Notes: generated by a model not told the origin, from the letters alone. 64,000 nucleotides of DNA from Chloroflexota bacterium (GCA_038040265.1 JBBPIP010000003.1:31573-95572), one strand, 5' to 3'; shown: positions 1 through 64,000, counted from the first letter of the stretch. Program-made: numbers and translations.

Positions 1-175
1 ATTCGTTGAACGTATCCATGGCTTGGCGGGCATCGGTGATCGCTTTGACCTCGTGGCCGGCTTCCTCCAGCACGGTACCGACGAGGCGAGCGACATCTCG
101 ATCGTCGTCGACAATGAGGATTCGCCCGCCCAGCGCATCGCGTCGTGGGGAGGGGGCGGTTTCTTGCTCGAGCAT
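1..175 (-). CDS. response regulator, receiver domain (N-terminal part only; gene runs off the left edge)
   Basis: Reverse translation from ATG at 175 gives MLEQETAPSPRRDALGGRILIVDDDRDVARLVGTVLEEAGHEVKAITDARQAMDTFNE, a CheY-like start with ILIVDDD. It is absent from the ORF track because it is truncated. Confidence 0.7.
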   Translation of the reverse strand, partial: MLEQETAPSPRRDALGGRILIVDDDRDVARLVGTVLEEAGHEVKAITDARQAMDTFNE

Positions 176-187
176 CTGTAACGAAAG

Positions 188-206
188 ACGGCAATAAACG
201 TGCCGT
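188..206 (-). terminator. candidate hairpin terminator after the 254..1138 gene
   Basis: ACGGCA-ataaacg-TGCCGT inverted repeat in a locally AT-rich patch. On the minus strand it is followed by CTTTCGTT. Confidence 0.35.
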
Positions 207-253
207 TTGTGACGGCGAGCGCCCGCTCGTATGGGAGCACTCACAGCACACGG

Positions 254-1138
254 CTAGACGAGCGCTGTATTCACCTGGATTAGCCTCTCGGCGAGCCATG
301 CGCTCTTTGCCCCGACATCGTCTGGCCAGGGCGTGAAAAAGAGGCGATCGGTCTCGTCTTCGATCTTCTGGCGCGCGGCGGCGCCCCGAGAGGTCGCCTT
401 CAGGTCATCGGCCTCGACAAGGCCGTCCCTCCGGAGGCGGGCGAGGGCGGCGCTGATGTCCTCGGCGCGCTGGTGCGGCACCAGGTCCGCGAGGGCGGCT
501 TCGTCAGCGGCCTCCTCGCGCCACAGTCTCGTGAGCAACTCGATCTCCGGCCCAGAGAGGTCCGAGGCGCGCCACGCCGCCATATGGCAGTCGTCGCGCA
601 CCTGCCAGAGGCCATAGACCGCGGCGTCGAGCTGGGCGAACGATCCCGCCGGCGGATCGTCGGCGCGATAGACGAACGCGAACGGCGTGTGCTGCCGTGT
701 TGAGGGCTCGGACGCCTTGGCGGCGGCGAGGAACGCCCGATCCAACAGGCGTGCGAGCTCGGCGAGCTCTTCTTTGGGGAGGGGACTCTGCGTCGCGTAG
801 TGCGCTCGAGCCGCCTCGTGCATCGCCGCGGCAAGCCCGCGGCCGTTCTCGGTGAGGTACCAACGGCCGCTCCGCTCCTCGGCGAGGCCGGCCCCGCGCA
901 CGGCGGCCGCCATCGGGAGCCAGCGCCCCTGGATGGTGCCGTAGACGCTCGTGAGGTCGCCAGGTTCGGCGCTCGCGCCGCGGTCTCCCCGGTAGGACAG
1001 GTTGATCGCCCAGACGAAAGCGGGCCGGTCCAGTCCGAGCTCCTCCGTCTTCTGGAGCGGAAAGGTCATCTTCGCGCGTCGCTTGGTCAGGAAAAGGGGA
1101 AGAAGCGGTGGGATCTCGACTGGGTATGGCTGCCTCAC
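254..1138 (-). CDS. hypothetical protein with a C-terminal MarR-like winged-helix region
   Basis: 294-aa ORF with ordinary residue composition. The C-terminal part (ISAALARLRRDGLVEADD...) looks like a wHTH. The start could be GTG 1138 or ATG 1069 (MTFPLQK). Confidence 0.55.
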   Translation of the reverse strand: MRQPYPVEIPPLLPLFLTKRRAKMTFPLQKTEELGLDRPAFVWAINLSYRGDRGASAEPGDLTSVYGTIQGRWLPMAAAVRGAGLAEERSGRWYLTENGRGLAAAMHEAARAHYATQSPLPKEELAELARLLDRAFLAAAKASEPSTRQHTPFAFVYRADDPPAGSFAQLDAAVYGLWQVRDDCHMAAWRASDLSGPEIELLTRLWREEAADEAALADLVPHQRAEDISAALARLRRDGLVEADDLKATSRGAAARQKIEDETDRLFFTPWPDDVGAKSAWLAERLIQVNTALV

Positions 1139-1159
1139 CCGGCCATTCTGCCCAAACTC

Positions 1160-1528
1160 CTAGCGCGCTGAGCTTTGCTGCTCGCGCTCGGCGTCCTCGA
1201 CGCAATAGGGGGTCTCCGGCACGAGCTCGAGCCGGGCTGCGGGGATCTCTTTTCCGCAGATGACGCAGCGACCGTATTCGCCGCGCTCGAGTCGGCGGAG
1301 CGCCTCATCGATGAGGCCGATACGGGCTTCGAACATCGTTTGCCGCGCGAGGTCGAGCTCCCGGGCCTCCGTCTCGCTTGCCACGTCCGCCGGGTGCTGG
1401 TCGGCGAGCGCGATGTCGCCACCGCTATCGCGCTGGGATACGGCAAGGCGCTCTTTGATTCGTTCGACCGTCGCCTCCAGGTCGGCACGTCCGCGGTCGA
1501 GTCGCTCGCGCATCGCCTGTGAGTCCAT
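1160..1528 (-). CDS. TraR/DksA family zinc-finger protein
   Basis: Internal ATG at 1528 of ORF 1160..1846. Sequence runs MDSQAMRERLDRGRADLEATVERIKERL...GRCVICGKEIPAARLELVPETPYCVEDAE, i.e. a coiled coil followed by a CxxC...C finger. Confidence 0.85.
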   Translation of the reverse strand: MDSQAMRERLDRGRADLEATVERIKERLAVSQRDSGGDIALADQHPADVASETEARELDLARQTMFEARIGLIDEALRRLERGEYGRCVICGKEIPAARLELVPETPYCVEDAEREQQSSAR

Positions 1529-1874
1529 GTCGCCTCCCGTGCGCCAGAATTGCCGCGTGCTGCCACAGGACGTCAGCAAGCAGCGTTCCGACCTGCATCT
1601 TCTCGACGTCCGCGAGCAGGACGAATGGGATGCCGGACATATCGAGGGTGCGCAGCACATCCCGCTCGGCGAGCTCGGCGCACGCCTGGCCGAGGTGCCG
1701 AGGGAGCAGGTGGTCGTTGCGGTGTGCCGCAGCGGCTCGCGAAGCGATCGCGCCGCCAAAGGTCTGCGCCTGAGTGGGTTCAAGGCCGAGAACCTCGATG
1801 GTGGCGTGACAGCGTGGACGCGCGCCGGTCTCTCTCTGGTCGCCAAAGGCGGCGTGCCCGGGCGCGTTATCTAA
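1527..1874 (+). CDS. single-domain rhodanese-like sulfurtransferase
   Basis: The tail of ORF 1260..1874 reads LLDVREQDEWDAGHIEGAQHIPLGEL...VVAVCRSGSRSDRAA, which contains a CRSGSRS active-site loop. ATG 1527 is in frame. The start is uncertain. Confidence 0.75.
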   Translation: MSPPVRQNCRVLPQDVSKQRSDLHLLDVREQDEWDAGHIEGAQHIPLGELGARLAEVPREQVVVAVCRSGSRSDRAAKGLRLSGFKAENLDGGVTAWTRAGLSLVAKGGVPGRVI

Positions 1875-1879
1875 GGAGC

Positions 1880-3112
1880 TTGTCTCAGCTCGCCTGGCTC
1901 TCGACCGACGGCAAGAAGCTTCTCGTCACGCGCATCCTGCGTACGTTCGCGTACGGCTACCTCACGGTCGTCATCGCGCTCTACCTCGCGGAGCTCGGCC
2001 TGGATACGATCCAGGTCGGCCTGGTTCTCTCCGCGGCGATCCTGGGCTCGGCCCTGATGACGGTGCTGTGGGCCCTCGCCGCGGATCGTTTCGGGAGGCG
2101 CCGCACTGTTGCGACGATGGCCGTGCTCATGATCGCGGGCGGGCTGCTCTTCGCCTTCGGCTCGAGCTTTTGGGTGCTCCTTCTTGGTGCGTTCACCGGC
2201 ACCATCTCCGCGACGAGCTCGGAAGTGGGCGCGTTCCTCACCGTCGAGCAGGCGATTCTCCCGCAGACCGCGCCGCCCGAGCGCCGCACGTGGCTCTTCT
2301 CCATCTACGCGTTCGTCGCGAACATCGCCCAGGCGGCGGGGTCGCTCTTCGCCGGTGTGGTCGGGGCCTTTGCCGCGCTCGGTCTGAGCGGCGCGGACGC
2401 GTACCGTCCCCTCTTCGTCATCTACGCCGTCGTCGGTCTGCTCAACCTCGTCATCTTTCTGAGCCTTTCGGAGAAAGTCGAAGCCGCACGCGTCGAAGGG
2501 GCGCGGCGTTTCCTCGGGGTGCATCGTTCCGCCGGTACGGTCGCGCGACTGAGCGCGCTCTTCGGCCTCGACGCGTTCGCGGGCGGCCTCGTCGTGCAGT
2601 CGCTCGTCGCCTACTGGTTCTTCATTCGCTGGGGCTTCGAACCAGGCCAGCTCGCCGTCCTCTTTTTCTTCGTGAACATCCTCTCGGGCATCTCGCTTTT
2701 GGCCGCGGGCTGGCTCGCGAGTCGCATCGGTCTCATCAACACAATGGTCTTCACCCATCTGCCTTCGAACGTCCTGCTCCTGCTCGTTCCCCTCATGCCG
2801 ACGGGCGCCCTCGCGGCCGCGGTGTTCCTCGCGCGAATGAGCATCTCGCAGATGGACGTGCCGACGCGGCAGTCCTACACGATGGCCGTCGTCGATCCGG
2901 ATGAGCGCACCGCCACCGCCGGTCTCACCAATGTCGCCCGCAACGTGGCCACCGCACTCTCGCCGACGGTGACCGGGTGGGCGTTCAATGTCGCCGCACT
3001 CGGGCTCCCTTTCTTCGTCGCGGGCGGCATCAAGATCGTGTACGACCTTCTCGTGTTCTTCTCGTTCCGCGGGCTGCGGCCGCCCGAGGAAGGTCCGTCG
3101 GACGGGAGCTGA
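1880..3112 (+). CDS. MFS transporter
   Basis: The real part of ORF 1550..3112 begins near TTG 1880, just after AAGGAG. It has about 12 hydrophobic helices and a DRFGRRR loop motif. The start is approximate. Confidence 0.8.
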   Translation: MSQLAWLSTDGKKLLVTRILRTFAYGYLTVVIALYLAELGLDTIQVGLVLSAAILGSALMTVLWALAADRFGRRRTVATMAVLMIAGGLLFAFGSSFWVLLLGAFTGTISATSSEVGAFLTVEQAILPQTAPPERRTWLFSIYAFVANIAQAAGSLFAGVVGAFAALGLSGADAYRPLFVIYAVVGLLNLVIFLSLSEKVEAARVEGARRFLGVHRSAGTVARLSALFGLDAFAGGLVVQSLVAYWFFIRWGFEPGQLAVLFFFVNILSGISLLAAGWLASRIGLINTMVFTHLPSNVLLLLVPLMPTGALAAAVFLARMSISQMDVPTRQSYTMAVVDPDERTATAGLTNVARNVATALSPTVTGWAFNVAALGLPFFVAGGIKIVYDLLVFFSFRGLRPPEEGPSDGS

Positions 3113-3189
3113 GCGACCGGGAACGCCGCTACCCTAGGCGCATAGCCGAGCAGAGCACCTCCGACACGCGCCATCTCGACCGCGATTGG

Positions 3190-3921
3190 CTGCGCCAACA
3201 TCTCGCGGACGAACGACGTGAGTCCGACCTTCTCGGAGAGATCCGCGAGGCGCTCTTCGGACTGCAGGACGGGTTGGTGAGCACGCTCGCCGTAGTCAGC
3301 ACTGTCGGCGGCGCGACGGGAGAGCGATACCCAATCGTCGTCGCGGGGATCGCTTCCGCCCTGGCGGGTATCTTCTCGATGGCGGCCGGTGAATACCTTT
3401 CCTCGAAAAGCCAGCGCGAGATCTATCTGGCCCAGATCGACAACGAGCGCGATGAGGTGCGAGAACGACCCGACGAGGCGGAGGCGGAGGTCGCCTTTCT
3501 CCTCGAGTCCGAGGGCCTTCCGGCCGAGGCCGCACGCCGTGTGGCCGCCGAGCTCGCGCGCGAGCCAAAGGTCCTTCTGAAGACGATGGTGGAGAAGGAG
3601 CTCGGCCTGGTGGTCGACGAGGGCCACGGCCCGCTGCAGGGCGCGATCATCATGGGCGCGTCGTTCGGCCTGGCATCGCTCGTCCCGATCGTGCCGTACC
3701 TGCTGCTGCCGCCCGCGGGGGGTGCGATTTGGGTCTCGCTGATCCTCTCGGGGCTGGTCGTTTTCGGGATCGGTGTCGTCAAAGCGCGATGGACCAAGCG
3801 CAACCCGATCGGCTCCGGCCTCGAGGTCCTGGCCCTCGCCGCGTTCGGCGGGATCGCTGGCTACTTCTTCGGTTCACTTCTGCCTGGGCTCCTCGGGGTC
3901 GCCGGGATCAGCGCGATCTAG
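3190..3921 (+). CDS. VIT1/CCC1 family iron/manganese transporter
   Basis: The sequence reads FGLQDGLVSTLAVVSTVGG...AAGEYLSSKSQRE...C-terminal TM helices. No ATG, GTG or TTG lies upstream of the conserved N-terminus after the MFS stop. CTG 3190 is only a guess. Confidence 0.7.
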   Translation: MRQHLADERRESDLLGEIREALFGLQDGLVSTLAVVSTVGGATGERYPIVVAGIASALAGIFSMAAGEYLSSKSQREIYLAQIDNERDEVRERPDEAEAEVAFLLESEGLPAEAARRVAAELAREPKVLLKTMVEKELGLVVDEGHGPLQGAIIMGASFGLASLVPIVPYLLLPPAGGAIWVSLILSGLVVFGIGVVKARWTKRNPIGSGLEVLALAAFGGIAGYFFGSLLPGLLGVAGISAI

Positions 3922-3936
3922 ATCAATCTCTCGGCT

Positions 3937-4025
3937 CAGGGGCAGGGGCCCCTGGGCGCGAAGCGACCGAGGAGACACGCTCAAGGCTGGAGCAGGGGCA
4001 GGGGCCCCTGGGCGCATAGCGACCG
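3937..4025. repeat. two direct copies of a 33-nt GC-rich element, period 56 nt
   Basis: CAGGGGCAGGGGCCCCTGGGCGC-nn-AGCGACCG occurs at 3937..3969 and at 3993..4025. Each copy contains the perfect palindrome CAGGGGCCCCTG. Confidence 0.8.
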
Positions 4026-4098
4026 CTCGTCGCGGGTAAACCGCTCCTCGCTCGGCCTGCTCTCGCCGCCCGAGAACGCGCGCTAGAGTGCGCGCGAG

Positions 4099-5448
4099 TT
4101 GCTGATCGAGCAGTTCTTCGACGCGGGCCTGGGGCATGCGAGCTATCTCGTCGCGGACCCCGATGCGGGTGTCGCGTTCCTCGTCGACCCCGACCGGAAC
4201 CTCGACACGTATCTCGCGGCGGCCGCGCGTCTCGGGGTCCTGATCACAGACTCGTTCGAGACGCACGTCCACAACGACTACGTCTCAGGGTCCCGCGCCC
4301 TCGCCGACCTTCGCCCGATCACGGTGCACGCCGGACAGAATGCGGAACTCGCGTACCCACACGCTTCGCACGCGGACGGCGAGGTCATACAGGTCGGCGA
4401 GCTCGCGGTGCGTTGCGTAGCGACGCCCGGTCACACCCCCGAGCACGTCGCTTATCTCGTCGCCGATCTGCGTCGATCCGACGATCCGCAGTACCTCTTC
4501 TCGGGCGGCGCGCTCCTCGTGGGGCAGATCGCGCGCGTCGACCTTCTCGGTCCCAAGCTCGAGGAGGAGCTCGCGCGATCGGCCTACGACACACTTCGCG
4601 ATCGCGTTCTGCCGCTCGCCGACTACGTCGCGGTCTTTCCGACGCACGGCGGCGGCAGCGCGTGCTCAGCCGAGGTCGCAGGCTCGCGCTGGACCACGCT
4701 CGGATTCGAGCGACGTCACAACCGCGTCGCGCGTTCGGCCGCGGGCGATTATCCGGCGTTTCGAGCGACGATCGACGAGGGGTTGCCGATCGCACCCGCT
4801 TACTACCCTCATGTCCGCGCGCTCAACGCGCGCGGCGCGCCGATCCATCCGCGCGCTCCATTGCCCTTCTTACGGGAGATTCCTCGGGGCGCGGTACGCA
4901 TCGACCCGCGGCCGCCGCACGTGTACGGGCCGGGCCATCGACCCGACGCGCTCAACGTGGTCGCGAACGATTCCTTCGCGGCGCGAGTCGGAGCAGCGGT
5001 AGCGTTCGGGTCGCCCATCGTCATCCTCACAGTCGACGCCGAACAGGCCGAGCGGCTCCGCCAACAGCTCTCGGTCATCGGCTATGACGACGTCCGTGGT
5101 TATGCCTCTCCCGATCCGGCACCCGGTGAGGAGTCGCGGCGCATCGAGCAGCTCGATCCTCGAGCGGCCGCCGCACGCGCAGCCGAGGGCGCACTTCTCC
5201 TCGACGTTCGCGAGATGTCTGAATGGAATTCGGGTCACGCGCCAGACGCGGTTCACATTCCATACGAGCAGCTTCGCGAACGCGCGCACGAGATCACTGT
5301 CGACCGTCCGGTCGTCACCTACTGCGCCAGTGGCGTCCGCTCGAGCCTTGCGTCGAGCATGCTCGAGGCGTCAGGGCACGACGTTGCGAATCTCCGCGGT
5401 GGGTTCACCGCCTGGCGCAACGCTGGACTTTCGATAGCCGAGAAATAA
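4099..5448 (+). CDS. MBL-fold hydrolase fused to two rhodanese domains (CstB-like persulfide dioxygenase-sulfurtransferase architecture)
   Basis: TTG start. It has the metal motif THVHNDY and TPGHTPEH. The C-terminal rhodanese carries the active loop YCASGVRSS. Confidence 0.85.
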   Translation: MLIEQFFDAGLGHASYLVADPDAGVAFLVDPDRNLDTYLAAAARLGVLITDSFETHVHNDYVSGSRALADLRPITVHAGQNAELAYPHASHADGEVIQVGELAVRCVATPGHTPEHVAYLVADLRRSDDPQYLFSGGALLVGQIARVDLLGPKLEEELARSAYDTLRDRVLPLADYVAVFPTHGGGSACSAEVAGSRWTTLGFERRHNRVARSAAGDYPAFRATIDEGLPIAPAYYPHVRALNARGAPIHPRAPLPFLREIPRGAVRIDPRPPHVYGPGHRPDALNVVANDSFAARVGAAVAFGSPIVILTVDAEQAERLRQQLSVIGYDDVRGYASPDPAPGEESRRIEQLDPRAAAARAAEGALLLDVREMSEWNSGHAPDAVHIPYEQLRERAHEITVDRPVVTYCASGVRSSLASSMLEASGHDVANLRGGFTAWRNAGLSIAEK

Positions 5449-5562
5449 CGCCGCCAAAGGCATATTTCCTGCTCGATCGGTGGGCGTGGCGATTCAACCG
5501 GGGTTCTTTCTCTAGGTAACGCGTTGCCAAGCAAGGAACCGCTATCACCGCAGAATGGTCGT

Positions 5563-6768
5563 ATGCGTATCGCTTTCGTCGCCTCCGCCGTTCCTCGACG
5601 CTGCGGGATCGCCACTTTCACCGCCGACTTGATGGCGGCTGTAAAGGCGGCCGACCCAGCGGTCCGTTGTGTCGCTGCCGCGATCGACGAACCGAACACA
5701 GCGCGCCCGTACGGCCCGGACGTTCGGTGGCGCATCAAGCAGGGCGACAAGGAGAGCTACCGGGCCGCGGCGCGCGCGATCAATGAGTCATCCGTCGACG
5801 TCGTTAACCTCCAGCACGAGTTCGGTCTCTATGGAATCTGGCGTGACGGGATCTACGAGGATCACGCCGTGCCGTTCCTCGAGGAGCTCAAGAAGCCCGT
5901 GATCACGACCCTCCACACCGTTCTTCCGAAGCCCGAGCCCGAGATCCGTGAGGTCGTGCGTCGCATCGCGGCGCGCAGCACGAGCGTGGTCGTCATGGCG
6001 GAGACCGCGGCCCGGCTCCTGGCCGATGTCTACGGCATTGCGCAGCGCCCGGTGGTCATCCAACACGGAATGCCGGCGATCGTCCCGCGTGGACGGCATC
6101 GGCTGAAGCGCCAGCTCGGCGTGGAGCACCGCACGATCCTCTCGACCTTCGGTCTCGTCGATCCGCGGAAGGGCCTCGAGTACATGATCGCGGCGATGCC
6201 CGAGATCGTTGCCCGCCATCCCAACGCTCTCTACTTGATCGTCGGGCAAACGCATCCCGAGCTTCTGAAGAAGGCCGGCGAGCAATATCGGAACGAGCTC
6301 GTCAGCAATATCGAGAGCTCGGGCATGTCCGATCATGTGCGCTTCGTGAATCAATACCTGACGCAGCGCGAGATCGTCGACTACCTGCTCGCGACGGACG
6401 TCTACGTGACGCCGTACCTCGACCTCAACCAGATCACGAGCGGCACGCTCGCGTACGCGCTCGGCGCCGGCAAGGCGATCGTGTCGACGCGCTATCTCCA
6501 CGCCGCCGAGGCGCTCGCCGACGGGCGAGGCCTCCTCGTCGACGTCCGCGATCCGGCCGGGCTCGCGCGCGCGGTGCTCGCGATCCTTGACGATCCGACT
6601 CTCAAGGGTGAGCTCGAGCGGCGCGCGTACGACTACGGCAAAGAGATGGCGTGGCCGAATGTGGGCCGACGCGTGCTCGCGCTCAGCCGCGAGCTCCTGG
6701 AGCCTTCGACGGCGGTGAGTACCGTCGAGGAGCCGATCGTAGACACAGAGACCATTCCGAGCGCATGA
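5563..6768 (+). CDS. glycosyltransferase family 4 (GT-B, group 1)
   Basis: ATG 5563 (MRIAFVAS...) lies within ORF 5524..6768. The layout is typical GT4. The stop overlaps the next start (ATGA at 6765). Confidence 0.85.
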   Translation: MRIAFVASAVPRRCGIATFTADLMAAVKAADPAVRCVAAAIDEPNTARPYGPDVRWRIKQGDKESYRAAARAINESSVDVVNLQHEFGLYGIWRDGIYEDHAVPFLEELKKPVITTLHTVLPKPEPEIREVVRRIAARSTSVVVMAETAARLLADVYGIAQRPVVIQHGMPAIVPRGRHRLKRQLGVEHRTILSTFGLVDPRKGLEYMIAAMPEIVARHPNALYLIVGQTHPELLKKAGEQYRNELVSNIESSGMSDHVRFVNQYLTQREIVDYLLATDVYVTPYLDLNQITSGTLAYALGAGKAIVSTRYLHAAEALADGRGLLVDVRDPAGLARAVLAILDDPTLKGELERRAYDYGKEMAWPNVGRRVLALSRELLEPSTAVSTVEEPIVDTETIPSA

Positions 6769-7979
6769 CGACACTTCGCGTAGATCGCACGACCGGGCTC
6801 GGTCGCCGCCTCGAGCAGAACCCGCTCATCACGTCGAAGGACGTGAAGCCCTCTCTCCCAGAGCTCGAGGTTGTCTCCGTCTTCAACGCTGCGACCGCGC
6901 AGCTGGGCGGCGAGATCATCCTTCTGCTCCGGATCGCGGAGCGACCGCGGAGCGACATCGATCCGCCGCCCGATGCGATGACCCTCGACCTCGACGGATC
7001 GCATCCCGTGCTGCGGCCTCTCCCGAAGGGGTACACCAAACACGACGTCATCGGGATGTGTTTCTTGGACACGAGCGGGGGAACGCCGCGCGTCGTCGTC
7101 GCATACATTCCGAAAAACCTGCCGGGGCTCGATCTTCGAGACCCGAGGTCGATCCGGTACCGGAACAGCACGGGGGTACTCGGCGTGACGAACGAGGGAT
7201 ACACCGATTACCTCGCGCAGATGAGCCACCTCCGGCTCGCCCGTAGCCGCGACGGGATCAAGTTCCAGATCGATGACCGCCCGGCGATCTCTCCGGAGCA
7301 CGACATCGAGGAGTACGGGGTCGAGGACCCGCGCATCACGCTGATCGATGGGACCTTTTACATCACGTACGTGTCGGTCTCCCGCTGGGGCATCACGACG
7401 AGTCTCGCGACGACGCGAGACTTCAAGTCGTACGAACGCCGCGGCGTCATCTTCCTTCCGGATCACAAAGACGTGGTCATCTTCCCGGAACGCATCAACG
7501 GCCAGTACGTCGCGCTGACGCGCCCGATGCCGCAGTCGTTCAGCCGGATCTTCGGCATCTGGATCGCGTTCTCAGACGAGCTCACTGAGTGGGGCGGCCA
7601 CGAGACGCTCGCGCTTCCCCGATGGGATCACTGGGACGAGCTGCGCACCGGCGGGTCGGCAGTGCCGTTCAAGACCAAGGAGGGCTGGCTGGAGCTCTAT
7701 CACGGCGTGAACCGCAATCACCGCTACGCGATGGGCGGTCTGCTCCTCGACGCGGACGACCCGCGCAAGGTGCTGGCCCGGTCTCCCGCGCCGATCCTGG
7801 CCCCCGGCGCGACATACGAACGGCTCGGCCTGTTCAACGACACGATCTTCTCGTGCGGTGTCGTCCATCTCGACGACGACACGATCCGGATGTACTACGG
7901 AGCCGCGGACTCGTGTATCGCGGCGGCCGACTTTTCGGTCAAAGAGATCATCGCGAGCCTGGAGCCCTGGCCGCGATGA
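6765..7979 (+). CDS. GH130 family glycoside (beta-mannoside) phosphorylase-like protein
   Basis: MTTLRVDR...GVEDPRITLIDGTFYITY...LYHGV...MYYGAAD are GH130/DUF377 hallmarks. ATGA overlaps occur at both ends. Confidence 0.85.
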   Translation: MTTLRVDRTTGLGRRLEQNPLITSKDVKPSLPELEVVSVFNAATAQLGGEIILLLRIAERPRSDIDPPPDAMTLDLDGSHPVLRPLPKGYTKHDVIGMCFLDTSGGTPRVVVAYIPKNLPGLDLRDPRSIRYRNSTGVLGVTNEGYTDYLAQMSHLRLARSRDGIKFQIDDRPAISPEHDIEEYGVEDPRITLIDGTFYITYVSVSRWGITTSLATTRDFKSYERRGVIFLPDHKDVVIFPERINGQYVALTRPMPQSFSRIFGIWIAFSDELTEWGGHETLALPRWDHWDELRTGGSAVPFKTKEGWLELYHGVNRNHRYAMGGLLLDADDPRKVLARSPAPILAPGATYERLGLFNDTIFSCGVVHLDDDTIRMYYGAADSCIAAADFSVKEIIASLEPWPR

Positions 7980-9040
7980 TCAGGCAACTGGCCCGGCTGA
8001 CTCGGCGTGTTCCCGCGGCCGGACCGCGTGCCCTGGCGCTCCGTGTGTACGCCAACGACGAAGACCATGGCCTCGCGGCGCGCGACCAGGGCTTCGAAGG
8101 CGTCGCCTGCGTCGATGACGCCGCGCGCGCGGTCGTGCTCCTTCTCGATCTCTACCGCGACACGGGCGATCGCCGACTCGGAGAGTGGGCGAGAGGCCTC
8201 GTCGACTTCGTGCTTTACATGCAGCGAGAGGACGGTCGTTTCCACAACTTCATCCGCGACTGGGACGGCACCATCAACACCGACGGCCCGACCTCGTACG
8301 CCGGAGGCACCTTCTGGCAGGCGCGAGCCGTGCGCGCGCTCGCGAAAGCACACCTCGTCCTCCGCGACCCGCGGGTCGCCGTGCCGCTCGCACGCGGGTT
8401 CGCCTTCGCGACGGAAAATCCCGCGCCGCCTGACGTGCGGACCATTCACGTGCTCGCCGCCCTCGACCTCATGCGGGTCGGACTGACACTCGTCCTACGC
8501 GAGACGCTCGAGCGCTGGTGCGACGAGATCGCCAACTGCCGCGAGGGCGGCGTGCTGCTGAATTCCCCTGCCGAGACGGCGCCCCCGCACCTCTGGGGTC
8601 ACGTCCACGAGGGCGTCCTAGCCGAGGCCGCGCCGCTCCTCGATCGGCCGGATCTCCTGGATCTCGCGCGGCAGAGCGCGAACTCGTTCCTTGTGCCGCA
8701 GATCGAGCGTGCGTTTCCTCAGGCCACCGTTCAGCCGTATGGTGTCGCCGCCGCCGTCTACGCGATGGACCGTCTCTATCAGGCGACCGGAGAGGCCGCG
8801 TATGCGAGCTGGCGCGATCAAGCGCGCGCGTGGTTCGACGGCCGGAACAGTGCGTCGCTGCCGGTCTACGACCGCGTTCACGGACGCGTCCACGACGGGA
8901 TCGACGACGGTCGGCTGAATTTTCACTCTGGCGCGGAGTCGAACATCGTCGGGGCGCAGGCCCTTCTCCCTGATGTAGCTGCGCGGGTGGGTGAGCTTCT
9001 CGACGAAGTCGGCGATCGTCTCGAGGTCGAAGCCGCCTAG
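7976..9040 (+). CDS. hypothetical protein, probably an alpha/alpha-toroid (six-hairpin glycosidase-like) fold
   Basis: ATG 7976 overlaps the GH130 stop. The 354-aa helix-rich sequence has W/Y-rich repeats. The function could not be recognised. Confidence 0.65.
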   Translation: MIRQLARLTRRVPAAGPRALALRVYANDEDHGLAARDQGFEGVACVDDAARAVVLLLDLYRDTGDRRLGEWARGLVDFVLYMQREDGRFHNFIRDWDGTINTDGPTSYAGGTFWQARAVRALAKAHLVLRDPRVAVPLARGFAFATENPAPPDVRTIHVLAALDLMRVGLTLVLRETLERWCDEIANCREGGVLLNSPAETAPPHLWGHVHEGVLAEAAPLLDRPDLLDLARQSANSFLVPQIERAFPQATVQPYGVAAAVYAMDRLYQATGEAAYASWRDQARAWFDGRNSASLPVYDRVHGRVHDGIDDGRLNFHSGAESNIVGAQALLPDVAARVGELLDEVGDRLEVEAA

Positions 9041-10077
9041 ATCCGCACGCGGATCCGCGTCGGCCGCGCCGCGTTGTTGGCATATCCGAGAGCGTTCCAT
9101 CTGGGCGACTCGGGTTGCGCATTGCCATCGCGGTCGGTGGCTCGAGCGATCAGCACGTGATCGCCGGGATCGAGCGAGACGTGGAGCGCAAATTCGTGCC
9201 AGGCATGTGCAGCGGAGCTCGCCGGAAAAGTCGCCGAGCCCAGCGTCCTGCCCCCCTCGCTCAGTTCAACGCGGTCGACCGGAGCGCGTCCGGACCAGGC
9301 GAAGCCTCGGACCTCGATCGATGAGCCCTGGACATCGGCGCCGTCCGCCGGTGAGACGATCACCGCGCGCGGCTCGATGTTGCGGAGCGGCCGGCCTTCG
9401 ATGACGTAGCGATCCTTCTGGAAGAACCCATCGAATGGTCGATCCATCACCCTGATTTCGGCGAGCCATTTCACCGAAGCCATTCCGTACCACGTGGGCA
9501 CGATGAGACGGAGTGGTCCGCCGTGTTCGGGTGGAATGGGTTGACCATTCATCGCGTATGCCACGAGGACGTCGCCGCCGCGGGCGATCTCGATCGGAAG
9601 CGAACGCTCGTAGGCGATGCGTCTGCCCAGACCCTTTGGCACTCCTTCGTCCGCCCCGCGAAAGAGAACCTCGACCGCGGACGGAAGCCACGAGCCTCCG
9701 AGGACCGAGTCGAGCGGAGCGCCCGTCCATTCCGCCGTGCCCACCGCACCGAGGCCCCACTGCTCTCCGGGCGCGGGAGGGTCCAGGAATCTGCGCCCGT
9801 TGCCCGCGCACTCGAGCGTGACGGCAAGCGTGCGCGGAGGCAGCGCTCGGATCTCGTCGAGCGTCACCGATCTGGCGGTGGCGACGGCGCCGCCTATGCG
9901 GATCTCTTCTGGACCGACCGGAATACCGAAATGCGTTCGGACGTAGTGGCGGCCCGCGGGCACGATCGCTCCGTGTTGCCGATCGAGTTTGGTCTCTGCG
10001 TTCAGAGGTTGCTCGCTCAAGACGAGCAGATCGCGTTCGGGCACAAGGTCAGTCTGCCAGCGGCAGCGGACTAGCAT
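9037..10077 (-). CDS. sulfite-oxidase family molybdopterin oxidoreductase (cytoplasmic, with dimerisation domain)
   Basis: It has the LECAGNGR Mo-cysteine motif and HGGPLRLIVP, plus a C-terminal Ig-like dimerisation domain. There is no signal peptide. Confidence 0.85.
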   Translation of the reverse strand: MLVRCRWQTDLVPERDLLVLSEQPLNAETKLDRQHGAIVPAGRHYVRTHFGIPVGPEEIRIGGAVATARSVTLDEIRALPPRTLAVTLECAGNGRRFLDPPAPGEQWGLGAVGTAEWTGAPLDSVLGGSWLPSAVEVLFRGADEGVPKGLGRRIAYERSLPIEIARGGDVLVAYAMNGQPIPPEHGGPLRLIVPTWYGMASVKWLAEIRVMDRPFDGFFQKDRYVIEGRPLRNIEPRAVIVSPADGADVQGSSIEVRGFAWSGRAPVDRVELSEGGRTLGSATFPASSAAHAWHEFALHVSLDPGDHVLIARATDRDGNAQPESPRWNALGYANNAARPTRIRVRI

Positions 10078-10085
10078 CGCGAGGG

Positions 10086-11068
10086 ATGCCCAGGCGGCTA
10101 GCGAACCTAGCCCTTCTCTCCGCGGTGACCTCGCTTCTCGTCAGTGGCGTGATCGCGTGGCTGCTCCCCGATGACGCCGCGGGCTTTCTCTTTGTCGTGC
10201 ATCGCGTCGCCGGGATCACCCTGGCGCTCGCACTCGTGTGGAAGTACGCGATCGCGCGGCGGTCACTCCGCCGGCGCGGGCTCTCCGGCGACGGGGTGTG
10301 GATCGGGCTCCTGACCGCGACCGCGACCGTAGCGACGGTCGGCCTCGGCCTCGCGTGGACCGCCGGGTTCGTCTCCTTCGATCGACCCTTCGGATATTCC
10401 GCGTTGAACCTGCACGTCATCGCCGGCCTGGTGCTGGGAGCGCTCGTCGTCGCTCACGCCCTCAAGCGCGGAGAGTCCCGCCCGGCGCTCGTGACGCTCG
10501 TCGGCCGTCGCGCCGCGGTCCGCGGGCTCGGGCTGCTCGCCGCCTCACTCGTCGTGAGCGTTGTGCTCGATCGGGTCGCGCTCGCACGGCGCGCGAGCGG
10601 ATCGCGCCACGCGGGCTCGTTCACAGGCAATGCGTTCCCCGTGACGATCTGAGCCTCGACAGCGTGCCCAGCGTGGACGTCGCGACCTGGCGTCTTCGAG
10701 TCCGAGGAGGAGCTGCCCCTCCGGTCGACCTTTCGTATGCCGATATCGCGGCTCTTCCTCACCGCGAGGCATCGGTCGTGCTCGATTGCACCGGCGGTTG
10801 GTGGAGCGAGCAGGTCTGGTCGGGCGTTTCGCTATCGGAGCTGCTCAACAGGACCGGGATGAGCGAGGCTGCGACACGTGTCGAGGTGATCTCCGTTACC
10901 GGTCATCGATGGACGTTCGACCGCTCGGATGCCGAACAGGCGATTCTGGCGACGCATGTCGGTGGAGAGCCCCTGTCGGCTGGACACGGGTATCCGCTCC
11001 GCCTCGTTATCCCAGGTCTTCGCGGATTCTTATGGATCAAGTGGGTCGGAGAGGTCTTCACGGCCTGA
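10086..11068 (+). pseudogene. membrane-anchored molybdopterin-dependent oxidoreductase (YedY/MsrP-like domain), frame-shifted near 10645
   Basis: ORF 10086..10652 contains the TM helices and ends ...SFTGNAFPVTI*. The Mo domain (LSLDSVPSVDVATWRLRV...LDCTGGWW...GHGYPLRLVIPG) continues in the frame of ORF 10238..11068. One base appears to be missing. Confidence 0.6.
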
Positions 11069-11093
11069 GAATGCGAGCGGTGGGTCTGACATC

Positions 11094-12062
11094 CTGAGAC
11101 GCCTTCTTCCAGTCTCCGTGGCGGTGGTGGCCGTCTCGGTGGCGATCCTTCTGGTCGCGAACACCGCGATGAGCGGCATCCAGCTCGGCGGAATCAGGAT
11201 CGGACCCGTCGTGGGACCGCGAGCGGATCCGAATTACGTGCCGGCCGGAGCGCCGCTTGGGATGATCGGTGCCGACCCTGATGATCCGGACGATCCCTGG
11301 TCGGCGGCCGCGCCGCCAGGCGGTGTGATCGTCCAAACGCCGGGACCGACGGCGGCTCCGAACGCCACCGGCACGCTCCGGATCCCCGTGCCGAAGAACG
11401 TTCCGACCGGTCCGCGGCGCGTCGCAATCCAGGCCGGCCACTGGAAGAGCGATGAAGCGCCCGACGAGCTCCGGCGTCTCATACCGCAGACCGGCGCCGA
11501 GTGGGAAGGCGTGACCGAGGTCGAGATCAACCTCGATATCGCTCAGCGCGTCGGAGTCATTCTCAACTCGAAGGGAATCGCGGTGGACATCCTGCCGACG
11601 ACTATCCCCGTTGGCTATGTGGCCGACGCGTTCGTGGCATTGCATGGAGACAGTGACGGAGTTGGCGTGGCGAGCGGATTCAAGATGGCGCACGGTGCGC
11701 GACGCGGACCGTACGAGGACGCGCTACTGACTGACATCAAGGACGCGTATGGCGCAGCGACCGGACTTGATTACGACGCCACCCGAATCAGCCGTAGCAT
11801 GACTGGCTACTTCGCTTTCAACTGGAGCCGATTCCAACACGCCGTCGCCGCACATACTCCGGCGGTGATTCTGGAGATGGGTTACGTCTCGAATGACGAT
11901 GATCGGGCGCTGATGCTCGATCGCGCTGATCTAGTTGCGAGCGCGATCGCGGCTGGGATTACGAAATTCCTCGACGAAGCCCCACGGTCGAAGCTCTTCG
12001 GTCAGGACCTTGTGGTGCCGGCGTTTCCATCGAGGCCTTCGCGTCCGAGCGCGACTCCCTGA
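11094..12062 (+). CDS. N-acetylmuramoyl-L-alanine amidase (Amidase_3 family), membrane-anchored
   Basis: An N-terminal anchor is followed by RRVAIQAGHW...ALHGDS...VILEMGYVSN. The start (CTG 11094 or GTG 11118) is uncertain. Confidence 0.75.
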   Translation: MRRLLPVSVAVVAVSVAILLVANTAMSGIQLGGIRIGPVVGPRADPNYVPAGAPLGMIGADPDDPDDPWSAAAPPGGVIVQTPGPTAAPNATGTLRIPVPKNVPTGPRRVAIQAGHWKSDEAPDELRRLIPQTGAEWEGVTEVEINLDIAQRVGVILNSKGIAVDILPTTIPVGYVADAFVALHGDSDGVGVASGFKMAHGARRGPYEDALLTDIKDAYGAATGLDYDATRISRSMTGYFAFNWSRFQHAVAAHTPAVILEMGYVSNDDDRALMLDRADLVASAIAAGITKFLDEAPRSKLFGQDLVVPAFPSRPSRPSATP

Positions 12063-12234
12063 GTGCTACTCTTCTCCCGCGACCATCGGGTCGACAAATT
12101 CAAGGAGGCCGTTGAATGAGCGTTCGAATCGCGCGTGACGCCGCCGGCCTCCTCATCGCGGGAGCGCGCGGCAGCTTCTAGCGCCACGCGCGCGACGGCC
12201 GCACCCATCGACGTGTCTCCAACACGGAGGACGC

Positions 12235-12975
12235 GTGCCCGCATTGTTCCCAAGCGACTGGCTTGCCGACGCACCCTATGAAGATCGCGACCTCGGCGTG
12301 CTCAAGGCCGGCAAAGAGAGCGAGGTTTACCTTGTCTCCCGGACCGGCCCTACCCGCACGTGCCTCATGGCGGAGAAGCGGTTCAAGCCGCGGCTTCAGC
12401 GCGGCTTCCGCAACGACTACCTGTACGTCGGCGTATGGGGGGAGGGCACCCGCCATGAAGACCGTGCGATGAAGAAGCGAACCCGCTACGGCCAGGAGCA
12501 TCTGCACGCGCGCTGGATAGAGCACGAGTGGTCGACGCTCGTGCGACTCGACGCGGCGGGCGTCACCGTTCCTCCCCCGGTCGAACGTGTCGAGGAGGGC
12601 TATCGGATGGCGTTCATTGGCGACGGCGATCGCGCGGCGCCGCGCCTCTCGGACGTCGACCTCGACCTCGTGACCGCGAGGCGGGTTTGGCGAGAGCTGC
12701 AGCGCGAGATCCAGCGGATCCTGGACGCCGAGCTCGTGCACGGCGACCTCTCGGCCTTCAACGTACTGTGGTGGCACGAGCGCCCGGTGATCATCGACTT
12801 CTCGCAGACGGTCGACGCGGTCGTGCATCCGGCTGCGCGCGAGCTCCTGAGGCGCGACGTCGAGCGCACCGCCGGTTACTTCCGCCGACAGGGCGTGGCG
12901 GTGGACCTCGACGCCGCTTTGGCACTGGTCGGGGACTCCCCGGCGCGCTTTGCGCACCAGGTTTTGTCATCCTGA
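12235..12975 (+). CDS. RIO-type serine protein kinase
   Basis: It contains GKESEVY, HGDLSAFNVLW and IIDFSQ. The 259-aa antisense ORF 12178..12957 was rejected. Confidence 0.85.
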   Translation: MPALFPSDWLADAPYEDRDLGVLKAGKESEVYLVSRTGPTRTCLMAEKRFKPRLQRGFRNDYLYVGVWGEGTRHEDRAMKKRTRYGQEHLHARWIEHEWSTLVRLDAAGVTVPPPVERVEEGYRMAFIGDGDRAAPRLSDVDLDLVTARRVWRELQREIQRILDAELVHGDLSAFNVLWWHERPVIIDFSQTVDAVVHPAARELLRRDVERTAGYFRRQGVAVDLDAALALVGDSPARFAHQVLSS

Positions 12976-12979
12976 GCAT

Positions 12980-13492
12980 GTGTTCGGCCTGACGACGCCC
13001 TGGTGGGAGATCATCCTCCGCACCGCCGTCGTCTACGTGGTCGTGCTTTTCCTGCTTCGGGTCGCCGGAAAGCGCGAGCTGGGGCAGATGAGCCCGGTCG
13101 ATCTCGTCGTGATCCTCGTCATCGCGAACGCCGTCCAGAACGCGATGACCGGCGGCGACAACTCACTGATCGGCGGCATCATCGCGGCCACGACGCTCGT
13201 CGCGGTGAACACGGCATTCGCGCGGGTCGGCCACCGGGTCCCGTATCTTCAGCATCTCTTCGAGAGCGAAGCCACTCCGCTGGTGCAGCGCGGGAAGCTG
13301 ATCAAGCGCAACCTCGAGCGCGAGAACGTCGAGGAGGCGGAACTCATGATGGCCGTGCGCGAGCACGGCATCGAAGACATCGCGGGTGTCGAGGCCGCGT
13401 ACCTCGAGCGCGACGGCTCGATCAGCATCATCCCCAAGGGAGCGCCCGGAAAAACAGGTAGCCGCCACATCCGTCAGTTCCGCCAACACTGA
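12980..13492 (+). CDS. DUF421 (YetF-like) membrane protein
   Basis: The GTG 12980 start lies just after the RIO stop. N-terminal TM helices are followed by a conserved C-terminal soluble part. Confidence 0.75.
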   Translation: MFGLTTPWWEIILRTAVVYVVVLFLLRVAGKRELGQMSPVDLVVILVIANAVQNAMTGGDNSLIGGIIAATTLVAVNTAFARVGHRVPYLQHLFESEATPLVQRGKLIKRNLERENVEEAELMMAVREHGIEDIAGVEAAYLERDGSISIIPKGAPGKTGSRHIRQFRQH

Positions 13493-13496
13493 GCGC

Positions 13497-14768
13497 GTGA
13501 GTCGCTTCCCGCCACCTGGCCTCGCGCCGCTGGGCCACCGCAACTACGCGCTTTACTGGGTCGGCCAGCTCGTCTCGATGTCGGGCACGTGGATCGAGCT
13601 CACGGCGACTTCATGGCTCATTTATCAGCTGACCGATTCACCGTTCCTTCTCGGGCTCAACGGGGTCTTCCGTGCCGCTCCGCTCTTCGCGTTCGCGCTC
13701 ATCGGCGGGACCGTAGCCGACCGGGTCGAGCGGCGGCGGCTTCTCCTCGTCACGCAAAGCATGTCGGTGGTCACGTCGCTCCTGCTCGGCACCCTCGTCG
13801 TGACCGGCCACGTCGCGTTCTGGCACGTGTACCTGATCAGCCTCGTCAATGCGACGATCGCCGCATTCGACGCGCCCGGCCGCCAGTCGCTCTTTCCCAT
13901 GCTCGTCCCGCGAGCACAGCTTCAGAACGCGATCACGCTGAACGCGATGCTTTTCCAGGCCGGGCAACTGGTCGGCCCCGCCGTCGCCGGAGTTCTGATC
14001 GCTCGGGTGGGGGTCGCGTCACCGTTTTTCGTAAACGCGATCAGCTATTTCGCGATCATCGGCGCGCTTCTGGCGATGCGGATAGCCCCGATCGCGTCGC
14101 ATGGGCCGCGGGGATCACTTCGTGCGGAGCTCGTCGGGGGACTTCGCTACGTGCGAGCCAGCGCAATCCTTCCGGTGATCCTCGCGATCGAGGCGGTCTT
14201 CTCGATCTTTGGACATAACCAAACACTCATGACGATCTTTGCGCGCGACGTTCTCGGTCAGGGAGCCGAAGGTCTGGGGCTGCTCCTGTCGAGCATTGGC
14301 GCAGGCGCCATTGTCGGCATGGTGGTCCTGATCCTCGTCGGCGACATCCAGCGCAAGGGCGCGTTCATGCTCGCGTCGGGCGCGATGTACGGATTGACTC
14401 TGCTCGTCTTCGCATGGTCCCGATCGTTCCCGCTTTCGGTCGCGGTGCTCGCACTGCTCGGGTTCGCGGATGCCACGTGGGGCACGATGCGCAACGCGAT
14501 CGCGCAGCTCGCCGCGGGGGACGCGTACCGCGGTCGCGTGATGTCCCTCATCGTGATGGTCTCGCGCGGGCTCACGAGCGCCTCGCAGGTCGAGACCGGA
14601 GTGGCGGCGGCGCTGCTGGGAGCCCCGGGCGCGGCGACCATCGGCGCGGTCGCCATCGCAGGGACGGTAGCCGCCGCCGCCGCGCGGGCGAAAGCCCTGC
14701 GAGACTTCATTGCGCCTGGTCCGCGGCGGCAGGTTCCGCAGGTGGCGCCGGCAGGAGGGGAGTCATGA
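13497..14768 (+). CDS. MFS transporter (EntS/MFS_3-like)
   Basis: GTG 13497. The sequence reads LGHRNYALYWVGQLVSMSGTW... followed by 12 TM segments. Confidence 0.85.
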   Translation: MSRFPPPGLAPLGHRNYALYWVGQLVSMSGTWIELTATSWLIYQLTDSPFLLGLNGVFRAAPLFAFALIGGTVADRVERRRLLLVTQSMSVVTSLLLGTLVVTGHVAFWHVYLISLVNATIAAFDAPGRQSLFPMLVPRAQLQNAITLNAMLFQAGQLVGPAVAGVLIARVGVASPFFVNAISYFAIIGALLAMRIAPIASHGPRGSLRAELVGGLRYVRASAILPVILAIEAVFSIFGHNQTLMTIFARDVLGQGAEGLGLLLSSIGAGAIVGMVVLILVGDIQRKGAFMLASGAMYGLTLLVFAWSRSFPLSVAVLALLGFADATWGTMRNAIAQLAAGDAYRGRVMSLIVMVSRGLTSASQVETGVAAALLGAPGAATIGAVAIAGTVAAAAARAKALRDFIAPGPRRQVPQVAPAGGES

Positions 14769-15766
14769 GTCCCGCTAAGAAGAGCGCGCCAAAGAAGGCC
14801 GCGACGCGCAAGACGACCCGCCGCAAGCGCGGTCCGGCCGAGCCGCGTGGGCCCGACGCGCGTGAGTCGGCGCTCGACCGCGGCGACGAGCACATCGTGG
14901 GTCTCACCGAGCGGGTGGAAAGAGCGAAGGGCTCGGTCCTCGCCGCCTATCGCGATCCGTACGCGGGACTGCCCCTCGTGCTGGCATCGCTCCCGATCGG
15001 GAGCGTCGAGGCGACGCCTTTCCAACGCGACCTTTCGAAGACCCACGCGGATCGCCTCGCGATCGCGATCGGGGCATCGGGTCTGTTCCTGGATCCCGTC
15101 ATCGCGATACCGAGCGCCGACGGCTTCTGGTCTCCGAACGGACGCCACCGCCTCGCGGCCGCGAGGCAGCTTGGACTGCGCTCGATCACGGCGCTTCTGA
15201 CGGACGACCCGGCGCTCGCCTATCGCATTCTTGCGCTCAACACCGAGAAAGCGCACAACCTGCGCGACCGCGCGCTCGAGGTCATCCGCATGGCGCGCCA
15301 GCTCGCGAAGGACGCGCCGCGCTCGAAGGAGTCGGAGCACGCGACGAGCTTTGAGTCGCCGGCGTTTCTCACCCTCGGTGCCGCCTATGAAAAGCGCGAT
15401 CGGTTCGCCGGTTCGTCGTACAACTCGATGCTCCGGCGCGTGGATCGTTTTCTCGACACGTCGCTGCCGGCGGCGCTCCGCCAGCGGGAGCAATGGGCCG
15501 TGCGTCTGATGGACATCGACGATCGCGTTGCGGTCCACGTGAAGACACTTCAGGAGCGGGGGTTGAAGAGCCCATACCTCCGGGCGGTCATCGTCGCGCG
15601 CTGCAATCCGGTCCGCTGGGTCCCCGCAAAGAAAGGCGAGCTGCCACCTATGACGATGGCCGAGCTGCTGACGCGAATGACCGCCAACCTCCGGAAATTC
15701 GATCCCTCCAAGGTGAGGCCTCAGGACCTGGCGATCGTCGCCGCGGTGGCGCCAGAAGAGGGCTAA
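14765..15766 (+). CDS. ParB/sulfiredoxin-like N-terminal domain protein
   Basis: ATG 14765 overlaps the MFS stop (ATGA). It has a basic N-terminus and then ...PFQRDL...SPNGRHRLAAARQLG.... Confidence 0.7.
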   Translation: MSPAKKSAPKKAATRKTTRRKRGPAEPRGPDARESALDRGDEHIVGLTERVERAKGSVLAAYRDPYAGLPLVLASLPIGSVEATPFQRDLSKTHADRLAIAIGASGLFLDPVIAIPSADGFWSPNGRHRLAAARQLGLRSITALLTDDPALAYRILALNTEKAHNLRDRALEVIRMARQLAKDAPRSKESEHATSFESPAFLTLGAAYEKRDRFAGSSYNSMLRRVDRFLDTSLPAALRQREQWAVRLMDIDDRVAVHVKTLQERGLKSPYLRAVIVARCNPVRWVPAKKGELPPMTMAELLTRMTANLRKFDPSKVRPQDLAIVAAVAPEEG

Positions 15767-15769
15767 CCG

Positions 15770-16282
15770 TCATCGTCCTAGCGCGAGCCCAGCCGCGGCG
15801 CCGATCGCGATAACGATCGCGGGATGCAGCGTTCCGCGGTATGTGAGAACTGTTCCGATCGCGGCGAGCGCGAGCTGCCACCAGGAAGGAGCTCCGGTGG
15901 CCGTCACGATGCCGATCCCTGTCGCGACCAACAGCCCGGCGGTCGCGAGAGCGACGCCGCGCACGAGCCCGGCGACCGGAGGTGCGAGAAGCCAGCGCCG
16001 TGCGACCGCGGTGATCGGCACGATCACGAGCGGCGGAATTGATGCGGCGAGCAACGCCATGGTGGCGCCGACGACACCGGCGACGAGGTAGCCGAGGCTG
16101 ACGATGTAGAGACCATTCGGGCCGGTCGAGATGCGCCCGATGGCGATCGCCTGCACGACCTGGTCGTCGGTGGCGATCCCCGGCGCGACCAGATCGGCGC
16201 GCAGGAGCGGCAGTGACGACAGTCCGCCAAGCGACAGCGCGGAAGCTTTGAGGAAGACACCAAAGAGCGCGAGCCCGTCCAT
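15770..16282 (-). CDS. chromate transporter family protein (short ChrA, second of a pair)
   Basis: Starts MDGLALFGVFLKASALSLGGLSSLPLL... ATG 16282 lies 2 nt after the upstream gene's stop. Confidence 0.8.
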   Translation of the reverse strand: MDGLALFGVFLKASALSLGGLSSLPLLRADLVAPGIATDDQVVQAIAIGRISTGPNGLYIVSLGYLVAGVVGATMALLAASIPPLVIVPITAVARRWLLAPPVAGLVRGVALATAGLLVATGIGIVTATGAPSWWQLALAAIGTVLTYRGTLHPAIVIAIGAAAGLALGR

Positions 16283-16284
16283 CG

Positions 16285-16849
16285 CTAGCCCACCGAGCTC
16301 TCGCGCGAGGTCGGCCGCTCGCGACCGAGCGCGAGAGCGCCGATCGCGGCGCCGGCTCCGATCGTGGCCAGCGTCGGTACTCCCATGTACACGGCCGAGA
16401 GGACCGCGGCGATGCAGACCGCGACATCGATCGCAAGATGTGTCCGTCCGTGCCGAGCCGCGCACGAGCAGAGCGGCGGTCGCGATCGTCATCCCTCCGG
16501 TCACGGGCGCGATGCCGGCGAGTGCGGCGCGCGCCATCGGCGATGCAGCGATGAGCCCGTACGCGGCCGTCAGCGCGACCGTGATCGCAGCCGCGGGGAT
16601 CATCATTCCGGCGACCGCCGCCGCGACTCCGCGCCAACCCGCGGCGCGCCGTCCGATCAATCCCGCGAGCGCTACGAGGTGGATACCCGGCGAGAGCTGC
16701 GACAGCGCCCACGCCTCACCAAATTCGCGTGGGCTCATCCAACGCTCGCGCTCGACGGCGAGGCGTCGAATCAGTAGCAAAGTACTAGTACCGCCGCCCA
16801 CGGATTGCGTTCCGACCGTCACCCAAGAGCGGGTCAACCTCGCCAACAT
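16285..16849 (-). pseudogene. chromate transporter family protein (short ChrA, first of a pair), frame-shifted near 16440
   Basis: The N-terminal part (...SVGGGTSTLLLIRRLAVERERWMSPREFGEAWALSQLSPG...) is in the frame of ORF 15770..16906. The C-terminal part (HLAIDVAVCIAAVLSAVYMGVPTLATIGAGAAIGALALGRE...*) is in another frame. The shift falls at the cggacggac repeat. The span of 565 nt is not a multiple of 3. Confidence 0.6.
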
Positions 16850-17702
16850 GGCCGTTAACCTAGCGGTGATGGATGTGGTGGGTCGCCAGGAAGCTCCTGT
16901 CTTCACCTGGAATCCGGTCGAACAGATGTGGGTCCAGGAACGTGGCGGCGCGGCTAAACCGCCCCCGGCCCCGCATGACGTTCACGCGATCCAAACATGG
17001 TTCCTCGATTCGGACGAGAACGAGTGGATCCAAACGGTCCTTGGTCCAATGGGCCGTCAGCTCGCCGCGCAATGGCGAGGTGCGTACCGCGTGCCGGACA
17101 CCGCGATCTCACGTCCGGCGAAGACCGCGACGAAGCGGAGTCCGCTGCCGATCCTCATCGCTGGTGTGGTTTTGATCGCGCTCATCGGCGGCGTTGCCGT
17201 CGCGGCCCCCGGGCTCATGAATCCGACCGCGACGCCGACGCCTTCAGGCCCGGTCGCTGTGACAGGTGCTACCGGTCCCGACCCCTCGACCGCGCCGACC
17301 GCGCCGACCGCGGCGCCGACTGCAGAGCCGACGCCCGAGCCAACTCAAGCCCCGGCTACTCCGGTACCCGCGACCGCACGTCCTCGTCCGGCCGGGCCGT
17401 CGTACACGTTGAAGAACGGCACGGTCGTGACCTACACGGGACCTCTCAGCGCGGTGCGGAATGCGACGCTTCCCGCATCGTTTGCCGTGGTGCTCGCGAA
17501 CGGTCGGGTCGGCGGCGGCTCGTTCGGCGTCTTCATGGAGGACCCGAGCTCAGCGGCGAACCGTCGTGCCATGAACGGAACGCTCGATGGCAACGGCCGC
17601 ATCCTGCTGCAGGTACCCACGAACGTCGTCGCCGGCGCATACCAGCTCCTGTTCTCTTACGGCGGAGAGACCGCCCAGATCGCGACCGTCTCGGTCCGCT
17701 AG
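16848..17702 (+). CDS. hypothetical single-pass membrane protein with a Pro/Thr-rich linker
   Basis: This is the real part of ORF 16131..17702. A cytoplasmic N-terminus is followed by the TM segment LPILIAGVVLIALIGGVAVAA, a PT-rich linker and a beta-rich C-domain. The start is ATG 16848 or ATG 16869. Confidence 0.55.
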   Translation: MAVNLAVMDVVGRQEAPVFTWNPVEQMWVQERGGAAKPPPAPHDVHAIQTWFLDSDENEWIQTVLGPMGRQLAAQWRGAYRVPDTAISRPAKTATKRSPLPILIAGVVLIALIGGVAVAAPGLMNPTATPTPSGPVAVTGATGPDPSTAPTAPTAAPTAEPTPEPTQAPATPVPATARPRPAGPSYTLKNGTVVTYTGPLSAVRNATLPASFAVVLANGRVGGGSFGVFMEDPSSAANRRAMNGTLDGNGRILLQVPTNVVAGAYQLLFSYGGETAQIATVSVR

Positions 17703-17705
17703 CTC

Positions 17706-19859
17706 CTACGGGGCGCGCACCGTCACGATCCAGAACACCCCGAAGTCCTCCATCCACTGAGCGCCCTCGATCAGCGGGCGGATCGCGAGGCGATATGTTC
17801 CCGGAAGCGATGGCGCGACGATGGTGAACTCGAACCACGCGACCTGATTCGGTCCGACCCACTCGGCCGGCTGCGCGGCGACGCGATTGTGCCGAGGCCA
17901 TCCCGTGTTCGGAGAGCCGGCGCCACCGTCGCCGCCGAGGGTCGAAGCGCGGTCCTGACCAGGCTCGGGGTTCCAAGTCCCTAGGTAGGCGACCTGACCC
18001 ATCGTGTCCGCGAGCCAGCCGCGGGTTCCGCTGTTGTAGTAGGCGACGACCGCCGTCGAGGTCTGGCCCGGGCAGAGGGTCGAGTACCCACTCTGTCCGT
18101 ACCAAGTTGCATGGAAGCCCGCCATTCCGGAATTGCGGATCGGCGGAGGCGCGATTCCGGGGCCGTCCGTCCGCTGACAGGGCTGGGGTGAGGGCGACGG
18201 TGTCGGCGTGGGCGTCGGGGTCGGGGTCGGTGTTGCCGCGCCGAGCATGCTCACCTGGCCTGCCACCATCGTCGCCTGTCCGAGAACGCCACCGGTCACG
18301 CGCGTGGAGGTAGTCGTGACCCGGTACGTGCCGACCGGAAGATCCACGAAGCCGAACCATCCGGTGCCGTCGCTCGTCGTTATTCGCAGGATCACCCCCG
18401 AGCCTATGTCGACCATCTGCACGACCGCGCCGGTGAGCGGAGTCCCGTCGGTCGCGACCGCCGTCCCGCGCAGGTGCCCGAAGATCGGCTGGGTCTTCCA
18501 CGTCATCGCGGGGATCGGCGGAATGTCGGCGAAGCTCGGCGGCGCGACCGTGTCGTACGCGGACGGCTGCGTCAACGCGTTGATGAGCTCCGCGCGGCCG
18601 GCCGCGCCGCTTCGCGTGCCCGCATCGGTCAGCGCGTCTGGTGTGCGATAGGAATATCCGACCCAACCGATCCCGCTGTTTCCGGACGGGCTCGGAGCGA
18701 CGGCGCGACGGACCTGGCTGACGGTCCCGGCGATGTCGTTCAGATACGGCGCCGACCCGATCGCGACGGAGCGCCGGTACTGGTTGTCCTTCGCGAAGTC
18801 GTTCCACTCGTCGTACATCTGGCGCTGGTTCGCTAGTGACTCACGCTTGTAATTCATGGGAATGGCCGTGTCGACGATCCCCTCGCGAAGCCACCCACGC
18901 CAATCCTGAAGCTGCTCGGCGTACGCGCGCGTGCTCTCCCAGCCGCCGGTGCTCTGCGGCCCGTACCCGTAGGTGATGGTGTCCGCGGAGATGCGCACTC
19001 TCGATTTGATCGCCGTCGATTCGAGATAGATCCGGCGCACGATCGCGGTGATCTGATCGCGCCGCCACTGGGTCCACTGCTGATCGTTGGTCGCTGGTGT
19101 CCCGGTGCGTCCGGTCTCGGTCTGGAAGCGCTCGAGCGCGGTCGGGTTATAGCCCCACGATGGAACGCCGCCGAGGTTGCCGTCGGGGTACCTGATGCGG
19201 TCGAGGTTGATGCCGTCGATGTCGTAGTTCCGCACCAAGGCGGTAGCGGTATTCGCGACCCAGGCTGCGGCGTCGGGGTGCCCCGGATCGAGATACCAGT
19301 CGTCGCCGAGCTTCGAAACACCGTCGGAACGCGGCATGATCCAGTTAGCGCGGCCCGAGGCTGCGGGTCCATGCAGATTGAAGATGTGATTCGGGTCCTT
19401 CGGCGCCGTGGTGCTGTTCCACATCGCCGTCGCGATGATCCACGCGTGCACCTCGACGCCCTGCGTGTGCGCGGTTGTGATGAGGGCATCGAGCGGGTCA
19501 AAACCAGGGGCCACCGACTCGTTGACCGGTAGTCCCGAGCGAAGGCAGAAGCAGTCGCCGCGGCGAACGACCTGGGCCACGATCGCGTTTGCGTGAGCCG
19601 CCTTCGTCGCGCCGACGAGCGCGTCGATCTCGGGCTGGTTGTTGATGCCTTCGCCGAAAGCGTCCGCCCAGAACGCGCGGAACTGGCCGGCCGTCGCCGC
19701 CGACCCGATCGGAGCGATCTCCGCGGGGAAGGTGGCGAACGAGCTAGCGATGTAGAAGAAGACAGCCGCAAGCGTGGTTAGCTTCAGAAGTTTTCCCTTC
19801 CCTACCGCACGTAACGGTTTGCTAACGACAAGTCTTCGGGCCTGCGGAGGTCGAGTCAA
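17706..19859 (-). CDS. secreted GHL10/DUF187 (YngK-like) glycosyl-hydrolase-like protein with a CarboxypepD_reg-like domain and a C-terminal beta-domain
   Basis: 717 aa with an N-terminal anchor. It contains ...FRAFWADAF...VHAWI...DGINLDRIRYP..., then a (TP)n linker, then a ~150-aa domain paralogous to the N-terminus of 34496..35779. Confidence 0.75.
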   Translation of the reverse strand: MTRPPQARRLVVSKPLRAVGKGKLLKLTTLAAVFFYIASSFATFPAEIAPIGSAATAGQFRAFWADAFGEGINNQPEIDALVGATKAAHANAIVAQVVRRGDCFCLRSGLPVNESVAPGFDPLDALITTAHTQGVEVHAWIIATAMWNSTTAPKDPNHIFNLHGPAASGRANWIMPRSDGVSKLGDDWYLDPGHPDAAAWVANTATALVRNYDIDGINLDRIRYPDGNLGGVPSWGYNPTALERFQTETGRTGTPATNDQQWTQWRRDQITAIVRRIYLESTAIKSRVRISADTITYGYGPQSTGGWESTRAYAEQLQDWRGWLREGIVDTAIPMNYKRESLANQRQMYDEWNDFAKDNQYRRSVAIGSAPYLNDIAGTVSQVRRAVAPSPSGNSGIGWVGYSYRTPDALTDAGTRSGAAGRAELINALTQPSAYDTVAPPSFADIPPIPAMTWKTQPIFGHLRGTAVATDGTPLTGAVVQMVDIGSGVILRITTSDGTGWFGFVDLPVGTYRVTTTSTRVTGGVLGQATMVAGQVSMLGAATPTPTPTPTPTPSPSPQPCQRTDGPGIAPPPIRNSGMAGFHATWYGQSGYSTLCPGQTSTAVVAYYNSGTRGWLADTMGQVAYLGTWNPEPGQDRASTLGGDGGAGSPNTGWPRHNRVAAQPAEWVGPNQVAWFEFTIVAPSLPGTYRLAIRPLIEGAQWMEDFGVFWIVTVRAP

Positions 19860-19918
19860 GCGACCGAGCGAGGGATTTTCCTGGGGGACACCCGTACCAG
19901 TAGCCGGTCATTCTTCTC

Positions 19919-19934
19919 AGGACCAATTGGTCCT
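19919..19934. promoter_or_regulatory. perfect 16-bp palindrome AGGACCAATTGGTCCT (5-4-5 dyad)
   Basis: Read directly from the sequence. It is intergenic, about 60 nt from the GHL10 start (minus strand) and 54 nt from the crp-pseudogene GTG. Confidence 0.6.
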
Positions 19935-19987
19935 GCGCTCATTTGACGTCGATACCTAACGCACGCCCGAGCGTATCGTTCCGCGCC

Positions 19988-20513
19988 GTGGACGCCGAAG
20001 CGGTCGCGCGCGTCCTCGCGGGCGCGCCGGTCTTCAGCGCGCTGAGCGAAGCGGAAGAACAGGAACTCGTGAAGCACCTGCGCGCGCGACGCTTCTGACG
20101 CGATGAGGTCGTCTTCCATCGCGACGATCCGGCGGGTCACCTCTTCGTGATCCTTTCGGGGTCGGTGAAGGTCGCGATACCTGACGAGGAAGGGCACGAG
20201 GTGGTGGTGGCTGTGGAGCGGGATGGCGCGGTCTTCGGGGAGCTCGCCCTGTTCGACGACGCACCGCGCTCGGCGACGGTGACCGCGCTCGACGACATCC
20301 ACGTCGTGCCGCTTGCGCGTGAGGACTTCGTTCGCGTTCTCGAGAGAAGTCCACGAGCTCACCCAGGACGATTTGGCGGCCTTCGTCGGCGCCACCCGCG
20401 TTTCGGTAAACCGGGCACTCGCCGATCTCGAGGCCCAGGGCGCTATCACGGTCGGCCGTCGTCACATCGTGGTCAGGGAGCCTGCGCTCCTGCGCAAGCA
20501 GGTCCGCTACTAG
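19988..20513 (+). pseudogene. decayed Crp/Fnr-family regulator (in-frame stop, internal deletion and frameshift)
   Basis: The cNMP-binding domain starts at GTG 19988 and has an in-frame TGA at 20096..20098. The HTH part (LTQDDLAAFVGATRVSVNRAL) lies in another frame (ORF 20313..20513). About 45 residues are missing compared with the intact neighbour. Confidence 0.65.
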
Positions 20514-20535
20514 GGACTCCTAGACTCTCTCGTTC

Positions 20536-21213
20536 GTGAAGGTCGAAGAGCTTCGCAGGATCGCGGGGACGCTCGCCGACGTGCTTCCGATTCACATCTT
20601 GTCCGAGACCGATCGCCAGGAGCTCGCGAGCCACATGACGCTTCGCAAGTTCAAGCAGGACGAGGTTGTGTACCACCAGGGTGACCCAGCGGCGCACTGG
20701 TTCGTTGTCTTCGAGGGGTTGGTCAAGGTGCTGCTTCTCGATGAGAACGGTCGCGAGCTGCTCATCTCGCTGCACTCACGCGGCGAGTTCTTTGGTGAGC
20801 TGGTCATCTTCGAGGACAAGGTCCCGCGCGACGGCACCGCCGTCTGCGTCATTCCGACGAGCGTTTTTCAGATCGATCGGGATGGATCGCTCGCCGTTCT
20901 CCGGCGCAACGAGGAGACCCGCAAGCACATGTTCGAGCGTCTGTCTCGCAACATCCGCAAGCTGGAGGGGCGGGTCGAGGACTTCGCCTTCCTGGACGTG
21001 ACCAGCCGCCTCGCGAAGTACCTCGTCGAGGTGGGACGTCTCGGTGGCTCGCTGCCGCTGACACAGGACGACCTCGCGTCCGCCGTCGGTTCGACCCGAA
21101 TGACGGTGAACAAGCTGCTGGCCGACTTCGAGCGGCGCGGGATGATCAATGTCGAGCGACGCAATGTCCGCGTCCTCGACGAAAAGTCGCTCCTCCGGGA
21201 GATCCGCGTCTAG
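20536..21213 (+). CDS. Crp/Fnr family transcriptional regulator
   Basis: 225 aa with a cNMP-binding domain (FFGELVIF), a dimerisation helix and the HTH LTQDDLASAVGSTRMTVNKLLADFERRG. Confidence 0.85.
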   Translation: MKVEELRRIAGTLADVLPIHILSETDRQELASHMTLRKFKQDEVVYHQGDPAAHWFVVFEGLVKVLLLDENGRELLISLHSRGEFFGELVIFEDKVPRDGTAVCVIPTSVFQIDRDGSLAVLRRNEETRKHMFERLSRNIRKLEGRVEDFAFLDVTSRLAKYLVEVGRLGGSLPLTQDDLASAVGSTRMTVNKLLADFERRGMINVERRNVRVLDEKSLLREIRV

Positions 21214-21875
21214 AAGAGGTTCGTCAGCCAGCGCATGCGCTTGCGCGCGGGCTCAGGCGGACGTTCGGTCGGCTCGAGCTTCGCGAGGTCGTCGTGCAGT
21301 GCGACCGCGAGCATCCGGGTCGCCTCTTTCGTCGGCGCGTCGCGTGGAACGACGCGTGGCGTCCCCGCGATGGTCGCGAGCTCCTTTCGCAGGTACAGCT
21401 CCGCGGTTCCGCTGAGCCACACCGGGAGAGTCGGAGCTCCGGAGCGCAGGGCGAGGTACCCGACGCCGCGCGCGAACGGTCCAAGCGACGACTCGACGCG
21501 AGAGACGCGACCCTCCGCGAACACGACGACGACGTCACCGCGCTCGAGAGCCTTGAGCGCGGCGCCGATCGCGGCGCGGTCCGCCGTCTTCGAGGTTCGC
21601 TCGATCGTGATCACCATGCCCACGGCGCGCAGGACGGCCCGCCACCACCACACCTTGCCCGTTCCCTCGCGATCGCCGAGGAGGCGCACCTCGGCGGTGA
21701 GAGGGAAGGACGCCGCGAGGAGAAAGCCGTCGGCCCAGCCCTGATGGTTCGCGACGACGAGCAGCGGGCCGCGTGCCGGGAGAGACCCGTAGTGACGGAC
21801 GCGGAAGAGCGCGGCAAAGATTCCGCGCACGATGAGACGTGCGACCCGCGAGCGCACGCGGTAAGCCTGAGCCAT
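21210..21875 (-). CDS. lysophospholipid (1-acyl-sn-glycerol-3-phosphate) acyltransferase, PlsC family
   Basis: It has NHQGWADG (HX4D) and the FAEGRVS motif. Confidence 0.8.
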   Translation of the reverse strand: MAQAYRVRSRVARLIVRGIFAALFRVRHYGSLPARGPLLVVANHQGWADGFLLAASFPLTAEVRLLGDREGTGKVWWWRAVLRAVGMVITIERTSKTADRAAIGAALKALERGDVVVVFAEGRVSRVESSLGPFARGVGYLALRSGAPTLPVWLSGTAELYLRKELATIAGTPRVVPRDAPTKEATRMLAVALHDDLAKLEPTERPPEPARKRMRWLTNLF

Positions 21876-21890
21876 CCGCGCAAGCGGTGT

Positions 21891-22778
21891 CTAGGTCGCG
21901 ATCGCCTTCGGCAGTGACTGGCGGCGACGCCAGAAATCAGCCCAGGGATCGGTTTGCGCCAGGCGGCGGTCGAATGTGCGGATGTTGAACTTCGCCGGAT
22001 CGAGGCGCGGCGAGACCTCGTCCCACGAGAGAGGCGTCGACACCGGCGCCCGCGGGCGGCGGCGCACGCTGTACGGCGGCACGATCGTCTGGCCGTAGCC
22101 GTTCCGCATCGCGTCGGCGAAGACTTTTGCGCCGCGTTTCGCTTTCGAGAACTCGACGGTGACGAGTGCGGGCTCGCGCTCCGCGAGCTCCTGCCCGAGG
22201 GAGACCGCAACGGCGACGGCCTTCTGCGGCGTGACGCCTGCGCGGAGCGGACAGAACACGTGAAGACCACGACTTCCCGATGTCTTCGGGTACGAGATGA
22301 GCCCGACCTCGTCGAGAACCTTTCGCAGGGCCAGTCCGGCCCGCGCGGCATCGGCGAACGTGCCCGTCTGCGGGTCCATGTCGAACGCGAGCCAGTCAAC
22401 CTGGTCCATCTGCGAAGCACGCGCGCTCATCACGTGGATCGCGATGCAGCCGAGGTTGACCATGCCGATAAGCGTGGCGCGCTCGCCGCCGACGATGTAG
22501 CGCACGTCCTTGCCTGTGCTCGCGGCCCTCACGACCATTCGCCGTCCCGCCGGTTGCCAATGTTCGGGGAAGTCCTTGCGATAGAAGCAACCACCGAGCA
22601 TGCCGTCGGGGCAGCGCTCGGCGGTAAGCGGCCGATCGCGCATCCACGGCGAGACATGCGACCAGATGCCGTCGTAGAAGCGCGCGATGTCCGACTTCGT
22701 GATCCCCTCGTCCGGCCACCACACCTTGTCGGGGTTGCTGATCGCGACGCCCGCGATCTTTACGGGCTCAGCGCTCAC
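21891..22778 (-). CDS. LigD-type polymerase/primase domain protein (stand-alone)
   Basis: GTG 22778 lies inside ORF 21891..23252. The sequence reads ...ISNPDKVWWPDEGITK...TSGSRGLHVF... Confidence 0.85.
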   Translation of the reverse strand: MSAEPVKIAGVAISNPDKVWWPDEGITKSDIARFYDGIWSHVSPWMRDRPLTAERCPDGMLGGCFYRKDFPEHWQPAGRRMVVRAASTGKDVRYIVGGERATLIGMVNLGCIAIHVMSARASQMDQVDWLAFDMDPQTGTFADAARAGLALRKVLDEVGLISYPKTSGSRGLHVFCPLRAGVTPQKAVAVAVSLGQELAEREPALVTVEFSKAKRGAKVFADAMRNGYGQTIVPPYSVRRRPRAPVSTPLSWDEVSPRLDPAKFNIRTFDRRLAQTDPWADFWRRRQSLPKAIAT

Positions 22779-23691
22779 GAGCGCTCCACGTGCACTCGGA
22801 CGGGTCCTTGTCGCTCCGAAGCCCGAGGAATGCCGGCTGACGAAGCTTCCCGTCCGCGGTCCACTCCGCGTAGACGAGCTGAGCCACGAGCTTCGGCCGT
22901 ACCCATGTCGCGTCACGGATCGGCGCCGGCGGATCGAAGGGGGCCTTGTCAGTCCGGAGCCGCTCGAGCTTTTGCGAGAGCATGTCGAGCGTCTCCTCCG
23001 TGAAGCCGGTGCCGACCTTCCCGACGAATCGAAGCCTCGGTCCGTCGTAGAGGCCGACGAGCAGCGCGCCAAGGTGCCGGCGCCCACCTTTTGGCGGCGT
23101 GTACCCGCCGATGACGAACTCGGACTCCTTGCGCACCTTGACCTTGCGCCAGTACCGCGAGCGCACACCAGGTTCATACGGCGATGTCTCGTCCTTAGCG
23201 ATGATCCCTTCCCAACCGAGTCGCTTCGCCTCTCGGTACGCGGCTTTGCCATCGCGAACCATGCGGCGGGAAATGAAGATCGGATCGGTACGACGCCCGA
23301 CGATCCCCTCGAGCGATGCCCTGCGTTCGAGGAGCGGGCGCTTCAGAAGCGATCGCCCGTCGAAGACGAGGACGTCGAACACGGCGTAGCGCGTTCCCGC
23401 GCCGGCGGCCCCGCGCCGTTGCAGGAGCTGGAAGCGCGAGACGCCCTTCGCATCCAGCGCGACGAGCTCGCCATCGATCACGAGGTCGCCGCCGGCGAGC
23501 GAGCCGACCGCCTCGACGACGCGGGGGAATCCCGCGGTGAGGTCCTGCAGCGTGCGCGACCAGATCTTCACGCGGCCTCGCTCGCGGCCAGCGACCGCGC
23601 GGATGCCGTCGTACTTCTCTTCGAAGACCCACTCCGGCCCTTCGACGATGCTCGGCGAAAGCGTCGCGAGCATCGGGCGGATCTGCTTCAC
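22768..23691 (-). CDS. ATP-dependent DNA ligase (LigD ligase domain, stand-alone)
   Basis: It carries the EEKYDGIR adenylation motif and an OB-fold C-terminus. It overlaps both neighbouring genes. Confidence 0.9.
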   Translation of the reverse strand: MKQIRPMLATLSPSIVEGPEWVFEEKYDGIRAVAGRERGRVKIWSRTLQDLTAGFPRVVEAVGSLAGGDLVIDGELVALDAKGVSRFQLLQRRGAAGAGTRYAVFDVLVFDGRSLLKRPLLERRASLEGIVGRRTDPIFISRRMVRDGKAAYREAKRLGWEGIIAKDETSPYEPGVRSRYWRKVKVRKESEFVIGGYTPPKGGRRHLGALLVGLYDGPRLRFVGKVGTGFTEETLDMLSQKLERLRTDKAPFDPPAPIRDATWVRPKLVAQLVYAEWTADGKLRQPAFLGLRSDKDPSECTWSARER

Positions 23692-24347
23692 GGCGGATCA
23701 CCCGTCGCCGCCTTCGCCACGTCACCACCTTCGTCGCGCGCGATGCCGGCAAGGAGCCTGCGCGTCAGGACCGAGCGTGGCTTCGCCGTCGTAATGTCCA
23801 CGCTCGACGCGTAGCGGTCCTTCCGTTTCATCAGGAGCCACTGGCGGCCACGCGTGCACACGAGAACCCATCCGCCCTCGAGCTTCTTGCCGTTGAGCGT
23901 GAATACGATGCGGCCCTTGCGCATGGCTTCGTCGAAGGTCTCGTCCTCTTCGAGCCGATACGTCCCGATGTCCCAGACCATCACGGTCCCGCCGCCGTAC
24001 TCGCCCTCCGGGATCGCGCCCTCGAAGCGCGCGTAGTCCAGCGGATGATCCTCGACCTGCATCGCTAGACGCTTCACCTTCGGGTCGAGCGAGGGACCCT
24101 TCGGCACCGCCCACGAGACGAGGACTCCACCCGCCTCGAGACGGAAGTCGTAGTGCAGCGCGCTGGCGCGGTGCTTCTGAACGACAAAGAGCCGCTCGAC
24201 GCCCTTCCGCTTGCCACCCTGCGGCTCGGGCGTTGTCGCGAAGTCGCGCTTGCGCTTGTAGTCGCGGAGCGAGCGCGCACGCTCCTTTGTCGTCGGAATC
24301 GGTCGTGCTCCCTTCAGCTGTCTAGCGCTCCTTTGTGGCACGAACAA
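23688..24347 (-). CDS. LigD 3'-phosphoesterase domain protein (stand-alone)
   Basis: Sequence reads LRDYKRKRDFATTPEP...FVVQKHRASALHYDFRLE. The start codon is uncertain (TTG 24347 in the track). Confidence 0.8.
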   Translation of the reverse strand: MFVPQRSARQLKGARPIPTTKERARSLRDYKRKRDFATTPEPQGGKRKGVERLFVVQKHRASALHYDFRLEAGGVLVSWAVPKGPSLDPKVKRLAMQVEDHPLDYARFEGAIPEGEYGGGTVMVWDIGTYRLEEDETFDEAMRKGRIVFTLNGKKLEGGWVLVCTRGRQWLLMKRKDRYASSVDITTAKPRSVLTRRLLAGIARDEGGDVAKAATGDPP

Positions 24348-24442
24348 GACCGACTCGTTGCGCGGTGCTTGCGCCCCTCGCTGCGCTCGGACGGGAGCGC
24401 AAGAGCTCGGCGATGTCGCGGTTGGTGAGCTTCGAGGAGTGC

Positions 24443-24730
24443 CTAGTCCGCGTGGAGGAGGGTGCGCATCCTGCCGCCCGGCGAGGGCCGGACGTGGATC
24501 AGCGTGCTCTCATCGGTCCGATAGGCCCCAGGATCGATGTCCGGGCCGCTTTCAACGAGGAACTCGATCGGGACGCCGCCGGTCGCGACCCAGCGGTGCG
24601 CCGCGTCGACGTGAAGTCCGTCGCAATAGCCGACCGTGCCGTGATGGATCACGAGGCCGCCGTTGCCCCGCCGCGAGCCGGCCCGGAGGTGATCGAGGTT
24701 GCGGCATTCGTAATGGACGATGGTCGACAT
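24443..24730 (-). CDS. small Cys/His protein, paralogue 1 of 3
   Basis: ATG 24730 is preceded by GGGGAGGG. Sequence is MSTIVHYECRNLDHLRAGSRRGNGGLVIHHGTVGYCDGLHVDAAHRWVATGGVPIEFL... Confidence 0.5.
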   Translation of the reverse strand: MSTIVHYECRNLDHLRAGSRRGNGGLVIHHGTVGYCDGLHVDAAHRWVATGGVPIEFLVESGPDIDPGAYRTDESTLIHVRPSPGGRMRTLLHAD

Positions 24731-24887
24731 ACGAGCCCTCCCCAGAGCAGTCAGCGCAAGTTTTGTCACGGCCCGGTAACGAAGTCAATGCATAGCTGTC
24801 ATCAGAACCTCGCTCGTCTGTGTGCTCGCCGGTCGGAAGAGCGAGCGGAGAAATCGGTTGGTCACCGGTCTGCTGAGAACGCTCGTC

Positions 24888-25958
24888 ATGAGCGACGAAA
24901 TCGCGAGCGACGGCGTCGCGTCCGCGCAACTAGCGGGCTTGCGCTACGCGACCGAAGAGCAGCCCGGCATACGACGCCGCCGGAAGGGCCGCGGTCTTGC
25001 GTACGTCGACCGCGACGGCGTACCGGTAAGGGACGATGGCGAGCTTCGCCGCATACGGCATCTCGCGATACCGCCGGCGTGGACCGGCGTTTGGATCTCA
25101 CCGAGCCCGCTCGGCCACATTCAGGCAACGGGCCGCGACGCCCGCGGCCGCAAGCAATACCGCTATCACGAGCGATGGCGCGAGGTGCGAGACGAGGCCA
25201 AGTATGGGCGCCTCCGTGATTTCGCCAAGGCGCTGCCGCGTTTGCGTGAGCGTGTGGATGAGGACCTCGGGCGGCAGGGGATACCGCGGGAGCGCGTTCT
25301 TGCGACCGCGATCCGCATCCTCGAGGAGACGTTCATGCGCGTCGGCAATGTCGAGTACGCGCGCGCGAACGGGTCATTCGGGCTCACGACCCTCCGCTCC
25401 AAGCACGTGAATGTCGAAGGCTCGCGGATCATGTTTCGCTTCCGCGGCAAGAGCGGCAAGGATCATGAAGTCGACTTTCGCGACCGGCGGCTGGCGCGCG
25501 TGATCACGCGGCTCGAGCAGCTTCCCGGGCAAGAGCTCTTCCGATATCTCGATGACCACGACGAGCTCCGAACGATCGGCTCAGAAGATGTGAACGCCTA
25601 CCTGCGTGAAATTTCCGGCGAGGACGTCACAGCGAAAGACTTCCGCACCTGGGCCGGCACAGTGCTGGCGGCGCGCGCCCTCGCCGGACTGGGTGCCGCG
25701 CGGAACGAGCGCATCGCGCGCGAGCGCGTCCTGCAGGCCATCGACGTGGTGTCGGCGCGACTCGGGAATACGCGCGCGGTATGCCGCAAGTGTTACGTGC
25801 ATCCCGGCGTCCTCGACGCATATGCGGCGGGCGACCTTCCGGCCGCGCTTCGTCGTCCCGAGAGGACGCGCAAGGGCGGTGGACTTTCCTCGCATGAAGC
25901 CGCCGTCGCCGCGATGCTCACGCGCGCCACGAGACGGGCGGCACGGCGCGCCGCCTGA
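24888..25958 (+). CDS. DNA topoisomerase IB (bacterial poxvirus-like type)
   Basis: ATG 24888 (MSDEIAS). It contains ...IPPAWTGVWISP...RGRKQYRYH...FRFRGKSGK...RKCYVHP, which places a catalytic Tyr near the C-terminus. Confidence 0.85.
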   Translation: MSDEIASDGVASAQLAGLRYATEEQPGIRRRRKGRGLAYVDRDGVPVRDDGELRRIRHLAIPPAWTGVWISPSPLGHIQATGRDARGRKQYRYHERWREVRDEAKYGRLRDFAKALPRLRERVDEDLGRQGIPRERVLATAIRILEETFMRVGNVEYARANGSFGLTTLRSKHVNVEGSRIMFRFRGKSGKDHEVDFRDRRLARVITRLEQLPGQELFRYLDDHDELRTIGSEDVNAYLREISGEDVTAKDFRTWAGTVLAARALAGLGAARNERIARERVLQAIDVVSARLGNTRAVCRKCYVHPGVLDAYAAGDLPAALRRPERTRKGGGLSSHEAAVAAMLTRATRRAARRAA

Positions 25959-25963
25959 CGGCG

Positions 25964-26251
25964 CTAAGCCGCGATAGCCGGAAAGAGCTCTGACGGGGGA
26001 CGCGCAGCGTGGGCCAGGAGATCGTGGCAATCGAGTACGTCGTCGGCCGTGATCGGGTCGACCTCGACAGGCGGCGCGCCGAAATCGAGGATCGCTACCC
26101 CATCCTGTCCGCACTGGCGACAGCGCAGCCTGACGATGAGACGCGAAGGCTCGGTCACGACGGCCGCGATGTCCCCACCGTGGTAGTACTCGTCGCACCC
26201 ACTGCACGTCACCTGTTCCAGATGACGGATCAGTTGGTCGATCCAACTCAT
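25964..26251 (-). CDS. hypothetical zinc-ribbon protein
   Basis: Sequence is MSWIDQLIRHLEQVTCSGCDEYYHGG...RLRCRQCGQDG, with CxxC...CxxC. Confidence 0.4.
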   Translation of the reverse strand: MSWIDQLIRHLEQVTCSGCDEYYHGGDIAAVVTEPSRLIVRLRCRQCGQDGVAILDFGAPPVEVDPITADDVLDCHDLLAHAARPPSELFPAIAA

Positions 26252-26290
26252 GCTCCCGGAATACGCACTTCTCGTGCCTCTCACTCGCGG

Positions 26291-27043
26291 TTATTCCTGA
26301 GGGCGCAGATTGACGAACGTAACGATCGTGTGACGAGGCGACGGCGCGACTTCCTCCTTAGACAGCGAGCTGGAGCTGCACCGTCTCAGGCTCGCGCGGG
26401 CGCCGTTGCGCGCCACGAGGGCGGGGAACTCCGCCTCGAGGAATTCCTCGTAGTACTGCTGGATCTCGAGGTCGATCTTGAGCGATCGATGACGGAACGC
26501 CGTCGCGCCAGCTTCGCTCGCGGCACGCGCGGCTGCGTCGAGCGACTCCTCGCTGTCACTGATCCCGGGTAGCACCGGCATGCACAGCACGGCCGCATCG
26601 AGGCCGGCCTCGCGGAGCATGTGTAGGGGGCGCGCAGACGCTGTCGGGGCGGCGCGGTGCCCGGGTCGGTCTTGCGCACGATCTCTTCGTCGACGCACGG
26701 AACGCTGAGATACACGGTGAGCTCGGTCTTCTCGTCGAGCGTCTTCAACACGTCGATGTCGCGTACGACGAGGGGACCCTTCGTCACGATGCGAGAGAGC
26801 CCTCACGATGACGCCGCAGCTCTTTGCGAAGGACGTCCGCGATGTTCACGCGAACTTCGACGTTGCTGTCGAAGTCGGTCCGACATTTTTTTCGCGATAT
26901 CTCGCGTGATAAGCCCGGGCGAAGCAATAGACGCACTTATGGGCGCACCCGCTCCATGGATTGAGGCTCCAGTCGAACGGCATGCCTTTCACCGCGTTCA
27001 GTGCGCTCTTCACTTCGACTTCGCGATAGGTCACAGCGGCCAT
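26291..27043 (-). pseudogene. decayed radical SAM protein (SplB / Rv2578c-like DNA-repair photolyase family)
   Basis: The N-terminus MAAVTYREVEVKSALN...NPWSGCAHKCVYCFARAYH breaks at an A7 run (26886..26892). The next piece, TDFDSNVEVRVNIADVLRKEL, is in another frame. The TDPYQP segment is missing. TKGPLVVRDIDVL... and ...LHMLREAGLDAAVLCMPVLPGISD... are in two further frames. Confidence 0.65.
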
Positions 27044-27070
27044 CGGACTCCCCGAGGGGCACTATAGAAC

Positions 27071-27991
27071 ATGCGTTCTGATGGCTACAACCGCCCCTTC
27101 TTACTCAACCCATACCCGACCGCGAAAGTCGCGTGCCTACACTCGACGGACCTCGTGCCCACCAGAGCGGATCGGCCTTATGGCTCGTTCCCGCGCGGCC
27201 ATCACGACGTGGCTGCCGACCCGGCTGCCCAGCCGATCCCGCAGCGGACCCGCATTCGAACCGCGCTTCGCCGCGCGCTCCCGTGGAGCGCCGCGCTCGC
27301 CGGGCCCGCACTGCTGCTCGCGATCTCGATGGCGCCCGCTCCCCGGCCCGAGGACGTGCAGCCATCGGCAACGCCAACGCCAGCCATGAGCGAGGTCTAC
27401 GCGAAGGTCGCTCCGTCGGTCGTGCAGGTCAAAGCGCTGCGCGCCGACGGCACCGTGGCCGGCTCGGGGTCGGGCGTGGTGATCGATGACGCTGGCGACA
27501 TCCTGACCGCGCTTCACGTGATCCGGGATGCCCAGAGCGTGACGGTCGTGTTCGCCGATGGCACCGAGTCGTCGGCCATGGTCATCGCTCAGCTCCCGGA
27601 GAGCGACATTGCCGCGCTCCGACCCGCGAACCTCCCCGCGCGGCTCATGCCCGCCACGCTTGGGAACCCGTCGTCTCTCCGGATAGGCGACGATGCGATC
27701 GTCGTCGGAAACCCGTTCGCACTCTCGCGGTCGCTCTCGACCGGAGTGATCAGCGGGCTCGACCGCTCCGTACAAGTGCCGAACCAGGGTCGCAACCTCA
27801 CGGGTCTCATCCAGTTCGACGCGGCCGTGAATCCGGGGTCGTCCGGGGGGCCGCTTGTGAACAGGGACGGTGAGGTCGTCGGAATCGTCACCGGTCTGGT
27901 GAACCCCACAGGGCAGCCCGCGTTCAGCGGCGTCGGATTCGCCGTGACCATCGATACCGCGGGAGGCGCGCTCGGCGTGCCGCCGGACTAA
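27071..27991 (+). CDS. trypsin-like serine protease (S1C, HtrA-like, no PDZ), membrane-anchored
   Basis: The H/D/S triad context is ILTALHV, ESDIAAL and NPGSSGGPL. The start could be ATG 27071 or GTG 27209. Confidence 0.8.
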   Translation: MRSDGYNRPFLLNPYPTAKVACLHSTDLVPTRADRPYGSFPRGHHDVAADPAAQPIPQRTRIRTALRRALPWSAALAGPALLLAISMAPAPRPEDVQPSATPTPAMSEVYAKVAPSVVQVKALRADGTVAGSGSGVVIDDAGDILTALHVIRDAQSVTVVFADGTESSAMVIAQLPESDIAALRPANLPARLMPATLGNPSSLRIGDDAIVVGNPFALSRSLSTGVISGLDRSVQVPNQGRNLTGLIQFDAAVNPGSSGGPLVNRDGEVVGIVTGLVNPTGQPAFSGVGFAVTIDTAGGALGVPPD

Positions 27992-28008
27992 AGAGGAGTG
28001 AAGGACTG

Positions 28009-29010
28009 ATGGCAGTGACACAAGCAGCGGTGCCGCCCGACACCGGCCGGCTTCTCTTCGAGATCAAGAAAGTGATCGTCGGTCAGGACCACCTGATCGA
28101 GCGCCTTATGGTCGGCCTCCTCGCGCGCGGCCACCTTCTCGTCGAGGGGGTGCCCGGTCTCGCCAAAACCCTGTCGGTGAAGACGATCGCCCAGGCGATC
28201 ACCGGCGATTTCAAACGCATTCAGTTCACTCCGGACCTGGTGCCCGCCGACCTCGTCGGCACCCGCATATACAACCAGCGCGCGGGCGACTTCCAGACGT
28301 CGCTCGGCCCGGTGTTCACGAACCTCCTCCTCGCGGACGAGATCAACCGCGCACCCGCGAAGGTCCAGAGCGCGCTCCTCGAGGTCATGCAGGAGCACCA
28401 GGTGACCATCGGCCGCGAGACACACAAGGTCCCAGATCCCTTCCTCGTCATGGCCACGCAGAACCCGATCGAGACCGAGGGGACCTACGCGCTCCCGGAG
28501 GCCCAGGTCGACCGGTTCATGTTGAAGGTCCTGGTGGGATACCCGAACGAGATGGACGAATTCGTCGTCGTCGAACGCGTCACCGGCCGCATGTCGCCGG
28601 TCGTGCCGGTGATGACCACCGAGCGACTGATAGAGCTCCAGCGCGAAGTCGACCAGGTCTTCGTCGATCCGACACTCATGGAGTACGTCGTCCGGCTCTC
28701 GTCGGCAACGCGCAACCCCGCCGAGTACGGCATCGGCGACGTGGCGAAGTACATCACCTATGGGGCGAGCCCCCGCGCGTCCATCAACCTCGTCCTCGCC
28801 GGCCGTGCGCTCGCGTATCTTCGCGGCCGCCGGTACGTCACCGGTCAGGACATACAGGATCTCGCGCTCGATGTGCTGCGCCACCGCATCGTGTTGTCCT
28901 TCGAGGCACTCTCCGAGGACGTCTCTGCCGACGACCTCGTGAAGCGCGTGCTCGCGCGCATACCCGTGCCGACGGAACCTCTGCAGGGACATGTCTCCCT
29001 CCGCGCCTGA
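28009..29010 (+). CDS. MoxR-family AAA+ ATPase
   Basis: It has GVPGLAKT (Walker A) and LLADEINRAPAKVQSALLEVMQE. Confidence 0.9.
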   Translation: MAVTQAAVPPDTGRLLFEIKKVIVGQDHLIERLMVGLLARGHLLVEGVPGLAKTLSVKTIAQAITGDFKRIQFTPDLVPADLVGTRIYNQRAGDFQTSLGPVFTNLLLADEINRAPAKVQSALLEVMQEHQVTIGRETHKVPDPFLVMATQNPIETEGTYALPEAQVDRFMLKVLVGYPNEMDEFVVVERVTGRMSPVVPVMTTERLIELQREVDQVFVDPTLMEYVVRLSSATRNPAEYGIGDVAKYITYGASPRASINLVLAGRALAYLRGRRYVTGQDIQDLALDVLRHRIVLSFEALSEDVSADDLVKRVLARIPVPTEPLQGHVSLRA

Positions 29011-29905
29011 ACGCCGCCTGCAGCGGCTCGAATGGACCGTCATGCGCCGGCTGGACGGCCTGCTTCAGGGTGACTACCGCACGATCTTCAAAGGGCAGGG
29101 GCTGGACCTCGCGGACATTCGCGAGTACACGTTCGGTGACGACGTTCGTCACATCGATTGGAACGTGACCGCCCGGCTCGACACCCCGTACGTGCGCGAG
29201 TATCTCGAGGACAGAGAGATCAACGCGCATTTCCTGCTGGATCTCTCTCCGTCGGTCGACTTCGGAACGGTCGATCGCCGCAAACGTGACTTGCTCATCG
29301 ACTTCACCGCGCTTGTGGCGCGGCTTCTCACGCGGCACGGCAACCGCGTCGGCGCCACGCTGTACGCGTCGCGAGTCGAGCGCACGATCCCTGCGAAGGG
29401 AGGGCGCGTGCAGGTGCTCCGCATCCTGAACGAGCTCGAGAAACGTCCCCGCTTGCAGAGCGCACCGCTGACCTCGCTCCGCGAGCTTCTCGACGCGGGG
29501 ATGCGTGGCCTGAAGCGCCGGTCGCTCGTCTTCGTCGTCTCCGATTTCTTCAGCGCGGCGGGTTGGGAAGATCGCCTCGAGCGTCTTGCCCGCCGTCACG
29601 AAACGCTTGCCGTTCGCCTCGCCGATCCTCGCGAGGACGAGATCCCGGACATCGGAACGGTGATCCTCACCGACAGCGAGACCGGCGAGCAGCTTCGCGT
29701 GAATACCGGCGATCCACGTTTCCGCGAGCGCTTCGCCGCGGCCGCCAAGCGGCGCGAAGAGTCGCTCAACGCCACCTTTGCGCGCGCCGGCGTCGACGTG
29801 CTCCTGTTGCGGACCGACGAGGATCTGGTCCGCGCTATCGTCAAGTTCGCGTACGCGCGTAAGCGGCGCACCGGACGGCGCGCAGCGATGGGAGCATCCG
29901 CATGA
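28991..29905 (+). CDS. DUF58 domain protein
   Basis: It has DDVRHIDWNVTARL. It overlaps MoxR by 20 nt. Confidence 0.85.
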   Translation: MSPSAPERRLQRLEWTVMRRLDGLLQGDYRTIFKGQGLDLADIREYTFGDDVRHIDWNVTARLDTPYVREYLEDREINAHFLLDLSPSVDFGTVDRRKRDLLIDFTALVARLLTRHGNRVGATLYASRVERTIPAKGGRVQVLRILNELEKRPRLQSAPLTSLRELLDAGMRGLKRRSLVFVVSDFFSAAGWEDRLERLARRHETLAVRLADPREDEIPDIGTVILTDSETGEQLRVNTGDPRFRERFAAAAKRREESLNATFARAGVDVLLLRTDEDLVRAIVKFAYARKRRTGRRAAMGASA

Positions 29906-30939
29906 TCTTTATCTGGCCGTCAGCTCTTCTGCTACTCGTCGTCGTCGCCGGACTCGCCGTCCTCTACGTCCTCGCGCAGCGGCGGCGCAATCGCTACGCG
30001 CTCCGGTACGCCAACCTATCGCTCGTCCGCGAAGCCATCGGAAAGGGACCCGGATGGCGGCGTCACGTGCCGCCCGCGCTCTTCATCGTCGCGCTGGCGT
30101 TCATGGCGGTCGCGGTCGCGCGGCCACAGGCCGTCGTCGCAGTCCCAAGCCAGGAGGGCACGGTCATCCTCGCGATCGACGTGTCCGGCTCGATGCTCGC
30201 CGAGGACATGAAACCGAACCGGATGGAAGCCGCGAAGGCCGCGGCGCGCCTATTCGTCGAAAAGCAGAGCGAGAGCGTGAAGATCGGCGTCGTCTCGTTC
30301 TCGGGCGACGCTTCCATCGTGCAATCACCGACGACGGACAAAACCCTCGTCATCGCGGCGATCAACAGGCTCCGCCCGCAGCGCGCGACCGCGATCGGCC
30401 GCGCGATCCTTGTCTCGCTCGACGCCATCAACGAATCGATGGGCAGCGAGGAGGACCTCCCGAGCTCGATCCTCCGGGACCCCCAGCAGCCTGGCGCCAC
30501 ACCGCGACCGACGGCCACCCCGCTGCCCGATTATCTCCAGGGCCAGCATTCATCGGGGTCGATCGTCCTCATGTCCGACGGACAGAACAATCAGTTCCCG
30601 CCGCCGCTCGACGTTATCGATCAAGCCGTCAGCCGTGGCGTGCGCGTCTACACGATCGGCCTCGGCAGCGCGGCCGGCGCCATCGTGCGGCTCCAGGGAC
30701 GCTCGGTGCGGACGTCGCTCGACGAGGTGACGCTCAAGAAGATCGCCGAGGTCACCGACGCCCAGTACTTCAACGCGAACACCGAAGCCGACCTGAACAC
30801 CGTTTACGAGAATCTGACCACCCAGCTCGTGATCCGCAATGAGAAGACCGAGCTGACCGCCTACGCCACGCTCGCCGCCGCAATCCTCGCCGTCTTCGCG
30901 GGAGCGTTCTCGTTGCTCTGGTTCAACCGCCTGCCCTGA
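29902..30939 (+). CDS. VWA domain protein with N- and C-terminal TM segments (BatA-like)
   Basis: It has the MIDAS motif LAIDVSGSM. It starts at an ATGA overlap with DUF58. Confidence 0.85.
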   Translation: MIFIWPSALLLLVVVAGLAVLYVLAQRRRNRYALRYANLSLVREAIGKGPGWRRHVPPALFIVALAFMAVAVARPQAVVAVPSQEGTVILAIDVSGSMLAEDMKPNRMEAAKAAARLFVEKQSESVKIGVVSFSGDASIVQSPTTDKTLVIAAINRLRPQRATAIGRAILVSLDAINESMGSEEDLPSSILRDPQQPGATPRPTATPLPDYLQGQHSSGSIVLMSDGQNNQFPPPLDVIDQAVSRGVRVYTIGLGSAAGAIVRLQGRSVRTSLDEVTLKKIAEVTDAQYFNANTEADLNTVYENLTTQLVIRNEKTELTAYATLAAAILAVFAGAFSLLWFNRLP

Positions 30940-30943
30940 CGCT

Positions 30944-30969
30944 GGGACGTCGGCGGTCGCGGTCGTCCC
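30944..30969 (+). terminator. candidate hairpin after the VWA gene
   Basis: GGGACG-(14 nt)-CGTCCC lies 5 nt after the stop. There is no T tract. Confidence 0.3.
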
Positions 30970-31038
30970 GAGAGTCTTGGTCAGAGCCGGTCTGGTCCTT
31001 CCGCGATGTCAGGATGTGGGCTCATCGGTACCGCTCGG

Positions 31039-32142
31039 CTACAGGGGAGTGATACCGAGAACAGTCGCGCTATTCGGCGATGTCGCGTGAACAATCTCGC
31101 GTCGCGCTTCGCCCACATCCGCGCGTCGCCAAAGGTCGCGAGTGCGGACATTTGTGCCCGGCGCAATCCCGATCTCGGCGAGCGGGATCCGTACCTCACG
31201 TTCGCTCGATCCGCGGTTCAGCACCGCGACCGCGAGGCGACCGTTGACGAGCTCGCGCACCCAGACGTCGATCTCACCGTCCTTGCGGACCCGCCGGCCC
31301 TGACTGCCGGCCGCATCCTGGTCGACTCCGATGATCTCCGGCGCCGTGAGGATCTCGCGCACGTCGTCGGTCATCGTGCGGAGGTCGTTGCCTGCCATGA
31401 GCGGGGCCGCGAGCATCGACCAGAGCGCGAAGTGCGCGCGGCTCTGGCCGGAGGTGAGATCACCGTTGCCGACCTCGAGCATGTCAGGATCGTTCCAGTG
31501 ATCGGCGCCGGCGAACGGATAGAGCTCTGCCTGACGGTCGAGGATCGTCAGGATGCTCGACCACGTGGGCTGAATGTCCCAACAGGTGCGCCACAGGTGA
31601 CCGATCTCTCCGGCCCATTCCCATGGATGCGACCGGCCCCACTCGCAGATCGATAGCACCATCGGTCGTCGCGCGGCCTTGAACGCCATCGCCCACTTGG
31701 CATAGAGGGCGCGCGGACCCATGCCTTCGGTGTGACACCAGTCCACCTTCACGTAGTCGACGCCCCACTCGGCGAAGCGCTGTGCATCGCGGAATTCGTA
31801 GCCGAGGCTCGCGGGCAGGTCCTGACAGGTCTTCGTGCCCGCGTCGGTATAGATGCCGAAACGGAGCCCGAGCGCATGGACGCGATCGGCGAGCGCCTTG
31901 ATCCCGGTCGGGAACTTATCCGGATCGGGGACGAAGTCGCCATGGCGGTCGCGCTCTGGTGCCATCCAACCGTCGTCGATCACGACGAAGCGGTATCCGG
32001 CATCGCGCATCCCCGACGCGACCATCGCCTCGGCGGTCTCGAGGATGATGTGCTCGTCGATCTTCGCGCGGAACCCGTTCCAGCTGTTCCAGCCCATCGG
32101 CGGCGTCGGGGCGAGTCCGTCGGAGAGGCGCCCGATTCCCAT
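31039..32142 (-). CDS. alpha-galactosidase, GH27 (cytoplasmic)
   Basis: It contains PPMGWNSWN, VIDDGW and YVKVDWC. Confidence 0.85.
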   Translation of the reverse strand: MGIGRLSDGLAPTPPMGWNSWNGFRAKIDEHIILETAEAMVASGMRDAGYRFVVIDDGWMAPERDRHGDFVPDPDKFPTGIKALADRVHALGLRFGIYTDAGTKTCQDLPASLGYEFRDAQRFAEWGVDYVKVDWCHTEGMGPRALYAKWAMAFKAARRPMVLSICEWGRSHPWEWAGEIGHLWRTCWDIQPTWSSILTILDRQAELYPFAGADHWNDPDMLEVGNGDLTSGQSRAHFALWSMLAAPLMAGNDLRTMTDDVREILTAPEIIGVDQDAAGSQGRRVRKDGEIDVWVRELVNGRLAVAVLNRGSSEREVRIPLAEIGIAPGTNVRTRDLWRRADVGEARREIVHATSPNSATVLGITPL

Positions 32143-33194
32143 CAGGGCACCACCGCGACAAGTCGCCCGACGCGGTACTCCTTGAGGACCTGGCTGGCGA
32201 GGTCTTTCGCGCCGCCAGGTGGCGCGAGCGCGATGATGCTGCCGCCGAAGCCTCCGCCGACCAGGCGTGCGCCAAGCGCACCTGCTGCCATCGCCAAATC
32301 GACGAGGCGATCGAGATCAGGTGTTGAGACCTCATAGTCGTCGCGAAGCGAGCGGTGTGAAGCGCTCAGGAGCTCGCCGAGCGCTGCATCGTCCTTCGCG
32401 CCAAGAGCGGCGGCGGCCTCGAGGACGCGCGCGTTCTCGGTCACCACGTGGTGCACGCGCCGATCGAGCGGCGGCGGGAGTCGCTCCAAGATCATCTCGA
32501 GCGGTCTCCCGTCGAGCTCGCGAAGCGATGCGATGCCCAGGTGACGGCAGGCATCCTCGCACTCCTCACGCCTTCGGTTGTAGCCGCCGGTCGCGTGCTC
32601 GTGGCGCGTTCCCGAATCGATCACGGCGAGCTGAGTGGTCGGCGGAAGGGGGATCGTCCGCGTGGCCTGGTCACGCATGTCGATGAGCAGCGCTTCACTC
32701 GGGCGGCCGTAGATCGACGCGAGCTGATCCAACATGCCGGCGCGTGCGCCCGCGAATTCGGTCTCGGACGCGTGGGCGACGCGCGCGGTGGCCGCGTCGT
32801 CCAGCGCGAGATCGAACAGCTCGGACAACGCGCGCACGAGCGCGATCGCGAACGCCGCGCTCGATCCGAGTCCCGCGCCGAGAGGAAGGTCCGAGCGGAC
32901 GTCCGCGTCGAAGCCGGCGATGTCAGCACCCTCGCGAGCGAGTGTCACCGTGATCCCCCGAGCGCGGTCGGCCCAGGTGCCGTCCCTCCGCTCTGCGCCG
33001 AGCTCGAATGACACCTGCGCTGGCGCGACGGCGGCGTCGGTCGTCAGCTGAACCGTTCGGTCATTCCGCGAACGTGCCTCGACCGTGACGCCGAGCCGCA
33101 GCGCGATCGGAAGCACGAGTCCCTCGTTGTAGTCGGTGTGCTCCCCAATGAGGTTGATCCGCCCAGGGGCGTGCCCGGTCGCTCGACGACCCAT
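32142..33194 (-). CDS. galK: galactokinase
   Basis: It has the GRINLIGEHTDYNEG signature and the GHMP motif PLGAGLGSSAA. Its stop overlaps the alpha-galactosidase start. Confidence 0.85.
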   Translation of the reverse strand: MGRRATGHAPGRINLIGEHTDYNEGLVLPIALRLGVTVEARSRNDRTVQLTTDAAVAPAQVSFELGAERRDGTWADRARGITVTLAREGADIAGFDADVRSDLPLGAGLGSSAAFAIALVRALSELFDLALDDAATARVAHASETEFAGARAGMLDQLASIYGRPSEALLIDMRDQATRTIPLPPTTQLAVIDSGTRHEHATGGYNRRREECEDACRHLGIASLRELDGRPLEMILERLPPPLDRRVHHVVTENARVLEAAAALGAKDDAALGELLSASHRSLRDDYEVSTPDLDRLVDLAMAAGALGARLVGGGFGGSIIALAPPGGAKDLASQVLKEYRVGRLVAVVP

Positions 33195-33292
33195 TCGCTG
33201 GCGGACGATAGCGGCCGGGCCCGGCGGCCCGCCGCTGTCGGCGAAGCGTGACCCTGCGTCGGCGGACGTTGCGCTTCGCGCACACTAGCGGG

Positions 33293-34117
33293 ATGCGTTT
33301 CGACAAGGACCTCGACGTCCAGCGCGCGATGGCCATCTACGCCCACCCCGACGACGCCGAGTTCGGCATGGCCGGGACCGTCGCAAAGTGGGCCAAGGCC
33401 GGCGTCGAGTTCACGTACTGCATGGTCACGAACGGTGCCTCCGGCTCGCAGGATCCGGACATGACCCGCGAGCGATTGCGCGACATCCGCGCGGCTGAGC
33501 AGAGCGAGGCGGCCAAGATTCTTGGCGTCAAGAACGTGGTGTTCCTCGAGTTCGAGGACGGTTACCTCGAGCCGACGATCGACGTGCGCCGCGCGGTTGC
33601 CCGGCAGATCCGCATTCACAAGCCCGACGTGATTTTCACGATGGACCCGACCACACGGTACAGCGGCGAATACGTGAATCACCCAGATCACATCGCGGCG
33701 GGAGAGGTCGTCCTTCGCTCGATCAACCCTGACGCATCGACGCGGCAGATGCTGCCCGAGCTCTGGCAGAAGGAGCGGCTCGAGCCTCACAAGCCGAAGG
33801 CGCTCTTCCTCATGGCGTTCGGCGCGCCGGACACGATCGTCGACGTGAGCGACGTCGTCGACATCAAGATCAAGGCTCTTCTCGCGCACCGCTCACAGAT
33901 CGACGAGGACAGCGTCGACTTCATAAAGAGCTGGATGAAAGAAGCCGGCAGGAAGAAGCGCTACGCCTACGCCGAGGGATTCAAGGTGTTGCGATTCGAG
34001 GAGGACGGCGCGCCGCGCCGGACCGCTAGGCGCGAAGGGCGGAAAGCACCTCAAGCGCGTGGCCGTCGGCCTTCACGAAGTACCACGACTTCTCGACCCG
34101 CCCGTCGGACCCGATAA
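33293..34117 (+). CDS. PIG-L/LmbE family deacetylase
   Basis: Starts at ATG 33293 and contains AHPDDAEFG and HPDH. The 3' tail overlaps the convergent bcp gene by about 90 nt. Confidence 0.75.
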   Translation: MRFDKDLDVQRAMAIYAHPDDAEFGMAGTVAKWAKAGVEFTYCMVTNGASGSQDPDMTRERLRDIRAAEQSEAAKILGVKNVVFLEFEDGYLEPTIDVRRAVARQIRIHKPDVIFTMDPTTRYSGEYVNHPDHIAAGEVVLRSINPDASTRQMLPELWQKERLEPHKPKALFLMAFGAPDTIVDVSDVVDIKIKALLAHRSQIDEDSVDFIKSWMKEAGRKKRYAYAEGFKVLRFEEDGAPRRTARREGRKAPQARGRRPSRSTTTSRPARRTR

Positions 34118-34478
34118 GGAACGTCGAGCGGATCACGCCCTCGCCGCGTCCGGGTCGCTCGCCCCACGCGCCGTAGGCCTGATGCGCCTTGCGATCGGCG
34201 TCGGTCAAGAGGCGTACGCGAAGTCCGTACTTCTTACGGAATGCCTGATGAGCGGCGGCGTCATCCTGTGAGACGCCGAGCACGGGAACGCCGAGCATCT
34301 CGAACTGCGGGAAGTTATCGGTGAACTGGCATGCCTCGGTCGTGCAGCCTGGCGTGTCGTCCTTCGGATAGAAGTAGACGACGTACCGGGTTCCCTTCAG
34401 GTCCTTGGTGGAAACGACCTTGCCCTCTTCGTCCGGCAGCGCGAACGCGGGCGCCTGATCGCCAGGTTTGAGCTCCAT
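34026..34478 (-). CDS. bcp: thioredoxin-dependent thiol peroxidase (peroxiredoxin Bcp)
   Basis: Internal ATG 34478 (MELKPGDQAPAF). It has YFYPKDDTPGCTTEAC. Confidence 0.9.
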   Translation of the reverse strand: MELKPGDQAPAFALPDEEGKVVSTKDLKGTRYVVYFYPKDDTPGCTTEACQFTDNFPQFEMLGVPVLGVSQDDAAAHQAFRKKYGLRVRLLTDADRKAHQAYGAWGERPGRGEGVIRSTFLIGSDGRVEKSWYFVKADGHALEVLSALRA

Positions 34479-34495
34479 CGGCTGAAGCCTACCGA

Positions 34496-35779
34496 CTAGC
34501 GGACGTACTCGGCGCGGAACGCCTCGAAGCGCGCGTAGAACGCGTCGGTCGTCTCGCCGAATGCGGCGGCGAACGCCTGGTGCCATTCCTGGCCGCTGCC
34601 TACGCGTGTGCACCAGTCGCGGATCGTCGCGAGGCCCTTCGTGGCGAGAAGCCGATCGACGGCGAGGTAGCTCACGGCGAATGGCTTCGCGCTGCTGGGA
34701 AAGCTCGTCTCGAGCTGTCGGAGTGTCGCGGGGCTGGTCGCGGTGGTCAGCTGCCGTCTCGTGAACGTGTCGAGGTTCGCCGCCGGGATCAGGCCATCGG
34801 CGATCAGCGATCGATAGGCGAACGATTCCGCCATGCCTTCCGCGATCCACCTTGTGCCAACCATGCATGCGTTGCCGCCGAGCGCGTATTGCCAGAGGTG
34901 GATGTATTCGTGTGCCGCGAGCTCGATTCGTTCTGTATCGGCGGTCCACGTATCCGGCGCAGCCGCGGGCGGATTCGTCCACGCCGCGTTCGAGGTGACG
35001 ATCTCGAAGCTGTCTCCGGCCGTCAGACAGCAGAACTGCTGCGTCCCATCGCCCACGTAGACGTGCACGGTCGCGGGCCTGCGCCGTGTGCCGCCCGCGA
35101 ATGTTTCGAGGTATGCGCTCGCGTGCTGGACACCCTGGTGCACGAGCGCGATGTCCTTTGCGTTCACGCCGCTATCGATGCGGAACGTGACGCCGGCCGG
35201 ATCCGGCGGGGTGGGTGTGGGCATCGTGCCGTCGGGATTGAGGACGAGCACCTGCCAGAAAACCCCGATGTCCTCGAGCCAGGTGGCGCCCTCGATGAGC
35301 GGACGCACGTAGAGGCGGTAGGTGCCGGGAAGGAAAGGTGCCTGCAGGTTGAACTGGAACCACGCGACCTGGCCCGGCCCGACGTATGGAGCGGGCTGTT
35401 GCGCGATGCGATTGAAGCGCGGCCACCCGGTCGCGGGCGAGCCGAGCTGGCCGTCGCCCCCGAGGATGCTGGGCTGGTCCTGACCTGGTTCGCTCTGCCA
35501 CGTGCCGAGGTACGCAACCTCGCCCATCCGCCCGGCGAGCCATCCGCGCGAGCCTGAGTTGTAGTAGGCGAGCGTCGCCTGCGCCGTCCCTCCGGGACAG
35601 AGCCGCATATAGCCGCTCTGTCCGTACCAGGCCGCGTGAAAGCCCGGCAGCTTGCTCGGTGTTGCACTCGGCGGGGGAATTCCCGGACCGATGTCGGGTG
35701 TGCATGTGGCCGCCGCGGTCTTCGTGGCGGGCGGAACGAGCAAAGCGACGAACAGGACGATCGCGGCGATGGTGCGCAC
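34496..35779 (-). CDS. secreted protein: N-terminal beta-domain (paralogous to the 17706..19859 C-terminus) plus a putative HExxH metallopeptidase
   Basis: It has the signal peptide MRTIAAIVLFVALLVPPATKTAAATC. The shared domain contains WYGQSGY...PGTYRL..RPLIEG. It also has AAHEYIHLWQ. Confidence 0.7.
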   Translation of the reverse strand: MRTIAAIVLFVALLVPPATKTAAATCTPDIGPGIPPPSATPSKLPGFHAAWYGQSGYMRLCPGGTAQATLAYYNSGSRGWLAGRMGEVAYLGTWQSEPGQDQPSILGGDGQLGSPATGWPRFNRIAQQPAPYVGPGQVAWFQFNLQAPFLPGTYRLYVRPLIEGATWLEDIGVFWQVLVLNPDGTMPTPTPPDPAGVTFRIDSGVNAKDIALVHQGVQHASAYLETFAGGTRRRPATVHVYVGDGTQQFCCLTAGDSFEIVTSNAAWTNPPAAAPDTWTADTERIELAAHEYIHLWQYALGGNACMVGTRWIAEGMAESFAYRSLIADGLIPAANLDTFTRRQLTTATSPATLRQLETSFPSSAKPFAVSYLAVDRLLATKGLATIRDWCTRVGSGQEWHQAFAAAFGETTDAFYARFEAFRAEYVR

Positions 35780-35823
35780 CGCTTAGAGCAACCTGCGACG
35801 AGCCCGCTCGTTACGGCCGAACG

Positions 35824-36042
35824 CTATGACTCCGCCTCTTCCTCATCAGGCCATTCGAACTTGTCGAGCGCGGCACGGGTGAGGCCGCCGGTCTTGAACC
35901 ACTTATGGCCGTCCGGCTCGCCGCCGGGGCAGTATGCCCATCCGCCCTCTTCCGCGACGTTGAACGGGCTTGAAGGGTCGACGGGTGGTTTGCGCCGATG
36001 AGTCTTGCGTATGCAGATGAATTGGATGAGGGCGCGGTCCAT
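35824..36042 (-). CDS. small Cys/His protein, paralogue 2 of 3
   Basis: Sequence is MDRALIQFICIRKTHRRKPPVDPSSPFNVAEEGGWAYCPGGEPDGHKWFKTGGLTRAALDKF... Confidence 0.5.
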   Translation of the reverse strand: MDRALIQFICIRKTHRRKPPVDPSSPFNVAEEGGWAYCPGGEPDGHKWFKTGGLTRAALDKFEWPDEEEAES

Positions 36043-36098
36043 CTCTCTTAGTCAGTCTCGCGCAATGCCGACGGCTTTGTCATCTAGGTTTTTACTGA

Positions 36099-36169
36099 GC
36101 GGGTGACGGGAATCGGACCCGTACTGCAACCTTGGGAAGGTTGTTTGCTACCACTACAACACACCCGCG
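36099..36169 (-). tRNA. tRNA-Gly (anticodon CCC), no encoded CCA
   Basis: Hand fold: acceptor GCGGGTG/CACCCGC; D arm TTGT-AGTGGTA-GCAA; anticodon arm CAACC-TTCCCAA-GGTTG; variable loop CAGT; T arm ACGGG-TCCGATT-CCCGT. The T loop has C where U55 is expected. Confidence 0.8.
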
Positions 36170-36205
36170 TGCCACCGATTCTACGACTGCGTATTTTTGC
36201 ATGCG

Positions 36206-36550
36206 ATGGCCTGGAAGAAATCGCCGCCAGAGCTGATCGCGGCATTCGAGAAAGCGAAGCCCGCCGACCCGACCGTCACGTCGCGGCCGATGTTCGGATA
36301 CCCCGCGCTCTTCCTGAAAGGGAACATGTTCGCCGGCACGTACCAGGACAAGATCGTCGTTCGCTTTGGCGACGATCGCACGATCGCCGGCGCGAAGACG
36401 GCGAAGACGTTCGAGCCGATGCCGGGGCGTGCGATGAAGGAATACGTCGTGGTTCCGGACGCCGTGATCATGAGTCCGACGAAGCTCCGTCTCTGGATCG
36501 ATCACGCGCACGACTACGCGAAGGGGCTGCCCGCGAAGAAGCCGCGTTAG
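36206..36550 (+). CDS. TfoX N-terminal domain protein
   Basis: Sequence is MAWKKSPPELIAAFEKA...RPMFGYPALFLKGNMFAG.... Confidence 0.65.
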   Translation: MAWKKSPPELIAAFEKAKPADPTVTSRPMFGYPALFLKGNMFAGTYQDKIVVRFGDDRTIAGAKTAKTFEPMPGRAMKEYVVVPDAVIMSPTKLRLWIDHAHDYAKGLPAKKPR

Positions 36551-38455
36551 CTAACGGACCGGCAGTCTCCGCGCCGAAAGCGGGATCGACTCATGTGTCT
36601 CGACCTCTTGCTTTTCCGTCGCTCCGATGATGATCCCGAGCGCGAGCGCGAGGATCGCGCCGGTGACCGCCGAGAGGAGCAGCACGCCGTTCGTCGGCCG
36701 GTCCGGGGCGTTGTCGAGCATGGAAAGTGTCACAGACAGCATGTACAGGATCCCAGCACCGGCGACGACGCCCGCGCCCAAAGCCATCACGTACAGGGCG
36801 AACCACCGCGCCGGCCGCTTGAGCAGCGTGTCGAAGAACGTCCGGAGCAGACGCGTCACCGTCCACACGGTCAGTGCCGCAATGGTCCACGCGAGCACCG
36901 TCGCGATCCAGGTCTCGAGCGTTGCGGTAGCGAGCTTCGACACGAGGCTGGCCATCTGCGACCAGAGAACGGACGGATCGAGCTGCGTGCCGAGAGCGCC
37001 GAACCGATCGCCTGAGTTCTGGAACATGCTGAGGAGCGCCGACTTCACTTCGGCGGCTCGGACCGGGTTAAAGAGCGATTCCTGTCGGAGCGAGAGGCCG
37101 GTCTGCGCGAACGCACCGAGCGACTGAACACCCATCGCGACCGCGATGACCATCGTTAGCGCCGCACTCGCGGCAACTGTCAGAACTCCGGTGAGCCCGA
37201 AGACCGCTGCGCTCGTGAGGATCATCGCGGGAGCGAGCCCGAGTGGTGTGAGAACCGGCGTCGCCATCGCCACCGCGATCTGCTCGGGCGGAGCGCTGCG
37301 CGCCCACATGAAGATGCCGAGGATTCCAAGGAGCAGCGCCAGACCCGGAACGAAGATGAACACGAACGCGGTCACCATGACCCACGCGATCGCGATCGCG
37401 ACTCCGAGCTGGCCGGCGAACGCGACGATCGCGACCAGTCCCGCCGCGAGAAGCGCACCGACGATCTCGAAACCTGCGAGCACCGCCATCGCGAAGACCG
37501 GAAGCGCGGCGCACAAAGAAAAGAAGGCTCCCCGGAGGGGCTGTCCGTACCGCGACAGAAGGGCGACGACCGGGCTCTGCTCGGTCTTCGGCACGAAGTC
37601 CTGGAGTGGATCGGCCATGACCATCCGCGTCGTCGCGAGCTCCTTGTCGAGGTTCTCGATGCGCTGAAGCGCTGTCGCGAAGTCGCTGGCCTTCTGGTAA
37701 CGAAGGTTCGGCTGTTTCGCGAGCGCCTTCAGGGCGACAGAGTCGAGCTCGCGGGGGAGGGACGGCCGGAGATGGCTGGGTGGCACGGGCTGCCGGACCA
37801 CGTGGTCGCGCAGGAGCACGGCCGCGTTGGTGCTGGTGAAGGGCGGTTTGCCGACGAGTCCCTCATAAAGGACGAGGCCAAGGCCGTACACGTCCGATTG
37901 AACCGTGGCGCTTTTTCCCTCGACTCGCTCCGGCGCGACGTACATCGCGGTCGCGTAGAGCTGCGGCGTGTCGGCGTCCTCCTGAGGATTGCGTGCGATT
38001 CCGAAGTCACAGATCTTCGCGGCGTCATTGGCGTCGAACAGGATGTTCGCCGGCTTGAGGTCGGCGTGAATGATGCCCTTCGAGTGCGCGAAGGCGAGCC
38101 CGTTGGCGACCTCGACCGCGATCCGCACCGCGTCCGCGGTCTTGAGCGGGCCTACCTGCTCGATCCGCTCCTTCATCGATCCGCCCGGGAGGTACTCCAT
38201 GACGATGAAGGGGGAGTCGTCGACCTCGCCGACGTCGTACACCGCGACGATATTCGGATGCGAGAGCTGCGCGAGCGCTCGCGCTTCTTTCACGAACATG
38301 CGGCGCAGGTTCCCGTCGGCCGCGGCCGCGGGGTCGAGCACCTTCAGGGCGACATCGCGATTCAGAGCCTGGTCGCGGGCGAGGTAGACCTGAGAAGATC
38401 CGCCCACGCCGAGCGGCTCCTCGATCTTGTAGCGACCCTGTAGAACCCGCTCCAT
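36551..38455 (-). CDS. Ser/Thr protein kinase with a polytopic C-terminal membrane domain
   Basis: ATG 38455 (MERVLQGRYKIEE). The Hanks motifs are GVGGSSQVY, ALKVL, HADLKPANIL, DFG and APE. They are followed by about 330 aa containing many hydrophobic helices. Confidence 0.85.
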   Translation of the reverse strand: MERVLQGRYKIEEPLGVGGSSQVYLARDQALNRDVALKVLDPAAAADGNLRRMFVKEARALAQLSHPNIVAVYDVGEVDDSPFIVMEYLPGGSMKERIEQVGPLKTADAVRIAVEVANGLAFAHSKGIIHADLKPANILFDANDAAKICDFGIARNPQEDADTPQLYATAMYVAPERVEGKSATVQSDVYGLGLVLYEGLVGKPPFTSTNAAVLLRDHVVRQPVPPSHLRPSLPRELDSVALKALAKQPNLRYQKASDFATALQRIENLDKELATTRMVMADPLQDFVPKTEQSPVVALLSRYGQPLRGAFFSLCAALPVFAMAVLAGFEIVGALLAAGLVAIVAFAGQLGVAIAIAWVMVTAFVFIFVPGLALLLGILGIFMWARSAPPEQIAVAMATPVLTPLGLAPAMILTSAAVFGLTGVLTVAASAALTMVIAVAMGVQSLGAFAQTGLSLRQESLFNPVRAAEVKSALLSMFQNSGDRFGALGTQLDPSVLWSQMASLVSKLATATLETWIATVLAWTIAALTVWTVTRLLRTFFDTLLKRPARWFALYVMALGAGVVAGAGILYMLSVTLSMLDNAPDRPTNGVLLLSAVTGAILALALGIIIGATEKQEVETHESIPLSARRLPVR

Positions 38456-38635
38456 TCCCAACTCCGTTGCTCGCGATGGCGCGCCGACTATAACGCCGAC
38501 ACTTCGCGTTGCGACATGTGTGAGCGGGTTCGACATCAATCCGCTTCCGCCCCCGACTCCCCAGCCGTTACGTCCAACGGCACGTGCAAAGACGCGTTCC
38601 GACCCGCGACCGAACGGATACCGGAGGCGTTCGCG

Positions 38636-39559
38636 CTACGGCGTCTTTGTCGTCGTCCTATTGGTCGTGGTGCTCTTCGCCGGGTACTTGCGATCCACGA
38701 AGCTTGCGATCTCCGCCGTCACCTTCGCCTTCAGCGTCGTCGCCTGATCGACGGTGAGCTTGTTGTCGGTGACCGCCTTGTCGATGCGGGTGTTCGCCGC
38801 CAGCGTGAGCGCCGCGACGAGGCCGTCGCGTCCCTTGCCCTTCTCGTTGGCGATGTCGCCAAGGCTCTTACCGCTCCGCATCGCGGTCGTGACTTCCTGG
38901 AGGGTCGCGCCGCCGAGGTAGTCGCGCGCGGTCTGGAGCATGTCGCCGAGGAACGACTTCACATTCGGCACAACGGCCCGGGTCGCCACCGCGGGCTTCG
39001 TCGGCCAGGTGCGGTCAACGAAGGTGTTGATCTCCTCCGCGAGGCCGGCCCGCATCTTGTTCGCCTGATCGTCGGTGATCTTCTTCTCGGAAAGCGCCTT
39101 CGTAATGTCGCCATTCGCGGCCACCGAGAGAGCCGTTACCAGCCCCGCCTTGCTCTTATCCGGGGTGCTGCCAGCGATGTTGCCGAGGCTCGTGCCGGGC
39201 AGCTTCGCGAGAAGGTCCTTCGGCGCGAGCCCGAGATACGTCGCCGACTCGCCGAGGAAGTCGCGGACGACCTTGGCCGTGCGGACCTGCTTCGCCGTGG
39301 CGTCCTTCGCCGCGGCGACGATGGCGTCTTCCTGCTGCTGCGTGATGACGCCCTTCTGCATGAGACCGTCGAGGAGCAGCTTGAGCCTGTCGCCGGTCTT
39401 GTCCTCGCCCATCACCGCCGAGGCAGCCGGGGCGACGGCCGAGACCACGCTTGCGGAAGCATCCGGACCGAACGCACCCAGGGCCGCCGCGCCGAATAGA
39501 CCGATGCTTCCGAGGCCCATCGCGCCCGCCAACATGAGCTTCTGCCGCAGAGTCTTCAT
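38636..39559 (-). CDS. secreted hypothetical protein with an internal ~95-aa duplication
   Basis: It has a signal peptide. The two repeats are FLGESATYLG...ITDDQANKMRAGLAEEINTFVDRTWP and FLGDMLQTARDYLG...LTVDQATTLKAKVTAEIASFVDRKYP. Confidence 0.6.
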   Translation of the reverse strand: MKTLRQKLMLAGAMGLGSIGLFGAAALGAFGPDASASVVSAVAPAASAVMGEDKTGDRLKLLLDGLMQKGVITQQQEDAIVAAAKDATAKQVRTAKVVRDFLGESATYLGLAPKDLLAKLPGTSLGNIAGSTPDKSKAGLVTALSVAANGDITKALSEKKITDDQANKMRAGLAEEINTFVDRTWPTKPAVATRAVVPNVKSFLGDMLQTARDYLGGATLQEVTTAMRSGKSLGDIANEKGKGRDGLVAALTLAANTRIDKAVTDNKLTVDQATTLKAKVTAEIASFVDRKYPAKSTTTNRTTTKTP

Positions 39560-39685
39560 TTCAGTCCGCCCCCTCTTGCGTGTTCGCCTTGCTTACCACC
39601 TGTCTAACGCATCCGTTTCCCCAAACGTGTCGTCCGGCGGGCAGAGCGCCAGATCCTTACACGCCGCTAACATCCTTACTACTCC

Positions 39686-41101
39686 GTGCACATTTCGTTC
39701 GCGACCGCCGAGGTCGCCCCCTACGCCAAGGTCGGCGGCCTCGCCGATGTCGCGGGCTCTCTGCCGCAGGCCCTTGCCTCTCTGGGACACGACGTCAGCG
39801 TGTACATGCCGTATCACCGGTCAATCGACGCACAAAAGTTCGGGATCCCGACATCCGGCGCCCGAACTCACTCGATCCCGTACGGCGCCGCGCGCGCTCG
39901 CATCGAATACCCCGAGATCACCGCAGACGGAGTGCGGACCGTGTTCGTGCGCAGCGTCCGTATCGGACGCGACAAGGTCTACGGGTATGACGACGACGCG
40001 AAGCGCTACGCGCTGTTCTGTCGCGCCGTACTCGAAGATCTCATCGAGGCTCCGCCCGACGTCGTGCACGCGCACGACTGGCATGCCGCTCTTCTCGTTC
40101 CGCTCGCCGCGCGCGCGCGTCAGCTTCGGCAAGCCGCGACGGTCTTCACGATCCACAACCTCGCATACCAGGGACGGACGAGCGCCGATGTACTCAAGCT
40201 CGTCGGTCTTCCGCGGGCCCGTCTCCCGATCGAGGACAAGGGCGAGGCGAATCTCATGGCCCGCGCGATCACGACCGCGGACATCGTCTCGACCGTGAGC
40301 GAGAAGTACGCGGAGGAGATCCTCACCCCCGAGTTCGGCGAGCGCCTCGAGGGGCTGCTTCGCGAGCGGCGAGCCGATCTCTGGGGCATCACCAACGGGA
40401 TCGATACGAAATTCTTCGACTCGGCGCACGATCCGAACATCCCTGCGCACTACGACGCCGATGATCAGGACGGCAAGGCGGTCGACAAGGCCGCACTTCA
40501 GAAGGAGACGGGCCTCGCCGTCGAGGCGACCGCTCCGGTCTTCGGAGTGATCGGACGCCTCGTCGAGCAGAAGGGCGTGGATCTCCTTACCGCCGTCGCG
40601 CCGTGGCTCCTCGAGAAGGGCGGTCAGCTCGTCGTCCTTGGAAGCGGCGACCCCGCCTATGAGGAGAAGTGGCGCGACCTGGCAGCAAAGAACAAAGGTC
40701 GCCTCGCGCTCACGCTCGGTTTCGACGCGGCGCTCGCGCAGCGCATCTACGCGGGAGCCGACCTGTTCCTCATGCCGTCGCGGTTCGAACCCTGCGGCCT
40801 TGGCCAGCTCATCTCGCTCCGGTACGGAACGATCCCCGTTGTTCGTGCCGTCGGTGGTCTCGCGACCACGGTCAGCGACGTGGACGCGGATCCCAAAGGC
40901 AACGGCTTCTCGTTCACGAAGTACGAGGCCGCGGCGTTCTCCGACGCGATCGCGCGCGCGCTCCACCGATACAAGGCCGATGGTGAGCCGTGGCGTCAGC
41001 TGCGCACTCGGGCGATGCGCGAGGACCACTCGTGGGCGGCATCGGCAAAGAAATACGTCGAGATGTACGCCGCGGCCGCGAAGGCCAGGCGGGCGGCATG
41101 A
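39686..41101 (+). CDS. glgA: glycogen (starch) synthase, GT5
   Basis: GTG start. The sequence reads APYAKVGGLADVAGSLP and continues with a typical GlgA layout. Confidence 0.9.
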   Translation: MHISFATAEVAPYAKVGGLADVAGSLPQALASLGHDVSVYMPYHRSIDAQKFGIPTSGARTHSIPYGAARARIEYPEITADGVRTVFVRSVRIGRDKVYGYDDDAKRYALFCRAVLEDLIEAPPDVVHAHDWHAALLVPLAARARQLRQAATVFTIHNLAYQGRTSADVLKLVGLPRARLPIEDKGEANLMARAITTADIVSTVSEKYAEEILTPEFGERLEGLLRERRADLWGITNGIDTKFFDSAHDPNIPAHYDADDQDGKAVDKAALQKETGLAVEATAPVFGVIGRLVEQKGVDLLTAVAPWLLEKGGQLVVLGSGDPAYEEKWRDLAAKNKGRLALTLGFDAALAQRIYAGADLFLMPSRFEPCGLGQLISLRYGTIPVVRAVGGLATTVSDVDADPKGNGFSFTKYEAAAFSDAIARALHRYKADGEPWRQLRTRAMREDHSWAASAKKYVEMYAAAAKARRAA

Positions 41102-42186
41102 AGACCGACACGCGCGCCTCGATCGCTGAGCTGGAGGACCGCATCGCGGCGCTCCCGCCAGATGCGCGCGCGGCCGCGGAGCGAATCTTCTCGGTCTCCA
41201 CGACAGCGAGCCACCTCGTCCCGCCGCCGGAGATGCACGAATGGATCAAGAAGCAGTTCGGCTCGGTGGAGGCGGTCACTACACAGCAGATCGTCCGCGT
41301 CACGAACCGGGTCCTGCTCGAGGGAGCGCTATTCAACGACCTTCGGGCGCGCCGGCCGAGCGAGGTCAAGGGCGCCGATGAGGTGCGCGAGACCATCGAG
41401 CGCTCGCGCAACGATCCGTTCTGCCGTCCCGAGACCGGCACGCCCGCGGACACGTTCGGTCGGATCAAGGGCGAGCACGGAATCACGGCATCGAACATTG
41501 CCAAGTACGACGCCTATCACGGTGTCCTCGTCTTCGACGAGCACGACCCGCTCGCTCCGATGGATGCCGCGATCATTCGCGATCGCCTGCTCACGGCGCG
41601 CCGATGGGCGCAGGCCGCGAACGAGGAAGATCCGAGCGCGAAGTACTACTTCATGATCTGGAACTGCCTCTGGCGCGCCGGTGGCTCGATCGTGCATGGC
41701 CACATGCAGATGACGGTCACTCGAGGCATGCACTACCCGCGCGTTGAGATGCTCCGCAGGCGCTCGCTGTCATACGACGAGCAGCAGGGACGGGATTATT
41801 TCGACGACCTGTGGCTCGTCCACGAGGCCCTCGGCCTGGGCCTGGACTACGAAGGATCGCGCGTCTTTCCGTCGCTCACGCCGGTCAAGGAGAGCGAGGT
41901 CATCATCCTTGGCCGCCCGGGGGAGGACGAGAGCGCGCTCGCGGGCGCGATCGCGCACGTCATCGCGAAGTACCGTGAGCAGGGCGTCGTCTCCTACAAC
42001 CTGGGGTTGCTGCTTCCGCCGCTGTCGGCGGACGGTAACGACTGGCGCCGCTTTCCGCCGCACGCGCGGCTCGTCGACCGCGGCGACCCTGCAAACAAGA
42101 CGAGCGACATCGGTGGGATGGAGCTCTACGCGGCCAGCGTGGTGGCTGCCGACCCGTTCCGGCTGGCGGAGTTGCTACGCGGTTAG
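41098..42186 (+). CDS. GalT-like (HIT branch III) nucleotidyltransferase/phosphorylase family protein
   Basis: ATG 41098 overlaps the glgA stop (ATGA). It has GGSIVHGHMQ, an HxHxQ motif. It is 362 aa long. Confidence 0.65.
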   Translation: MKTDTRASIAELEDRIAALPPDARAAAERIFSVSTTASHLVPPPEMHEWIKKQFGSVEAVTTQQIVRVTNRVLLEGALFNDLRARRPSEVKGADEVRETIERSRNDPFCRPETGTPADTFGRIKGEHGITASNIAKYDAYHGVLVFDEHDPLAPMDAAIIRDRLLTARRWAQAANEEDPSAKYYFMIWNCLWRAGGSIVHGHMQMTVTRGMHYPRVEMLRRRSLSYDEQQGRDYFDDLWLVHEALGLGLDYEGSRVFPSLTPVKESEVIILGRPGEDESALAGAIAHVIAKYREQGVVSYNLGLLLPPLSADGNDWRRFPPHARLVDRGDPANKTSDIGGMELYAASVVAADPFRLAELLRG

Positions 42187-42237
42187 AGAGGCATTCGACC
42201 CCGCCACGCTATTGACGCTCGGTTTGTCCCTTGCATA

Positions 42238-42702
42238 GTGTGCGACAAAGTGGCCGAACACTCATTCGTTTCTCGGCGTGACAACACCTTCCGCGAGTAC
42301 CCGCCCGCGTCCGCGCAGCTCGCGATGATCATCCCGTTCTACGGCGAGCTCACGGTGTGGATCCGGAAGCCCGACTCTGCCGGCTGGCACTTTCCGACGA
42401 GTGGACGCAAGGCCGGAGAGACGATCCTCGAGGTCGCCAAACGCGAGCTCTGGGACTCGGCGCGAATCGTTCCGCCGCGTCTCGACCTCCTCGGAGCGAT
42501 CCGTTACCAGACCCCGAAGAGCACGACGGCCTACGTTTACATGTGCGAGGTCGGTCACCTCTCGTGGTGGTACGACGCGCCGGAGAAGGACAAGGTCGCC
42601 GAGATCGGCATCTTCCGGACGCTACCGGCGCCCCTCGCCTCGGAGTCCGTTGAGGTCGTGCTCGAGGCAGCGCTCCGCGCACGGCGCACCGGCCTCCGCT
42701 AG
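42238..42702 (+). CDS. NUDIX-like hydrolase domain protein (degenerate Nudix box)
   Basis: GRKAGETILEVAKRELWDSARI resembles GX5EX7REUXEE. Confidence 0.45.
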   Translation: MCDKVAEHSFVSRRDNTFREYPPASAQLAMIIPFYGELTVWIRKPDSAGWHFPTSGRKAGETILEVAKRELWDSARIVPPRLDLLGAIRYQTPKSTTAYVYMCEVGHLSWWYDAPEKDKVAEIGIFRTLPAPLASESVEVVLEAALRARRTGLR

Positions 42703-42801
42703 CAACAGCTCGGTAACAGCGGCCGGCACCGGCTACCTGACGCTCATCGACAAGGAATGCCTCTGCGCGCGGTGCTGTCTCGGCGGACGAGCGCAACCGT
42801 C

Positions 42802-43551
42802 CTAGCGAAAGAGTCGGGAGACAGCGCGGACGAGCGTTTCGCCGGACAAGCCGTCGCCGTAGAAGTCGTCCCCGACGCAAACTTCGAAATGCAGATGCGG
42901 ACCACCCTGCGGATAGCCTGAGCTTCCGACCTCGCCGATCAGCACGCCGGCATCGACTCTTTGCCCAAGCACGAGCGGCTCCACCGCGGAGAGATGCGCG
43001 TACCGGGTGATCAGCCCTTTGCCGTGGTCGATCCACACCTGGCGTCCGCGGATGCGGTCGAGCGTCGCCGCGGGCGTGTATCCGAGCGTGAGCGCCTCGT
43101 ACAGCGCGATGTCCTGCTGCTCCATGGTCCAATCCAGAAAGCTCACGTCGACGCGGGCCACCGTTCCGCTCGCGGCAGCGAGGACCGGCGTCCCCGCGGC
43201 AGCGAGGAAGTCGATCCCCTCGTGGATGCCACCGCGGTAATCGCGCGGCGCGCCCGGCAAGAGCTCGGGGTCGAACGGGATGTCGCCGCCCTCGATGGGC
43301 AGGGCGAATAGTCCCCAGAGGCGCTTGTAGGCCTGCGCCCCGTTCTCGCTCAACGCCGGTGGCAGCGTCTCGACGGCGGGCATGGGTGTGTAATGCGGCG
43401 CTGGTGTGGGACGCCCGAGCTCAGGCCCGGAGCCCGACGCTGAGACGGCGACGGCCCCGAAGAGGACGACACAGAGGATCGCGAGGATGATTCGCACGGC
43501 GACCAACCCTACCGCCGGAAGCGTGCCAAAGGTCCCGCAATGCGGTGTCAT
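42802..43551 (-). CDS. M23 family metallopeptidase, membrane-anchored
   Basis: It has HEGIDF and GGPHLHFEV. Confidence 0.85.
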   Translation of the reverse strand: MTPHCGTFGTLPAVGLVAVRIILAILCVVLFGAVAVSASGSGPELGRPTPAPHYTPMPAVETLPPALSENGAQAYKRLWGLFALPIEGGDIPFDPELLPGAPRDYRGGIHEGIDFLAAAGTPVLAAASGTVARVDVSFLDWTMEQQDIALYEALTLGYTPAATLDRIRGRQVWIDHGKGLITRYAHLSAVEPLVLGQRVDAGVLIGEVGSSGYPQGGPHLHFEVCVGDDFYGDGLSGETLVRAVSRLFR

Positions 43552-43593
43552 GCGGACCTAGCCGCGGTTCGTGGCGCGGATCAGGCTGGCGTC

Positions 43594-44376
43594 ATGAGGG
43601 CGCCACGCGTGTTGGTCGCGTACGACGGCTCCGAGCCGGCGCAGATCGCGGTCGCAGCGATCGCTCCGTTGACGTGGCCGGTCAGCACACGGATCCGGCT
43701 GCTCGCCGTCCGAGAGGCGCATCTGCGCTTCCTTCGGCCGCTCGCGGACGCAATCCTCTTCGCCGAGCTCGAGGAGGACGTGGAGCGTGCGGCGAAACGT
43801 CTCGCGGCGGAGCTTCCAACCGGCGTCGCGGTCGAGCGGCGCGTCCTCCGTGGGCCCGCGCTGTCGTCCATCGTGATGGAAGCCGAGAGGTTCGAAGCCG
43901 ACCTCGTGGTACTCGGCAGTCGTAATCGCGGACCCCTGAGCTCCACCGTCCTCGGATCGATCGGCCGAGAGCTCGTAGCGCGTGCCGAATGGCCGGTCCT
44001 GATCGCGCGCGGTCAACACCTCGATCGAGTGCTTCTCGCTCATGACGGCACCGACGCGTCGCGAGTTGCCGTACGGATGGTCGGGTCGTGGTCGGCCTTC
44101 TCGCATGCAGCCGTCAAGATGTTCTCGGTCGCGGGAGCAAGTCCGAGCGCGGCGACCTTGCAGATCCTGACCGCGGCCGCGCTGGAAGACAGCGACCTCA
44201 TCGTTCTCGGTTCCGCGTGCGCGCATGGCCTCGAGCGTCTCCTGCATGGGGACCTCGCAGACGACCTCGTTCCGCGCACCCGCCGTTCGCTTCTCGTGGT
44301 GCCGGCGACGGCACGAGTCGAGCTGCCGATCGCGGTGCCGGGGCTCGTCGCCGCGACGAGCACTTCGGCGACCTGA
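43594..44376 (+). CDS. universal stress protein, tandem USP domains (second domain degenerate)
   Basis: ATG 43594. It contains VLVAYDGSEPA and LVVLGSRNRGPLSSTVLGS. Confidence 0.8.
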   Translation: MRAPRVLVAYDGSEPAQIAVAAIAPLTWPVSTRIRLLAVREAHLRFLRPLADAILFAELEEDVERAAKRLAAELPTGVAVERRVLRGPALSSIVMEAERFEADLVVLGSRNRGPLSSTVLGSIGRELVARAEWPVLIARGQHLDRVLLAHDGTDASRVAVRMVGSWSAFSHAAVKMFSVAGASPSAATLQILTAAALEDSDLIVLGSACAHGLERLLHGDLADDLVPRTRRSLLVVPATARVELPIAVPGLVAATSTSAT

Positions 44377-44684
44377 TCCTGGTTCTCAGCCGCGACTTTT
44401 CGGCTGCCACTGAGCGTTTCCTACCTTCGCCTCGATAGGCGACGAGATCGCTGACGCCCGCGATGACAACCCTGGGCTTGGCTGCTCTTGCTCGGAATCT
44501 CTTCGGCCTCGGCAACCGCCCCGCAGTACGTGTGGATCCGGGCATCGGTCCCGTCGTGGACGCTCAAAGTGGCGCCGGCACTCGCGGGCCTCGCCGTCGG
44601 CGCAGTCGTCGTCGAGGCGCTATTCGTGTCGTTCTGCGTCCGCGTCAGGCCAGCGCGCCGCCGCGCTAAACGGCGCACGCGAAG

Positions 44685-44975
44685 TCAGGTGGCGAGCGCG
44701 CGGATCTCGCGTGCGATCACCACGTCCTCACGCGCCGTGACCACGAGCACAGCGATCGGAGCAGCGACCAGAACGCGATCGCCCTTGCCTGACCCGTCGT
44801 CGACGTCTGGCACGCCGATCGAAGCGAGACGACGCACGATCGCCGTCCGCACGCTCGCGGCGTGCTCGCCGATCCCGCCGGTGAACACGACCGCGTCCAG
44901 ACGCGGGAGTGCCGTCGCCGCCGCCGCGATCGCTGGGGCGGCGGACCGTTCGAACACCGCGATCGCGAGCGCCGC
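44685..44975 (-). pseudogene. acetate kinase 3' fragment (last ~96 codons only)
   Basis: [56 protein letters not shown]... aligns with the C-terminus of ackA at 48537..49640. An in-frame TGA lies immediately upstream. The two copies share identical runs of 28 and 32 nt. Confidence 0.8.
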
Positions 44976-45018
44976 TCACCGAACGGACGAACACATCGCG
45001 TGTGAGTGGATCGACCAG

Positions 45019-45087
45019 AGGGCCTTTCGGCTCGTCAGCGGGGCCATTTGGCCCTATGTGTTGTCGGTCTTAGGGCCCAAGGTGACC
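45019..45087. promoter_or_regulatory. three phased 5-4-5 dyads upstream of the Rieske operon
   Basis: The sites are 45019 AGGGCC-TTTC-GGCTCG, 45040 GGGGCC-ATTT-GGCCCT and 45072 AGGGCC-CAAG-GTGACC. They are spaced 21 and 32 bp apart. Confidence 0.55.
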
Positions 45088-45167
45088 CCACAACCTTGAG
45101 AGGCTGCTGAGCGAGAGTGTCTGCACGCACCACCAGGCGGCCGGCGATTTCATCGAGGGAGTCGGGC

Positions 45168-45695
45168 GTGACGCACCAAGTTGGCGAGCCGAACGAAGCC
45201 CGCGGGCCGAACGAAGCGCGCGATCTCGGTAGACGGGACTTCATCAGCACCATCGGATTTTGGATCGCGACGGTGGCGTCGGCTGCAATCCTCGGTATCC
45301 CTTCCGCCCGCTTCGCGGTCGGCAAGTCCTTGGAAAAGGTGGTGGAGCACTGGGTTCCGGTCGGTGCCGTTGATGCGCTCAAGCCTGGCGAGTTCACATC
45401 TGTCGTCTATTCGTTCCGGGTCAAGGATGCGTGGCGCGAGGTGAAGAAGGAGGGGCTCATCTACGTGCGACCGGCACCGCCGGGAGGGGCCAGCGACTTC
45501 CAGGCGCTGTCCGGCGTCTGCACGCATCTGGGGTGCAATGTGCGGTGGAGCAAAGAGACGTCGCGTTTCGCCTGCCCCTGCCATTCCGGCGTTTACGACT
45601 CCGACGGAGCCGTGATCTCCGGTCCCCCACCGAGGCCGCTTCGCCAGCTCGAGACGCGAGTCACCGAAGACGGCGTTCTCGAAGCGAACATCTAG
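45168..45695 (+). CDS. Rieske [2Fe-2S] protein with a Tat-type signal anchor
   Basis: GTG 45168 follows GAGGGAG. It has [14 protein letters not shown] and CPCHSG. Confidence 0.85.
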
Positions 45696-45700
45696 CCGCC

Positions 45701-46753
45701 ATGAGCACAGTCCTTCGTTGGCTTGATCAGAGGACCGGCTGGAGCGGGCCCATACGAACCATCTTCCGCTACCCCGTGCCGGCGCACGCACATCACAATC
45801 CGCTCTTCACCATGGGCTCGCTGCTCTTGGTGCTCTTTGGGGTCCAAGCCTTCACGGGCGCGCTCATGGCGTTCTACTACGACCCTTCGCCCGAAGGTGC
45901 CTATGCCAGCGTGGACTACATGCAGTTCATCCTGCCGTTCGGGTGGCTCGTGCGGGGTGTCCATCACTGGGCGGCCTCGGCGATGGTCGTCATCGTGGTG
46001 CTCCATCTCCTGCGGACCTACCTCTATAGCGCGTACAAGAAGCCCCGGGAGTTGACATGGTTGGTGGGGGTAGTTCTCCTGCTGATCACCGTTTCCTTCG
46101 GCTTCACCGGATACCTGCTGCCCTGGGACCAGAAGGGTTTCTGGGCGACGCAGGTCGGCACCGAGATCGCGGGCTCGGTCCCCGCAATCGGGTCTGCGCT
46201 CCGCGACCTGATGCGCGGCGGCGCAGACATGGGCATTGCCACGCTGACGCGTTTCTACTCAGTGCACATGCTCCTGCTGCCGGGAGCGTTCGTGGTGCTC
46301 GTGCTGGCTCACCTGGCGCTCATGCGCCGCCACGGGCTCGCGCCGGCACTCGTCCGCAAGGGCGAAGGGCAGGAAAAGACCGTGCCCTTCTATCCGACGC
46401 ATCTCGCGATCGAAGCGGGGGTCGCCCTCGTCGTCATCGTGGGTCTGGTTGTGGCGGCAAACCTGGTCCCGGCACCGCTGGACCTGCGGGCCGACCCGAC
46501 CGACACGTCCTTCGTCCCACGTCCCGACTGGTACTTCCTCTTTTACTTCCAGCTGCTCACGTACTTCCCAGGCGGCCTCGAGGCCATCGGCACGGTGGCA
46601 ATACCGCTCTTCTTCTTCGGCTCGCTCGTTCTGCTGCCGTTCATCGATCGAGGAGCGGAGCGGAGACCTTGGCGAAAGCCGGTCACGTCCGTTGCGTTCG
46701 TTCTCTATGCGGTTGCGGTCATTCTCCTGACGATTCGTGGTGCCAGTGGCTAG
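45701..46753 (+). CDS. cytochrome b (b6 plus subunit IV fused type)
   Basis: ATG 45701. The four haem His residues sit in GVHHWAAS..VVLHLL and YSVHMLL..VLAHLAL. It also has the PDWYFLFYFQ motif. Confidence 0.85.
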   Translation: MSTVLRWLDQRTGWSGPIRTIFRYPVPAHAHHNPLFTMGSLLLVLFGVQAFTGALMAFYYDPSPEGAYASVDYMQFILPFGWLVRGVHHWAASAMVVIVVLHLLRTYLYSAYKKPRELTWLVGVVLLLITVSFGFTGYLLPWDQKGFWATQVGTEIAGSVPAIGSALRDLMRGGADMGIATLTRFYSVHMLLLPGAFVVLVLAHLALMRRHGLAPALVRKGEGQEKTVPFYPTHLAIEAGVALVVIVGLVVAANLVPAPLDLRADPTDTSFVPRPDWYFLFYFQLLTYFPGGLEAIGTVAIPLFFFGSLVLLPFIDRGAERRPWRKPVTSVAFVLYAVAVILLTIRGASG

Positions 46754-46799
46754 CGACATCTCAGCGACGGCCGGGGCGGCTGAAAGGATTCGTGGACGT

Positions 46800-47780
46800 A
46801 TGTGGAAGCGGCTCGTCGGCTTAATTCTCGTAGTCCTGATTGCCGGGGCCTGCGGCGCAGCTAACGCGGCCGCGCCCAACGAGCTCCTCGCGGCAAAAGG
46901 AGCGCCGAGCTCGCTGGCGCCTGACGACGGGGCGTGGAGGGATGCCGGCGTCATGACCGTCACGACGGCGGTGATCGCGGGTTCCGCGGCCAAACAAGGC
47001 GTCGAGGTCCAAGCGCAGGCCCTGTACAGCGGCACGGACATGTGGTTCCGGTTCGTTTGGGCCGATCCCACGCAAAGCGCAGACCGCTTCTGGACGTACG
47101 ACGGTACGAAGTGGACGTCCGGGGGCAACGAGGATCGTCTCTCGCTCCTCTGGGAGATCAGTCCCCTGGACAGGTTCCAGACGCGCGGCTGCACCGCGGC
47201 GTGCCATAACCCCGTGTCCGATCCCCTGGAGAAGTGGTACATGGTCACGCCCAGCTTCGATGCTCGTGGTGACAACTGGCAGTGGATCGCAGGCCGAACC
47301 AACCCAGTCGGCCAGGCCGACGACAAGACCCTCGTCGGTTTCCTTCCGACCGCCACGAGCCTGGGCTCGAGCTTCGTGAACGACGCGACCGAGAAGGGCG
47401 GCTCCACGAACAACAGGACCGCGGACGGCTTGGGTCCGGCGAAGATGCAGGATCCGTCGAAGCCGGCTTCCGCGGGAAGCGGATTCCTCCTCGCGTCTGA
47501 GGCCGTCAACATCGACGTGTCCAAGTTCAAGGCCGGTGACAAGGTCCCGCGCGACCTGCTCGCGCCGACGGTGGGCAGTCGCGGCGACATCGATGCCAAG
47601 GGCGTCTATGCCAGCGGCAAGTGGACGGTGGTCCTCCATCGCCACCTGGACACCGGGAACGACGATGACATCCAGTTCGTTCCGGGTAGGACCATTCCGT
47701 TCGGCCTGGCAGTGTTCGATAACGTCTCAGGGTTCAGTCATACGGTGTCGGGCGATCCTCTCTATCTGAAGTTCAAGTAG
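46800..47780 (+). CDS. lipoprotein with an EB_dh / cytochrome c-552-like haem-binding domain (one CxxCH)
   Basis: ATG 46800. It has the lipobox LIAGAC and the haem c motif CTAACH. The domain reads GTDMWFRFVWAD...LAVFDN. Confidence 0.7.
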   Translation: MWKRLVGLILVVLIAGACGAANAAAPNELLAAKGAPSSLAPDDGAWRDAGVMTVTTAVIAGSAAKQGVEVQAQALYSGTDMWFRFVWADPTQSADRFWTYDGTKWTSGGNEDRLSLLWEISPLDRFQTRGCTAACHNPVSDPLEKWYMVTPSFDARGDNWQWIAGRTNPVGQADDKTLVGFLPTATSLGSSFVNDATEKGGSTNNRTADGLGPAKMQDPSKPASAGSGFLLASEAVNIDVSKFKAGDKVPRDLLAPTVGSRGDIDAKGVYASGKWTVVLHRHLDTGNDDDIQFVPGRTIPFGLAVFDNVSGFSHTVSGDPLYLKFK

Positions 47781-47854
47781 CGGGCGCGGGGTCAAGCAGC
47801 CGGTCGGCAAGCTCCCCGCCGTGCGTTCTTCAGAGGCGGAGAGCCCGGTCACTC

Positions 47855-47870
47855 GGTGCCATTCGGCCCT
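47855..47870. promoter_or_regulatory. 5-4-5 dyad upstream of the PNPOx-like gene
   Basis: GGTGCC-ATTC-GGCCCT, which is AGGGCC-GAAT-GGCACC on the other strand. It lies 110 nt upstream of ATG 47980. Confidence 0.5.
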
Positions 47871-47979
47871 GATCAACGGGCGCACTGCGCCGCGATGCTT
47901 GTACGCGCGGACGCCGGGCCGGCACGGCATTGGCTGACGGTTCGTAATTGGGCAGTAGGGAGACGCAGGGAGGTCGCGA

Positions 47980-48441
47980 ATGAGAAGTCTGAGTCACGAG
48001 GCGGACGAAGCACAGTTCGACGCGGCGATTGAAGTTCTAACGGAGGACGAGTGTGTCGCCCGGCTCCACTTTCGCGACATTGGGCGGATCGCCTTTGACT
48101 TCGAAGGCAAGGTAGAGATCTTTCCGGTCAACTACGGCATGGACGGCGCGATCATCGTCTTCCGGACCGGCCCCGGCACTAAGCTCGAGAGGGTGCCAAA
48201 GTCAGAGGTCGCGTTTGAAATAGATAGCTGGGATCCTGAGATCGGCGTCGGTTGGAGCGTGGTGGCTCGAGGCCTCGCCGAGGAGATCACTACGGATCCG
48301 GGACGAGTAGCGGAGCATCTCCGCTGGGTGCCCGTCCATCCGGTCGCTCCCGGCGACCGCTCGCATTGGCTCGCGATCAAGCCGACCGAAATCACCGGAC
48401 GGGAGTTCCACGTGCCGCCTCCTCAGGGTGAGCGTGCGTAG
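47980..48441 (+). CDS. pyridoxamine 5'-phosphate oxidase family (split-barrel flavin/F420-binding) protein
   Basis: 153 aa. Sequence reads ...IGRIAFDFEGKVEIFPVNY...FEIDSWDPE..GWSVVARG. Confidence 0.7.
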   Translation: MRSLSHEADEAQFDAAIEVLTEDECVARLHFRDIGRIAFDFEGKVEIFPVNYGMDGAIIVFRTGPGTKLERVPKSEVAFEIDSWDPEIGVGWSVVARGLAEEITTDPGRVAEHLRWVPVHPVAPGDRSHWLAIKPTEITGREFHVPPPQGERA

Positions 48442-48536
48442 GAGCGTCCGTCTCATAGTCGACTGAGTTGGACAACCTCGTCGGCTCGCTTGCGAGCAGC
48501 GCGAGCTCGCGCAGGTGTGTCAGAGGCGGTGTGTGA

Positions 48537-49640
48537 TCAATCGCTGAGCGCACGGACCTCGCGCGCGATCACGAGATCCTCACGCGCCACGACGACGACG
48601 ACCGTGACCGGACCGGCGACGAGGACTCGGTCGCCGTCGACCGCGTTGTCAGCAACGCTTGGTGCGCCGATCGAAGCGAGACGACGCACGATTCCCGCCC
48701 GCACGGTAGCGGCGTGCTCGCCGATCCCGCCCGTGAACACGACCGCGTCCAGACGCGGGAGTGCGGTCGCCGCCGCGGCGATCGCTCCAGCCGCCGAACG
48801 CTCGAATACGGCGATGGCGAGCGCGGCGCGGTCGTCGGTCGTCGCGATCGCGACGAGCTCGCGCATCTCGGCCGTCCGACCGGACAGCGCGAGCAGACCC
48901 GAGTGATGCTCGAGCACGTCCTCGAGCGCGCGCGCGTCGAGCCTGTGGTCCCGCTGCGCGGCGAGCAGGATGCCGGGGTCGACCGATCCCGCCCGCGTTC
49001 CCATGACGAGGCCCTCGAGAGGCGTCATTCCCATCGAGGTGCTGACCGAGCGGCCGTGCCACACCGCGGTCACCGAGCAGCCATTGCCAAGGTGGGCGAC
49101 GACGATGCCGAGGTCGGCGCGCCCCAGGAGCGCGGCCGCGCGCTCGACCGACCACGTGACCGAGAGACCGTGGAATCCATACCGCCGATACCCCCACTCC
49201 CAGTACCAGTCATACGGAAGCGCGTAGACGTACCCCTCCTCCGGCAGCGTCGCGTGAAAGGCCGAATCGAAAGCTGCCGCGTGCGGGATGCGAGGTAGCG
49301 CGCTGCGCGCAGCGGCGATGACCTCAGCAGCTGGGGGGTTGTGGAGCGGCGCGAGCCAGGCAAGCTCGCGGATCCTCTTCAGCACGGCGTCATCGATCAC
49401 GGTCGTTCGTGTGAAGACCGAGCCGCCGTGGACCACGCGATGGCCGACCGCGTCGATGGTGGCGACATCGACTCCCGCATCTTTCACAGCTCGGAGCGTC
49501 TGACGAAACGCCTCGGACGCTTCGCCGACGCCGCGCATGGGAACCGTGACGCTGGCCTCGGCGAGCTCCGAATCGCGGGCGAGCACACTTGCTTTGAGCG
49601 TCGACGACCCGGCGTTCAGGACGAGCACGCGCTGCTGCAT
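48537..49640 (-). CDS. ackA: acetate kinase
   Basis: Internal ATG 49640 ([16 protein letters not shown]). It contains HRVVHGG and GFHGLS. Confidence 0.9.
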
Positions 49641-49697
49641 CCGGGCGAGACTAGGCCGCGCCGGGGCTGGTCGCAGGGGGTGCAAGGGAGAGACGAC

Positions 49698-52118
49698 ATG
49701 TCGATGAAGACGAAAGCACTCACCAACGCATCGCTCAGCGAGGATGAGCTCCGTCGCATCGACGCGTACTGGCGAGCGGCGAATTACCTCGCAGTCGGTC
49801 AGATCTACCTGCTCGACAATCCTCTCCTGCGCGAACCGCTGCGCGCGGAGCACGTGAAGCCCCGCCTCCTCGGCCACTGGGGCACGACCCCGGGACTGAA
49901 CTTCATCTACGTGCACATGAACCGCGCGATCAAGAAATGGGATCTCGAAGCCATCTTCATCGCGGGTCCGGGGCACGGCGGCCCCGCGGTACTCGCCAAC
50001 GTCTATCTCGAAGGCACCTACAGCGAGATCTACCCGGACATCACGCGCGATACCGCGGGCATGACGAAGCTCTTCCGGCAGTTCTCATTTCCTGGCGGCG
50101 TCCCGAGCCACGTTTCGGCGGAGATCCCGGGTTCGATCCACGAGGGTGGGGAACTCGGCTACTCGCTAGCGCACGCGTACGGCGCTGCGCTCGACGACCC
50201 GTCGCTCCTCGTTTGCTGCGTTATCGGGGACGGGGAGGCGGAGACGGGGGCGCTGGCCGCCTCATGGCACTCGAACAAGTTTCTCGATCCGATCCACGAC
50301 GGCGCCGTGCTGCCGATCCTGCACCTGAATGGTTACAAGATCGCGAACCCAGCGGTCCTCGCACGGATGCCGAAGCGCGAGCTGGTAGCGCTGCTCGAGG
50401 GATACGGACACGTCCCGATCTTCGTCGAAGGCGACGAGCCCAGCGCAATGCATCACCTGATGGCGGCCGCAGTCGATCGCGCTATCAGTGAGATCCGCCG
50501 CGTCAAAGACGATGCACGCCGTACCGGCCACACCCAACGGCAGCCCACACCTTTGATCGTGCTCCGCACGCCGAAGGGATGGACCGGACCGAAGGTGGTC
50601 GACGGAAAGCCGGTCGAAGGCACATGGCGTTCGCACCAGGTGCCGGTCGACGCGGCCCGGGCGAATCCCGAGCACCGCGCCGTCCTCGAGAAATGGCTGC
50701 GCTCGTACCGGCCCGAGGAGCTATTCGACGAGAACGGCAGGCTCGTCCCCGAGCTCGCGGCCCTTGCGCCGGAGGGCGAGCGCCGAATGAGCGCGAACCC
50801 GCGCGCGAACGGCGGATCGCTGCTCAGGGATCTCGACATGCCGGACTTCCGTGCGTACGGGGTCGCCGTTCCCGCGCCTGGCGCGACCTCCGCGGAGCCC
50901 ACGCGCGTCCTCGGAACGTTCCTCCGCGACGTGATCGCTCGGAACCAGGACCGGTTCCGGCTCCTCGGCCCCGACGAAACCACGTCGAACCGGCTGGGCG
51001 CAGTGTTCGAGGTGACGGACCGCGTCTTCAGCGACGACATCCTCCCGACCGACGAGCACATCGCACCGCACGGGCGCGTCATGGAGGTGCTGTCGGAGCA
51101 GATGATCGAAGGTTGGCTCGAGGGATATCTCCTCACCGGTCGCCACGGGCTCTTCAACTGCTACGAGGCCTTCATTCACATCGTCGACTCGATGTTCAAC
51201 CAGCACGCGAAGTGGCTGAAGGTCACGCGCGCGCTCCCCTGGCGCCGGCCGATCGCGTCGCTCAACTACCTCCTCTCCTCGCACGTCTGGCGCCAGGATC
51301 ACAACGGCTTCTCGCACCAGGACCCGGGATTCATCGACCACGTCGTGAACAAGAAGGCCGAGATCATCCGCGTCTACCTGCCGCCTGATGCAAACACGCT
51401 GCTGTCAGTCGCGGACCACTGCCTGCGCAGCCGCAATTACGTCAACGTGATCGTCGCCGGGAAACAGATGGAGCAGAACTGGCTCTCGATTGACGAGGCG
51501 ATCCGCCACTGCACGCGCGGTATCGGCGTCTGGGAGTGGGCGAGCAACGACGAAGGCGGCGACCCCGACGTCGTGCTCGCGTGCTCAGGCGACGTGCCGA
51601 CGCTTGAGACTCTTGCCGCGGTGGATCTCATACGACGGCACCTGCCCGATCTGCGGGTGCGCGTCGTGAACGTCGTCGACCTCATGCGACTCCAGCAGGA
51701 CACCGAGCACCCCCACGGTCTGCCGGACCGGGACTTCGACGCGCTCTTCACGACGCACAAGCCGGTGATCTTCGCGTACCACGGATATCCGTGGCTCATC
51801 CACCGCCTGGCGTACCGACGAAAGAACCATCCGAACCTGCACGTGCGCGGGTATAAGGAGGAAGGCACGACGACGACGCCCTTCGACATGGTCATGCTCA
51901 ACGACCTCGACCGGTTCCATCTGGTAATGGATGTCATCGATCGGGTGCCGGGTCTTCGCGAGCGGGCCGGCGAGGTGCGTCAGCTCATGCAGGAGAAGCG
52001 GCTTGCATGCCGGGCGTACACACGCGAGCACGGTGAGGATGCGCCGGAGATCACAGGATGGAGCTGGCCGGCCGGTCCGCGAAAGTCGGCCCGAAGCTCC
52101 ACAGGTTCGCGTAGCTGA
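49698..52118 (+). CDS. xfp: phosphoketolase (xylulose-5-P/fructose-6-P)
   Basis: ATG 49698 follows GGGAGAG. It contains [15 protein letters not shown] and GDGEAETG. It is divergent from ackA. Confidence 0.9.
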
Positions 52119-52320
52119 TCGGTTCGATTTGGCGCCAGTCGTGCCCGCTGCCCCAGCCGTTCACACAGAAGGCCCAGGAGTCCCGATACCGCGTAATCGG
52201 CGCGCGGTCCTTTGCCCAGACGCGGTGCGCAATGCAGTAGTACAGAACGAGCGATCCACCGGCACGCTCTTGCCGGGGCGCATCGGTGCGCTCCGTCGCT
52301 TCGCGGAAAAGCGTCGACAT
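52051..52320 (-). CDS. small Cys/His protein, paralogue 3 of 3
   Basis: ATG 52320 is preceded by GAGGAGGG. Sequence reads ...[53 protein letters not shown]. It overlaps the xfp 3' end by 68 nt. Confidence 0.5.
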
Positions 52321-52385
52321 GGCACCCTCCTCAGGGGCCTCAAAAGGCTCGATGAACACAATCCGCCGCCCGCTTGACCGGCGAA

Positions 52386-52401
52386 AGGGCCGAAAGTCAC
52401 C
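52386..52401. promoter_or_regulatory. 5-4-5 dyad upstream of the small Cys/His gene
   Basis: AGGGCC-GAAA-GTCACC lies 66 nt upstream of the start at 52320 (minus strand). Confidence 0.5.
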
Positions 52402-52419
52402 TTCGCGTGCGTGATTGCC

Positions 52420-52926
52420 CTACGGCCGCGATACCTCGAGCTCGAACCGGAGCCCTTCTCTATCGGGCCGCGCTCGCAGCGGAATGCCGCAGTCGCGAAG
52501 CAGGTCGGTCATTCGGACGTTGTCGGATAGGACGTAACCCTCCAGGACGTCGACGCCGCGCGACGCGGCGACCTCGGCGAGCTTCCTAAGAAGGATGGTT
52601 CCGAGGCCTCGCCTCTGGTGGCTATCCGCGATCACCAGGGCGACCTCGGCACGATGTTCGGTCGTACGCACGTACCAGGTGTGGCCGACGCAGCGCCCAT
52701 CCGGCGCGAAGGCGATCACTCCTGACTGCTCGACCGCAGCCCGAGCCGCGCTGGGCAGATGTACCGCGGTCGTGGCGAAACGCATCGCTCGAGAGTGGAT
52801 CGAGAGCGAACGCAGGAGTCCGACCACCGCGTCTTCGTCGCCCACGTCGGCAGGGCGCAGGTGGACGATCGAGCCGTCGCGGAGAATAGTCGCGATGGTG
52901 CGTGCCGACCGGGCCAGTGTTTCCAC
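52420..52926 (-). CDS. GNAT family N-acetyltransferase
   Basis: GTG 52926 lies inside ORF 52420..53676. It has the acetyl-CoA motif HQRRGLGTILLRKL. Confidence 0.75.
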   Translation of the reverse strand: METLARSARTIATILRDGSIVHLRPADVGDEDAVVGLLRSLSIHSRAMRFATTAVHLPSAARAAVEQSGVIAFAPDGRCVGHTWYVRTTEHRAEVALVIADSHQRRGLGTILLRKLAEVAASRGVDVLEGYVLSDNVRMTDLLRDCGIPLRARPDREGLRFELEVSRP

Positions 52927-53000
52927 CGCTCGATGGTGAACCGGGACCGCGCCACCGACCAGGGCCGTTGGGCCACCGGCCGAAGGGTCCGTCGGCCCAC

Positions 53001-53579
53001 CTAGACCCGGACGAGGAACTCCCAGAGCGAGGCAATCAAGAAAAGCGGTGTGATGACGACGTAGGCGAGTAGCGCGTCTCGCAGGCGATCGGTCGGCAGG
53101 CCGAGCCTCGTGGCTGTCGCGGTCTTGGATCTGAGCTGTGCCCACGCGCCGACTCCGACGCGAACCCCGACGCCACCCGCGATCGAATACGGGACGAGCT
53201 GCAGGATGAGCGTGACGAGGTAATAGACCGCGCTCCCGGGGTCGGCTAGACGGCTCCGGTGCTCGCCATCGAGGACCACGATCCCGCCGATCCATCCGCG
53301 ATACGCGACGACCGGGTAGAGGCCGACGATGGAGGTGCCGAAGGCCGTACTGGTGAGGCCCCCGGCGACGAGATTCGAGGAGAAGTCGAGCAGCGCGGCG
53401 CGGACATGATCGCCAGACCGATTTGCGGTGGTGATCGCGCTCGATCGGGCCGCGCCCACCACCGCATCGCGCTGCGCTATCGCGAGGGCGTTCCCGCTCG
53501 TGGCCATAACGATTCCGAAGATGACAGAGAGCGCGTAGCTGACGAACACGGTCGCGATCGCCACGCGAGCCGCCACCAC
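53001..53579 (-). CDS. SpoIIM/DUF95-like integral membrane protein
   Basis: 192 aa with 5-6 TM helices. The family assignment is tentative. Confidence 0.5.
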   Translation of the reverse strand: MVAARVAIATVFVSYALSVIFGIVMATSGNALAIAQRDAVVGAARSSAITTANRSGDHVRAALLDFSSNLVAGGLTSTAFGTSIVGLYPVVAYRGWIGGIVVLDGEHRSRLADPGSAVYYLVTLILQLVPYSIAGGVGVRVGVGAWAQLRSKTATATRLGLPTDRLRDALLAYVVITPLFLIASLWEFLVRV

Positions 53580-53646
53580 GGATCGGACCGCCGAGCGAAA
53601 GAGTCCGACCAGGCCGCCAGCATGAGGGACCGTGCCCGACGCCCAC

Positions 53647-53684
53647 AGGGCCGAACGTCACTTCGCCCAAGGACAAGTGGCCCT
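53647..53684. promoter_or_regulatory. two 5-4-5 dyads upstream of the BON gene
   Basis: The sites are 53647 AGGGCC-GAAC-GTCACT and 53669 AAGGAC-AAGT-GGCCCT. Confidence 0.5.
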
Positions 53685-53759
53685 GACGAATGGCGCCGCA
53701 GGCGACTAGAGGACCGATTCACGGGGGACGACAGTCGAAGCGAAATGGAGGGTCCGAAG

Positions 53760-54434
53760 ATGACGATCCTTCTCCCGCTGACCAAGGACGACGCAGAGCT
53801 CCAGGCCAACGTCCTCGCCGAGATCGCACGCGACCCCCGGTTCCGGCCGGCCGAGATCGGAGTCGAAGTGGACTCCGGCGTGGTGACTCTCACTGGCACG
53901 GTCTCCAGTTACCCGAAGCTCGCTGCGGCCGCCGAGATCGCCGCCGAGATTGCCGGGGTCAAGGGTGTCGCCAACGACCTCACGCTCGAGATGTCCAGCG
54001 CGTTCGCTCGCACCGACACCGAGCTCGTCGCCGCAATCCGTGAGACCCTCCGATGGGACGTCGACGTCCCGGACGAGAAGGTCGAGATCATCGTTCGGAA
54101 TGGTCGAGTCACCCTGAAAGGGACCGTTGAGTACTGGTACGAGCGCGTCGCCGCGGTGAAGGCGGTGGAGCGCCTGTCCGGTGTGGTCGCGGTCTCCGAC
54201 CAGGTCGCGGTCAAGCCCCAGCGTCTCGCCGACGCCGCCGTCGCCGCTGAGATCGGCGAGGCTATCGCGCGCCGCACGAGCGGAGCCAACCGCATCGCAA
54301 TCGACGTCAAAGTCGGGGCTGTCACCCTGCGAGGGGGCGCGCTCACGCCGCACGACCGATTCCAGGCGGAGAAGGCGGCCTGGAGCACGAAGGGTGTGCG
54401 GACCGTGATCAACGAGATCGACGTCACGTGGTAG
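53760..54434 (+). CDS. BON domain protein (three BON repeats, OsmY-like)
   Basis: ATG 53760 follows GGAGGG. It shows a repeated pattern, V..G.VTL.G.V.........A......GV..V.N.L. Confidence 0.8.
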   Translation: MTILLPLTKDDAELQANVLAEIARDPRFRPAEIGVEVDSGVVTLTGTVSSYPKLAAAAEIAAEIAGVKGVANDLTLEMSSAFARTDTELVAAIRETLRWDVDVPDEKVEIIVRNGRVTLKGTVEYWYERVAAVKAVERLSGVVAVSDQVAVKPQRLADAAVAAEIGEAIARRTSGANRIAIDVKVGAVTLRGGALTPHDRFQAEKAAWSTKGVRTVINEIDVTW

Positions 54435-54667
54435 GAACACGCAGGCATCGCCGATTGGGCGGTGCGGTCACACATAACATTCACAGGCAGCGCCGCCGGA
54501 TCTTCCGCTTTTCGCTGAACTGCTTTTCGTGTGGGCACGAGGCCGGCGAGGTGGATTCGATCGCGGACGCGAAGCTCAGGCGCTGTGAACGTTGCGGTGG
54601 TCAGGTCTTCGTCGAGCGCGACATCGGGACGCCGGTCTACGTCGACGACCGAAGACTCCGACGCTGA
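54428..54667 (+). CDS. possible FmdB-like zinc-ribbon protein
   Basis: Sequence reads FRFSLNCFSCGHEAGEVDSIADAKLRRCERCGGQVFVER. No convincing start codon lies near the finger. It overlaps the ATPase 3' end by about 30 nt. Confidence 0.3.
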   Translation: MVGTRRHRRLGGAVTHNIHRQRRRIFRFSLNCFSCGHEAGEVDSIADAKLRRCERCGGQVFVERDIGTPVYVDDRRLRR

Positions 54668-57141
54668 ATCCGCTTGATGACTTCGGCTGGGACTATCCCG
54701 GCAGCGGCCACCGCAGCGGCCACGATCCAGCCCACCGGAGACGGTGCGACGACGTGCAGCAGCTCGGCCACGAACGGCACGTACTCCGCGAGGACTAGCG
54801 ATCCGACCGTGGCAGCGAGGACCCAGACCAGCGCTCTGTTTCCGCCGGTTGCCGCGCGCCAGATCGGCCCCTCACCGACGCGCTCGGCCAGGACGAGGAA
54901 GACCTGGCCGATCACGAGGGTGGCGATCGCGAGGCCGCGAGCGCGCTCCTCGCCCATGTCGAGACTGCCGAGGTAGAGCGCGAGAACGCCGATCGCCAGA
55001 CCGACGCCACGCGCGAGCATTCCCAGGACCGAGCCGCGCGGCAGCAGGTCGTTCGCGCGGCGGCGTGGCGGCCGCCGCATGAGATCGGCGGGCGCGGGAT
55101 CCGCCTCGAAGACGAGCGAGGCCGTGGGATGCACGACGATTTCGAGCCACACCAGGTGGACCGGGAAGAGCAGGAGCGGCGCGCCGGCGATCGGAACGAC
55201 GAGCGCCGCGAGCAGCAGCGGCACATGGAACGCCACGAGGTAGCCGAACGCGTGCCGGAGGTTCTCGAAGATGCGTCTTCCGTCGCGAACCGCCGAGACG
55301 ATCGTCGAGAAGTCGTCGTCCATCAGAACGAGCGTCGCTGCGGAACGCGCGACCTCGGTGCCGCGGAGTCCCATGGCGATACCGATGTCCGCCTCGCGCA
55401 GCGCCGGCGCGTCGTTCGTCCCATCTCCGGTCATCGCGACGACGTGGCCACCCGCACGAAGCGCGCGCACGATCCGGTACTTCTGCTCGGGCCGGACTCG
55501 CGCGAAGACACTCGCGCGCTCGACAAGAAGAGCAAGGCTCGCGTCGTCGGCGCCGTCGATGTCCGCGCCCGTCGCGACTTCGCCGTCGTCCAGGCCGATC
55601 GCCTTCGCGACCGCGGCGGCCGTCGCCGGGTGGTCGCCGGTGATCACGATCACCCGGACGCCGGCCGCGCGGCACTCGGCGAGCGCCTCGTTGACGCCGG
55701 ACCGGAGCGGATCGACAAAGGCGATCAATCCGCGGAGCTCGAGGTTCTGCTCGTCACTCGCACGATCGCCTTCGACGGAAACGCGCGGTGACTCGGCCAC
55801 CGCGATCACCCGCATGCCACGCTCGGCGAGCTCCTGGTTCGCGGAAAGCACGCTCTCGCGGAGCGCCGGATCGGTGTTGCCGTGCGAGAGGATGCCTTCC
55901 AGCGATCCTTTTGCGTACGCCGCGCATCCGTCTGCGGTGCGCCACGCGTGCGTTACGTATCGGTCGTTGGCGTCGAAGGGATGATCGCGGAGCAGTTCGC
56001 CCGCGTGGAGTGCATCCACGTCGAGACCCCGCGCACCGGCCGCGTGAACGATCGCAATGTCGACGGGATCGTACGGACGCGGCTCTGAGGCGAGTACGGC
56101 CGCGCGCATTACGGCCTGCTCGTCGAAGCCGGGCGCGGCCCAGACCGATGCGACCTCGATGGTCCCGAGCGTCAGGGTGCCGGTCTTGTCGACGCAGATG
56201 ACGCTCGCGGCCCCCAATGTCTCGACTCCCGCGAGCCGGCGCACGAGCGCGCGATCGCGGGCGAGGCGCCAAGCTCCGAGACCGAGGTAGAGGGTGAACA
56301 CCATGGGGAACTCTTCGGGGATCGCGGCCATGGCCAGGCTGACGCCCGCGATGATCGCCGCATCGAGGCTCGAGCCGCGGAGGAGCTCGAGCGCGACGAC
56401 TGCGATGCAGAACGCGCCTGCGACGATCGAGAGCTGCACGACGAGCCGCCTGATGAGTGTCTGCAGCGGAGTGGGCGCTGGCTTGATCGCCGCGACCAGC
56501 GTGCCGATCTGCCCGTAGCGCGTGCGCGGACCTGTCGCGGTGACGATCGACGCGCCACGGCCCGCTCGCACCGTTGTGCCCGCGTAGAGCAGGGCATTCT
56601 CGTCCTCGATCGGCAGCTTCGTCACGGGATGCGACTCTCCGGTGAGCGCGCTCTCGTCGAGCACGACCTCGGTGCCCTCCACCAGGCGCGCGTCCGCCGC
56701 CACGATGTCGCCTTCACGGACAAGGAGCAGATCGCCGGGAACGACCTCGCGCGCCGAGATCCGCTGCTCGACACCGTCGCGTACGACGATCGCCGTCGGG
56801 GCAGTCAGCCGTCGCAGGCTTTCGAGCGCGCGCTCCGCGCGTAGCTCGAGGATGACGCTCACCGCGACGATCGGAACGAGCGCGATGAGCGTGACGATCG
56901 CGTCGCGCGGGTTTCCAAGGAGGATGTACGTCGCGCTCGCGACGACGAGGAGCGCGGCCATGGGATCGGTGACCGCCGATCGGACGACCGTCCAGACGTC
57001 GCCGCTCGGGCCTTCGGGGACGAGGTCGTTCGGCCCGGACGAGACGAGTCGAGCCTGTGCGTCGACCGCGCTCAGCCCCGAGCTCACCCGATCCGGCCGG
57101 GCGCGCGCTGGGTCGCGAACGACGTCCGCGGCGACGGCCAC
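54637..57141 (-). CDS. cation-transporting P-type ATPase (type II, Ca2+/CtpF-like)
   Basis: It has DKTGTLT, TGDHPATA and MTGDGTNDAPAL, plus 10 TM helices. Confidence 0.9.
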   Translation of the reverse strand: MAVAADVVRDPARARPDRVSSGLSAVDAQARLVSSGPNDLVPEGPSGDVWTVVRSAVTDPMAALLVVASATYILLGNPRDAIVTLIALVPIVAVSVILELRAERALESLRRLTAPTAIVVRDGVEQRISAREVVPGDLLLVREGDIVAADARLVEGTEVVLDESALTGESHPVTKLPIEDENALLYAGTTVRAGRGASIVTATGPRTRYGQIGTLVAAIKPAPTPLQTLIRRLVVQLSIVAGAFCIAVVALELLRGSSLDAAIIAGVSLAMAAIPEEFPMVFTLYLGLGAWRLARDRALVRRLAGVETLGAASVICVDKTGTLTLGTIEVASVWAAPGFDEQAVMRAAVLASEPRPYDPVDIAIVHAAGARGLDVDALHAGELLRDHPFDANDRYVTHAWRTADGCAAYAKGSLEGILSHGNTDPALRESVLSANQELAERGMRVIAVAESPRVSVEGDRASDEQNLELRGLIAFVDPLRSGVNEALAECRAAGVRVIVITGDHPATAAAVAKAIGLDDGEVATGADIDGADDASLALLVERASVFARVRPEQKYRIVRALRAGGHVVAMTGDGTNDAPALREADIGIAMGLRGTEVARSAATLVLMDDDFSTIVSAVRDGRRIFENLRHAFGYLVAFHVPLLLAALVVPIAGAPLLLFPVHLVWLEIVVHPTASLVFEADPAPADLMRRPPRRRANDLLPRGSVLGMLARGVGLAIGVLALYLGSLDMGEERARGLAIATLVIGQVFLVLAERVGEGPIWRAATGGNRALVWVLAATVGSLVLAEYVPFVAELLHVVAPSPVGWIVAAAVAAAGIVPAEVIKRIQRRSLRSST

Positions 57142-57340
57142 GTCATCAGGCTACGGTCAGGGTGCGTCTGCGGCGAAGGTCGTTGGTCACGGCCCAGCCC
57201 GCCGTCCGGCCCTATCTCTGGGACCCTGCTGAACCTAGCCTCGGCTCAACGTTGGGCCGCTTGTCGGTCTGTCGTCCGAAGGAGTGAGCAGAATGTGCGC
57301 AGTCAGTGCCGAGACGAAACGGAACAGTGGGAATGGTGAG

Positions 57341-58614
57341 ATGAAGAAGACCTCGCTCACCGTCACGGACAACCGCACGGGCGCGACGTACGAGATCCCG
57401 ATCGAGAACGGTGCCGTCCACGCGACGGAGCTGCGGAAGATCAAAGCGGGCCCGACGACTTCGGCCTCGTCTCGTACGACCCGGGGTTTCTCAACACCGC
57501 CGCCTGCCGCAGCGCGATCACGTACATCGACGGGGACCGCGGGATCCTGCGCTACCGCGGGTACCCCATCGAGGAGATCGCGGGGAAGAGGACTTTCCTC
57601 GATGTCGCTTACTTGATCCTGAACGGCGAGTTCCCGACAGACGAGCAGCGGAAGTCGTGGAGCTACGAGGTCACGCATCACACCTTCCTGCACGAGAACG
57701 TGAAGAAATTCATCGACGGGTTCCGCCACGACGCGCACCCGATGGGCATCCTCATCAGCACGCTCGCGGCGCTCTCGACCTTTTACCCGGAAGCGAAACG
57801 CATTTTCGAGGCCGACACACGCCAAAAGCAGATCGTCCGCCTCATCGCCAAGACGCCGACGATCGCCGCCTTCGCGTACCGGCACGCGACCGGCCTCCCT
57901 TATGTCTATCCAGACAACGACCTTTCATACGCCGGCAACTTCCTCAACATGCTGTGGAAGACGACCGAGCTCAAATACTCGCCAGACCCCGTGCTCGAGC
58001 GGGCCCTCGACGTGCTCTTCGTACTCCACGCCGATCACGAGCAGAACTGCTCCACCTCGACCATGCGCGTGGTCGGGAGCTCCCACTCCGATCCCTATTC
58101 GGCGGCAGCGGCCGCTACTGGTGCGCTCTACGGTCCGCTTCACGGCGGCGCGAACGAGCAGGTCGTGCGGATGCTGCAGGAGATCGGTTCGGTCGCCCGC
58201 GTGAGCGACCACATCAAGCGCGTCAAGGCCGGCGAGATGCGCCTCATGGGCTTCGGACACCGTGTCTACAAGAACTACGACCCGCGCGCGCGGATCATCA
58301 AGCGCGTCGCGGAGGAGGTCTTCCAGGTCACGGGACGCAACCCGCTCATCGACATCGCGATCGAGCTCGAGAAGATCGCGCTCGAGGACGACTACTTCGT
58401 GAGCCGGAAGCTCTACCCGAACGTGGACTTCTACTCCGGGATCATCTACCAGGCCATGGGCTTCCCCGTGGACGTGTTCCCGGTCCTCTTCGCGATCGGG
58501 CGCATGCCGGGCTGGCTCGCGCAGTGGCAGGAGGGGCTGCTCGACCCTGAGCAGAAGATCGCGCGGCCGCTCCAGCTCTACATCGGTCCGGCGGAGCGCC
58601 ACGTAGCGGATTAG
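57341..58614 (+). pseudogene. gltA: citrate synthase with a single-base frameshift near 57451 (or a sequencing error)
   Basis: MKKTSLTVTDNRTGATYEIPIENGAVHATELRKIKAGP is in the frame of ORF 57284. DDFGLVSYDPGFLNTAACRSAITYIDGDRGILRYRGYPIEE...HADHEQNCSTS...GFGHRVYK continues in the frame of ORF 57613..58614. The junction is in GGGCCC. Confidence 0.75.
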
Positions 58615-58691
58615 AACTGAGCGAGGTGCTGCTGGCGACCGAGGGCTCTCGTAGAGCGGGCTCTGGCTGAACAGCTGGGTGAAACTCCTTC

Positions 58692-58877
58692 TCAGGAGGT
58701 GCGCACGACGACCGTCCCGCGATCTTGTCGTGCCACCCTTGCTTCATGGGATCGAGCGCGACCCAGATGACCCCAGAGCACCACTACGAACCAGACTGAG
58801 CGCAATGGCGTCGATTAGGTACGCGCGGTGCGGATGCTGAAGCCCGCGTAACGTTGGCTCTGGACGATGGCGGTCAC
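58692..58877 (-). pseudogene. RDD-family gene remnant (internally deleted, frame-shifted)
   Basis: Three pieces lie in three frames: VTAIVQSQRYAGFSIRTAR, then YLIDAIALSLV, then VIWVALDPMKQGWHDKIAG + TVVVRTS*. The total of 186 nt is far shorter than an RDD domain. Confidence 0.4.
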
Positions 58878-59380
58878 GATGTCTGCTCCGTCTGCCCACC
58901 GCTCGGGCGTGGCCGCAGGAACGTCGCGATCAGCACGATGACACCGGCTGCGATGAGTCCCAGAGGCCAAAGACGCGCGATGGTGTCAGCCGCGGCGGTC
59001 CCTTCGGCAAGCTGTGTCGCGCCGACGATGGAGAGGATGCCGCCTGGGATGAGCGGCCACCAGCGCGCGGCCGTTCCGACGAGGACATCGATCAGGTAGA
59101 TAGCGACGAAGCCCGCGCCCAGTCCCAGAACGACGATCCCGCCGTTCGGGTCGTAGCCGTATTCCTGGACGGCGACGCCGACGGCGAGCCCACCGAGGAT
59201 CATGCCGGGCACGAGGAAACCGTACTGACGTCTGGTCGCGTAGATCGCGAGGAAGAACACCGAGATCAAGCCGAGCACAGCCGCGCCGGTGAAGTCGAAC
59301 CACTGTGTCGCGAGGAACATGAGTCCGAGCGCGACCAAGATGATTCCGGCGGTCGACCGCCGATCAACGAGCGCGTTCAT
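58874..59380 (-). CDS. hypothetical integral membrane protein
   Basis: ATG 59380 follows AGGAGGAAG. It has 5 TM helices. Confidence 0.65.
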   Translation of the reverse strand: MNALVDRRSTAGIILVALGLMFLATQWFDFTGAAVLGLISVFFLAIYATRRQYGFLVPGMILGGLAVGVAVQEYGYDPNGGIVVLGLGAGFVAIYLIDVLVGTAARWWPLIPGGILSIVGATQLAEGTAAADTIARLWPLGLIAAGVIVLIATFLRPRPSGGQTEQTS

Positions 59381-59390
59381 TTGCTTCCTC

Positions 59391-60143
59391 CTACGCGGCG
59401 GTCCAGCCGCCGTCCACATAGATCTCAGATCCGGTCATGTACGACGCCTTGGGTCCGCAGAGGAACGCGATGACGTCGCCGATCTCCTCGGGCCGCCCGA
59501 GACGGCCGACCGGCGTGTTCTGCACGATCATCTGCTCGATAGGTGTTCCCTTGATCTGCTCGATCATCGGCGTGTCGATGAATCCGGGGTGCATCGAGTT
59601 CACGCGGATGCCTTCCTTCGCGTAGCGGATCGCGGCGTTCTTTGTCATGAGACGGACCGCCCCCTTTGTGGCGTGGTACGCGACCGAGCCCCCGAACCCT
59701 CCGACGGCGCCGAAGATCGACGAAACGTTCACGATGGCGCCACCGCCTGCGGCCCGCATGGCAGGTACCGCGTGCTTCATGCCGAGCCAGACGCCTTTCT
59801 GGTTCACGGCGATGACCTGGTCCCAGCCGGCGACCGTCTCCTGCTCGACGTCCTCCATCGTGCCGATCCCGGCGTTGTTCACGAGGATGTCGAGGTGGCC
59901 GAATTCCTTGACTGCATCCGACACGACGCGATCCCACTGGGATTCGTCGGTAACGTCCAGATGCACGTAACGAGCGCACTTCCCTTCACTTGCGATCTTA
60001 TTCGCGAGCGCCTGGCCCTCGTTGTCGTTCACGTCGGCAATGAGAACGAACGCGTCCTCGGCGCTCAGCGCCGTTGCCGTCGCGGCGCCGATGCCGCGCG
60101 CTCCCCCTGTCACGATCGCGACCTTTCCCTGAAGCTCAGTCAT
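59391..60143 (-). CDS. SDR family oxidoreductase
   Basis: It has TGGARGIG, NNAG and YHATK. Confidence 0.9.
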   Translation of the reverse strand: MTELQGKVAIVTGGARGIGAATATALSAEDAFVLIADVNDNEGQALANKIASEGKCARYVHLDVTDESQWDRVVSDAVKEFGHLDILVNNAGIGTMEDVEQETVAGWDQVIAVNQKGVWLGMKHAVPAMRAAGGGAIVNVSSIFGAVGGFGGSVAYHATKGAVRLMTKNAAIRYAKEGIRVNSMHPGFIDTPMIEQIKGTPIEQMIVQNTPVGRLGRPEEIGDVIAFLCGPKASYMTGSEIYVDGGWTAA

Positions 60144-60379
60144 GGCGTTTACCTCCTGAAATCCACTCGATAGTTCCGGTTCGCGTGCCGGGCGACTAGG
60201 ACCGAACGGCGTTCGCTCGTGGGGCCTTCGGCACCGCCGCCGTCGGGTTGCCCCCGGCCCGGCACCCTCCGGTCGCCGAGCGTCCCCGTTCAGGTCGTCC
60301 GTACTTGCAGTCAGAGCCGTCCGGCACTCGTGGCGTGCTCCTCAGGGGCAAGAGACTTCTGTCGGAGGTGACTCCTGTG

Positions 60380-60598
60380 ATGTTTCCCTATGGCGACCCC
60401 GGTTATATGGGCTGGATGATGCTCGGCTCAGTCGTCTTCTGGATCACGCTCGTCGCGGTCGCGGTCTTCGCGATCGTTCGGTTCAGCCCGCGTCGCGATG
60501 GCGTGGATGCGACGACGATCCTCAAGGAGCGGCTCGCCCGCGGCGAGATCTCTCCAGAGGAATACCAGGCGCGCAGCGGTCTGATCCTCGGCCATTAA
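60380..60598 (+). CDS. SHOCT domain membrane protein
   Basis: ATG 60380 follows GGAGGTG. One TM helix is followed by ILKERLARGEISPEEYQAR. Confidence 0.7.
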   Translation: MFPYGDPGYMGWMMLGSVVFWITLVAVAVFAIVRFSPRRDGVDATTILKERLARGEISPEEYQARSGLILGH

Positions 60599-60692
60599 CG
60601 ATGAACGGAGGGGCGCCGGATCCCGTGGTCCGGCGACACTCCGGCTGTCCCGCGTTGCCGTACACGCGATGCGCCATGCGGCCACTCTCCCA

Positions 60693-60708
60693 AGGGACGA
60701 TTGGCACT
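60693..60708. promoter_or_regulatory. 5-4-5 dyad upstream of a small hydrophobic ORF
   Basis: AGGGAC-GATT-GGCACT lies 57 nt upstream of GTG 60765. Confidence 0.45.
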
Positions 60709-60764
60709 CGTCAGCCACAGCCCATTAATGGAGAATTCACTCGAGATCGAAAGGGGATCTGGCA

Positions 60765-60890
60765 GTGCCGATCGCTCTTGGGTCCGACTTCATGATTCTG
60801 CTCATGGCTCTCGCGGGGCTATCTCTCACCGGGCTCGCGATCGCTCGCGATATCCTCCGCGCGCCGAGGCCGCGCTCAGTCGCGTCCTAG
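60765..60890 (+). CDS. possible 41-aa hydrophobic peptide
   Basis: The GTG is preceded by AAAGGGGA. Sequence is VPIALGSDFMILLMALAGLSLTGLAIARDILRAPRPRSVAS. It is below the ORF-track cut-off. Confidence 0.25.
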   Translation: MPIALGSDFMILLMALAGLSLTGLAIARDILRAPRPRSVAS

Positions 60891-61771
60891 CGCGGCCCAG
60901 AAGTCCCGCGGGCGACCAGCACAGAGCACGTCGCGCCGTACAGGACCTTCCGCGCCACGCTGCCGAGCAGGAGTCGCTTCAGACCGGTCCGTCCGCGTGT
61001 CCCCATCGCGATCAGGTCCGCCAGGGCAGGGGTCGCGGCAGCAAGGATCTCCTCGCCGGCGGACCCGACGCGCACCTCCGAGGTGACGTCGAGGCCTGCC
61101 TCTCTCAAGCTGTCAGCCGCTTTCTTCGCGAGCGACTCGTGCTCCTCGCGCACACGCGCAAGCTCCTCGCGGCGCGCGGCCATGACCTCATTGCGCATGG
61201 TCGGCGATACGCCCGAGGAGAGCGGTTCCACCACGTGCGCGACACTCACAACTCGCACAGGCGCATTGAAAATGCCTGTCGCAACAAGACGGCACGCCGC
61301 GTCCGCGTCGCTCGACCCGTCGTACGCGACGACGACGCTCGACACCGCGGTCGTCCGCGCGACGAGCACCGGACAGGGCGCGTGATCGATGACTTCGGCC
61401 CCCACTGATCCGAGCACCGCTGAAACGACGGCTCCGCGTCCATGCGCCCCGACCACGATCAGGTCGGGACGCCACCGCTCCGCCTCTTCGATGATCGCGC
61501 TCGCGGGTCGGCCGTAGAGCGCGTCAGCCTCGACCGTTCTCTCCGCACCGCGGAGCGGCTCAGCGAAGTTCTGAATGTCCTCGCCTGCCGATCTCAGTGC
61601 CGTGGCGATGAACTCGTTCCGCATCGCGTCAGGGAGATTCTCCCCGGTGGGAATGGGTCCCGCCGATCGGATCACCCGAATCGTCGAGCCTTTCGGGATG
61701 CAGAGGCTCGCCACGAGCGTGCGGGCGTGCTCGGCTCCGGACGAATCGTCGGCCGCAAAGAGAATTCGCAT
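60887..61771 (-). CDS. universal stress protein, tandem USP domains
   Basis: It contains MRILFAADDSSGAEHA...LIVVGAHGRGAVVSAVLGSV and ...LIAMGTRGRTGLKRLLLGSVA. Confidence 0.85.
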   Translation of the reverse strand: MRILFAADDSSGAEHARTLVASLCIPKGSTIRVIRSAGPIPTGENLPDAMRNEFIATALRSAGEDIQNFAEPLRGAERTVEADALYGRPASAIIEEAERWRPDLIVVGAHGRGAVVSAVLGSVGAEVIDHAPCPVLVARTTAVSSVVVAYDGSSDADAACRLVATGIFNAPVRVVSVAHVVEPLSSGVSPTMRNEVMAARREELARVREEHESLAKKAADSLREAGLDVTSEVRVGSAGEEILAAATPALADLIAMGTRGRTGLKRLLLGSVARKVLYGATCSVLVARGTSGPR

Positions 61772-61928
61772 CTCACATTTCCTTCAGCTCACTCGACGAG
61801 AAGCGCGGAACGCTTGAAGCGAGCCGCAGCTGCCGCGACGAGCAAGACGTCGATGACTAGAAGCACTCCGGCGAGGATAAGCACAGATGCCGCAGGGGTT
61901 TTCCGCCGCCCAGCCGAACTCCTGGACC

Positions 61929-63509
61929 TCACCCGACGCCCGCGAGCTCCTGGAGGCCGCGCCAGTTCGCGAGACGGTCATCCTGCGTCGCGCGGATTTC
62001 GGTCGTGGCCAAGCCGTCCGCCGCGAAGTGCTGTGCGAAGCGACCTTCGGTGCGCGCGAACGTGAGGAAGTCGACCGGTGTGTCATCCGGCAACGCTGTC
62101 CAATCGCTCTTGGGATCGGGGTTTCCCTGCAGCGAGAGCCGCTCCTTCATCGTCGGCCCCTTGCGCGGGTCGTACACAAAGAGCGGAAATGCGCGCGAGT
62201 CGACGGCGAGCTTCGCCTGGCGCGTCGCCGCGTCGTCGGCGATGCCATGCTCGGGCATGCACGCCGCGTACACGATCACGACCGCGGGGCCGGGGTACTC
62301 GTTCGCGTCGAGGATCGCGCGGTAGAAGTGGTTCTGATGCGCGGGCGTTGTCTGTGCGACGAACACGTCACCGTGCGCCATGAGGATGCGGCCAAGCTCC
62401 TTGCGTCGCTCCGGCCGCCCGTGGAGCTTCTTCCCGAACGCAGACAGCTTCGTCACCTGTCCGCCGAAGCTCGCCGTCGACGACTGGCCGCCGGTGTTCG
62501 AGTACACCTGCGTGTCGAGCACGAGCACCTTGATGTCCGCGCCGGACGCGACCATACGCGAGAGCGACTGGAAGCCGATGTCGTACATCGCGCCGTCGCC
62601 GCCGATCACCCAGAGCCGTCGATCGGCGTGGCCCGCCTGATCCCAGCGGTCGCGGATGCCGAGCGCGTCCGCCGGTGCGTTTTCGAAGAGTGAGTTCGTC
62701 CACGGGACGAGGTATGGGTTGTAGGGATAGGTGCTCCCGAACACGGTGTTGCACCCGGTCGCGGCGACGATGCCCATCGCGGCCGGTCCGTAGACCTGCC
62801 GCGTCGCCGCGACGAGCATCCGGATCGCGGTCCCCTCGCCGCACCCGGAGCAAGAACCCGCGCCGCCGACGTATCCGATCGCGTGCTCGCCGAGCATGAG
62901 ATCGGCGAGCGCCTTCTCGTTGCGATACGCCTCGGGCGTGACAGGCAGCGTGCGGAAGAACCTGATGTCTCGCTCGTAGCGCGCGAGCGTGGGCGTTGGA
63001 TCGCCGCTCTCCGGCGCCTTGTCGATCATGCGGAGCGCTTCGTGCCCGAGGTCGGTGCAGACGGCGACGCATTCGCTGCACCCCTTGCAGTGAACAGGGT
63101 CGACGAAGATCCCAAAGAGCGCGGGCTCGAGGCCGCGTTTCGCGGGTACATCCGCGTACTTCCGCGTCTTCACGAAGTGCGCCATGACCTCTGTTCGCTC
63201 GGCGTCTGGAAGCGTGGCTACGCGCTCGGCGAGGACGGCCTCGGGTTGCGCGATGCCGAGGATGGCCGTGTCCGGGCACGCGCTGACGCAAGCCATGCAG
63301 CCAACGCACCGATCCGCGACGAGCTCGGGAATCCGCGGCGCGAGCCGGCTGAAGTCGCGCACCGCTGCGGTGCCGGGCGGAATGATGCTTCGCGCCACAC
63401 CGCGGTCTGCCTCAAGGGCCTCATCGTCCCCGAGTCCATAGGTTCCGACTATGGCCGCGAAATCCTCGACGTACCGCTCGATGTCGAATCGCCGGTCGAT
63501 GATCGTCAT
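61929..63509 (-). CDS. pyruvate:ferredoxin oxidoreductase, C-terminal module (2x[4Fe-4S] ferredoxin domain plus TPP-binding domain)
   Basis: It has CVGCMACVSACP and CKGCSECVAVC, and then GGDGAMYDIGFQSL. Confidence 0.85.
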   Translation of the reverse strand: MTIIDRRFDIERYVEDFAAIVGTYGLGDDEALEADRGVARSIIPPGTAAVRDFSRLAPRIPELVADRCVGCMACVSACPDTAILGIAQPEAVLAERVATLPDAERTEVMAHFVKTRKYADVPAKRGLEPALFGIFVDPVHCKGCSECVAVCTDLGHEALRMIDKAPESGDPTPTLARYERDIRFFRTLPVTPEAYRNEKALADLMLGEHAIGYVGGAGSCSGCGEGTAIRMLVAATRQVYGPAAMGIVAATGCNTVFGSTYPYNPYLVPWTNSLFENAPADALGIRDRWDQAGHADRRLWVIGGDGAMYDIGFQSLSRMVASGADIKVLVLDTQVYSNTGGQSSTASFGGQVTKLSAFGKKLHGRPERRKELGRILMAHGDVFVAQTTPAHQNHFYRAILDANEYPGPAVVIVYAACMPEHGIADDAATRQAKLAVDSRAFPLFVYDPRKGPTMKERLSLQGNPDPKSDWTALPDDTPVDFLTFARTEGRFAQHFAADGLATTEIRATQDDRLANWRGLQELAGVG

Positions 63510-63910
63510 CGCCTGGCGCCTGCCATATCCCGGATCACATCGCTCGTCGAGACGATCCCGACGGGCGTGACGCCATCGTGCCCGACGATGACCAGCCGGT
63601 GAATGCCTTTCTCTTCCATCAGCCTCGCCGCCTCGCTCAGCGTCATCGATGTTGGCGCCGTCACGGCGGGTGTTGTCATGAGATAACGCACAGCGAGGCT
63701 TCTCCAGCTGTCCCAGACGTCAGCGGCCACGCGCGCCCGGACAAGATCCGACTGAGAGATCACGCCGACCAGGGATTCGTCCGTGTCGACGACGGCAAGC
63801 CCGCGTACTCGATACTCATCCATAAGCCGGACCGCCTGATGGAGTCCCGCATCCGCACTGATCGTGAGCGCGCCTAGGGTCATCACATCGCCAACGGTTC
63901 GTTCGGTCAT
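63506..63910 (-). CDS. CBS-pair domain protein
   Basis: 134 aa with two CBS repeats. ATGA overlaps occur at both ends. Confidence 0.85.
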   Translation of the reverse strand: MTERTVGDVMTLGALTISADAGLHQAVRLMDEYRVRGLAVVDTDESLVGVISQSDLVRARVAADVWDSWRSLAVRYLMTTPAVTAPTSMTLSEAARLMEEKGIHRLVIVGHDGVTPVGIVSTSDVIRDMAGARR

Positions 63911-64000
63911 GTCGCCACCTCCAACGCTTGCGCCGCGCCGATCGCGGCCGTGACGTCGATCACGCCGTCGTACGCGGCCTGGACCACCTCGAGATTCGCT
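63907..64000 (-). CDS. C-terminal end of an upstream gene, probably the PFOR N-terminal module (partial, runs off the right edge)
   Basis: Reverse translation gives ...ANLEVVQAAYDGVIDVTAAIGAAQALEVAT*. The stop overlaps the CBS gene start. The assignment is by context only. Confidence 0.4.
   Translation of the reverse strand, partial: ANLEVVQAAYDGVIDVTAAIGAAQALEVAT

Follow-up and report, generated by a model that had tools for sequence, protein, structure and literature searches.

The stretch analysed here (the window, 64,000 nt, G+C 66.5%) comes from a MAG of an uncultured soil Chloroflexota bacterium that is related to Candidatus Limnocylindria and is not actinobacterial; the nearest named relatives of its BON-domain protein are Candidatus Limnocylindria. 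The coding map was made with a self-trained codon model and corrected by Pfam and homology. Gene starts for the M23 peptidase and the neighbouring universal stress protein (USP) were set by homology to the related locus L082, and that of the P-type ATPase was taken from the 816-aa gene call in L091. The genes and the dyad elements with which this report is concerned are collected in Table 1. Their products are rich in stress and redox functions, among them USP, a PNPOx-like protein, Rieske/cytochrome b and a P-type ATPase. In the putative Rieske operon, Pfam recognized the Rieske (3.5e-11), Cytochrome_B (1.8e-52) and EB_dh (4.3e-33) domains in succession, while a Pfam search with the small Cys/His protein of 89 aa returned no family.

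Table 1. Dyad boxes and genes of the window. Scores are from a matrix trained on sites of relatives only and then applied to the window; signed offsets give the distance in nt from the box centre to the start of a -10-like hexamer.
Feature	Position	Strand	Context	Evidence and remarks
M23 peptidase gene	start 43497	-	divergent from USP 43594-44376	
Box CGTGCC-AAAG-GTCCCG	43522..43537		M23 peptidase/USP divergent region	score 10.3; TAGCCG at +29.5
Universal stress protein, two Usp domains	43594..44376	+	putative target	Pfam Usp 2e-26; 85% identical to L082 USP
ackA 3' fragment	44694-44972			82% identical to intact ackA
Box AGGGCC-TTTC-GGCTCG	45019..45034		Rieske promoter, upstream (secondary) position	score 13.9; 21 bp from 45040
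Box GGGGCC-ATTT-GGCCCT	45040..45055		promoter-proximal, Rieske operon	score 11.3; -10-like CAAGGT at 45078-45083 begins 30.5 nt from box centre
Rieske/cytochrome b/EB_dh operon	45168..47780	+	putative target	Pfam; Rieske start 45168 or 45117
Cytochrome b	45701-46753	+	in Rieske operon	
EB_dh haem-domain protein	46800-47780	+	in Rieske operon	
Box GGTGCC-ATTC-GGCCCT	47855..47870		5' of PNPOx-like gene	score 14.1; GATGCT at +31.5 towards gene
Pyridox_ox_2 (PNPOx-like) protein	47980..48441	+	putative target	Pfam 4e-23
ackA	48537 to ~49640	-	divergent from xfp	
xfp	~49697-52118		divergent from ackA	
Small conserved Cys/His protein, 89 aa	52051..52320	-	putative target	73% identical to syntenic 69-aa L081 protein
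Box AGGGCC-GAAA-GTCACC	52386..52401		5' of small Cys/His gene	score 15.9; GATTGT at +30.5, minus strand
GNAT gene	52420-52926	-		
Weak candidate box AGGGCC-GTTG-GGCCAC	52961..52976		5' of GNAT gene	score 9.8; CACCAT at +30.5, minus strand
Second weak box	52984			23 bp from 52961
SpoIIM-like gene	53001-53579	-		CATGCT at +30.5 on minus strand from 53647 box
Box AGGGCC-GAAC-GTCACT, strongest	53647..53662		proximal for SpoIIM-like, distal for BON	score 20.1
Box AAGGAC-AAGT-GGCCCT	53669..53684		BON-proximal	22 bp from 53647; TAGAGG at +30.5
BON-domain (OsmY-like) protein	53760..54434	+	putative target	Pfam BON x3, 2.7e-43; 224 aa; P0001, 100% identical
Cation P-type ATPase (CtpF-like)	54637..57087	-	putative target	Pfam E1-E2_ATPase 6e-48, Cation_ATPase_C
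Box AAGGTC-GTTG-GTCACG	57176..57191		proximal for P-type ATPase	score 10.3; TAGCCT at +30.5, minus strand
Weak box CCCGCC-GTCC-GGCCCT	57198..57213		citrate synthase-proximal	score 6.0; 22 bp from 57176; TAGCCT at +30.5
Citrate synthase, frameshifted	from ~57293	+	divergent from P-type ATPase	
SDR gene			between citrate synthase and USP 60887-61771, as is SHOCT	
Weak candidate box AGAGCC-GTCC-GGCACT	60313..60328		56 nt 5' of SHOCT gene	score 10.9; GAGACT at +31.5
SHOCT-domain gene	60377-60598	+		
Strong box AGGGAC-GATT-GGCACT	60693..60708		between convergent SHOCT (+) and USP (-)	score 17.1; GAGAAT at +30.5 on plus strand
Two-domain USP	60887-61771	-	downstream of PFOR genes running off window end	

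A 16-bp dyad recurs between these genes. All ten 16-mers listed in the initial annotation were found where it had placed them, each occurring once in the window. A de novo search for palindromic motifs in the window's intergenic DNA, which took no account of the listed sites, ranked AGGGCCnnnnGGCCCT first by information content; a separate de novo search of intergenic DNA from four relatives (5.8 kb) returned a sole motif, nGnGnCGnnCGnCnCn, with 30 sites. The consensus found in both is A-G-K-G-M-C-G-W-W-C-G-K-C-M-C-T. G at half-site position 4 and C at position 6 were each present in 68 of 68 half-sites, an invariance that is partly self-reinforcing since the sites had been picked with matrices, and position 8 was A or T in 66 of 68. 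In the relatives-only set, which is likewise matrix-selected, the G and C at these critical positions were found in 36 of 36 half-sites each. Variation within the half-site is at K (position 3) and M (position 5). GTCAC and GGCAC are common half-sites in the Chloroflexota boxes, and the centres are A/T-rich (GAAC, GAAA, ATTC).

The initial annotation had proposed a comparison of motif frequency between genes and within them, and inside the window the motif proved commoner between genes. When no more than one mismatch was tolerated, the strict form GGGMC-N4-GKCCC had 15 intergenic and 14 coding matches, although intergenic DNA makes up only ~13-14% of the window (binomial P=2e-6). With control spacings the same half-sites gave 8 intergenic and 16 coding matches (3-bp gap) or 4 and 17 (5-bp gap). 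A count of every 5-mer dyad picked out GGGCC with a 4-bp gap, at 8 intergenic versus 5 coding occurrences; the half-site by itself was no outlier in a hexamer enrichment, the signal being confined to the gapped dyad. When the matrix built from relatives only was run on the window, 5 of 7 matches scoring at least 12 were intergenic (P=6e-4), as were 8 of 15 scoring at least 10 (P=2e-4), and the tests of intergenic enrichment made with this matrix span P=6e-4 to 2e-5. The dyad is real, non-random and conserved.

The list of sites in the initial annotation needed revision at both ends. Three of its members break invariant bases: the sites at 19919 and 60198 both have A at the half-site's invariant G, and that at 45072..45087, which scores 5.7, has G at an invariant C. 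The latter also contains CAAGGT. Given its overlap with the presumed -10 region of the 45040 box, it is probably no box. Overlooked were the boxes at 43522 and 57176/57198 and the weaker ones at 52961 and 60313. The promoters served by 47855, 52386 and 43522 have a single recognisable box each.

The spacing of the boxes is far from random. Among 14 intergenic box pairs, the distance is 21-24 bp in nine (exactly 22 in 5 of these) and 32 bp in two (P=1e-6); the tandem pairs of the window are 45019/45040, 53647/53669 and 57176/57198. There is also a fixed register with a downstream hexamer. In 9 of 30 promoters the sequence [TC]ANNNT begins at precisely 30.5 nt from the box centre, against 0-2 promoters for any other offset (P=8e-11), it being understood that orthologous promoters in such box counts are not independent observations. 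When promoters were aligned on the proximal box, the only information downstream was at the T, A and T of TANNNT. In the window this hexamer register was seen for the USP, Rieske, PNPOx, small Cys/His, SpoIIM-like, BON, ATPase and citrate synthase promoters and on the plus strand at 60693. If the hexamer is a -10 element occupying -12 to -7, the 30.5-nt offset puts the box centre at -42.5; the proximal box would therefore lie near -42.5, as it does for DevR. A sigma-70 consensus scan of 43-62 kb found no promoters, a result that fits activator-dependent promoters and proves nothing alone.

The surroundings of BON orthologues with 88%, 82%, 57%, 56% and 52% identity served as comparison loci, of which L081 (88%) is the closest relative. 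The boxes 5' of the BON, USP, PFOR and ATPase/citrate synthase genes are kept in relatives, as the initial annotation would have it for a functional site. BON boxes are located 82-117 nt upstream in the window, L081, L082, L088 and L176, and when 7 BON upstream regions were aligned, the island of strongest conservation was the centre of the 53647 box together with its right half. L081 has the same BON box pair, again 22 bp apart (9889/9911), with TAGAGG once more at +30.5. Likewise, the centre of the USP box is 64.5 nt upstream of the start in the window, L081 and L082 alike. Boxes precede PFOR in L088, L084, the Limnocylindria locus L021 and L176, and the ATPase/citrate synthase region, boxed in the window, has boxes in L082 at 13442, 13474 and 13496. 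Box-linked genes in relatives include those for USPs, PFOR, copper oxidase and malic enzyme. A scan of the genome collection with the BON protein yielded no relative.

The genes that the initial annotation had named as targets and neighbours can be divided on this basis. USP, BON, PNPOx-like and CtpF-like ATPase genes have boxes; neither xfp nor ackA is preceded by its own box in the window, L081 or L082. Within the window, xfp, ackA and PFOR are neighbours and not demonstrated targets; the window stops short of the PFOR promoter.

We consider it likely, from comparison with known operators, that the dyad serves as operator ('Dev box') for a NarL-family response regulator of the DosR/DevR/OsdR type. 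OsdR is the DevR/DosR orthologue of S. coelicolor, and its 16-nt palindromic consensus is AGGGCCGATCGGCCCT (PMC5069765). It coincides with the consensus of the present boxes, down to the A at the start, the inner G..C and the C in position 5 of the half-site, and OsdR boxes, as here, are located ~50-130 nt upstream of start codons. Predicted OsdR targets include USPs, the pyridoxamine 5'-phosphate oxidase SCO0214, Crp-like regulators and a DksA/TraR zinc finger (PMC5069765); USPs, PNPOx-like proteins, DksA/TraR zinc fingers and Crp-like regulators are target families in common. There are differences from OsdR in the phylum, here Chloroflexota, in the box centre, which is more A/T-rich here, and in the putative targets, to which the present set adds Rieske/cytochrome b/EB_dh, BON, PFOR (in relatives), the CtpF-like ATPase and citrate synthase.

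The resemblance extends to the bases on which binding by M. tuberculosis DevR depends. All 47 boxes mapped in that species have C7 of the Dev box, binding falls by ~90% when G5 or C7 is mutated, and the centre is A/T (PMC3177182). G5, C7 and W9 of that half-site correspond to G4, C6 and the A/T at position 8 here, and the positions that vary in the Chloroflexota motif are the less critical ones of the Dev box. A DosR/OsdR operator is a palindrome of 16-18 bp whose GGGMC-type half-sites are 4 bp apart, and both de novo motifs, AGGGCCnnnnGGCCCT and nGnGnCGnnCGnCnCn, have this form. Activation requires no fewer than two Dev boxes, which follow each other in helical phase, as at -42.5 and -63.5 (PMC3177182). 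Tandem boxes ~21 bp apart, a proximal box at -42.5 and divergent promoters with a common box pair are features of the DevR system, and to judge by the sequence the same applies here; USP genes are targets in both. The CtpF-type ATPase also belongs to the M. tuberculosis DevR regulon. However, half-site positions 6 and 8 are A and T in the M. tuberculosis consensus (GGGACT) but C/A and G in the present motif, and the hspX, nitroreductase and narK2-type targets of DevR are not seen here. NarL shares the regulator family (REC plus GerE/LuxR HTH, with HisKA_3 kinases) and the recognition of inverted repeats, but its heptamer TACYYMT in a 7-2-7 arrangement has no resemblance to GKGMC-N4-GKCMC. The identity with the OsdR consensus, the Dev-box bases, the phasing and the probable -42.5 position bear out the initial annotation in its suggestion of a DosR-box-like operator that marks a stress/anaerobiosis regulon.

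The 64 kb of the window encode neither a NarL-type regulator nor a GAF-GAF-HisKA_3 kinase of the kind found directly upstream of a DosR-type regulator in L084/L175 and L088. Such regulators are found in relatives. In L175, an extension of the L084 lineage, the order is hyp202-hyp154-GAF/GAF/HisKA_3 kinase, then regulator. Along its whole length the regulator shares 48% identity with DosR (identities to DosR, here and below, rest on a hand-entered M. tuberculosis DosR sequence, whose best matches, 54-60% in actinomycete loci, are as expected for DosR) and has an identical helix, S-E-K-T-V-K-N-Y-V-S. A strong box, AGGGCCGAAAGTCACA, is located upstream of this kinase/regulator operon, a counterpart of the autoregulated kinase/regulator operon of the DevR system, and box pairs precede the neighbouring copper oxidase and USP genes. 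In L052, a member of Chloroflexia, a regulator 50% identical to DosR, with the helix KTVKNYVS, is found beside USP, ATPase, xfp and ackA. L084 and L088 also have a small-kinase/regulator pair in which the helix is KTVDTY. In view of the DosR-like helix and this linkage in relatives, we assign the boxes to a DosR-type regulator, with the L081-type regulator described below as its main rival. A DosR-type regulator is assumed to be present in the source organism, outside the window, by analogy with relatives whose BON proteins are only 46-57% identical. The expectation in the initial annotation of a NarL/DosR-type regulator encoded beyond the window accords with these observations, there being none inside it and regulators with the identical helix beside orthologous clusters in Chloroflexota.

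The base-reading residues of DosR are K179, K182 and N183 (PMC13486717), and it is here that the L081 locus departs from the pattern. Its NarL-family regulator has the helix KTIKHYMT, and it is paired with a membrane kinase that has two transmembrane segments and an extracytoplasmic loop and is without a GAF domain. If regulators of this type bind the boxes, the signal would come from the envelope or the exterior and not from a haem/GAF oxygen sensor. The kinase-regulator pair adjoins USP-ackA-xfp-BON-ATPase and has a box pair 22 bp apart upstream; the regulator retains K179, K182, N167, T180, Y184 and R197. However, it shares just 37% identity with DosR, carries H where DosR has N183, and matches NarL as well as it does DevR, NarL being the top match among solved structures. 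Tandem nnRGAC-N4-GTCYnn elements, 21-23 bp apart, are also found 5' of the kinase gene in L099, L100, L106, L108, L112, L117, L172 and L173, operons chosen through the L081-type regulator alone, but the boxes of these regulators read TSRGAC-N4-GTCYSA, in which the outer positions are unlike those of AGGGCC...GGCCCT. Moreover, the strict dyad is not enriched near regulators 60-74% identical to that of L081 (3.3 per 10 kb versus 3.1 for distant ones, 80 loci), homologues at 76-79% identity are in unrelated gene contexts, and an L081-type regulator is missing from the window and from L082. We therefore regard binding of the boxes by a regulator of this type as improbable, though it has to be taken seriously.

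Much less probable still is a reading of the dyad as GTGA-N6-TCAC, bound by a Crp/Fnr regulator such as the product of 20536-21213, which lies inside the window and which the initial annotation had offered as a candidate. The 5-4-5 geometry can indeed be rewritten as a CRP-like 4-6-4 core, and another Crp-like gene, in L084, has a box 63 nt upstream; this box would be explained without binding by Crp, because OsdR is predicted to control Crp-like genes. But the protein of the window has the helix R-M-T-V-N-K, with neither the R-E-x-x-x-R of CRP nor the E-x-x-S-R of FNR, and it has no N-terminal Cys cluster. Its identity to the Crp-like protein of L084 is no more than 30%, and no homologue of it was found in L081, L082 or L088, all of which keep the motif. 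In a CRP site, the half-site's invariant C6 would become the first base of the non-contacted spacer. There are no TTGAT-type half-sites, the motif fits neither TGTGA-N6-TCACA nor TTGAT-N4-ATCAA, and tandem boxes 22 bp apart are a hallmark of Dev boxes. That the dyads are hairpins (for instance terminators) or a dispersed repeat rather than protein-binding sites is scarcely credible: the 45040 site was flagged as terminator-like in a simple scan and the arms are G+C-rich inverted repeats, but the arms are fully complementary in no more than 2 of 34 sites, there is no covariation between the variable positions of the arms (complementary in 15 cases versus 15.9 expected; 10 versus 13.8), terminator-like sites are not enriched (7 observed, 7.0 expected), and the sites are found at conserved distances 5' of genes in a fixed register with the -10-like hexamer.

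For the preferred reading, a DosR-type operator, we infer from the sequences a binding protein that activates rather than represses and that responds to a low-oxygen or redox signal. A sensor kinase, which in relatives is of the GAF-GAF-HisKA_3, DevS type, would phosphorylate the regulator, and the regulator dimer would bind the consensus dyad, often cooperatively at a pair of boxes spaced by 21-23 bp. The proximal box, centred ~42 nt upstream of the transcription start, would overlap the -35 region, and the regulator would thus activate weak promoters that have a -10 element only. Predicted starts on this model would fall, for instance, near 45090, 53719 and 43572. Tandem pairs in divergent regions (SpoIIM-like/BON, ATPase/citrate synthase) may serve both directions, as in tgs1-Rv3131 of M. 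tuberculosis. The predicted regulon would include USP, the Rieske/cytochrome b/EB_dh operon, and the PNPOx-like, small Cys/His, BON, CtpF-like ATPase and citrate synthase genes.

The DosR/OsdR switch itself is already described in mycobacteria and Streptomyces; for Chloroflexota or Limnocylindria, full-text literature searches brought up no description of such a regulon. Limnocylindria-like Chloroflexota are uncultured and abundant inhabitants of soils and sediments, and to our knowledge essentially none of their gene regulation has been described. If the assignment is correct, a well-understood dormancy/low-oxygen switch could be transferred to them with an operator model ready for use, and the responders predicted in anoxic soil would be Rieske/cytochrome b/EB_dh, PFOR, the CtpF-like ATPase, BON, USP and the small Cys/His protein. 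The boxes could then be used in interpreting metatranscriptomes, and the promoter geometry of DevR-type activation would be conserved across phyla. A more speculative and rather doubtful extension is that the switch is an old module of soil Terrabacteria that crosses phyla, its operator, 21-22 bp tandem spacing and -42.5 geometry having stayed fixed between Actinomycetota and Chloroflexota, and that in at least one sub-lineage (L081-like) the boxes were perhaps taken over by another NarL-type regulator with a membrane kinase, and so by a signal other than haem-sensed oxygen.

Two further observations concern individual genes. The candidate target of the strong 60693 box is either a 41-codon ORF (60765-60890, plus strand), whose GTG is 64.5 nt from the box centre and which has no detectable homologue among the fetched loci, or a transcript antisense to the USP gene. 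Neither is a convincing target, and we counted this box against the DosR-type reading. A scan with xfp brought in 80 loci, in which gene order is poorly kept and xfp identity does not track taxonomy. In actinomycete genomes, canonical GGGAC-N4-GTCCC boxes are located 90-150 nt upstream of xfp, with DosR orthologues nearby.

Canonical GGGAC-N4-GTCCC boxes lie ahead of xfp, the gene for phosphoketolase, in several actinomycete genomes (Friedmanniella, Micromonospora, Microtetraspora), and the loci L018, L063 and L070 encode DosR orthologues, 54-60% identical, at a distance of a few kb. The boxes, together with the proximity of these orthologues, suggest that xfp is a member of the DosR/OsdR regulon in those genomes. 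A second family of sites was seen upstream of HisKA_3 kinase genes, where tandem boxes with the consensus TSRGAC-N4-GTCYSA lie 21-23 bp apart (loci L099, L100, L106, L108, L112, L117, L172 and L173, selected by their NarL-type regulator). The kinase belongs to a pair, made up of a membrane kinase and a NarL-type regulator with the helix KTIKHY, that is widespread in Chloroflexota. These boxes look like an autoregulatory operator, akin to the Dev box (the 16-bp DosR/OsdR-type dyad) yet distinct from it.

The palindrome between the GHL10-family and Crp/Fnr genes, which the initial annotation had listed with the dyad sites, is probably a site for some other protein, since it lacks the G that is invariant in Dev-box half-sites, and no -10-like hexamer is found at the right offset from it (start 30.5 nt from the centre). 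The small Cys/His gene of the window, in turn, has a box of its own; its product had no match to a Pfam family. A weak paralogous stretch of this protein was also seen at 35857-35940.

Coordinates of the features described in this section
Feature	Locus	Coordinates	Strand	Remarks
Palindrome, perfect, 18 bp, CAGGACCAATTGGTCCTG	window	19918-19935		between GHL10-family gene and Crp/Fnr gene
Small protein, conserved Cys/His residues (YYCIAH...FCVNG...H.W)	window	52051-52320	minus	
Small Cys/His protein, copy in close relative	L081	8949-9158		73% identical to window protein
GGGAC-N4-GTCCC box before xfp	L018	9872		
GGGAC-N4-GTCCC box before xfp	L063	9873		
GGGAC-N4-GTCCC box before xfp	L078	9909		
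GGGAC-N4-GTCCC box before xfp	L056	949		
ackA 3' fragment (C-terminal ~96 aa)	window	44694-44972	minus	adjoins Rieske promoter
Citrate synthase, apparent frameshift near 57445	window	57293-58614		two-frame alignment to L082 orthologue
33-bp G+C-rich element with GGGGCAGGGGCCCCTGGGCG, two copies	window	3937-3969, 3993-4025		intergenic, before gene at 4099
Paralogous stretch, ~320 bp	window	17730-18046, 35255-35571		3' parts of two minus-strand genes

Set beside the locus of the close relative L082, the region between USP and ackA seems to have gained the Rieske/cytochrome b/EB_dh/PNPOx block by insertion. The scar of this insertion would be the ackA 3' fragment, whose DNA is 82% identical to the 3'-terminal part of the intact gene (48546-48824). 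In the citrate synthase gene, the frame at 57293-57589 aligns with residues 1 to ~52 of the L082 orthologue and that at 57442-58605 with residues 54-441, at 94% identity; the apparent frameshift is either an assembly error or the mark of a pseudogene.

Two further repeats were found in the window. The copies of the 33-bp element are 94% identical and unrelated to the dyad. The ~320-bp stretches are 73% identical and belong to the genes for a GHL10-family protein and for a 427-aa protein without a Pfam family; the two proteins have a paralogous C-terminal domain in common.

What the first reader, a model, noticed from the sequence alone, without database searches (positions are those of the whole stretch)
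45168..47780. Rieske / cytochrome b module with an EB_dh (c-552-like) mono-haem lipoprotein in place of cytochrome c1
Three tightly spaced genes make up the module:
- A Tat-anchored Rieske protein (RRDF; CTHLGC...CPCHSG).
- A fused b6/subunit-IV type cytochrome b with four haem His residues and a PDWY motif.
- A lipoprotein (LIAGAC lipobox) whose only redox signature is one CTAACH haem c site. That site sits inside a domain resembling the ethylbenzene-dehydrogenase gamma / cytochrome c-552 haem-binding fold.

No c1-type or di-haem QcrC-type cytochrome is present, and no terminal oxidase or Mo-enzyme catalytic subunit is adjacent.

EB_dh-type subunits normally shuttle electrons to periplasmic Mo enzymes. 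In haloarchaeal pNar clusters a Rieske/cytochrome b pair sits next to such a subunit. A stand-alone Rieske-b-EB_dh trio preceded by three dyad operators therefore looks like an uncharacterised quinol-oxidising module induced under a specific condition.
Basis: partly seen in the sequence, partly recalled or inferred. Interest (0 to 1): 0.6.

Follow-up and report, generated by a model that had tools for sequence, protein, structure and literature searches.

The report
Rieske/cytochrome b complex with beta-sandwich haem subunit
A soil Chloroflexota bacterium carries a second, self-contained three-gene quinol-oxidising membrane complex in which the usual cytochrome c1 is replaced by a lipid-anchored beta-sandwich protein with an unusual C-x3-C-H haem site; the module is conserved and horizontally spread, and I found no description of it.

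Summary
Three co-directional, tightly spaced genes encode:
- a Tat-anchored Rieske protein (45168-45695);
- a 7-helix fused b6/subunit-IV cytochrome b (45701-46753) with a PDWY Qo motif, four haem His and no Cys, so no haem ci;
- a lipoprotein of the EB_dh fold (46800-47780; Pfam 4.3e-33; AF2 pLDDT 87; best folds NxrC and EbdC).

One correction: the haem site CTAACH is C-x3-C-H, not canonical CxxCH. It is conserved in 102 of 104 homologues and 144 of 147 cluster representatives.

The order Rieske, cytochrome b, EB_dh is kept in many Chloroflexota and a few Trueperaceae, among unrelated neighbours. Distribution is patchy: 11 of 401 and 5 of 61 sampled genomes. Desulfobacterota carry a variant with two EB_dh genes.

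This genome has no type II Mo enzyme, c1 or ACIII. It does have a second, ordinary APWY-type Rieske/b6 complex with di-haem c, one caa3 oxidase and CcmF.

Best reading (0.62): an alternative menaquinol:acceptor oxidoreductase whose EB_dh haem protein plays the c1/f role, as CbsA does in Sulfolobus. It is probably under a DosR-like stress operator. I found no description of it: a new variant of a known kind.

The parts
45020..45086 (+). Three operator-like dyads (45020-45033 GGGCCTTTCGGCTC; 45041-45054 GGGCCATTTGGCCC, perfect; 45073-45086 GGGCCCAAGGTGAC), 80-150 nt upstream of the Rieske start
   Evidence: Sequence. The exact dyad is rare in the genome: 4 copies against 20-116 for control dyads. 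Relaxed sites fall outside coding-like ORFs in 27 of 112 cases. An earlier scan note, e1-2793407, reads them as DosR/OsdR-type boxes; I tested that only in part.
45168..45695 (+). Rieske [2Fe-2S] protein with an uncleaved Tat signal-anchor (GRRDF, then a hydrophobic stretch) and cluster boxes CTHLGC / CPCHSG
   Evidence: PF00355 at 3.5e-11. Best NCBIfam matches are b6f PetC and QcrA, all far below their cut-offs. GAGGGAG lies before GTG 45168.
45701..46753 (+). Cytochrome b, 350 aa: fused b6 plus subunit IV, 7 helices, His88/102/189/204, Qo motif PDWY, no Cys and hence no haem ci
   Evidence: PF00033 at 1.8e-52 and PF00032 at 5.5e-9. NF002990 cytochrome b6 scores 231 bits against a cut-off of 325. 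Residue analysis. Start lies 5 nt after the Rieske stop.
46800..47780 (+). EB_dh-fold lipoprotein (326 aa), the presumed mono-haem c-type cytochrome that replaces c1/f
   Evidence: PF09459 at 4.3e-33. TIGR03477 scores only 34 bits against a cut-off of 170. AF2 model has pLDDT 87.3 and pTM 0.85. Foldseek gives 7b04_C at 1.8e-11 and 2ivf_C at 5.8e-10, TM 0.73. It is the only EB_dh gene in the genome.
47190..47207 (+). Codons of the C-x3-C-H motif (Cys131 TAA Cys135 His136)
   Evidence: Invariant in 35 of 35 aligned homologues. Present in 102/104 database homologues and 105/109 locus ORFs, with variable inner residues, and in 144/147 cluster representatives.
47856..47869 (+). Fourth dyad (GTGCCATTCGGCCC), between the EB_dh gene and the next gene
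47980..48441 (+). PNPOx-like (Pyridox_ox_2) gene. It lies in the same inserted block and has its own dyad; it is probably co-regulated and not a subunit
   Evidence: PF12900 at 4e-23. It is not conserved next to the trio in relatives.
44685..44975 (-). Relic of the acetate kinase 3' end. With the intact ackA (48537-49640, minus strand) it brackets the trio plus the PNPOx gene
   Evidence: 282-nt direct repeat, 81% identical, spacing 3852. PF00871 C-terminal part at 6.5e-11. In a same-family genome, homology to the window stops at the ackA 3' end and the block is absent.

Best explanation
The three genes encode a complete, self-contained alternative Rieske/cytochrome b complex, a menaquinol:periplasmic-acceptor oxidoreductase.

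Proposed mechanism:
1. Quinol is oxidised at a PDWY-type Qo site of a 7-helix, two-haem cytochrome b.
2. One electron recycles through haems bL and bH (Q cycle).
3. The other electron goes through the Tat-inserted Rieske cluster to the third subunit.
4. The third subunit is a lipid-anchored beta-sandwich protein of the EB_dh/DOMON/CBM9 fold. It carries one haem, most probably bound covalently through a C-x3-C-H motif. It takes the place of cytochrome c1 or f.
5. From there electrons go to ordinary carriers. In this genome the candidates are membrane-anchored class I cytochromes c and the cytochrome c domain of the single caa3 oxidase.

The module is accessory. It coexists with an ordinary APWY-type Rieske/b6/di-haem-c complex, is patchily distributed and looks horizontally acquired. 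Here it sits behind DosR-like dyads among stress and fermentation genes, so it is probably switched on under low oxygen or dormancy-type stress.

Shown: gene content, fold, motif conservation, synteny, distribution, genome inventory.
Inferred: covalent haem, subunit contact with the Rieske protein, direction of electron flow, the acceptor, the regulation.
For: Family, fold and features of the three proteins.

Operon structure: 5-nt and 46-nt gaps with ribosome-binding sites.

Haem motif:
- C-x3-C-H is invariant while the inner residues vary.
- In tandem-domain relatives the number of motifs equals the number of EB_dh domains, and some relatives are fused to class I or multihaem cytochromes c.
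- A haem lyase component, CcmF, is encoded in the genome.

Synteny: the order Rieske, cytochrome b, EB_dh is kept in Chloroflexota classes and in Trueperaceae with different outside genes.

Self-sufficiency: in five Trueperaceae genomes the trio's cytochrome b is the only cytochrome b gene, so the three genes moved and persist without any other bc subunit.

No Mo-enzyme partner: only three Mo enzymes are present and none is Nar/Nxr/Ebd-like. The EB_dh gene is single-copy.

Downstream partners exist: COX1, a CoxII-cytochrome c fusion and anchored cytochromes c.

Other complexes: no c1, bd or ACIII was found.

Wider family role: related C-x3-C-H EB_dh proteins also accompany other quinol modules. 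These are a c7-like/Fer4/NrfD set and a Rieske/2xEB_dh/cytochrome b set.

Transcription: soil metatranscriptome contigs 92-97% identical cover all three genes.
Against: - No biochemical data exist for any member.
- C-x3-C-H is not the canonical motif. Covalent attachment is inferred, and I could not inspect model coordinates to place the motif in the haem pocket.
- No sixth ligand is universally conserved: M216 88%, H314 77%, M148 74%.
- The subunit has only a lipid or signal anchor. It could be a tethered carrier and not a fixed subunit.
- The module is rare, in 2.7% of sampled Chloroflexota and 8% of sampled Trueperaceae. That fits a niche function better than a general complex III.
- Trueperaceae carriers also have ACIII, so the module is nowhere shown to be the only route to oxidases.
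- The genome is 85% complete, so absences are provisional.
- Metatranscriptome contigs come from relatives and may contain DNA.
Confidence: 0.62

Rival explanations
1. Electron-exit module to something other than an oxidase. The Rieske/cytochrome b core oxidises quinol. The surface-exposed EB_dh haem lipoprotein passes electrons to an extracellular or periplasmic acceptor, such as metal oxides, humics or an unlinked reductase. This would serve as an electron sink when oxygen is scarce.
For: - DosR-like dyads and the Usp, ackA, phosphoketolase and PNPOx neighbourhood (scan note e1-2793407).
- Only one oxidase, an A-type and presumably low-affinity enzyme, and no bd oxidase.
- A relative of the EB_dh protein sits beside MtrC-like multihaem cytochromes.
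- Some relatives are fused to 6-8 CxxCH sites.
- Distribution is patchy and accessory.
Against: - No multihaem or outer-surface cytochrome genes lie near the trio in any of the roughly 35 trio loci.
- The own-genome CxxCH scan found no multihaem candidate, but it was restricted to a GC3-filtered ORF subset.
- A Rieske centre normally needs a fairly high-potential acceptor.
- Regulation is inferred, not shown.
Confidence: 0.17
2. Reverse or uphill operation. The EB_dh haem protein is an entry point for electrons from a high-potential external donor, for example Fe(II), as proposed for the EB_dh-like FoxC/CbsA proteins of Sulfolobales. The Rieske/cytochrome b core would then drive these electrons to the quinone pool at the expense of proton-motive force.
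For: - EB_dh-like cytochromes b are implicated in Fe(II) oxidation in Sulfolobales (PMC13741234; PMC10654088).
- bc complexes are known to run in reverse in acidophilic iron oxidisers (established knowledge).
Against: - The neighbouring genes that were scanned are heterotroph-type (phosphoketolase, ackA); no carbon-fixation or lithotrophy search was run.
- The PDWY motif, taken with the phylum's usual menaquinone, points to a low-potential pool (the quinone itself was not tested). That makes uphill flow costly.
- Carriers span soil, sludge and marine heterotrophs.
Confidence: 0.06
3. The EB_dh protein is a conventional gamma-type subunit (non-covalent haem b) for a periplasmic type II Mo enzyme encoded elsewhere, as in haloarchaeal pNar. 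The Rieske/cytochrome b pair is that enzyme's private quinol link.
For: - EB_dh is the fold of the NxrC and EbdC gamma subunits.
Against: - No Nar/Nxr/Ebd-type catalytic subunit is present in this genome.
- None lies near the trio in any of about 35 loci.
- The TIGR03477 gamma-subunit model scores 34 bits against a cut-off of 170.
- The invariant C-x3-C-H marks this clade. I did not check whether characterised gamma subunits lack the motif.
Confidence: 0.05
4. Decaying or non-functional acquired DNA: the block is a passenger from a rearrangement and no longer makes a working complex.
For: - The block is bracketed by a duplicated ackA 3' end and is absent from the same site in a same-family genome.
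- Distribution is patchy.
Against: - All three frames are intact, with start sites and ribosome-binding sites.
- GC3 is 0.74-0.81, like host genes.
- All catalytic residues are present.
- Relatives conserve the proteins at 37-91% identity, which implies selection.
- Transcripts of close relatives exist.
Confidence: 0.03

Closest known systems
SoxLN-CbsAB bc1-analogous complex of Sulfolobus/Acidianus (Rieske SoxL, cytochrome b SoxN, mono-haem cytochrome b558/566 CbsA)
   Same: A Rieske/cytochrome b core whose c1 role is taken by an extracytoplasmic, membrane-tethered mono-haem protein that is not a class I cytochrome c. The complex is named in PMC4122944. CbsA is discussed beside the EB_dh-like FoxC in PMC13741234. 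An EB_dh-family gene is present in the S. acidocaldarius control genome.
   Different: - CbsA is archaeal, binds non-covalent haem b, is heavily glycosylated, comes with CbsB and has a PPWF Qo motif.
- Here the organism is bacterial, the protein is a lipoprotein with invariant C-x3-C-H, the Qo motif is PDWY and the operon has three genes.
- That CbsA itself has the EB_dh fold and plays the c1 role is from my memory and was not tested here.
Haloarchaeal respiratory nitrate reductase cluster (NarB Rieske, NarC cytochrome b, NarGH, EB_dh-type haem b subunit)
   Same: A Rieske protein, a cytochrome b and an EB_dh-type haem protein encoded together.
   Different: There the EB_dh protein is the gamma subunit of a Mo enzyme in the same cluster. 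Here no Mo enzyme is nearby or in the genome, and the TIGR03477 cut-off is not reached.
Cytochrome f of b6f complexes and cytochrome c-556 of Chlorobaculum
   Same: These are independent, non-c1 solutions for taking the electron from the Rieske cluster. Cytochrome f is also mainly beta-sheet with one covalent haem. In Chlorobaculum, c-556 is a membrane-anchored mono-haem Rieske acceptor (PMC10172866, abstract).
   Different: There is no homology to either. Cytochrome f has CxxCH, an N-terminal amino ligand and a C-terminal helix. The protein here has an EB_dh/CBM9-type sandwich, C-x3-C-H and an N-terminal lipid anchor.
Gamma subunits of type II DMSO-reductase enzymes (EbdC 2IVF_C, NxrC 7B04_C, SerC, DdhC, NarM)
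   Same: Same fold and Pfam family.
   Different: - Sequence identity is only 12-15%.
- Those subunits bind haem b through Met/Lys without covalent links (from my memory; the EbdC ligands are mentioned in PMC13741234).
- They are always partnered with alpha/beta subunits.
Desulfobacterota-type Rieske / EB_dh / EB_dh / cytochrome b operons
   Same: The same C-x3-C-H EB_dh family joined to a Rieske/cytochrome b core (loci L056, L057, L060, L064, L070, L071, L075, L082 and L104).
   Different: Two EB_dh genes are placed between the Rieske and cytochrome b genes. These operons are not characterised either; I know them only from this scan's note e1-4785075.

Membership tests
Rieske/cytochrome b complexes (bc superfamily) | Rieske [2Fe-2S] protein with CxHxGC...CxCH boxes, exported by Tat | tested here: met
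   PF00355 at 3.5e-11; CTHLGC and CPCHSG; GRRDF followed by a hydrophobic anchor.
Rieske/cytochrome b complexes (bc superfamily) | Cytochrome b with four haem-ligating His on helices B and D and a P-x-W-Y Qo motif | tested here: met
   His88/102/189/204 and PDWY at 275; PF00033 at 1.8e-52.
Canonical cytochrome bc1 | Cytochrome c1 subunit (PF02167) | tested here: not met
   The third gene is EB_dh, not c1. No PF02167 match anywhere in the genome.
Cytochrome b6f / Bacillus-type bc | Split b6 and subunit IV, with a conserved Cys that binds haem ci | tested here: not met
   The two parts are fused in one 350-aa protein with no cysteine at all. NF002990 scores 231 bits against a cut-off of 325. The genome's other complex on C12 does have the WCMGG Cys and split genes.
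Actinobacterial QcrCAB (bcc) | Di-haem class I cytochrome c QcrC; QcrA and QcrB equivalogs | tested here: not met
   NF050121 scores 52 bits against a cut-off of 275. NF050120 scores 127 against 500. No class I cytochrome c is in the operon.
Type II DMSO-reductase gamma subunits (EbdC/NxrC/NarM) | EB_dh fold | tested here: met
   PF09459 at 4.3e-33. Foldseek gives 7b04_C at 1.8e-11 and 2ivf_C at TM 0.73.
Type II DMSO-reductase gamma subunits (EbdC/NxrC/NarM) | Scores above the curated family model TIGR03477 | tested here: not met
   34.1 bits against a cut-off of 169.85.
Type II DMSO-reductase gamma subunits (EbdC/NxrC/NarM) | Encoded with, and docking on, alpha/beta Mo-FeS subunits | tested here: not met
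   None adjacent. The genome's three Mo enzymes are of other types. None lies in about 35 related loci. The genome is 85% complete.
c-type cytochromes | Canonical CxxCH haem-attachment motif | tested here: not met
   The motif is C-x3-C-H. This variant is known in some cytochromes c3 and is tolerated by the Ccm system (established knowledge, not tested here).
c-type cytochromes | Sec or lipoprotein export signal, and a haem-attachment machinery in the genome | tested here: met
   Signal peptide with ...LIAGAC. 57 of 104 homologues are lipobox-like. CcmF: PF16327 at 3.6e-56 and PF01578 at 3.7e-33.
c-type cytochromes | Covalently bound haem demonstrated | not testable with these tools
   This needs haem staining, a pyridine haemochrome spectrum or mass spectrometry of the protein.
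SoxLN-CbsAB type complex | EB_dh-like mono-haem protein physically part of the Rieske/cytochrome b complex and accepting the Rieske electron | not testable with these tools
   Only conserved gene order supports association. No multimer prediction or biochemistry was available.

The most novel reading that the evidence does not exclude
The C-x3-C-H EB_dh proteins are a new structural class of c-type cytochrome, with covalent haem in a DOMON/CBM9-type beta-sandwich. They would serve as a general electron-exit adaptor for quinol-oxidising membrane modules (Rieske/cytochrome b, NrfCD-like), a third independent invention of the c1/f function. In single-membrane Chloroflexota the lipoprotein would be exposed at the cell surface. 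The trio could then dump quinol electrons onto external acceptors during oxygen limitation while still pumping protons by a Q cycle.
Probability: 0.3. Interest if true: 0.78.

Novelty: new variant of a known kind. Interest (0 to 1): 0.6.

Why it matters
Rieske/cytochrome b complexes are central energy converters. Their third, electron-exit subunit is the part that evolution has replaced several times: c1, f, di-haem and tetra-haem c, and CbsA.

This finding adds a bacterial, horizontally mobile version with a beta-sandwich haem subunit and an unusual haem motif.

- The subunit belongs to a large family. 491 clusters at 50% identity score at E<=1e-30, and nearly all of the 147 top representatives that I checked carry the motif.
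- I found no experimental characterisation of any member in four full-text searches. The only function-related names sources give it are of the 'ethylbenzene dehydrogenase-related protein' kind.
- Automated annotation of soil and wastewater Chloroflexota therefore probably records a 'bc complex' or an 'ethylbenzene dehydrogenase' where there is a distinct respiratory module.
- Knowing its acceptor and potential would change metabolic models of these abundant uncultured bacteria.
- It would also give a testable case of how a Rieske centre is coupled to a non-class-I cytochrome.

Tried and rejected
- **Mo-enzyme partner.** I searched the genome for PF00384. Three hits came back: a cytoplasmic Nas/Fdh-like enzyme with a NirD-like Rieske neighbour, a YdeP-like enzyme and a Sec-containing FdnG-like enzyme with an NrfD anchor. 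None is Nar/Nxr/Ebd-like, so I rejected the gamma-subunit reading.
- **'Only complex III' argument.** In five Trueperaceae genomes the trio holds the only cytochrome b. They also encode a full ACIII, so the argument fails as proof of an essential role.
- **Core or accessory.** Sampling gave 11/401 Chloroflexota and 5/61 Trueperaceae genomes, so the module is accessory. In the Chloroflexota search only 5 first-look candidates per genome were scored, so that figure is a lower bound.
- **Operator test.** The exact dyad is rare, not enriched. A relaxed pattern gave 27/112 sites outside coding-like ORFs, a modest enrichment. I did not derive the regulon myself.
- **Aeropyrum pernix bc complex cytochrome c553 as a precedent.** It has CxxCH...M and is 21 kDa, so it is not this family.
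- **Literature.** Four full-text searches on Rieske, EB_dh, DOMON, C-x3-C-H and Chloroflexi found no description of the trio.
- **Broad alignment for locus search.** A1 had no conserved stretch usable for back-translation. A narrower alignment worked.
- **Model coordinates.** They are not available to scripts, so I could not measure where the motif lies relative to the EbdC haem pocket.
Full report
**1. Observation**

The region 45168-47780 holds three co-directional genes.

- **Gene 1, Rieske protein.** Pfam PF00355 scores 3.5e-11. It has a twin-arginine motif (GRRDF) followed by a hydrophobic anchor, and the cluster boxes CTHLGC and CPCHSG. A GAGGGAG ribosome-binding site lies before GTG 45168.
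- **Gene 2, cytochrome b.** It starts 5 nt after the Rieske stop. It is a single 350-aa protein that joins a cytochrome b6-like part (PF00033, 1.8e-52) to a subunit-IV-like part (PF00032, 5.5e-9). It has His88/102 and His189/204 with b6-type spacing, PDWY as the Qo motif, seven hydrophobic helices and no cysteine. It therefore cannot bind haem ci covalently.
- **Gene 3, EB_dh protein.** It starts 46 nt further on, behind GAAAGGA. It begins with a lipoprotein-type signal (…LIAGAC). Pfam EB_dh scores 4.3e-33, 115.7 bits against a cut-off of 33.3.

One correction is needed: CTAACH is C-x3-C-H, not the canonical CxxCH. My CxxCH scan of the genome missed it for that reason.

**2. What the third protein is**

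- An AlphaFold2 model built on 35 homologues is confident (pLDDT 87.3, pTM 0.85).
- Its best structural matches are the haem subunits NxrC (7B04_C, 1.8e-11) and EbdC (2IVF_C, 5.8e-10, TM 0.73). Family 9 carbohydrate-binding modules follow. This is the EB_dh/DOMON/CBM9 sandwich.
- Sequence similarity to those gamma subunits is confined to three strands.
- The curated gamma-subunit model TIGR03477 scores 34 bits against a cut-off of 170. The protein shares the fold but is not a gamma subunit by that criterion.

The C-x3-C-H triad is conserved as follows:
- invariant in 35 of 35 aligned homologues;
- present in 102 of 104 database homologues and in 105 of 109 homologous ORFs in fetched loci, with inner residues that vary freely, for example CTAACH, CAVLCH and CAVTCH;
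- present in 144 of the 147 newly retrieved top cluster representatives of a profile search of 1.84 billion proteins.

That profile search found 491 clusters at E<=1e-30. In tandem-domain relatives the number of motifs tracks the number of domains. Some relatives are fused to class I or multihaem cytochromes c.

This pattern is what a haem-attachment site looks like. The genome also encodes CcmF. Covalent haem is therefore my inference, but it is not shown.

The sixth ligand is unresolved: M216 is conserved at 88%, H314 at 77% (Lys in four members) and M148 at 74%. By ungapped extension of the HMM alignment to EbdC, M148 and H314 fall within about three positions of where I recall EbdC's Met108 and Lys201 to be. 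That placement is a lead only.

**3. Conservation of the module**

- Closest relative: a 'Chloroflexi bacterium UBA4730' MAG, with 82% identity for the EB_dh protein, 90% for cytochrome b and 77% for Rieske.
- Lower identities: Dehalococcoidia, Anaerolineae, Caldilineaceae, Ardenticatenaceae, Promineifilaceae, Thermoflexales and Chloroflexia MAGs, and Trueperaceae (Deinococcota), down to about 37% identity.
- In all of these the order Rieske, cytochrome b, EB_dh is kept.
- The genes outside the trio differ from locus to locus: catalase, SbcCD, pentose-phosphate genes, imelysin-like genes and others.
- Desulfobacterota-type MAGs carry a variant: Rieske, EB_dh, EB_dh, cytochrome b.
- More distant C-x3-C-H EB_dh genes sit beside a c7-like cytochrome/Fer4/NrfD set, or beside MtrC-like multihaem cytochromes.

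The family therefore repeatedly accompanies membrane quinol modules or periplasmic electron-transfer proteins.

**4. Distribution**

The module is patchy.
- 11 of 401 sampled genomes of the phylum have a match at E<=1e-30, and two same-family genomes lack it.
- 5 of 61 sampled Trueperaceae have it.
- In those five Trueperaceae genomes the trio's cytochrome b is the only cytochrome b gene. The three genes evidently function, or at least persist, without any other bc subunit.
- These genomes also have two to four haem-copper oxidase family genes and a full ACIII. The trio is thus not shown to be indispensable anywhere.

In this window the trio and a PNPOx-like gene are bracketed by the intact ackA and an 81%-identical relic of its last 282 nt. 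In a same-family genome, DNA homology stops exactly at the ackA 3' end and the block is missing. This fits acquisition by insertion or rearrangement.

**5. Inventory of this genome**

The genome is 2.68 Mb in 37 contigs and 84.6% complete. It comes from permafrost or soil metagenomes.

| Component | Result |
|---|---|
| EB_dh genes | one |
| Cytochrome b loci | two |
| Cytochrome c1 | none |
| bd oxidase | none |
| NrfD-type protein | one, belonging to a Sec-containing FdnG-like enzyme; no ACIII seen |
| Mo enzymes | three, none Nar/Nxr/Ebd-like |
| Oxidase | one A-type, with a CoxII-cytochrome c fusion |
| Anchored class I cytochromes c | present |
| CcmF | present |

The second cytochrome b locus lies on contig C12. 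It encodes:
- a GltD-like FAD/FeS protein;
- a cytochrome b6 with the WCMGG cysteine typical of haem ci;
- a subunit IV with an APWY Qo motif;
- a Rieske protein;
- a di-haem class I cytochrome c.

That is the APWY clade already described for Chloroflexi and others (PMC4122944).

The window's trio is therefore a second, different complex. Plausible downstream partners are present, and a Mo-enzyme partner is not.

**6. Mechanism**

The best-supported reading is an alternative menaquinol:acceptor oxidoreductase working by a Q cycle.
- The EB_dh haem lipoprotein takes the electron from the Rieske cluster. It then hands the electron to anchored class I cytochromes or to the cytochrome c domain of the caa3 oxidase.
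- The association of the three proteins, the direction of flow and the acceptor are all inferred.

The main rival keeps the same core but sends electrons to a non-oxidase acceptor under oxygen limitation.

Three lesser rivals are listed with their evidence:
- reverse operation from an external donor;
- service to an unlinked Mo enzyme;
- non-function.

**7. Regulation**

- Three dyads of the form GGGCC-N4-GGCCC lie 80-150 nt upstream of the Rieske start. A fourth lies before the PNPOx-like gene.
- The exact dyad is rare in the genome: 4 copies against 20-116 for control dyads.
- The neighbours (Usp, PNPOx-like, ackA, phosphoketolase) are the kind of genes such regulons hold in actinobacteria.
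- My own relaxed scan gave only modest support. Induction by hypoxia or dormancy stress is a reasonable but untested proposal.

Soil metatranscriptome contigs 92-97% identical to the window cover parts of all three genes. Close relatives are probably transcribed in situ, with the caveats that apply to such data.

**8. Comparison with known systems and novelty**

- The closest functional precedent is the Sulfolobus SoxLN-CbsAB complex. There a tethered mono-haem b-type cytochrome stands in for c1.
- The closest genetic precedent is the haloarchaeal Nar cluster, with NarB/NarC and an EB_dh-type haem b subunit.
- Cytochrome f and Chlorobaculum c-556 are analogous non-c1 solutions.
- The present module differs from all of these. 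It is bacterial, stands alone with three genes, has no Mo enzyme and carries an invariant C-x3-C-H motif in the EB_dh domain.

Four full-text searches found no description of it. Where sources give a function-related name at all, it is of the 'ethylbenzene dehydrogenase-related protein' kind; most say 'hypothetical protein' or nothing. Other notes of this scan (e1-4785075, e1-2078808) independently flagged sister variants. Those are unchecked AI notes, not support.

I class the module as a new variant of a known kind. Interest is moderate to high for bioenergetics, and everything hinges on simple biochemistry that has not been done.

Noticed in passing
own genome contig C12:22126-27356 (locus L004 6126-11356): The second Rieske/cytochrome b locus starts with a 673-aa GltD-like FAD plus multi-4Fe-4S protein (Pyr_redox_2, Fer4_20, Fer4). 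It sits directly upstream of, and abuts, cytochrome b6 (with the haem-ci Cys), subunit IV (APWY), a Rieske protein and a di-haem cytochrome c. The layout recalls the NAD(P)-linked Rieske/cytochrome b complexes proposed for anammox bacteria.
   Followed up: partly
window 44685-44975 and 48537-48827: A 282-nt direct repeat, 81% identical, of the acetate kinase 3' end brackets a 3.85-kb block holding the trio and a PNPOx-like gene. A same-family genome has xfp-ackA followed by an aconitase-like gene and lacks the block, which suggests insertion with duplication of the target.
   Followed up: partly
own genome contig C8:74772-80520: A Tat-exported FdnG-like molybdoenzyme is interrupted by an in-frame TGA after ...EQQARV, probably selenocysteine. 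An NrfD-type membrane subunit lies a few kb downstream, and a GGGCC-N4 dyad lies about 1 kb upstream at C8:73697.
   Followed up: no
loci L019 (1485-2357 and 4061-4942) and L020/L033 (contig CBDDAI010000001.1, 179-203 kb): Some Trueperaceae MAGs carry two C-x3-C-H EB_dh genes near one Rieske/cytochrome b pair. In L019 one copy lies upstream of the Rieske gene. In L033 the EB_dh gene precedes Rieske and cytochrome b. Gene order is therefore not fixed in that family.
   Followed up: no
locus L105 266-4109; locus L106 6001-13056: C-x3-C-H EB_dh genes occur next to a c7-like cytochrome, a 4Fe-4S protein and NrfD (an ACIII/Nrf-like quinol module), and next to large MtrC-like multihaem cytochromes. 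The family may be a general periplasmic electron adaptor.
   Followed up: partly
proteins P0105, P0106, P0113: These proteins of 990-1300 aa consist of three or four tandem C-x3-C-H EB_dh domains. They would be a beta-sandwich 'multihaem' architecture of unknown role.
   Followed up: no
own genome contig C23:7659-11715: A cytoplasmic Nas/Fdh-like molybdoenzyme (759 aa) has a small Rieske-like (NirD-like?) ORF immediately downstream.
   Followed up: no
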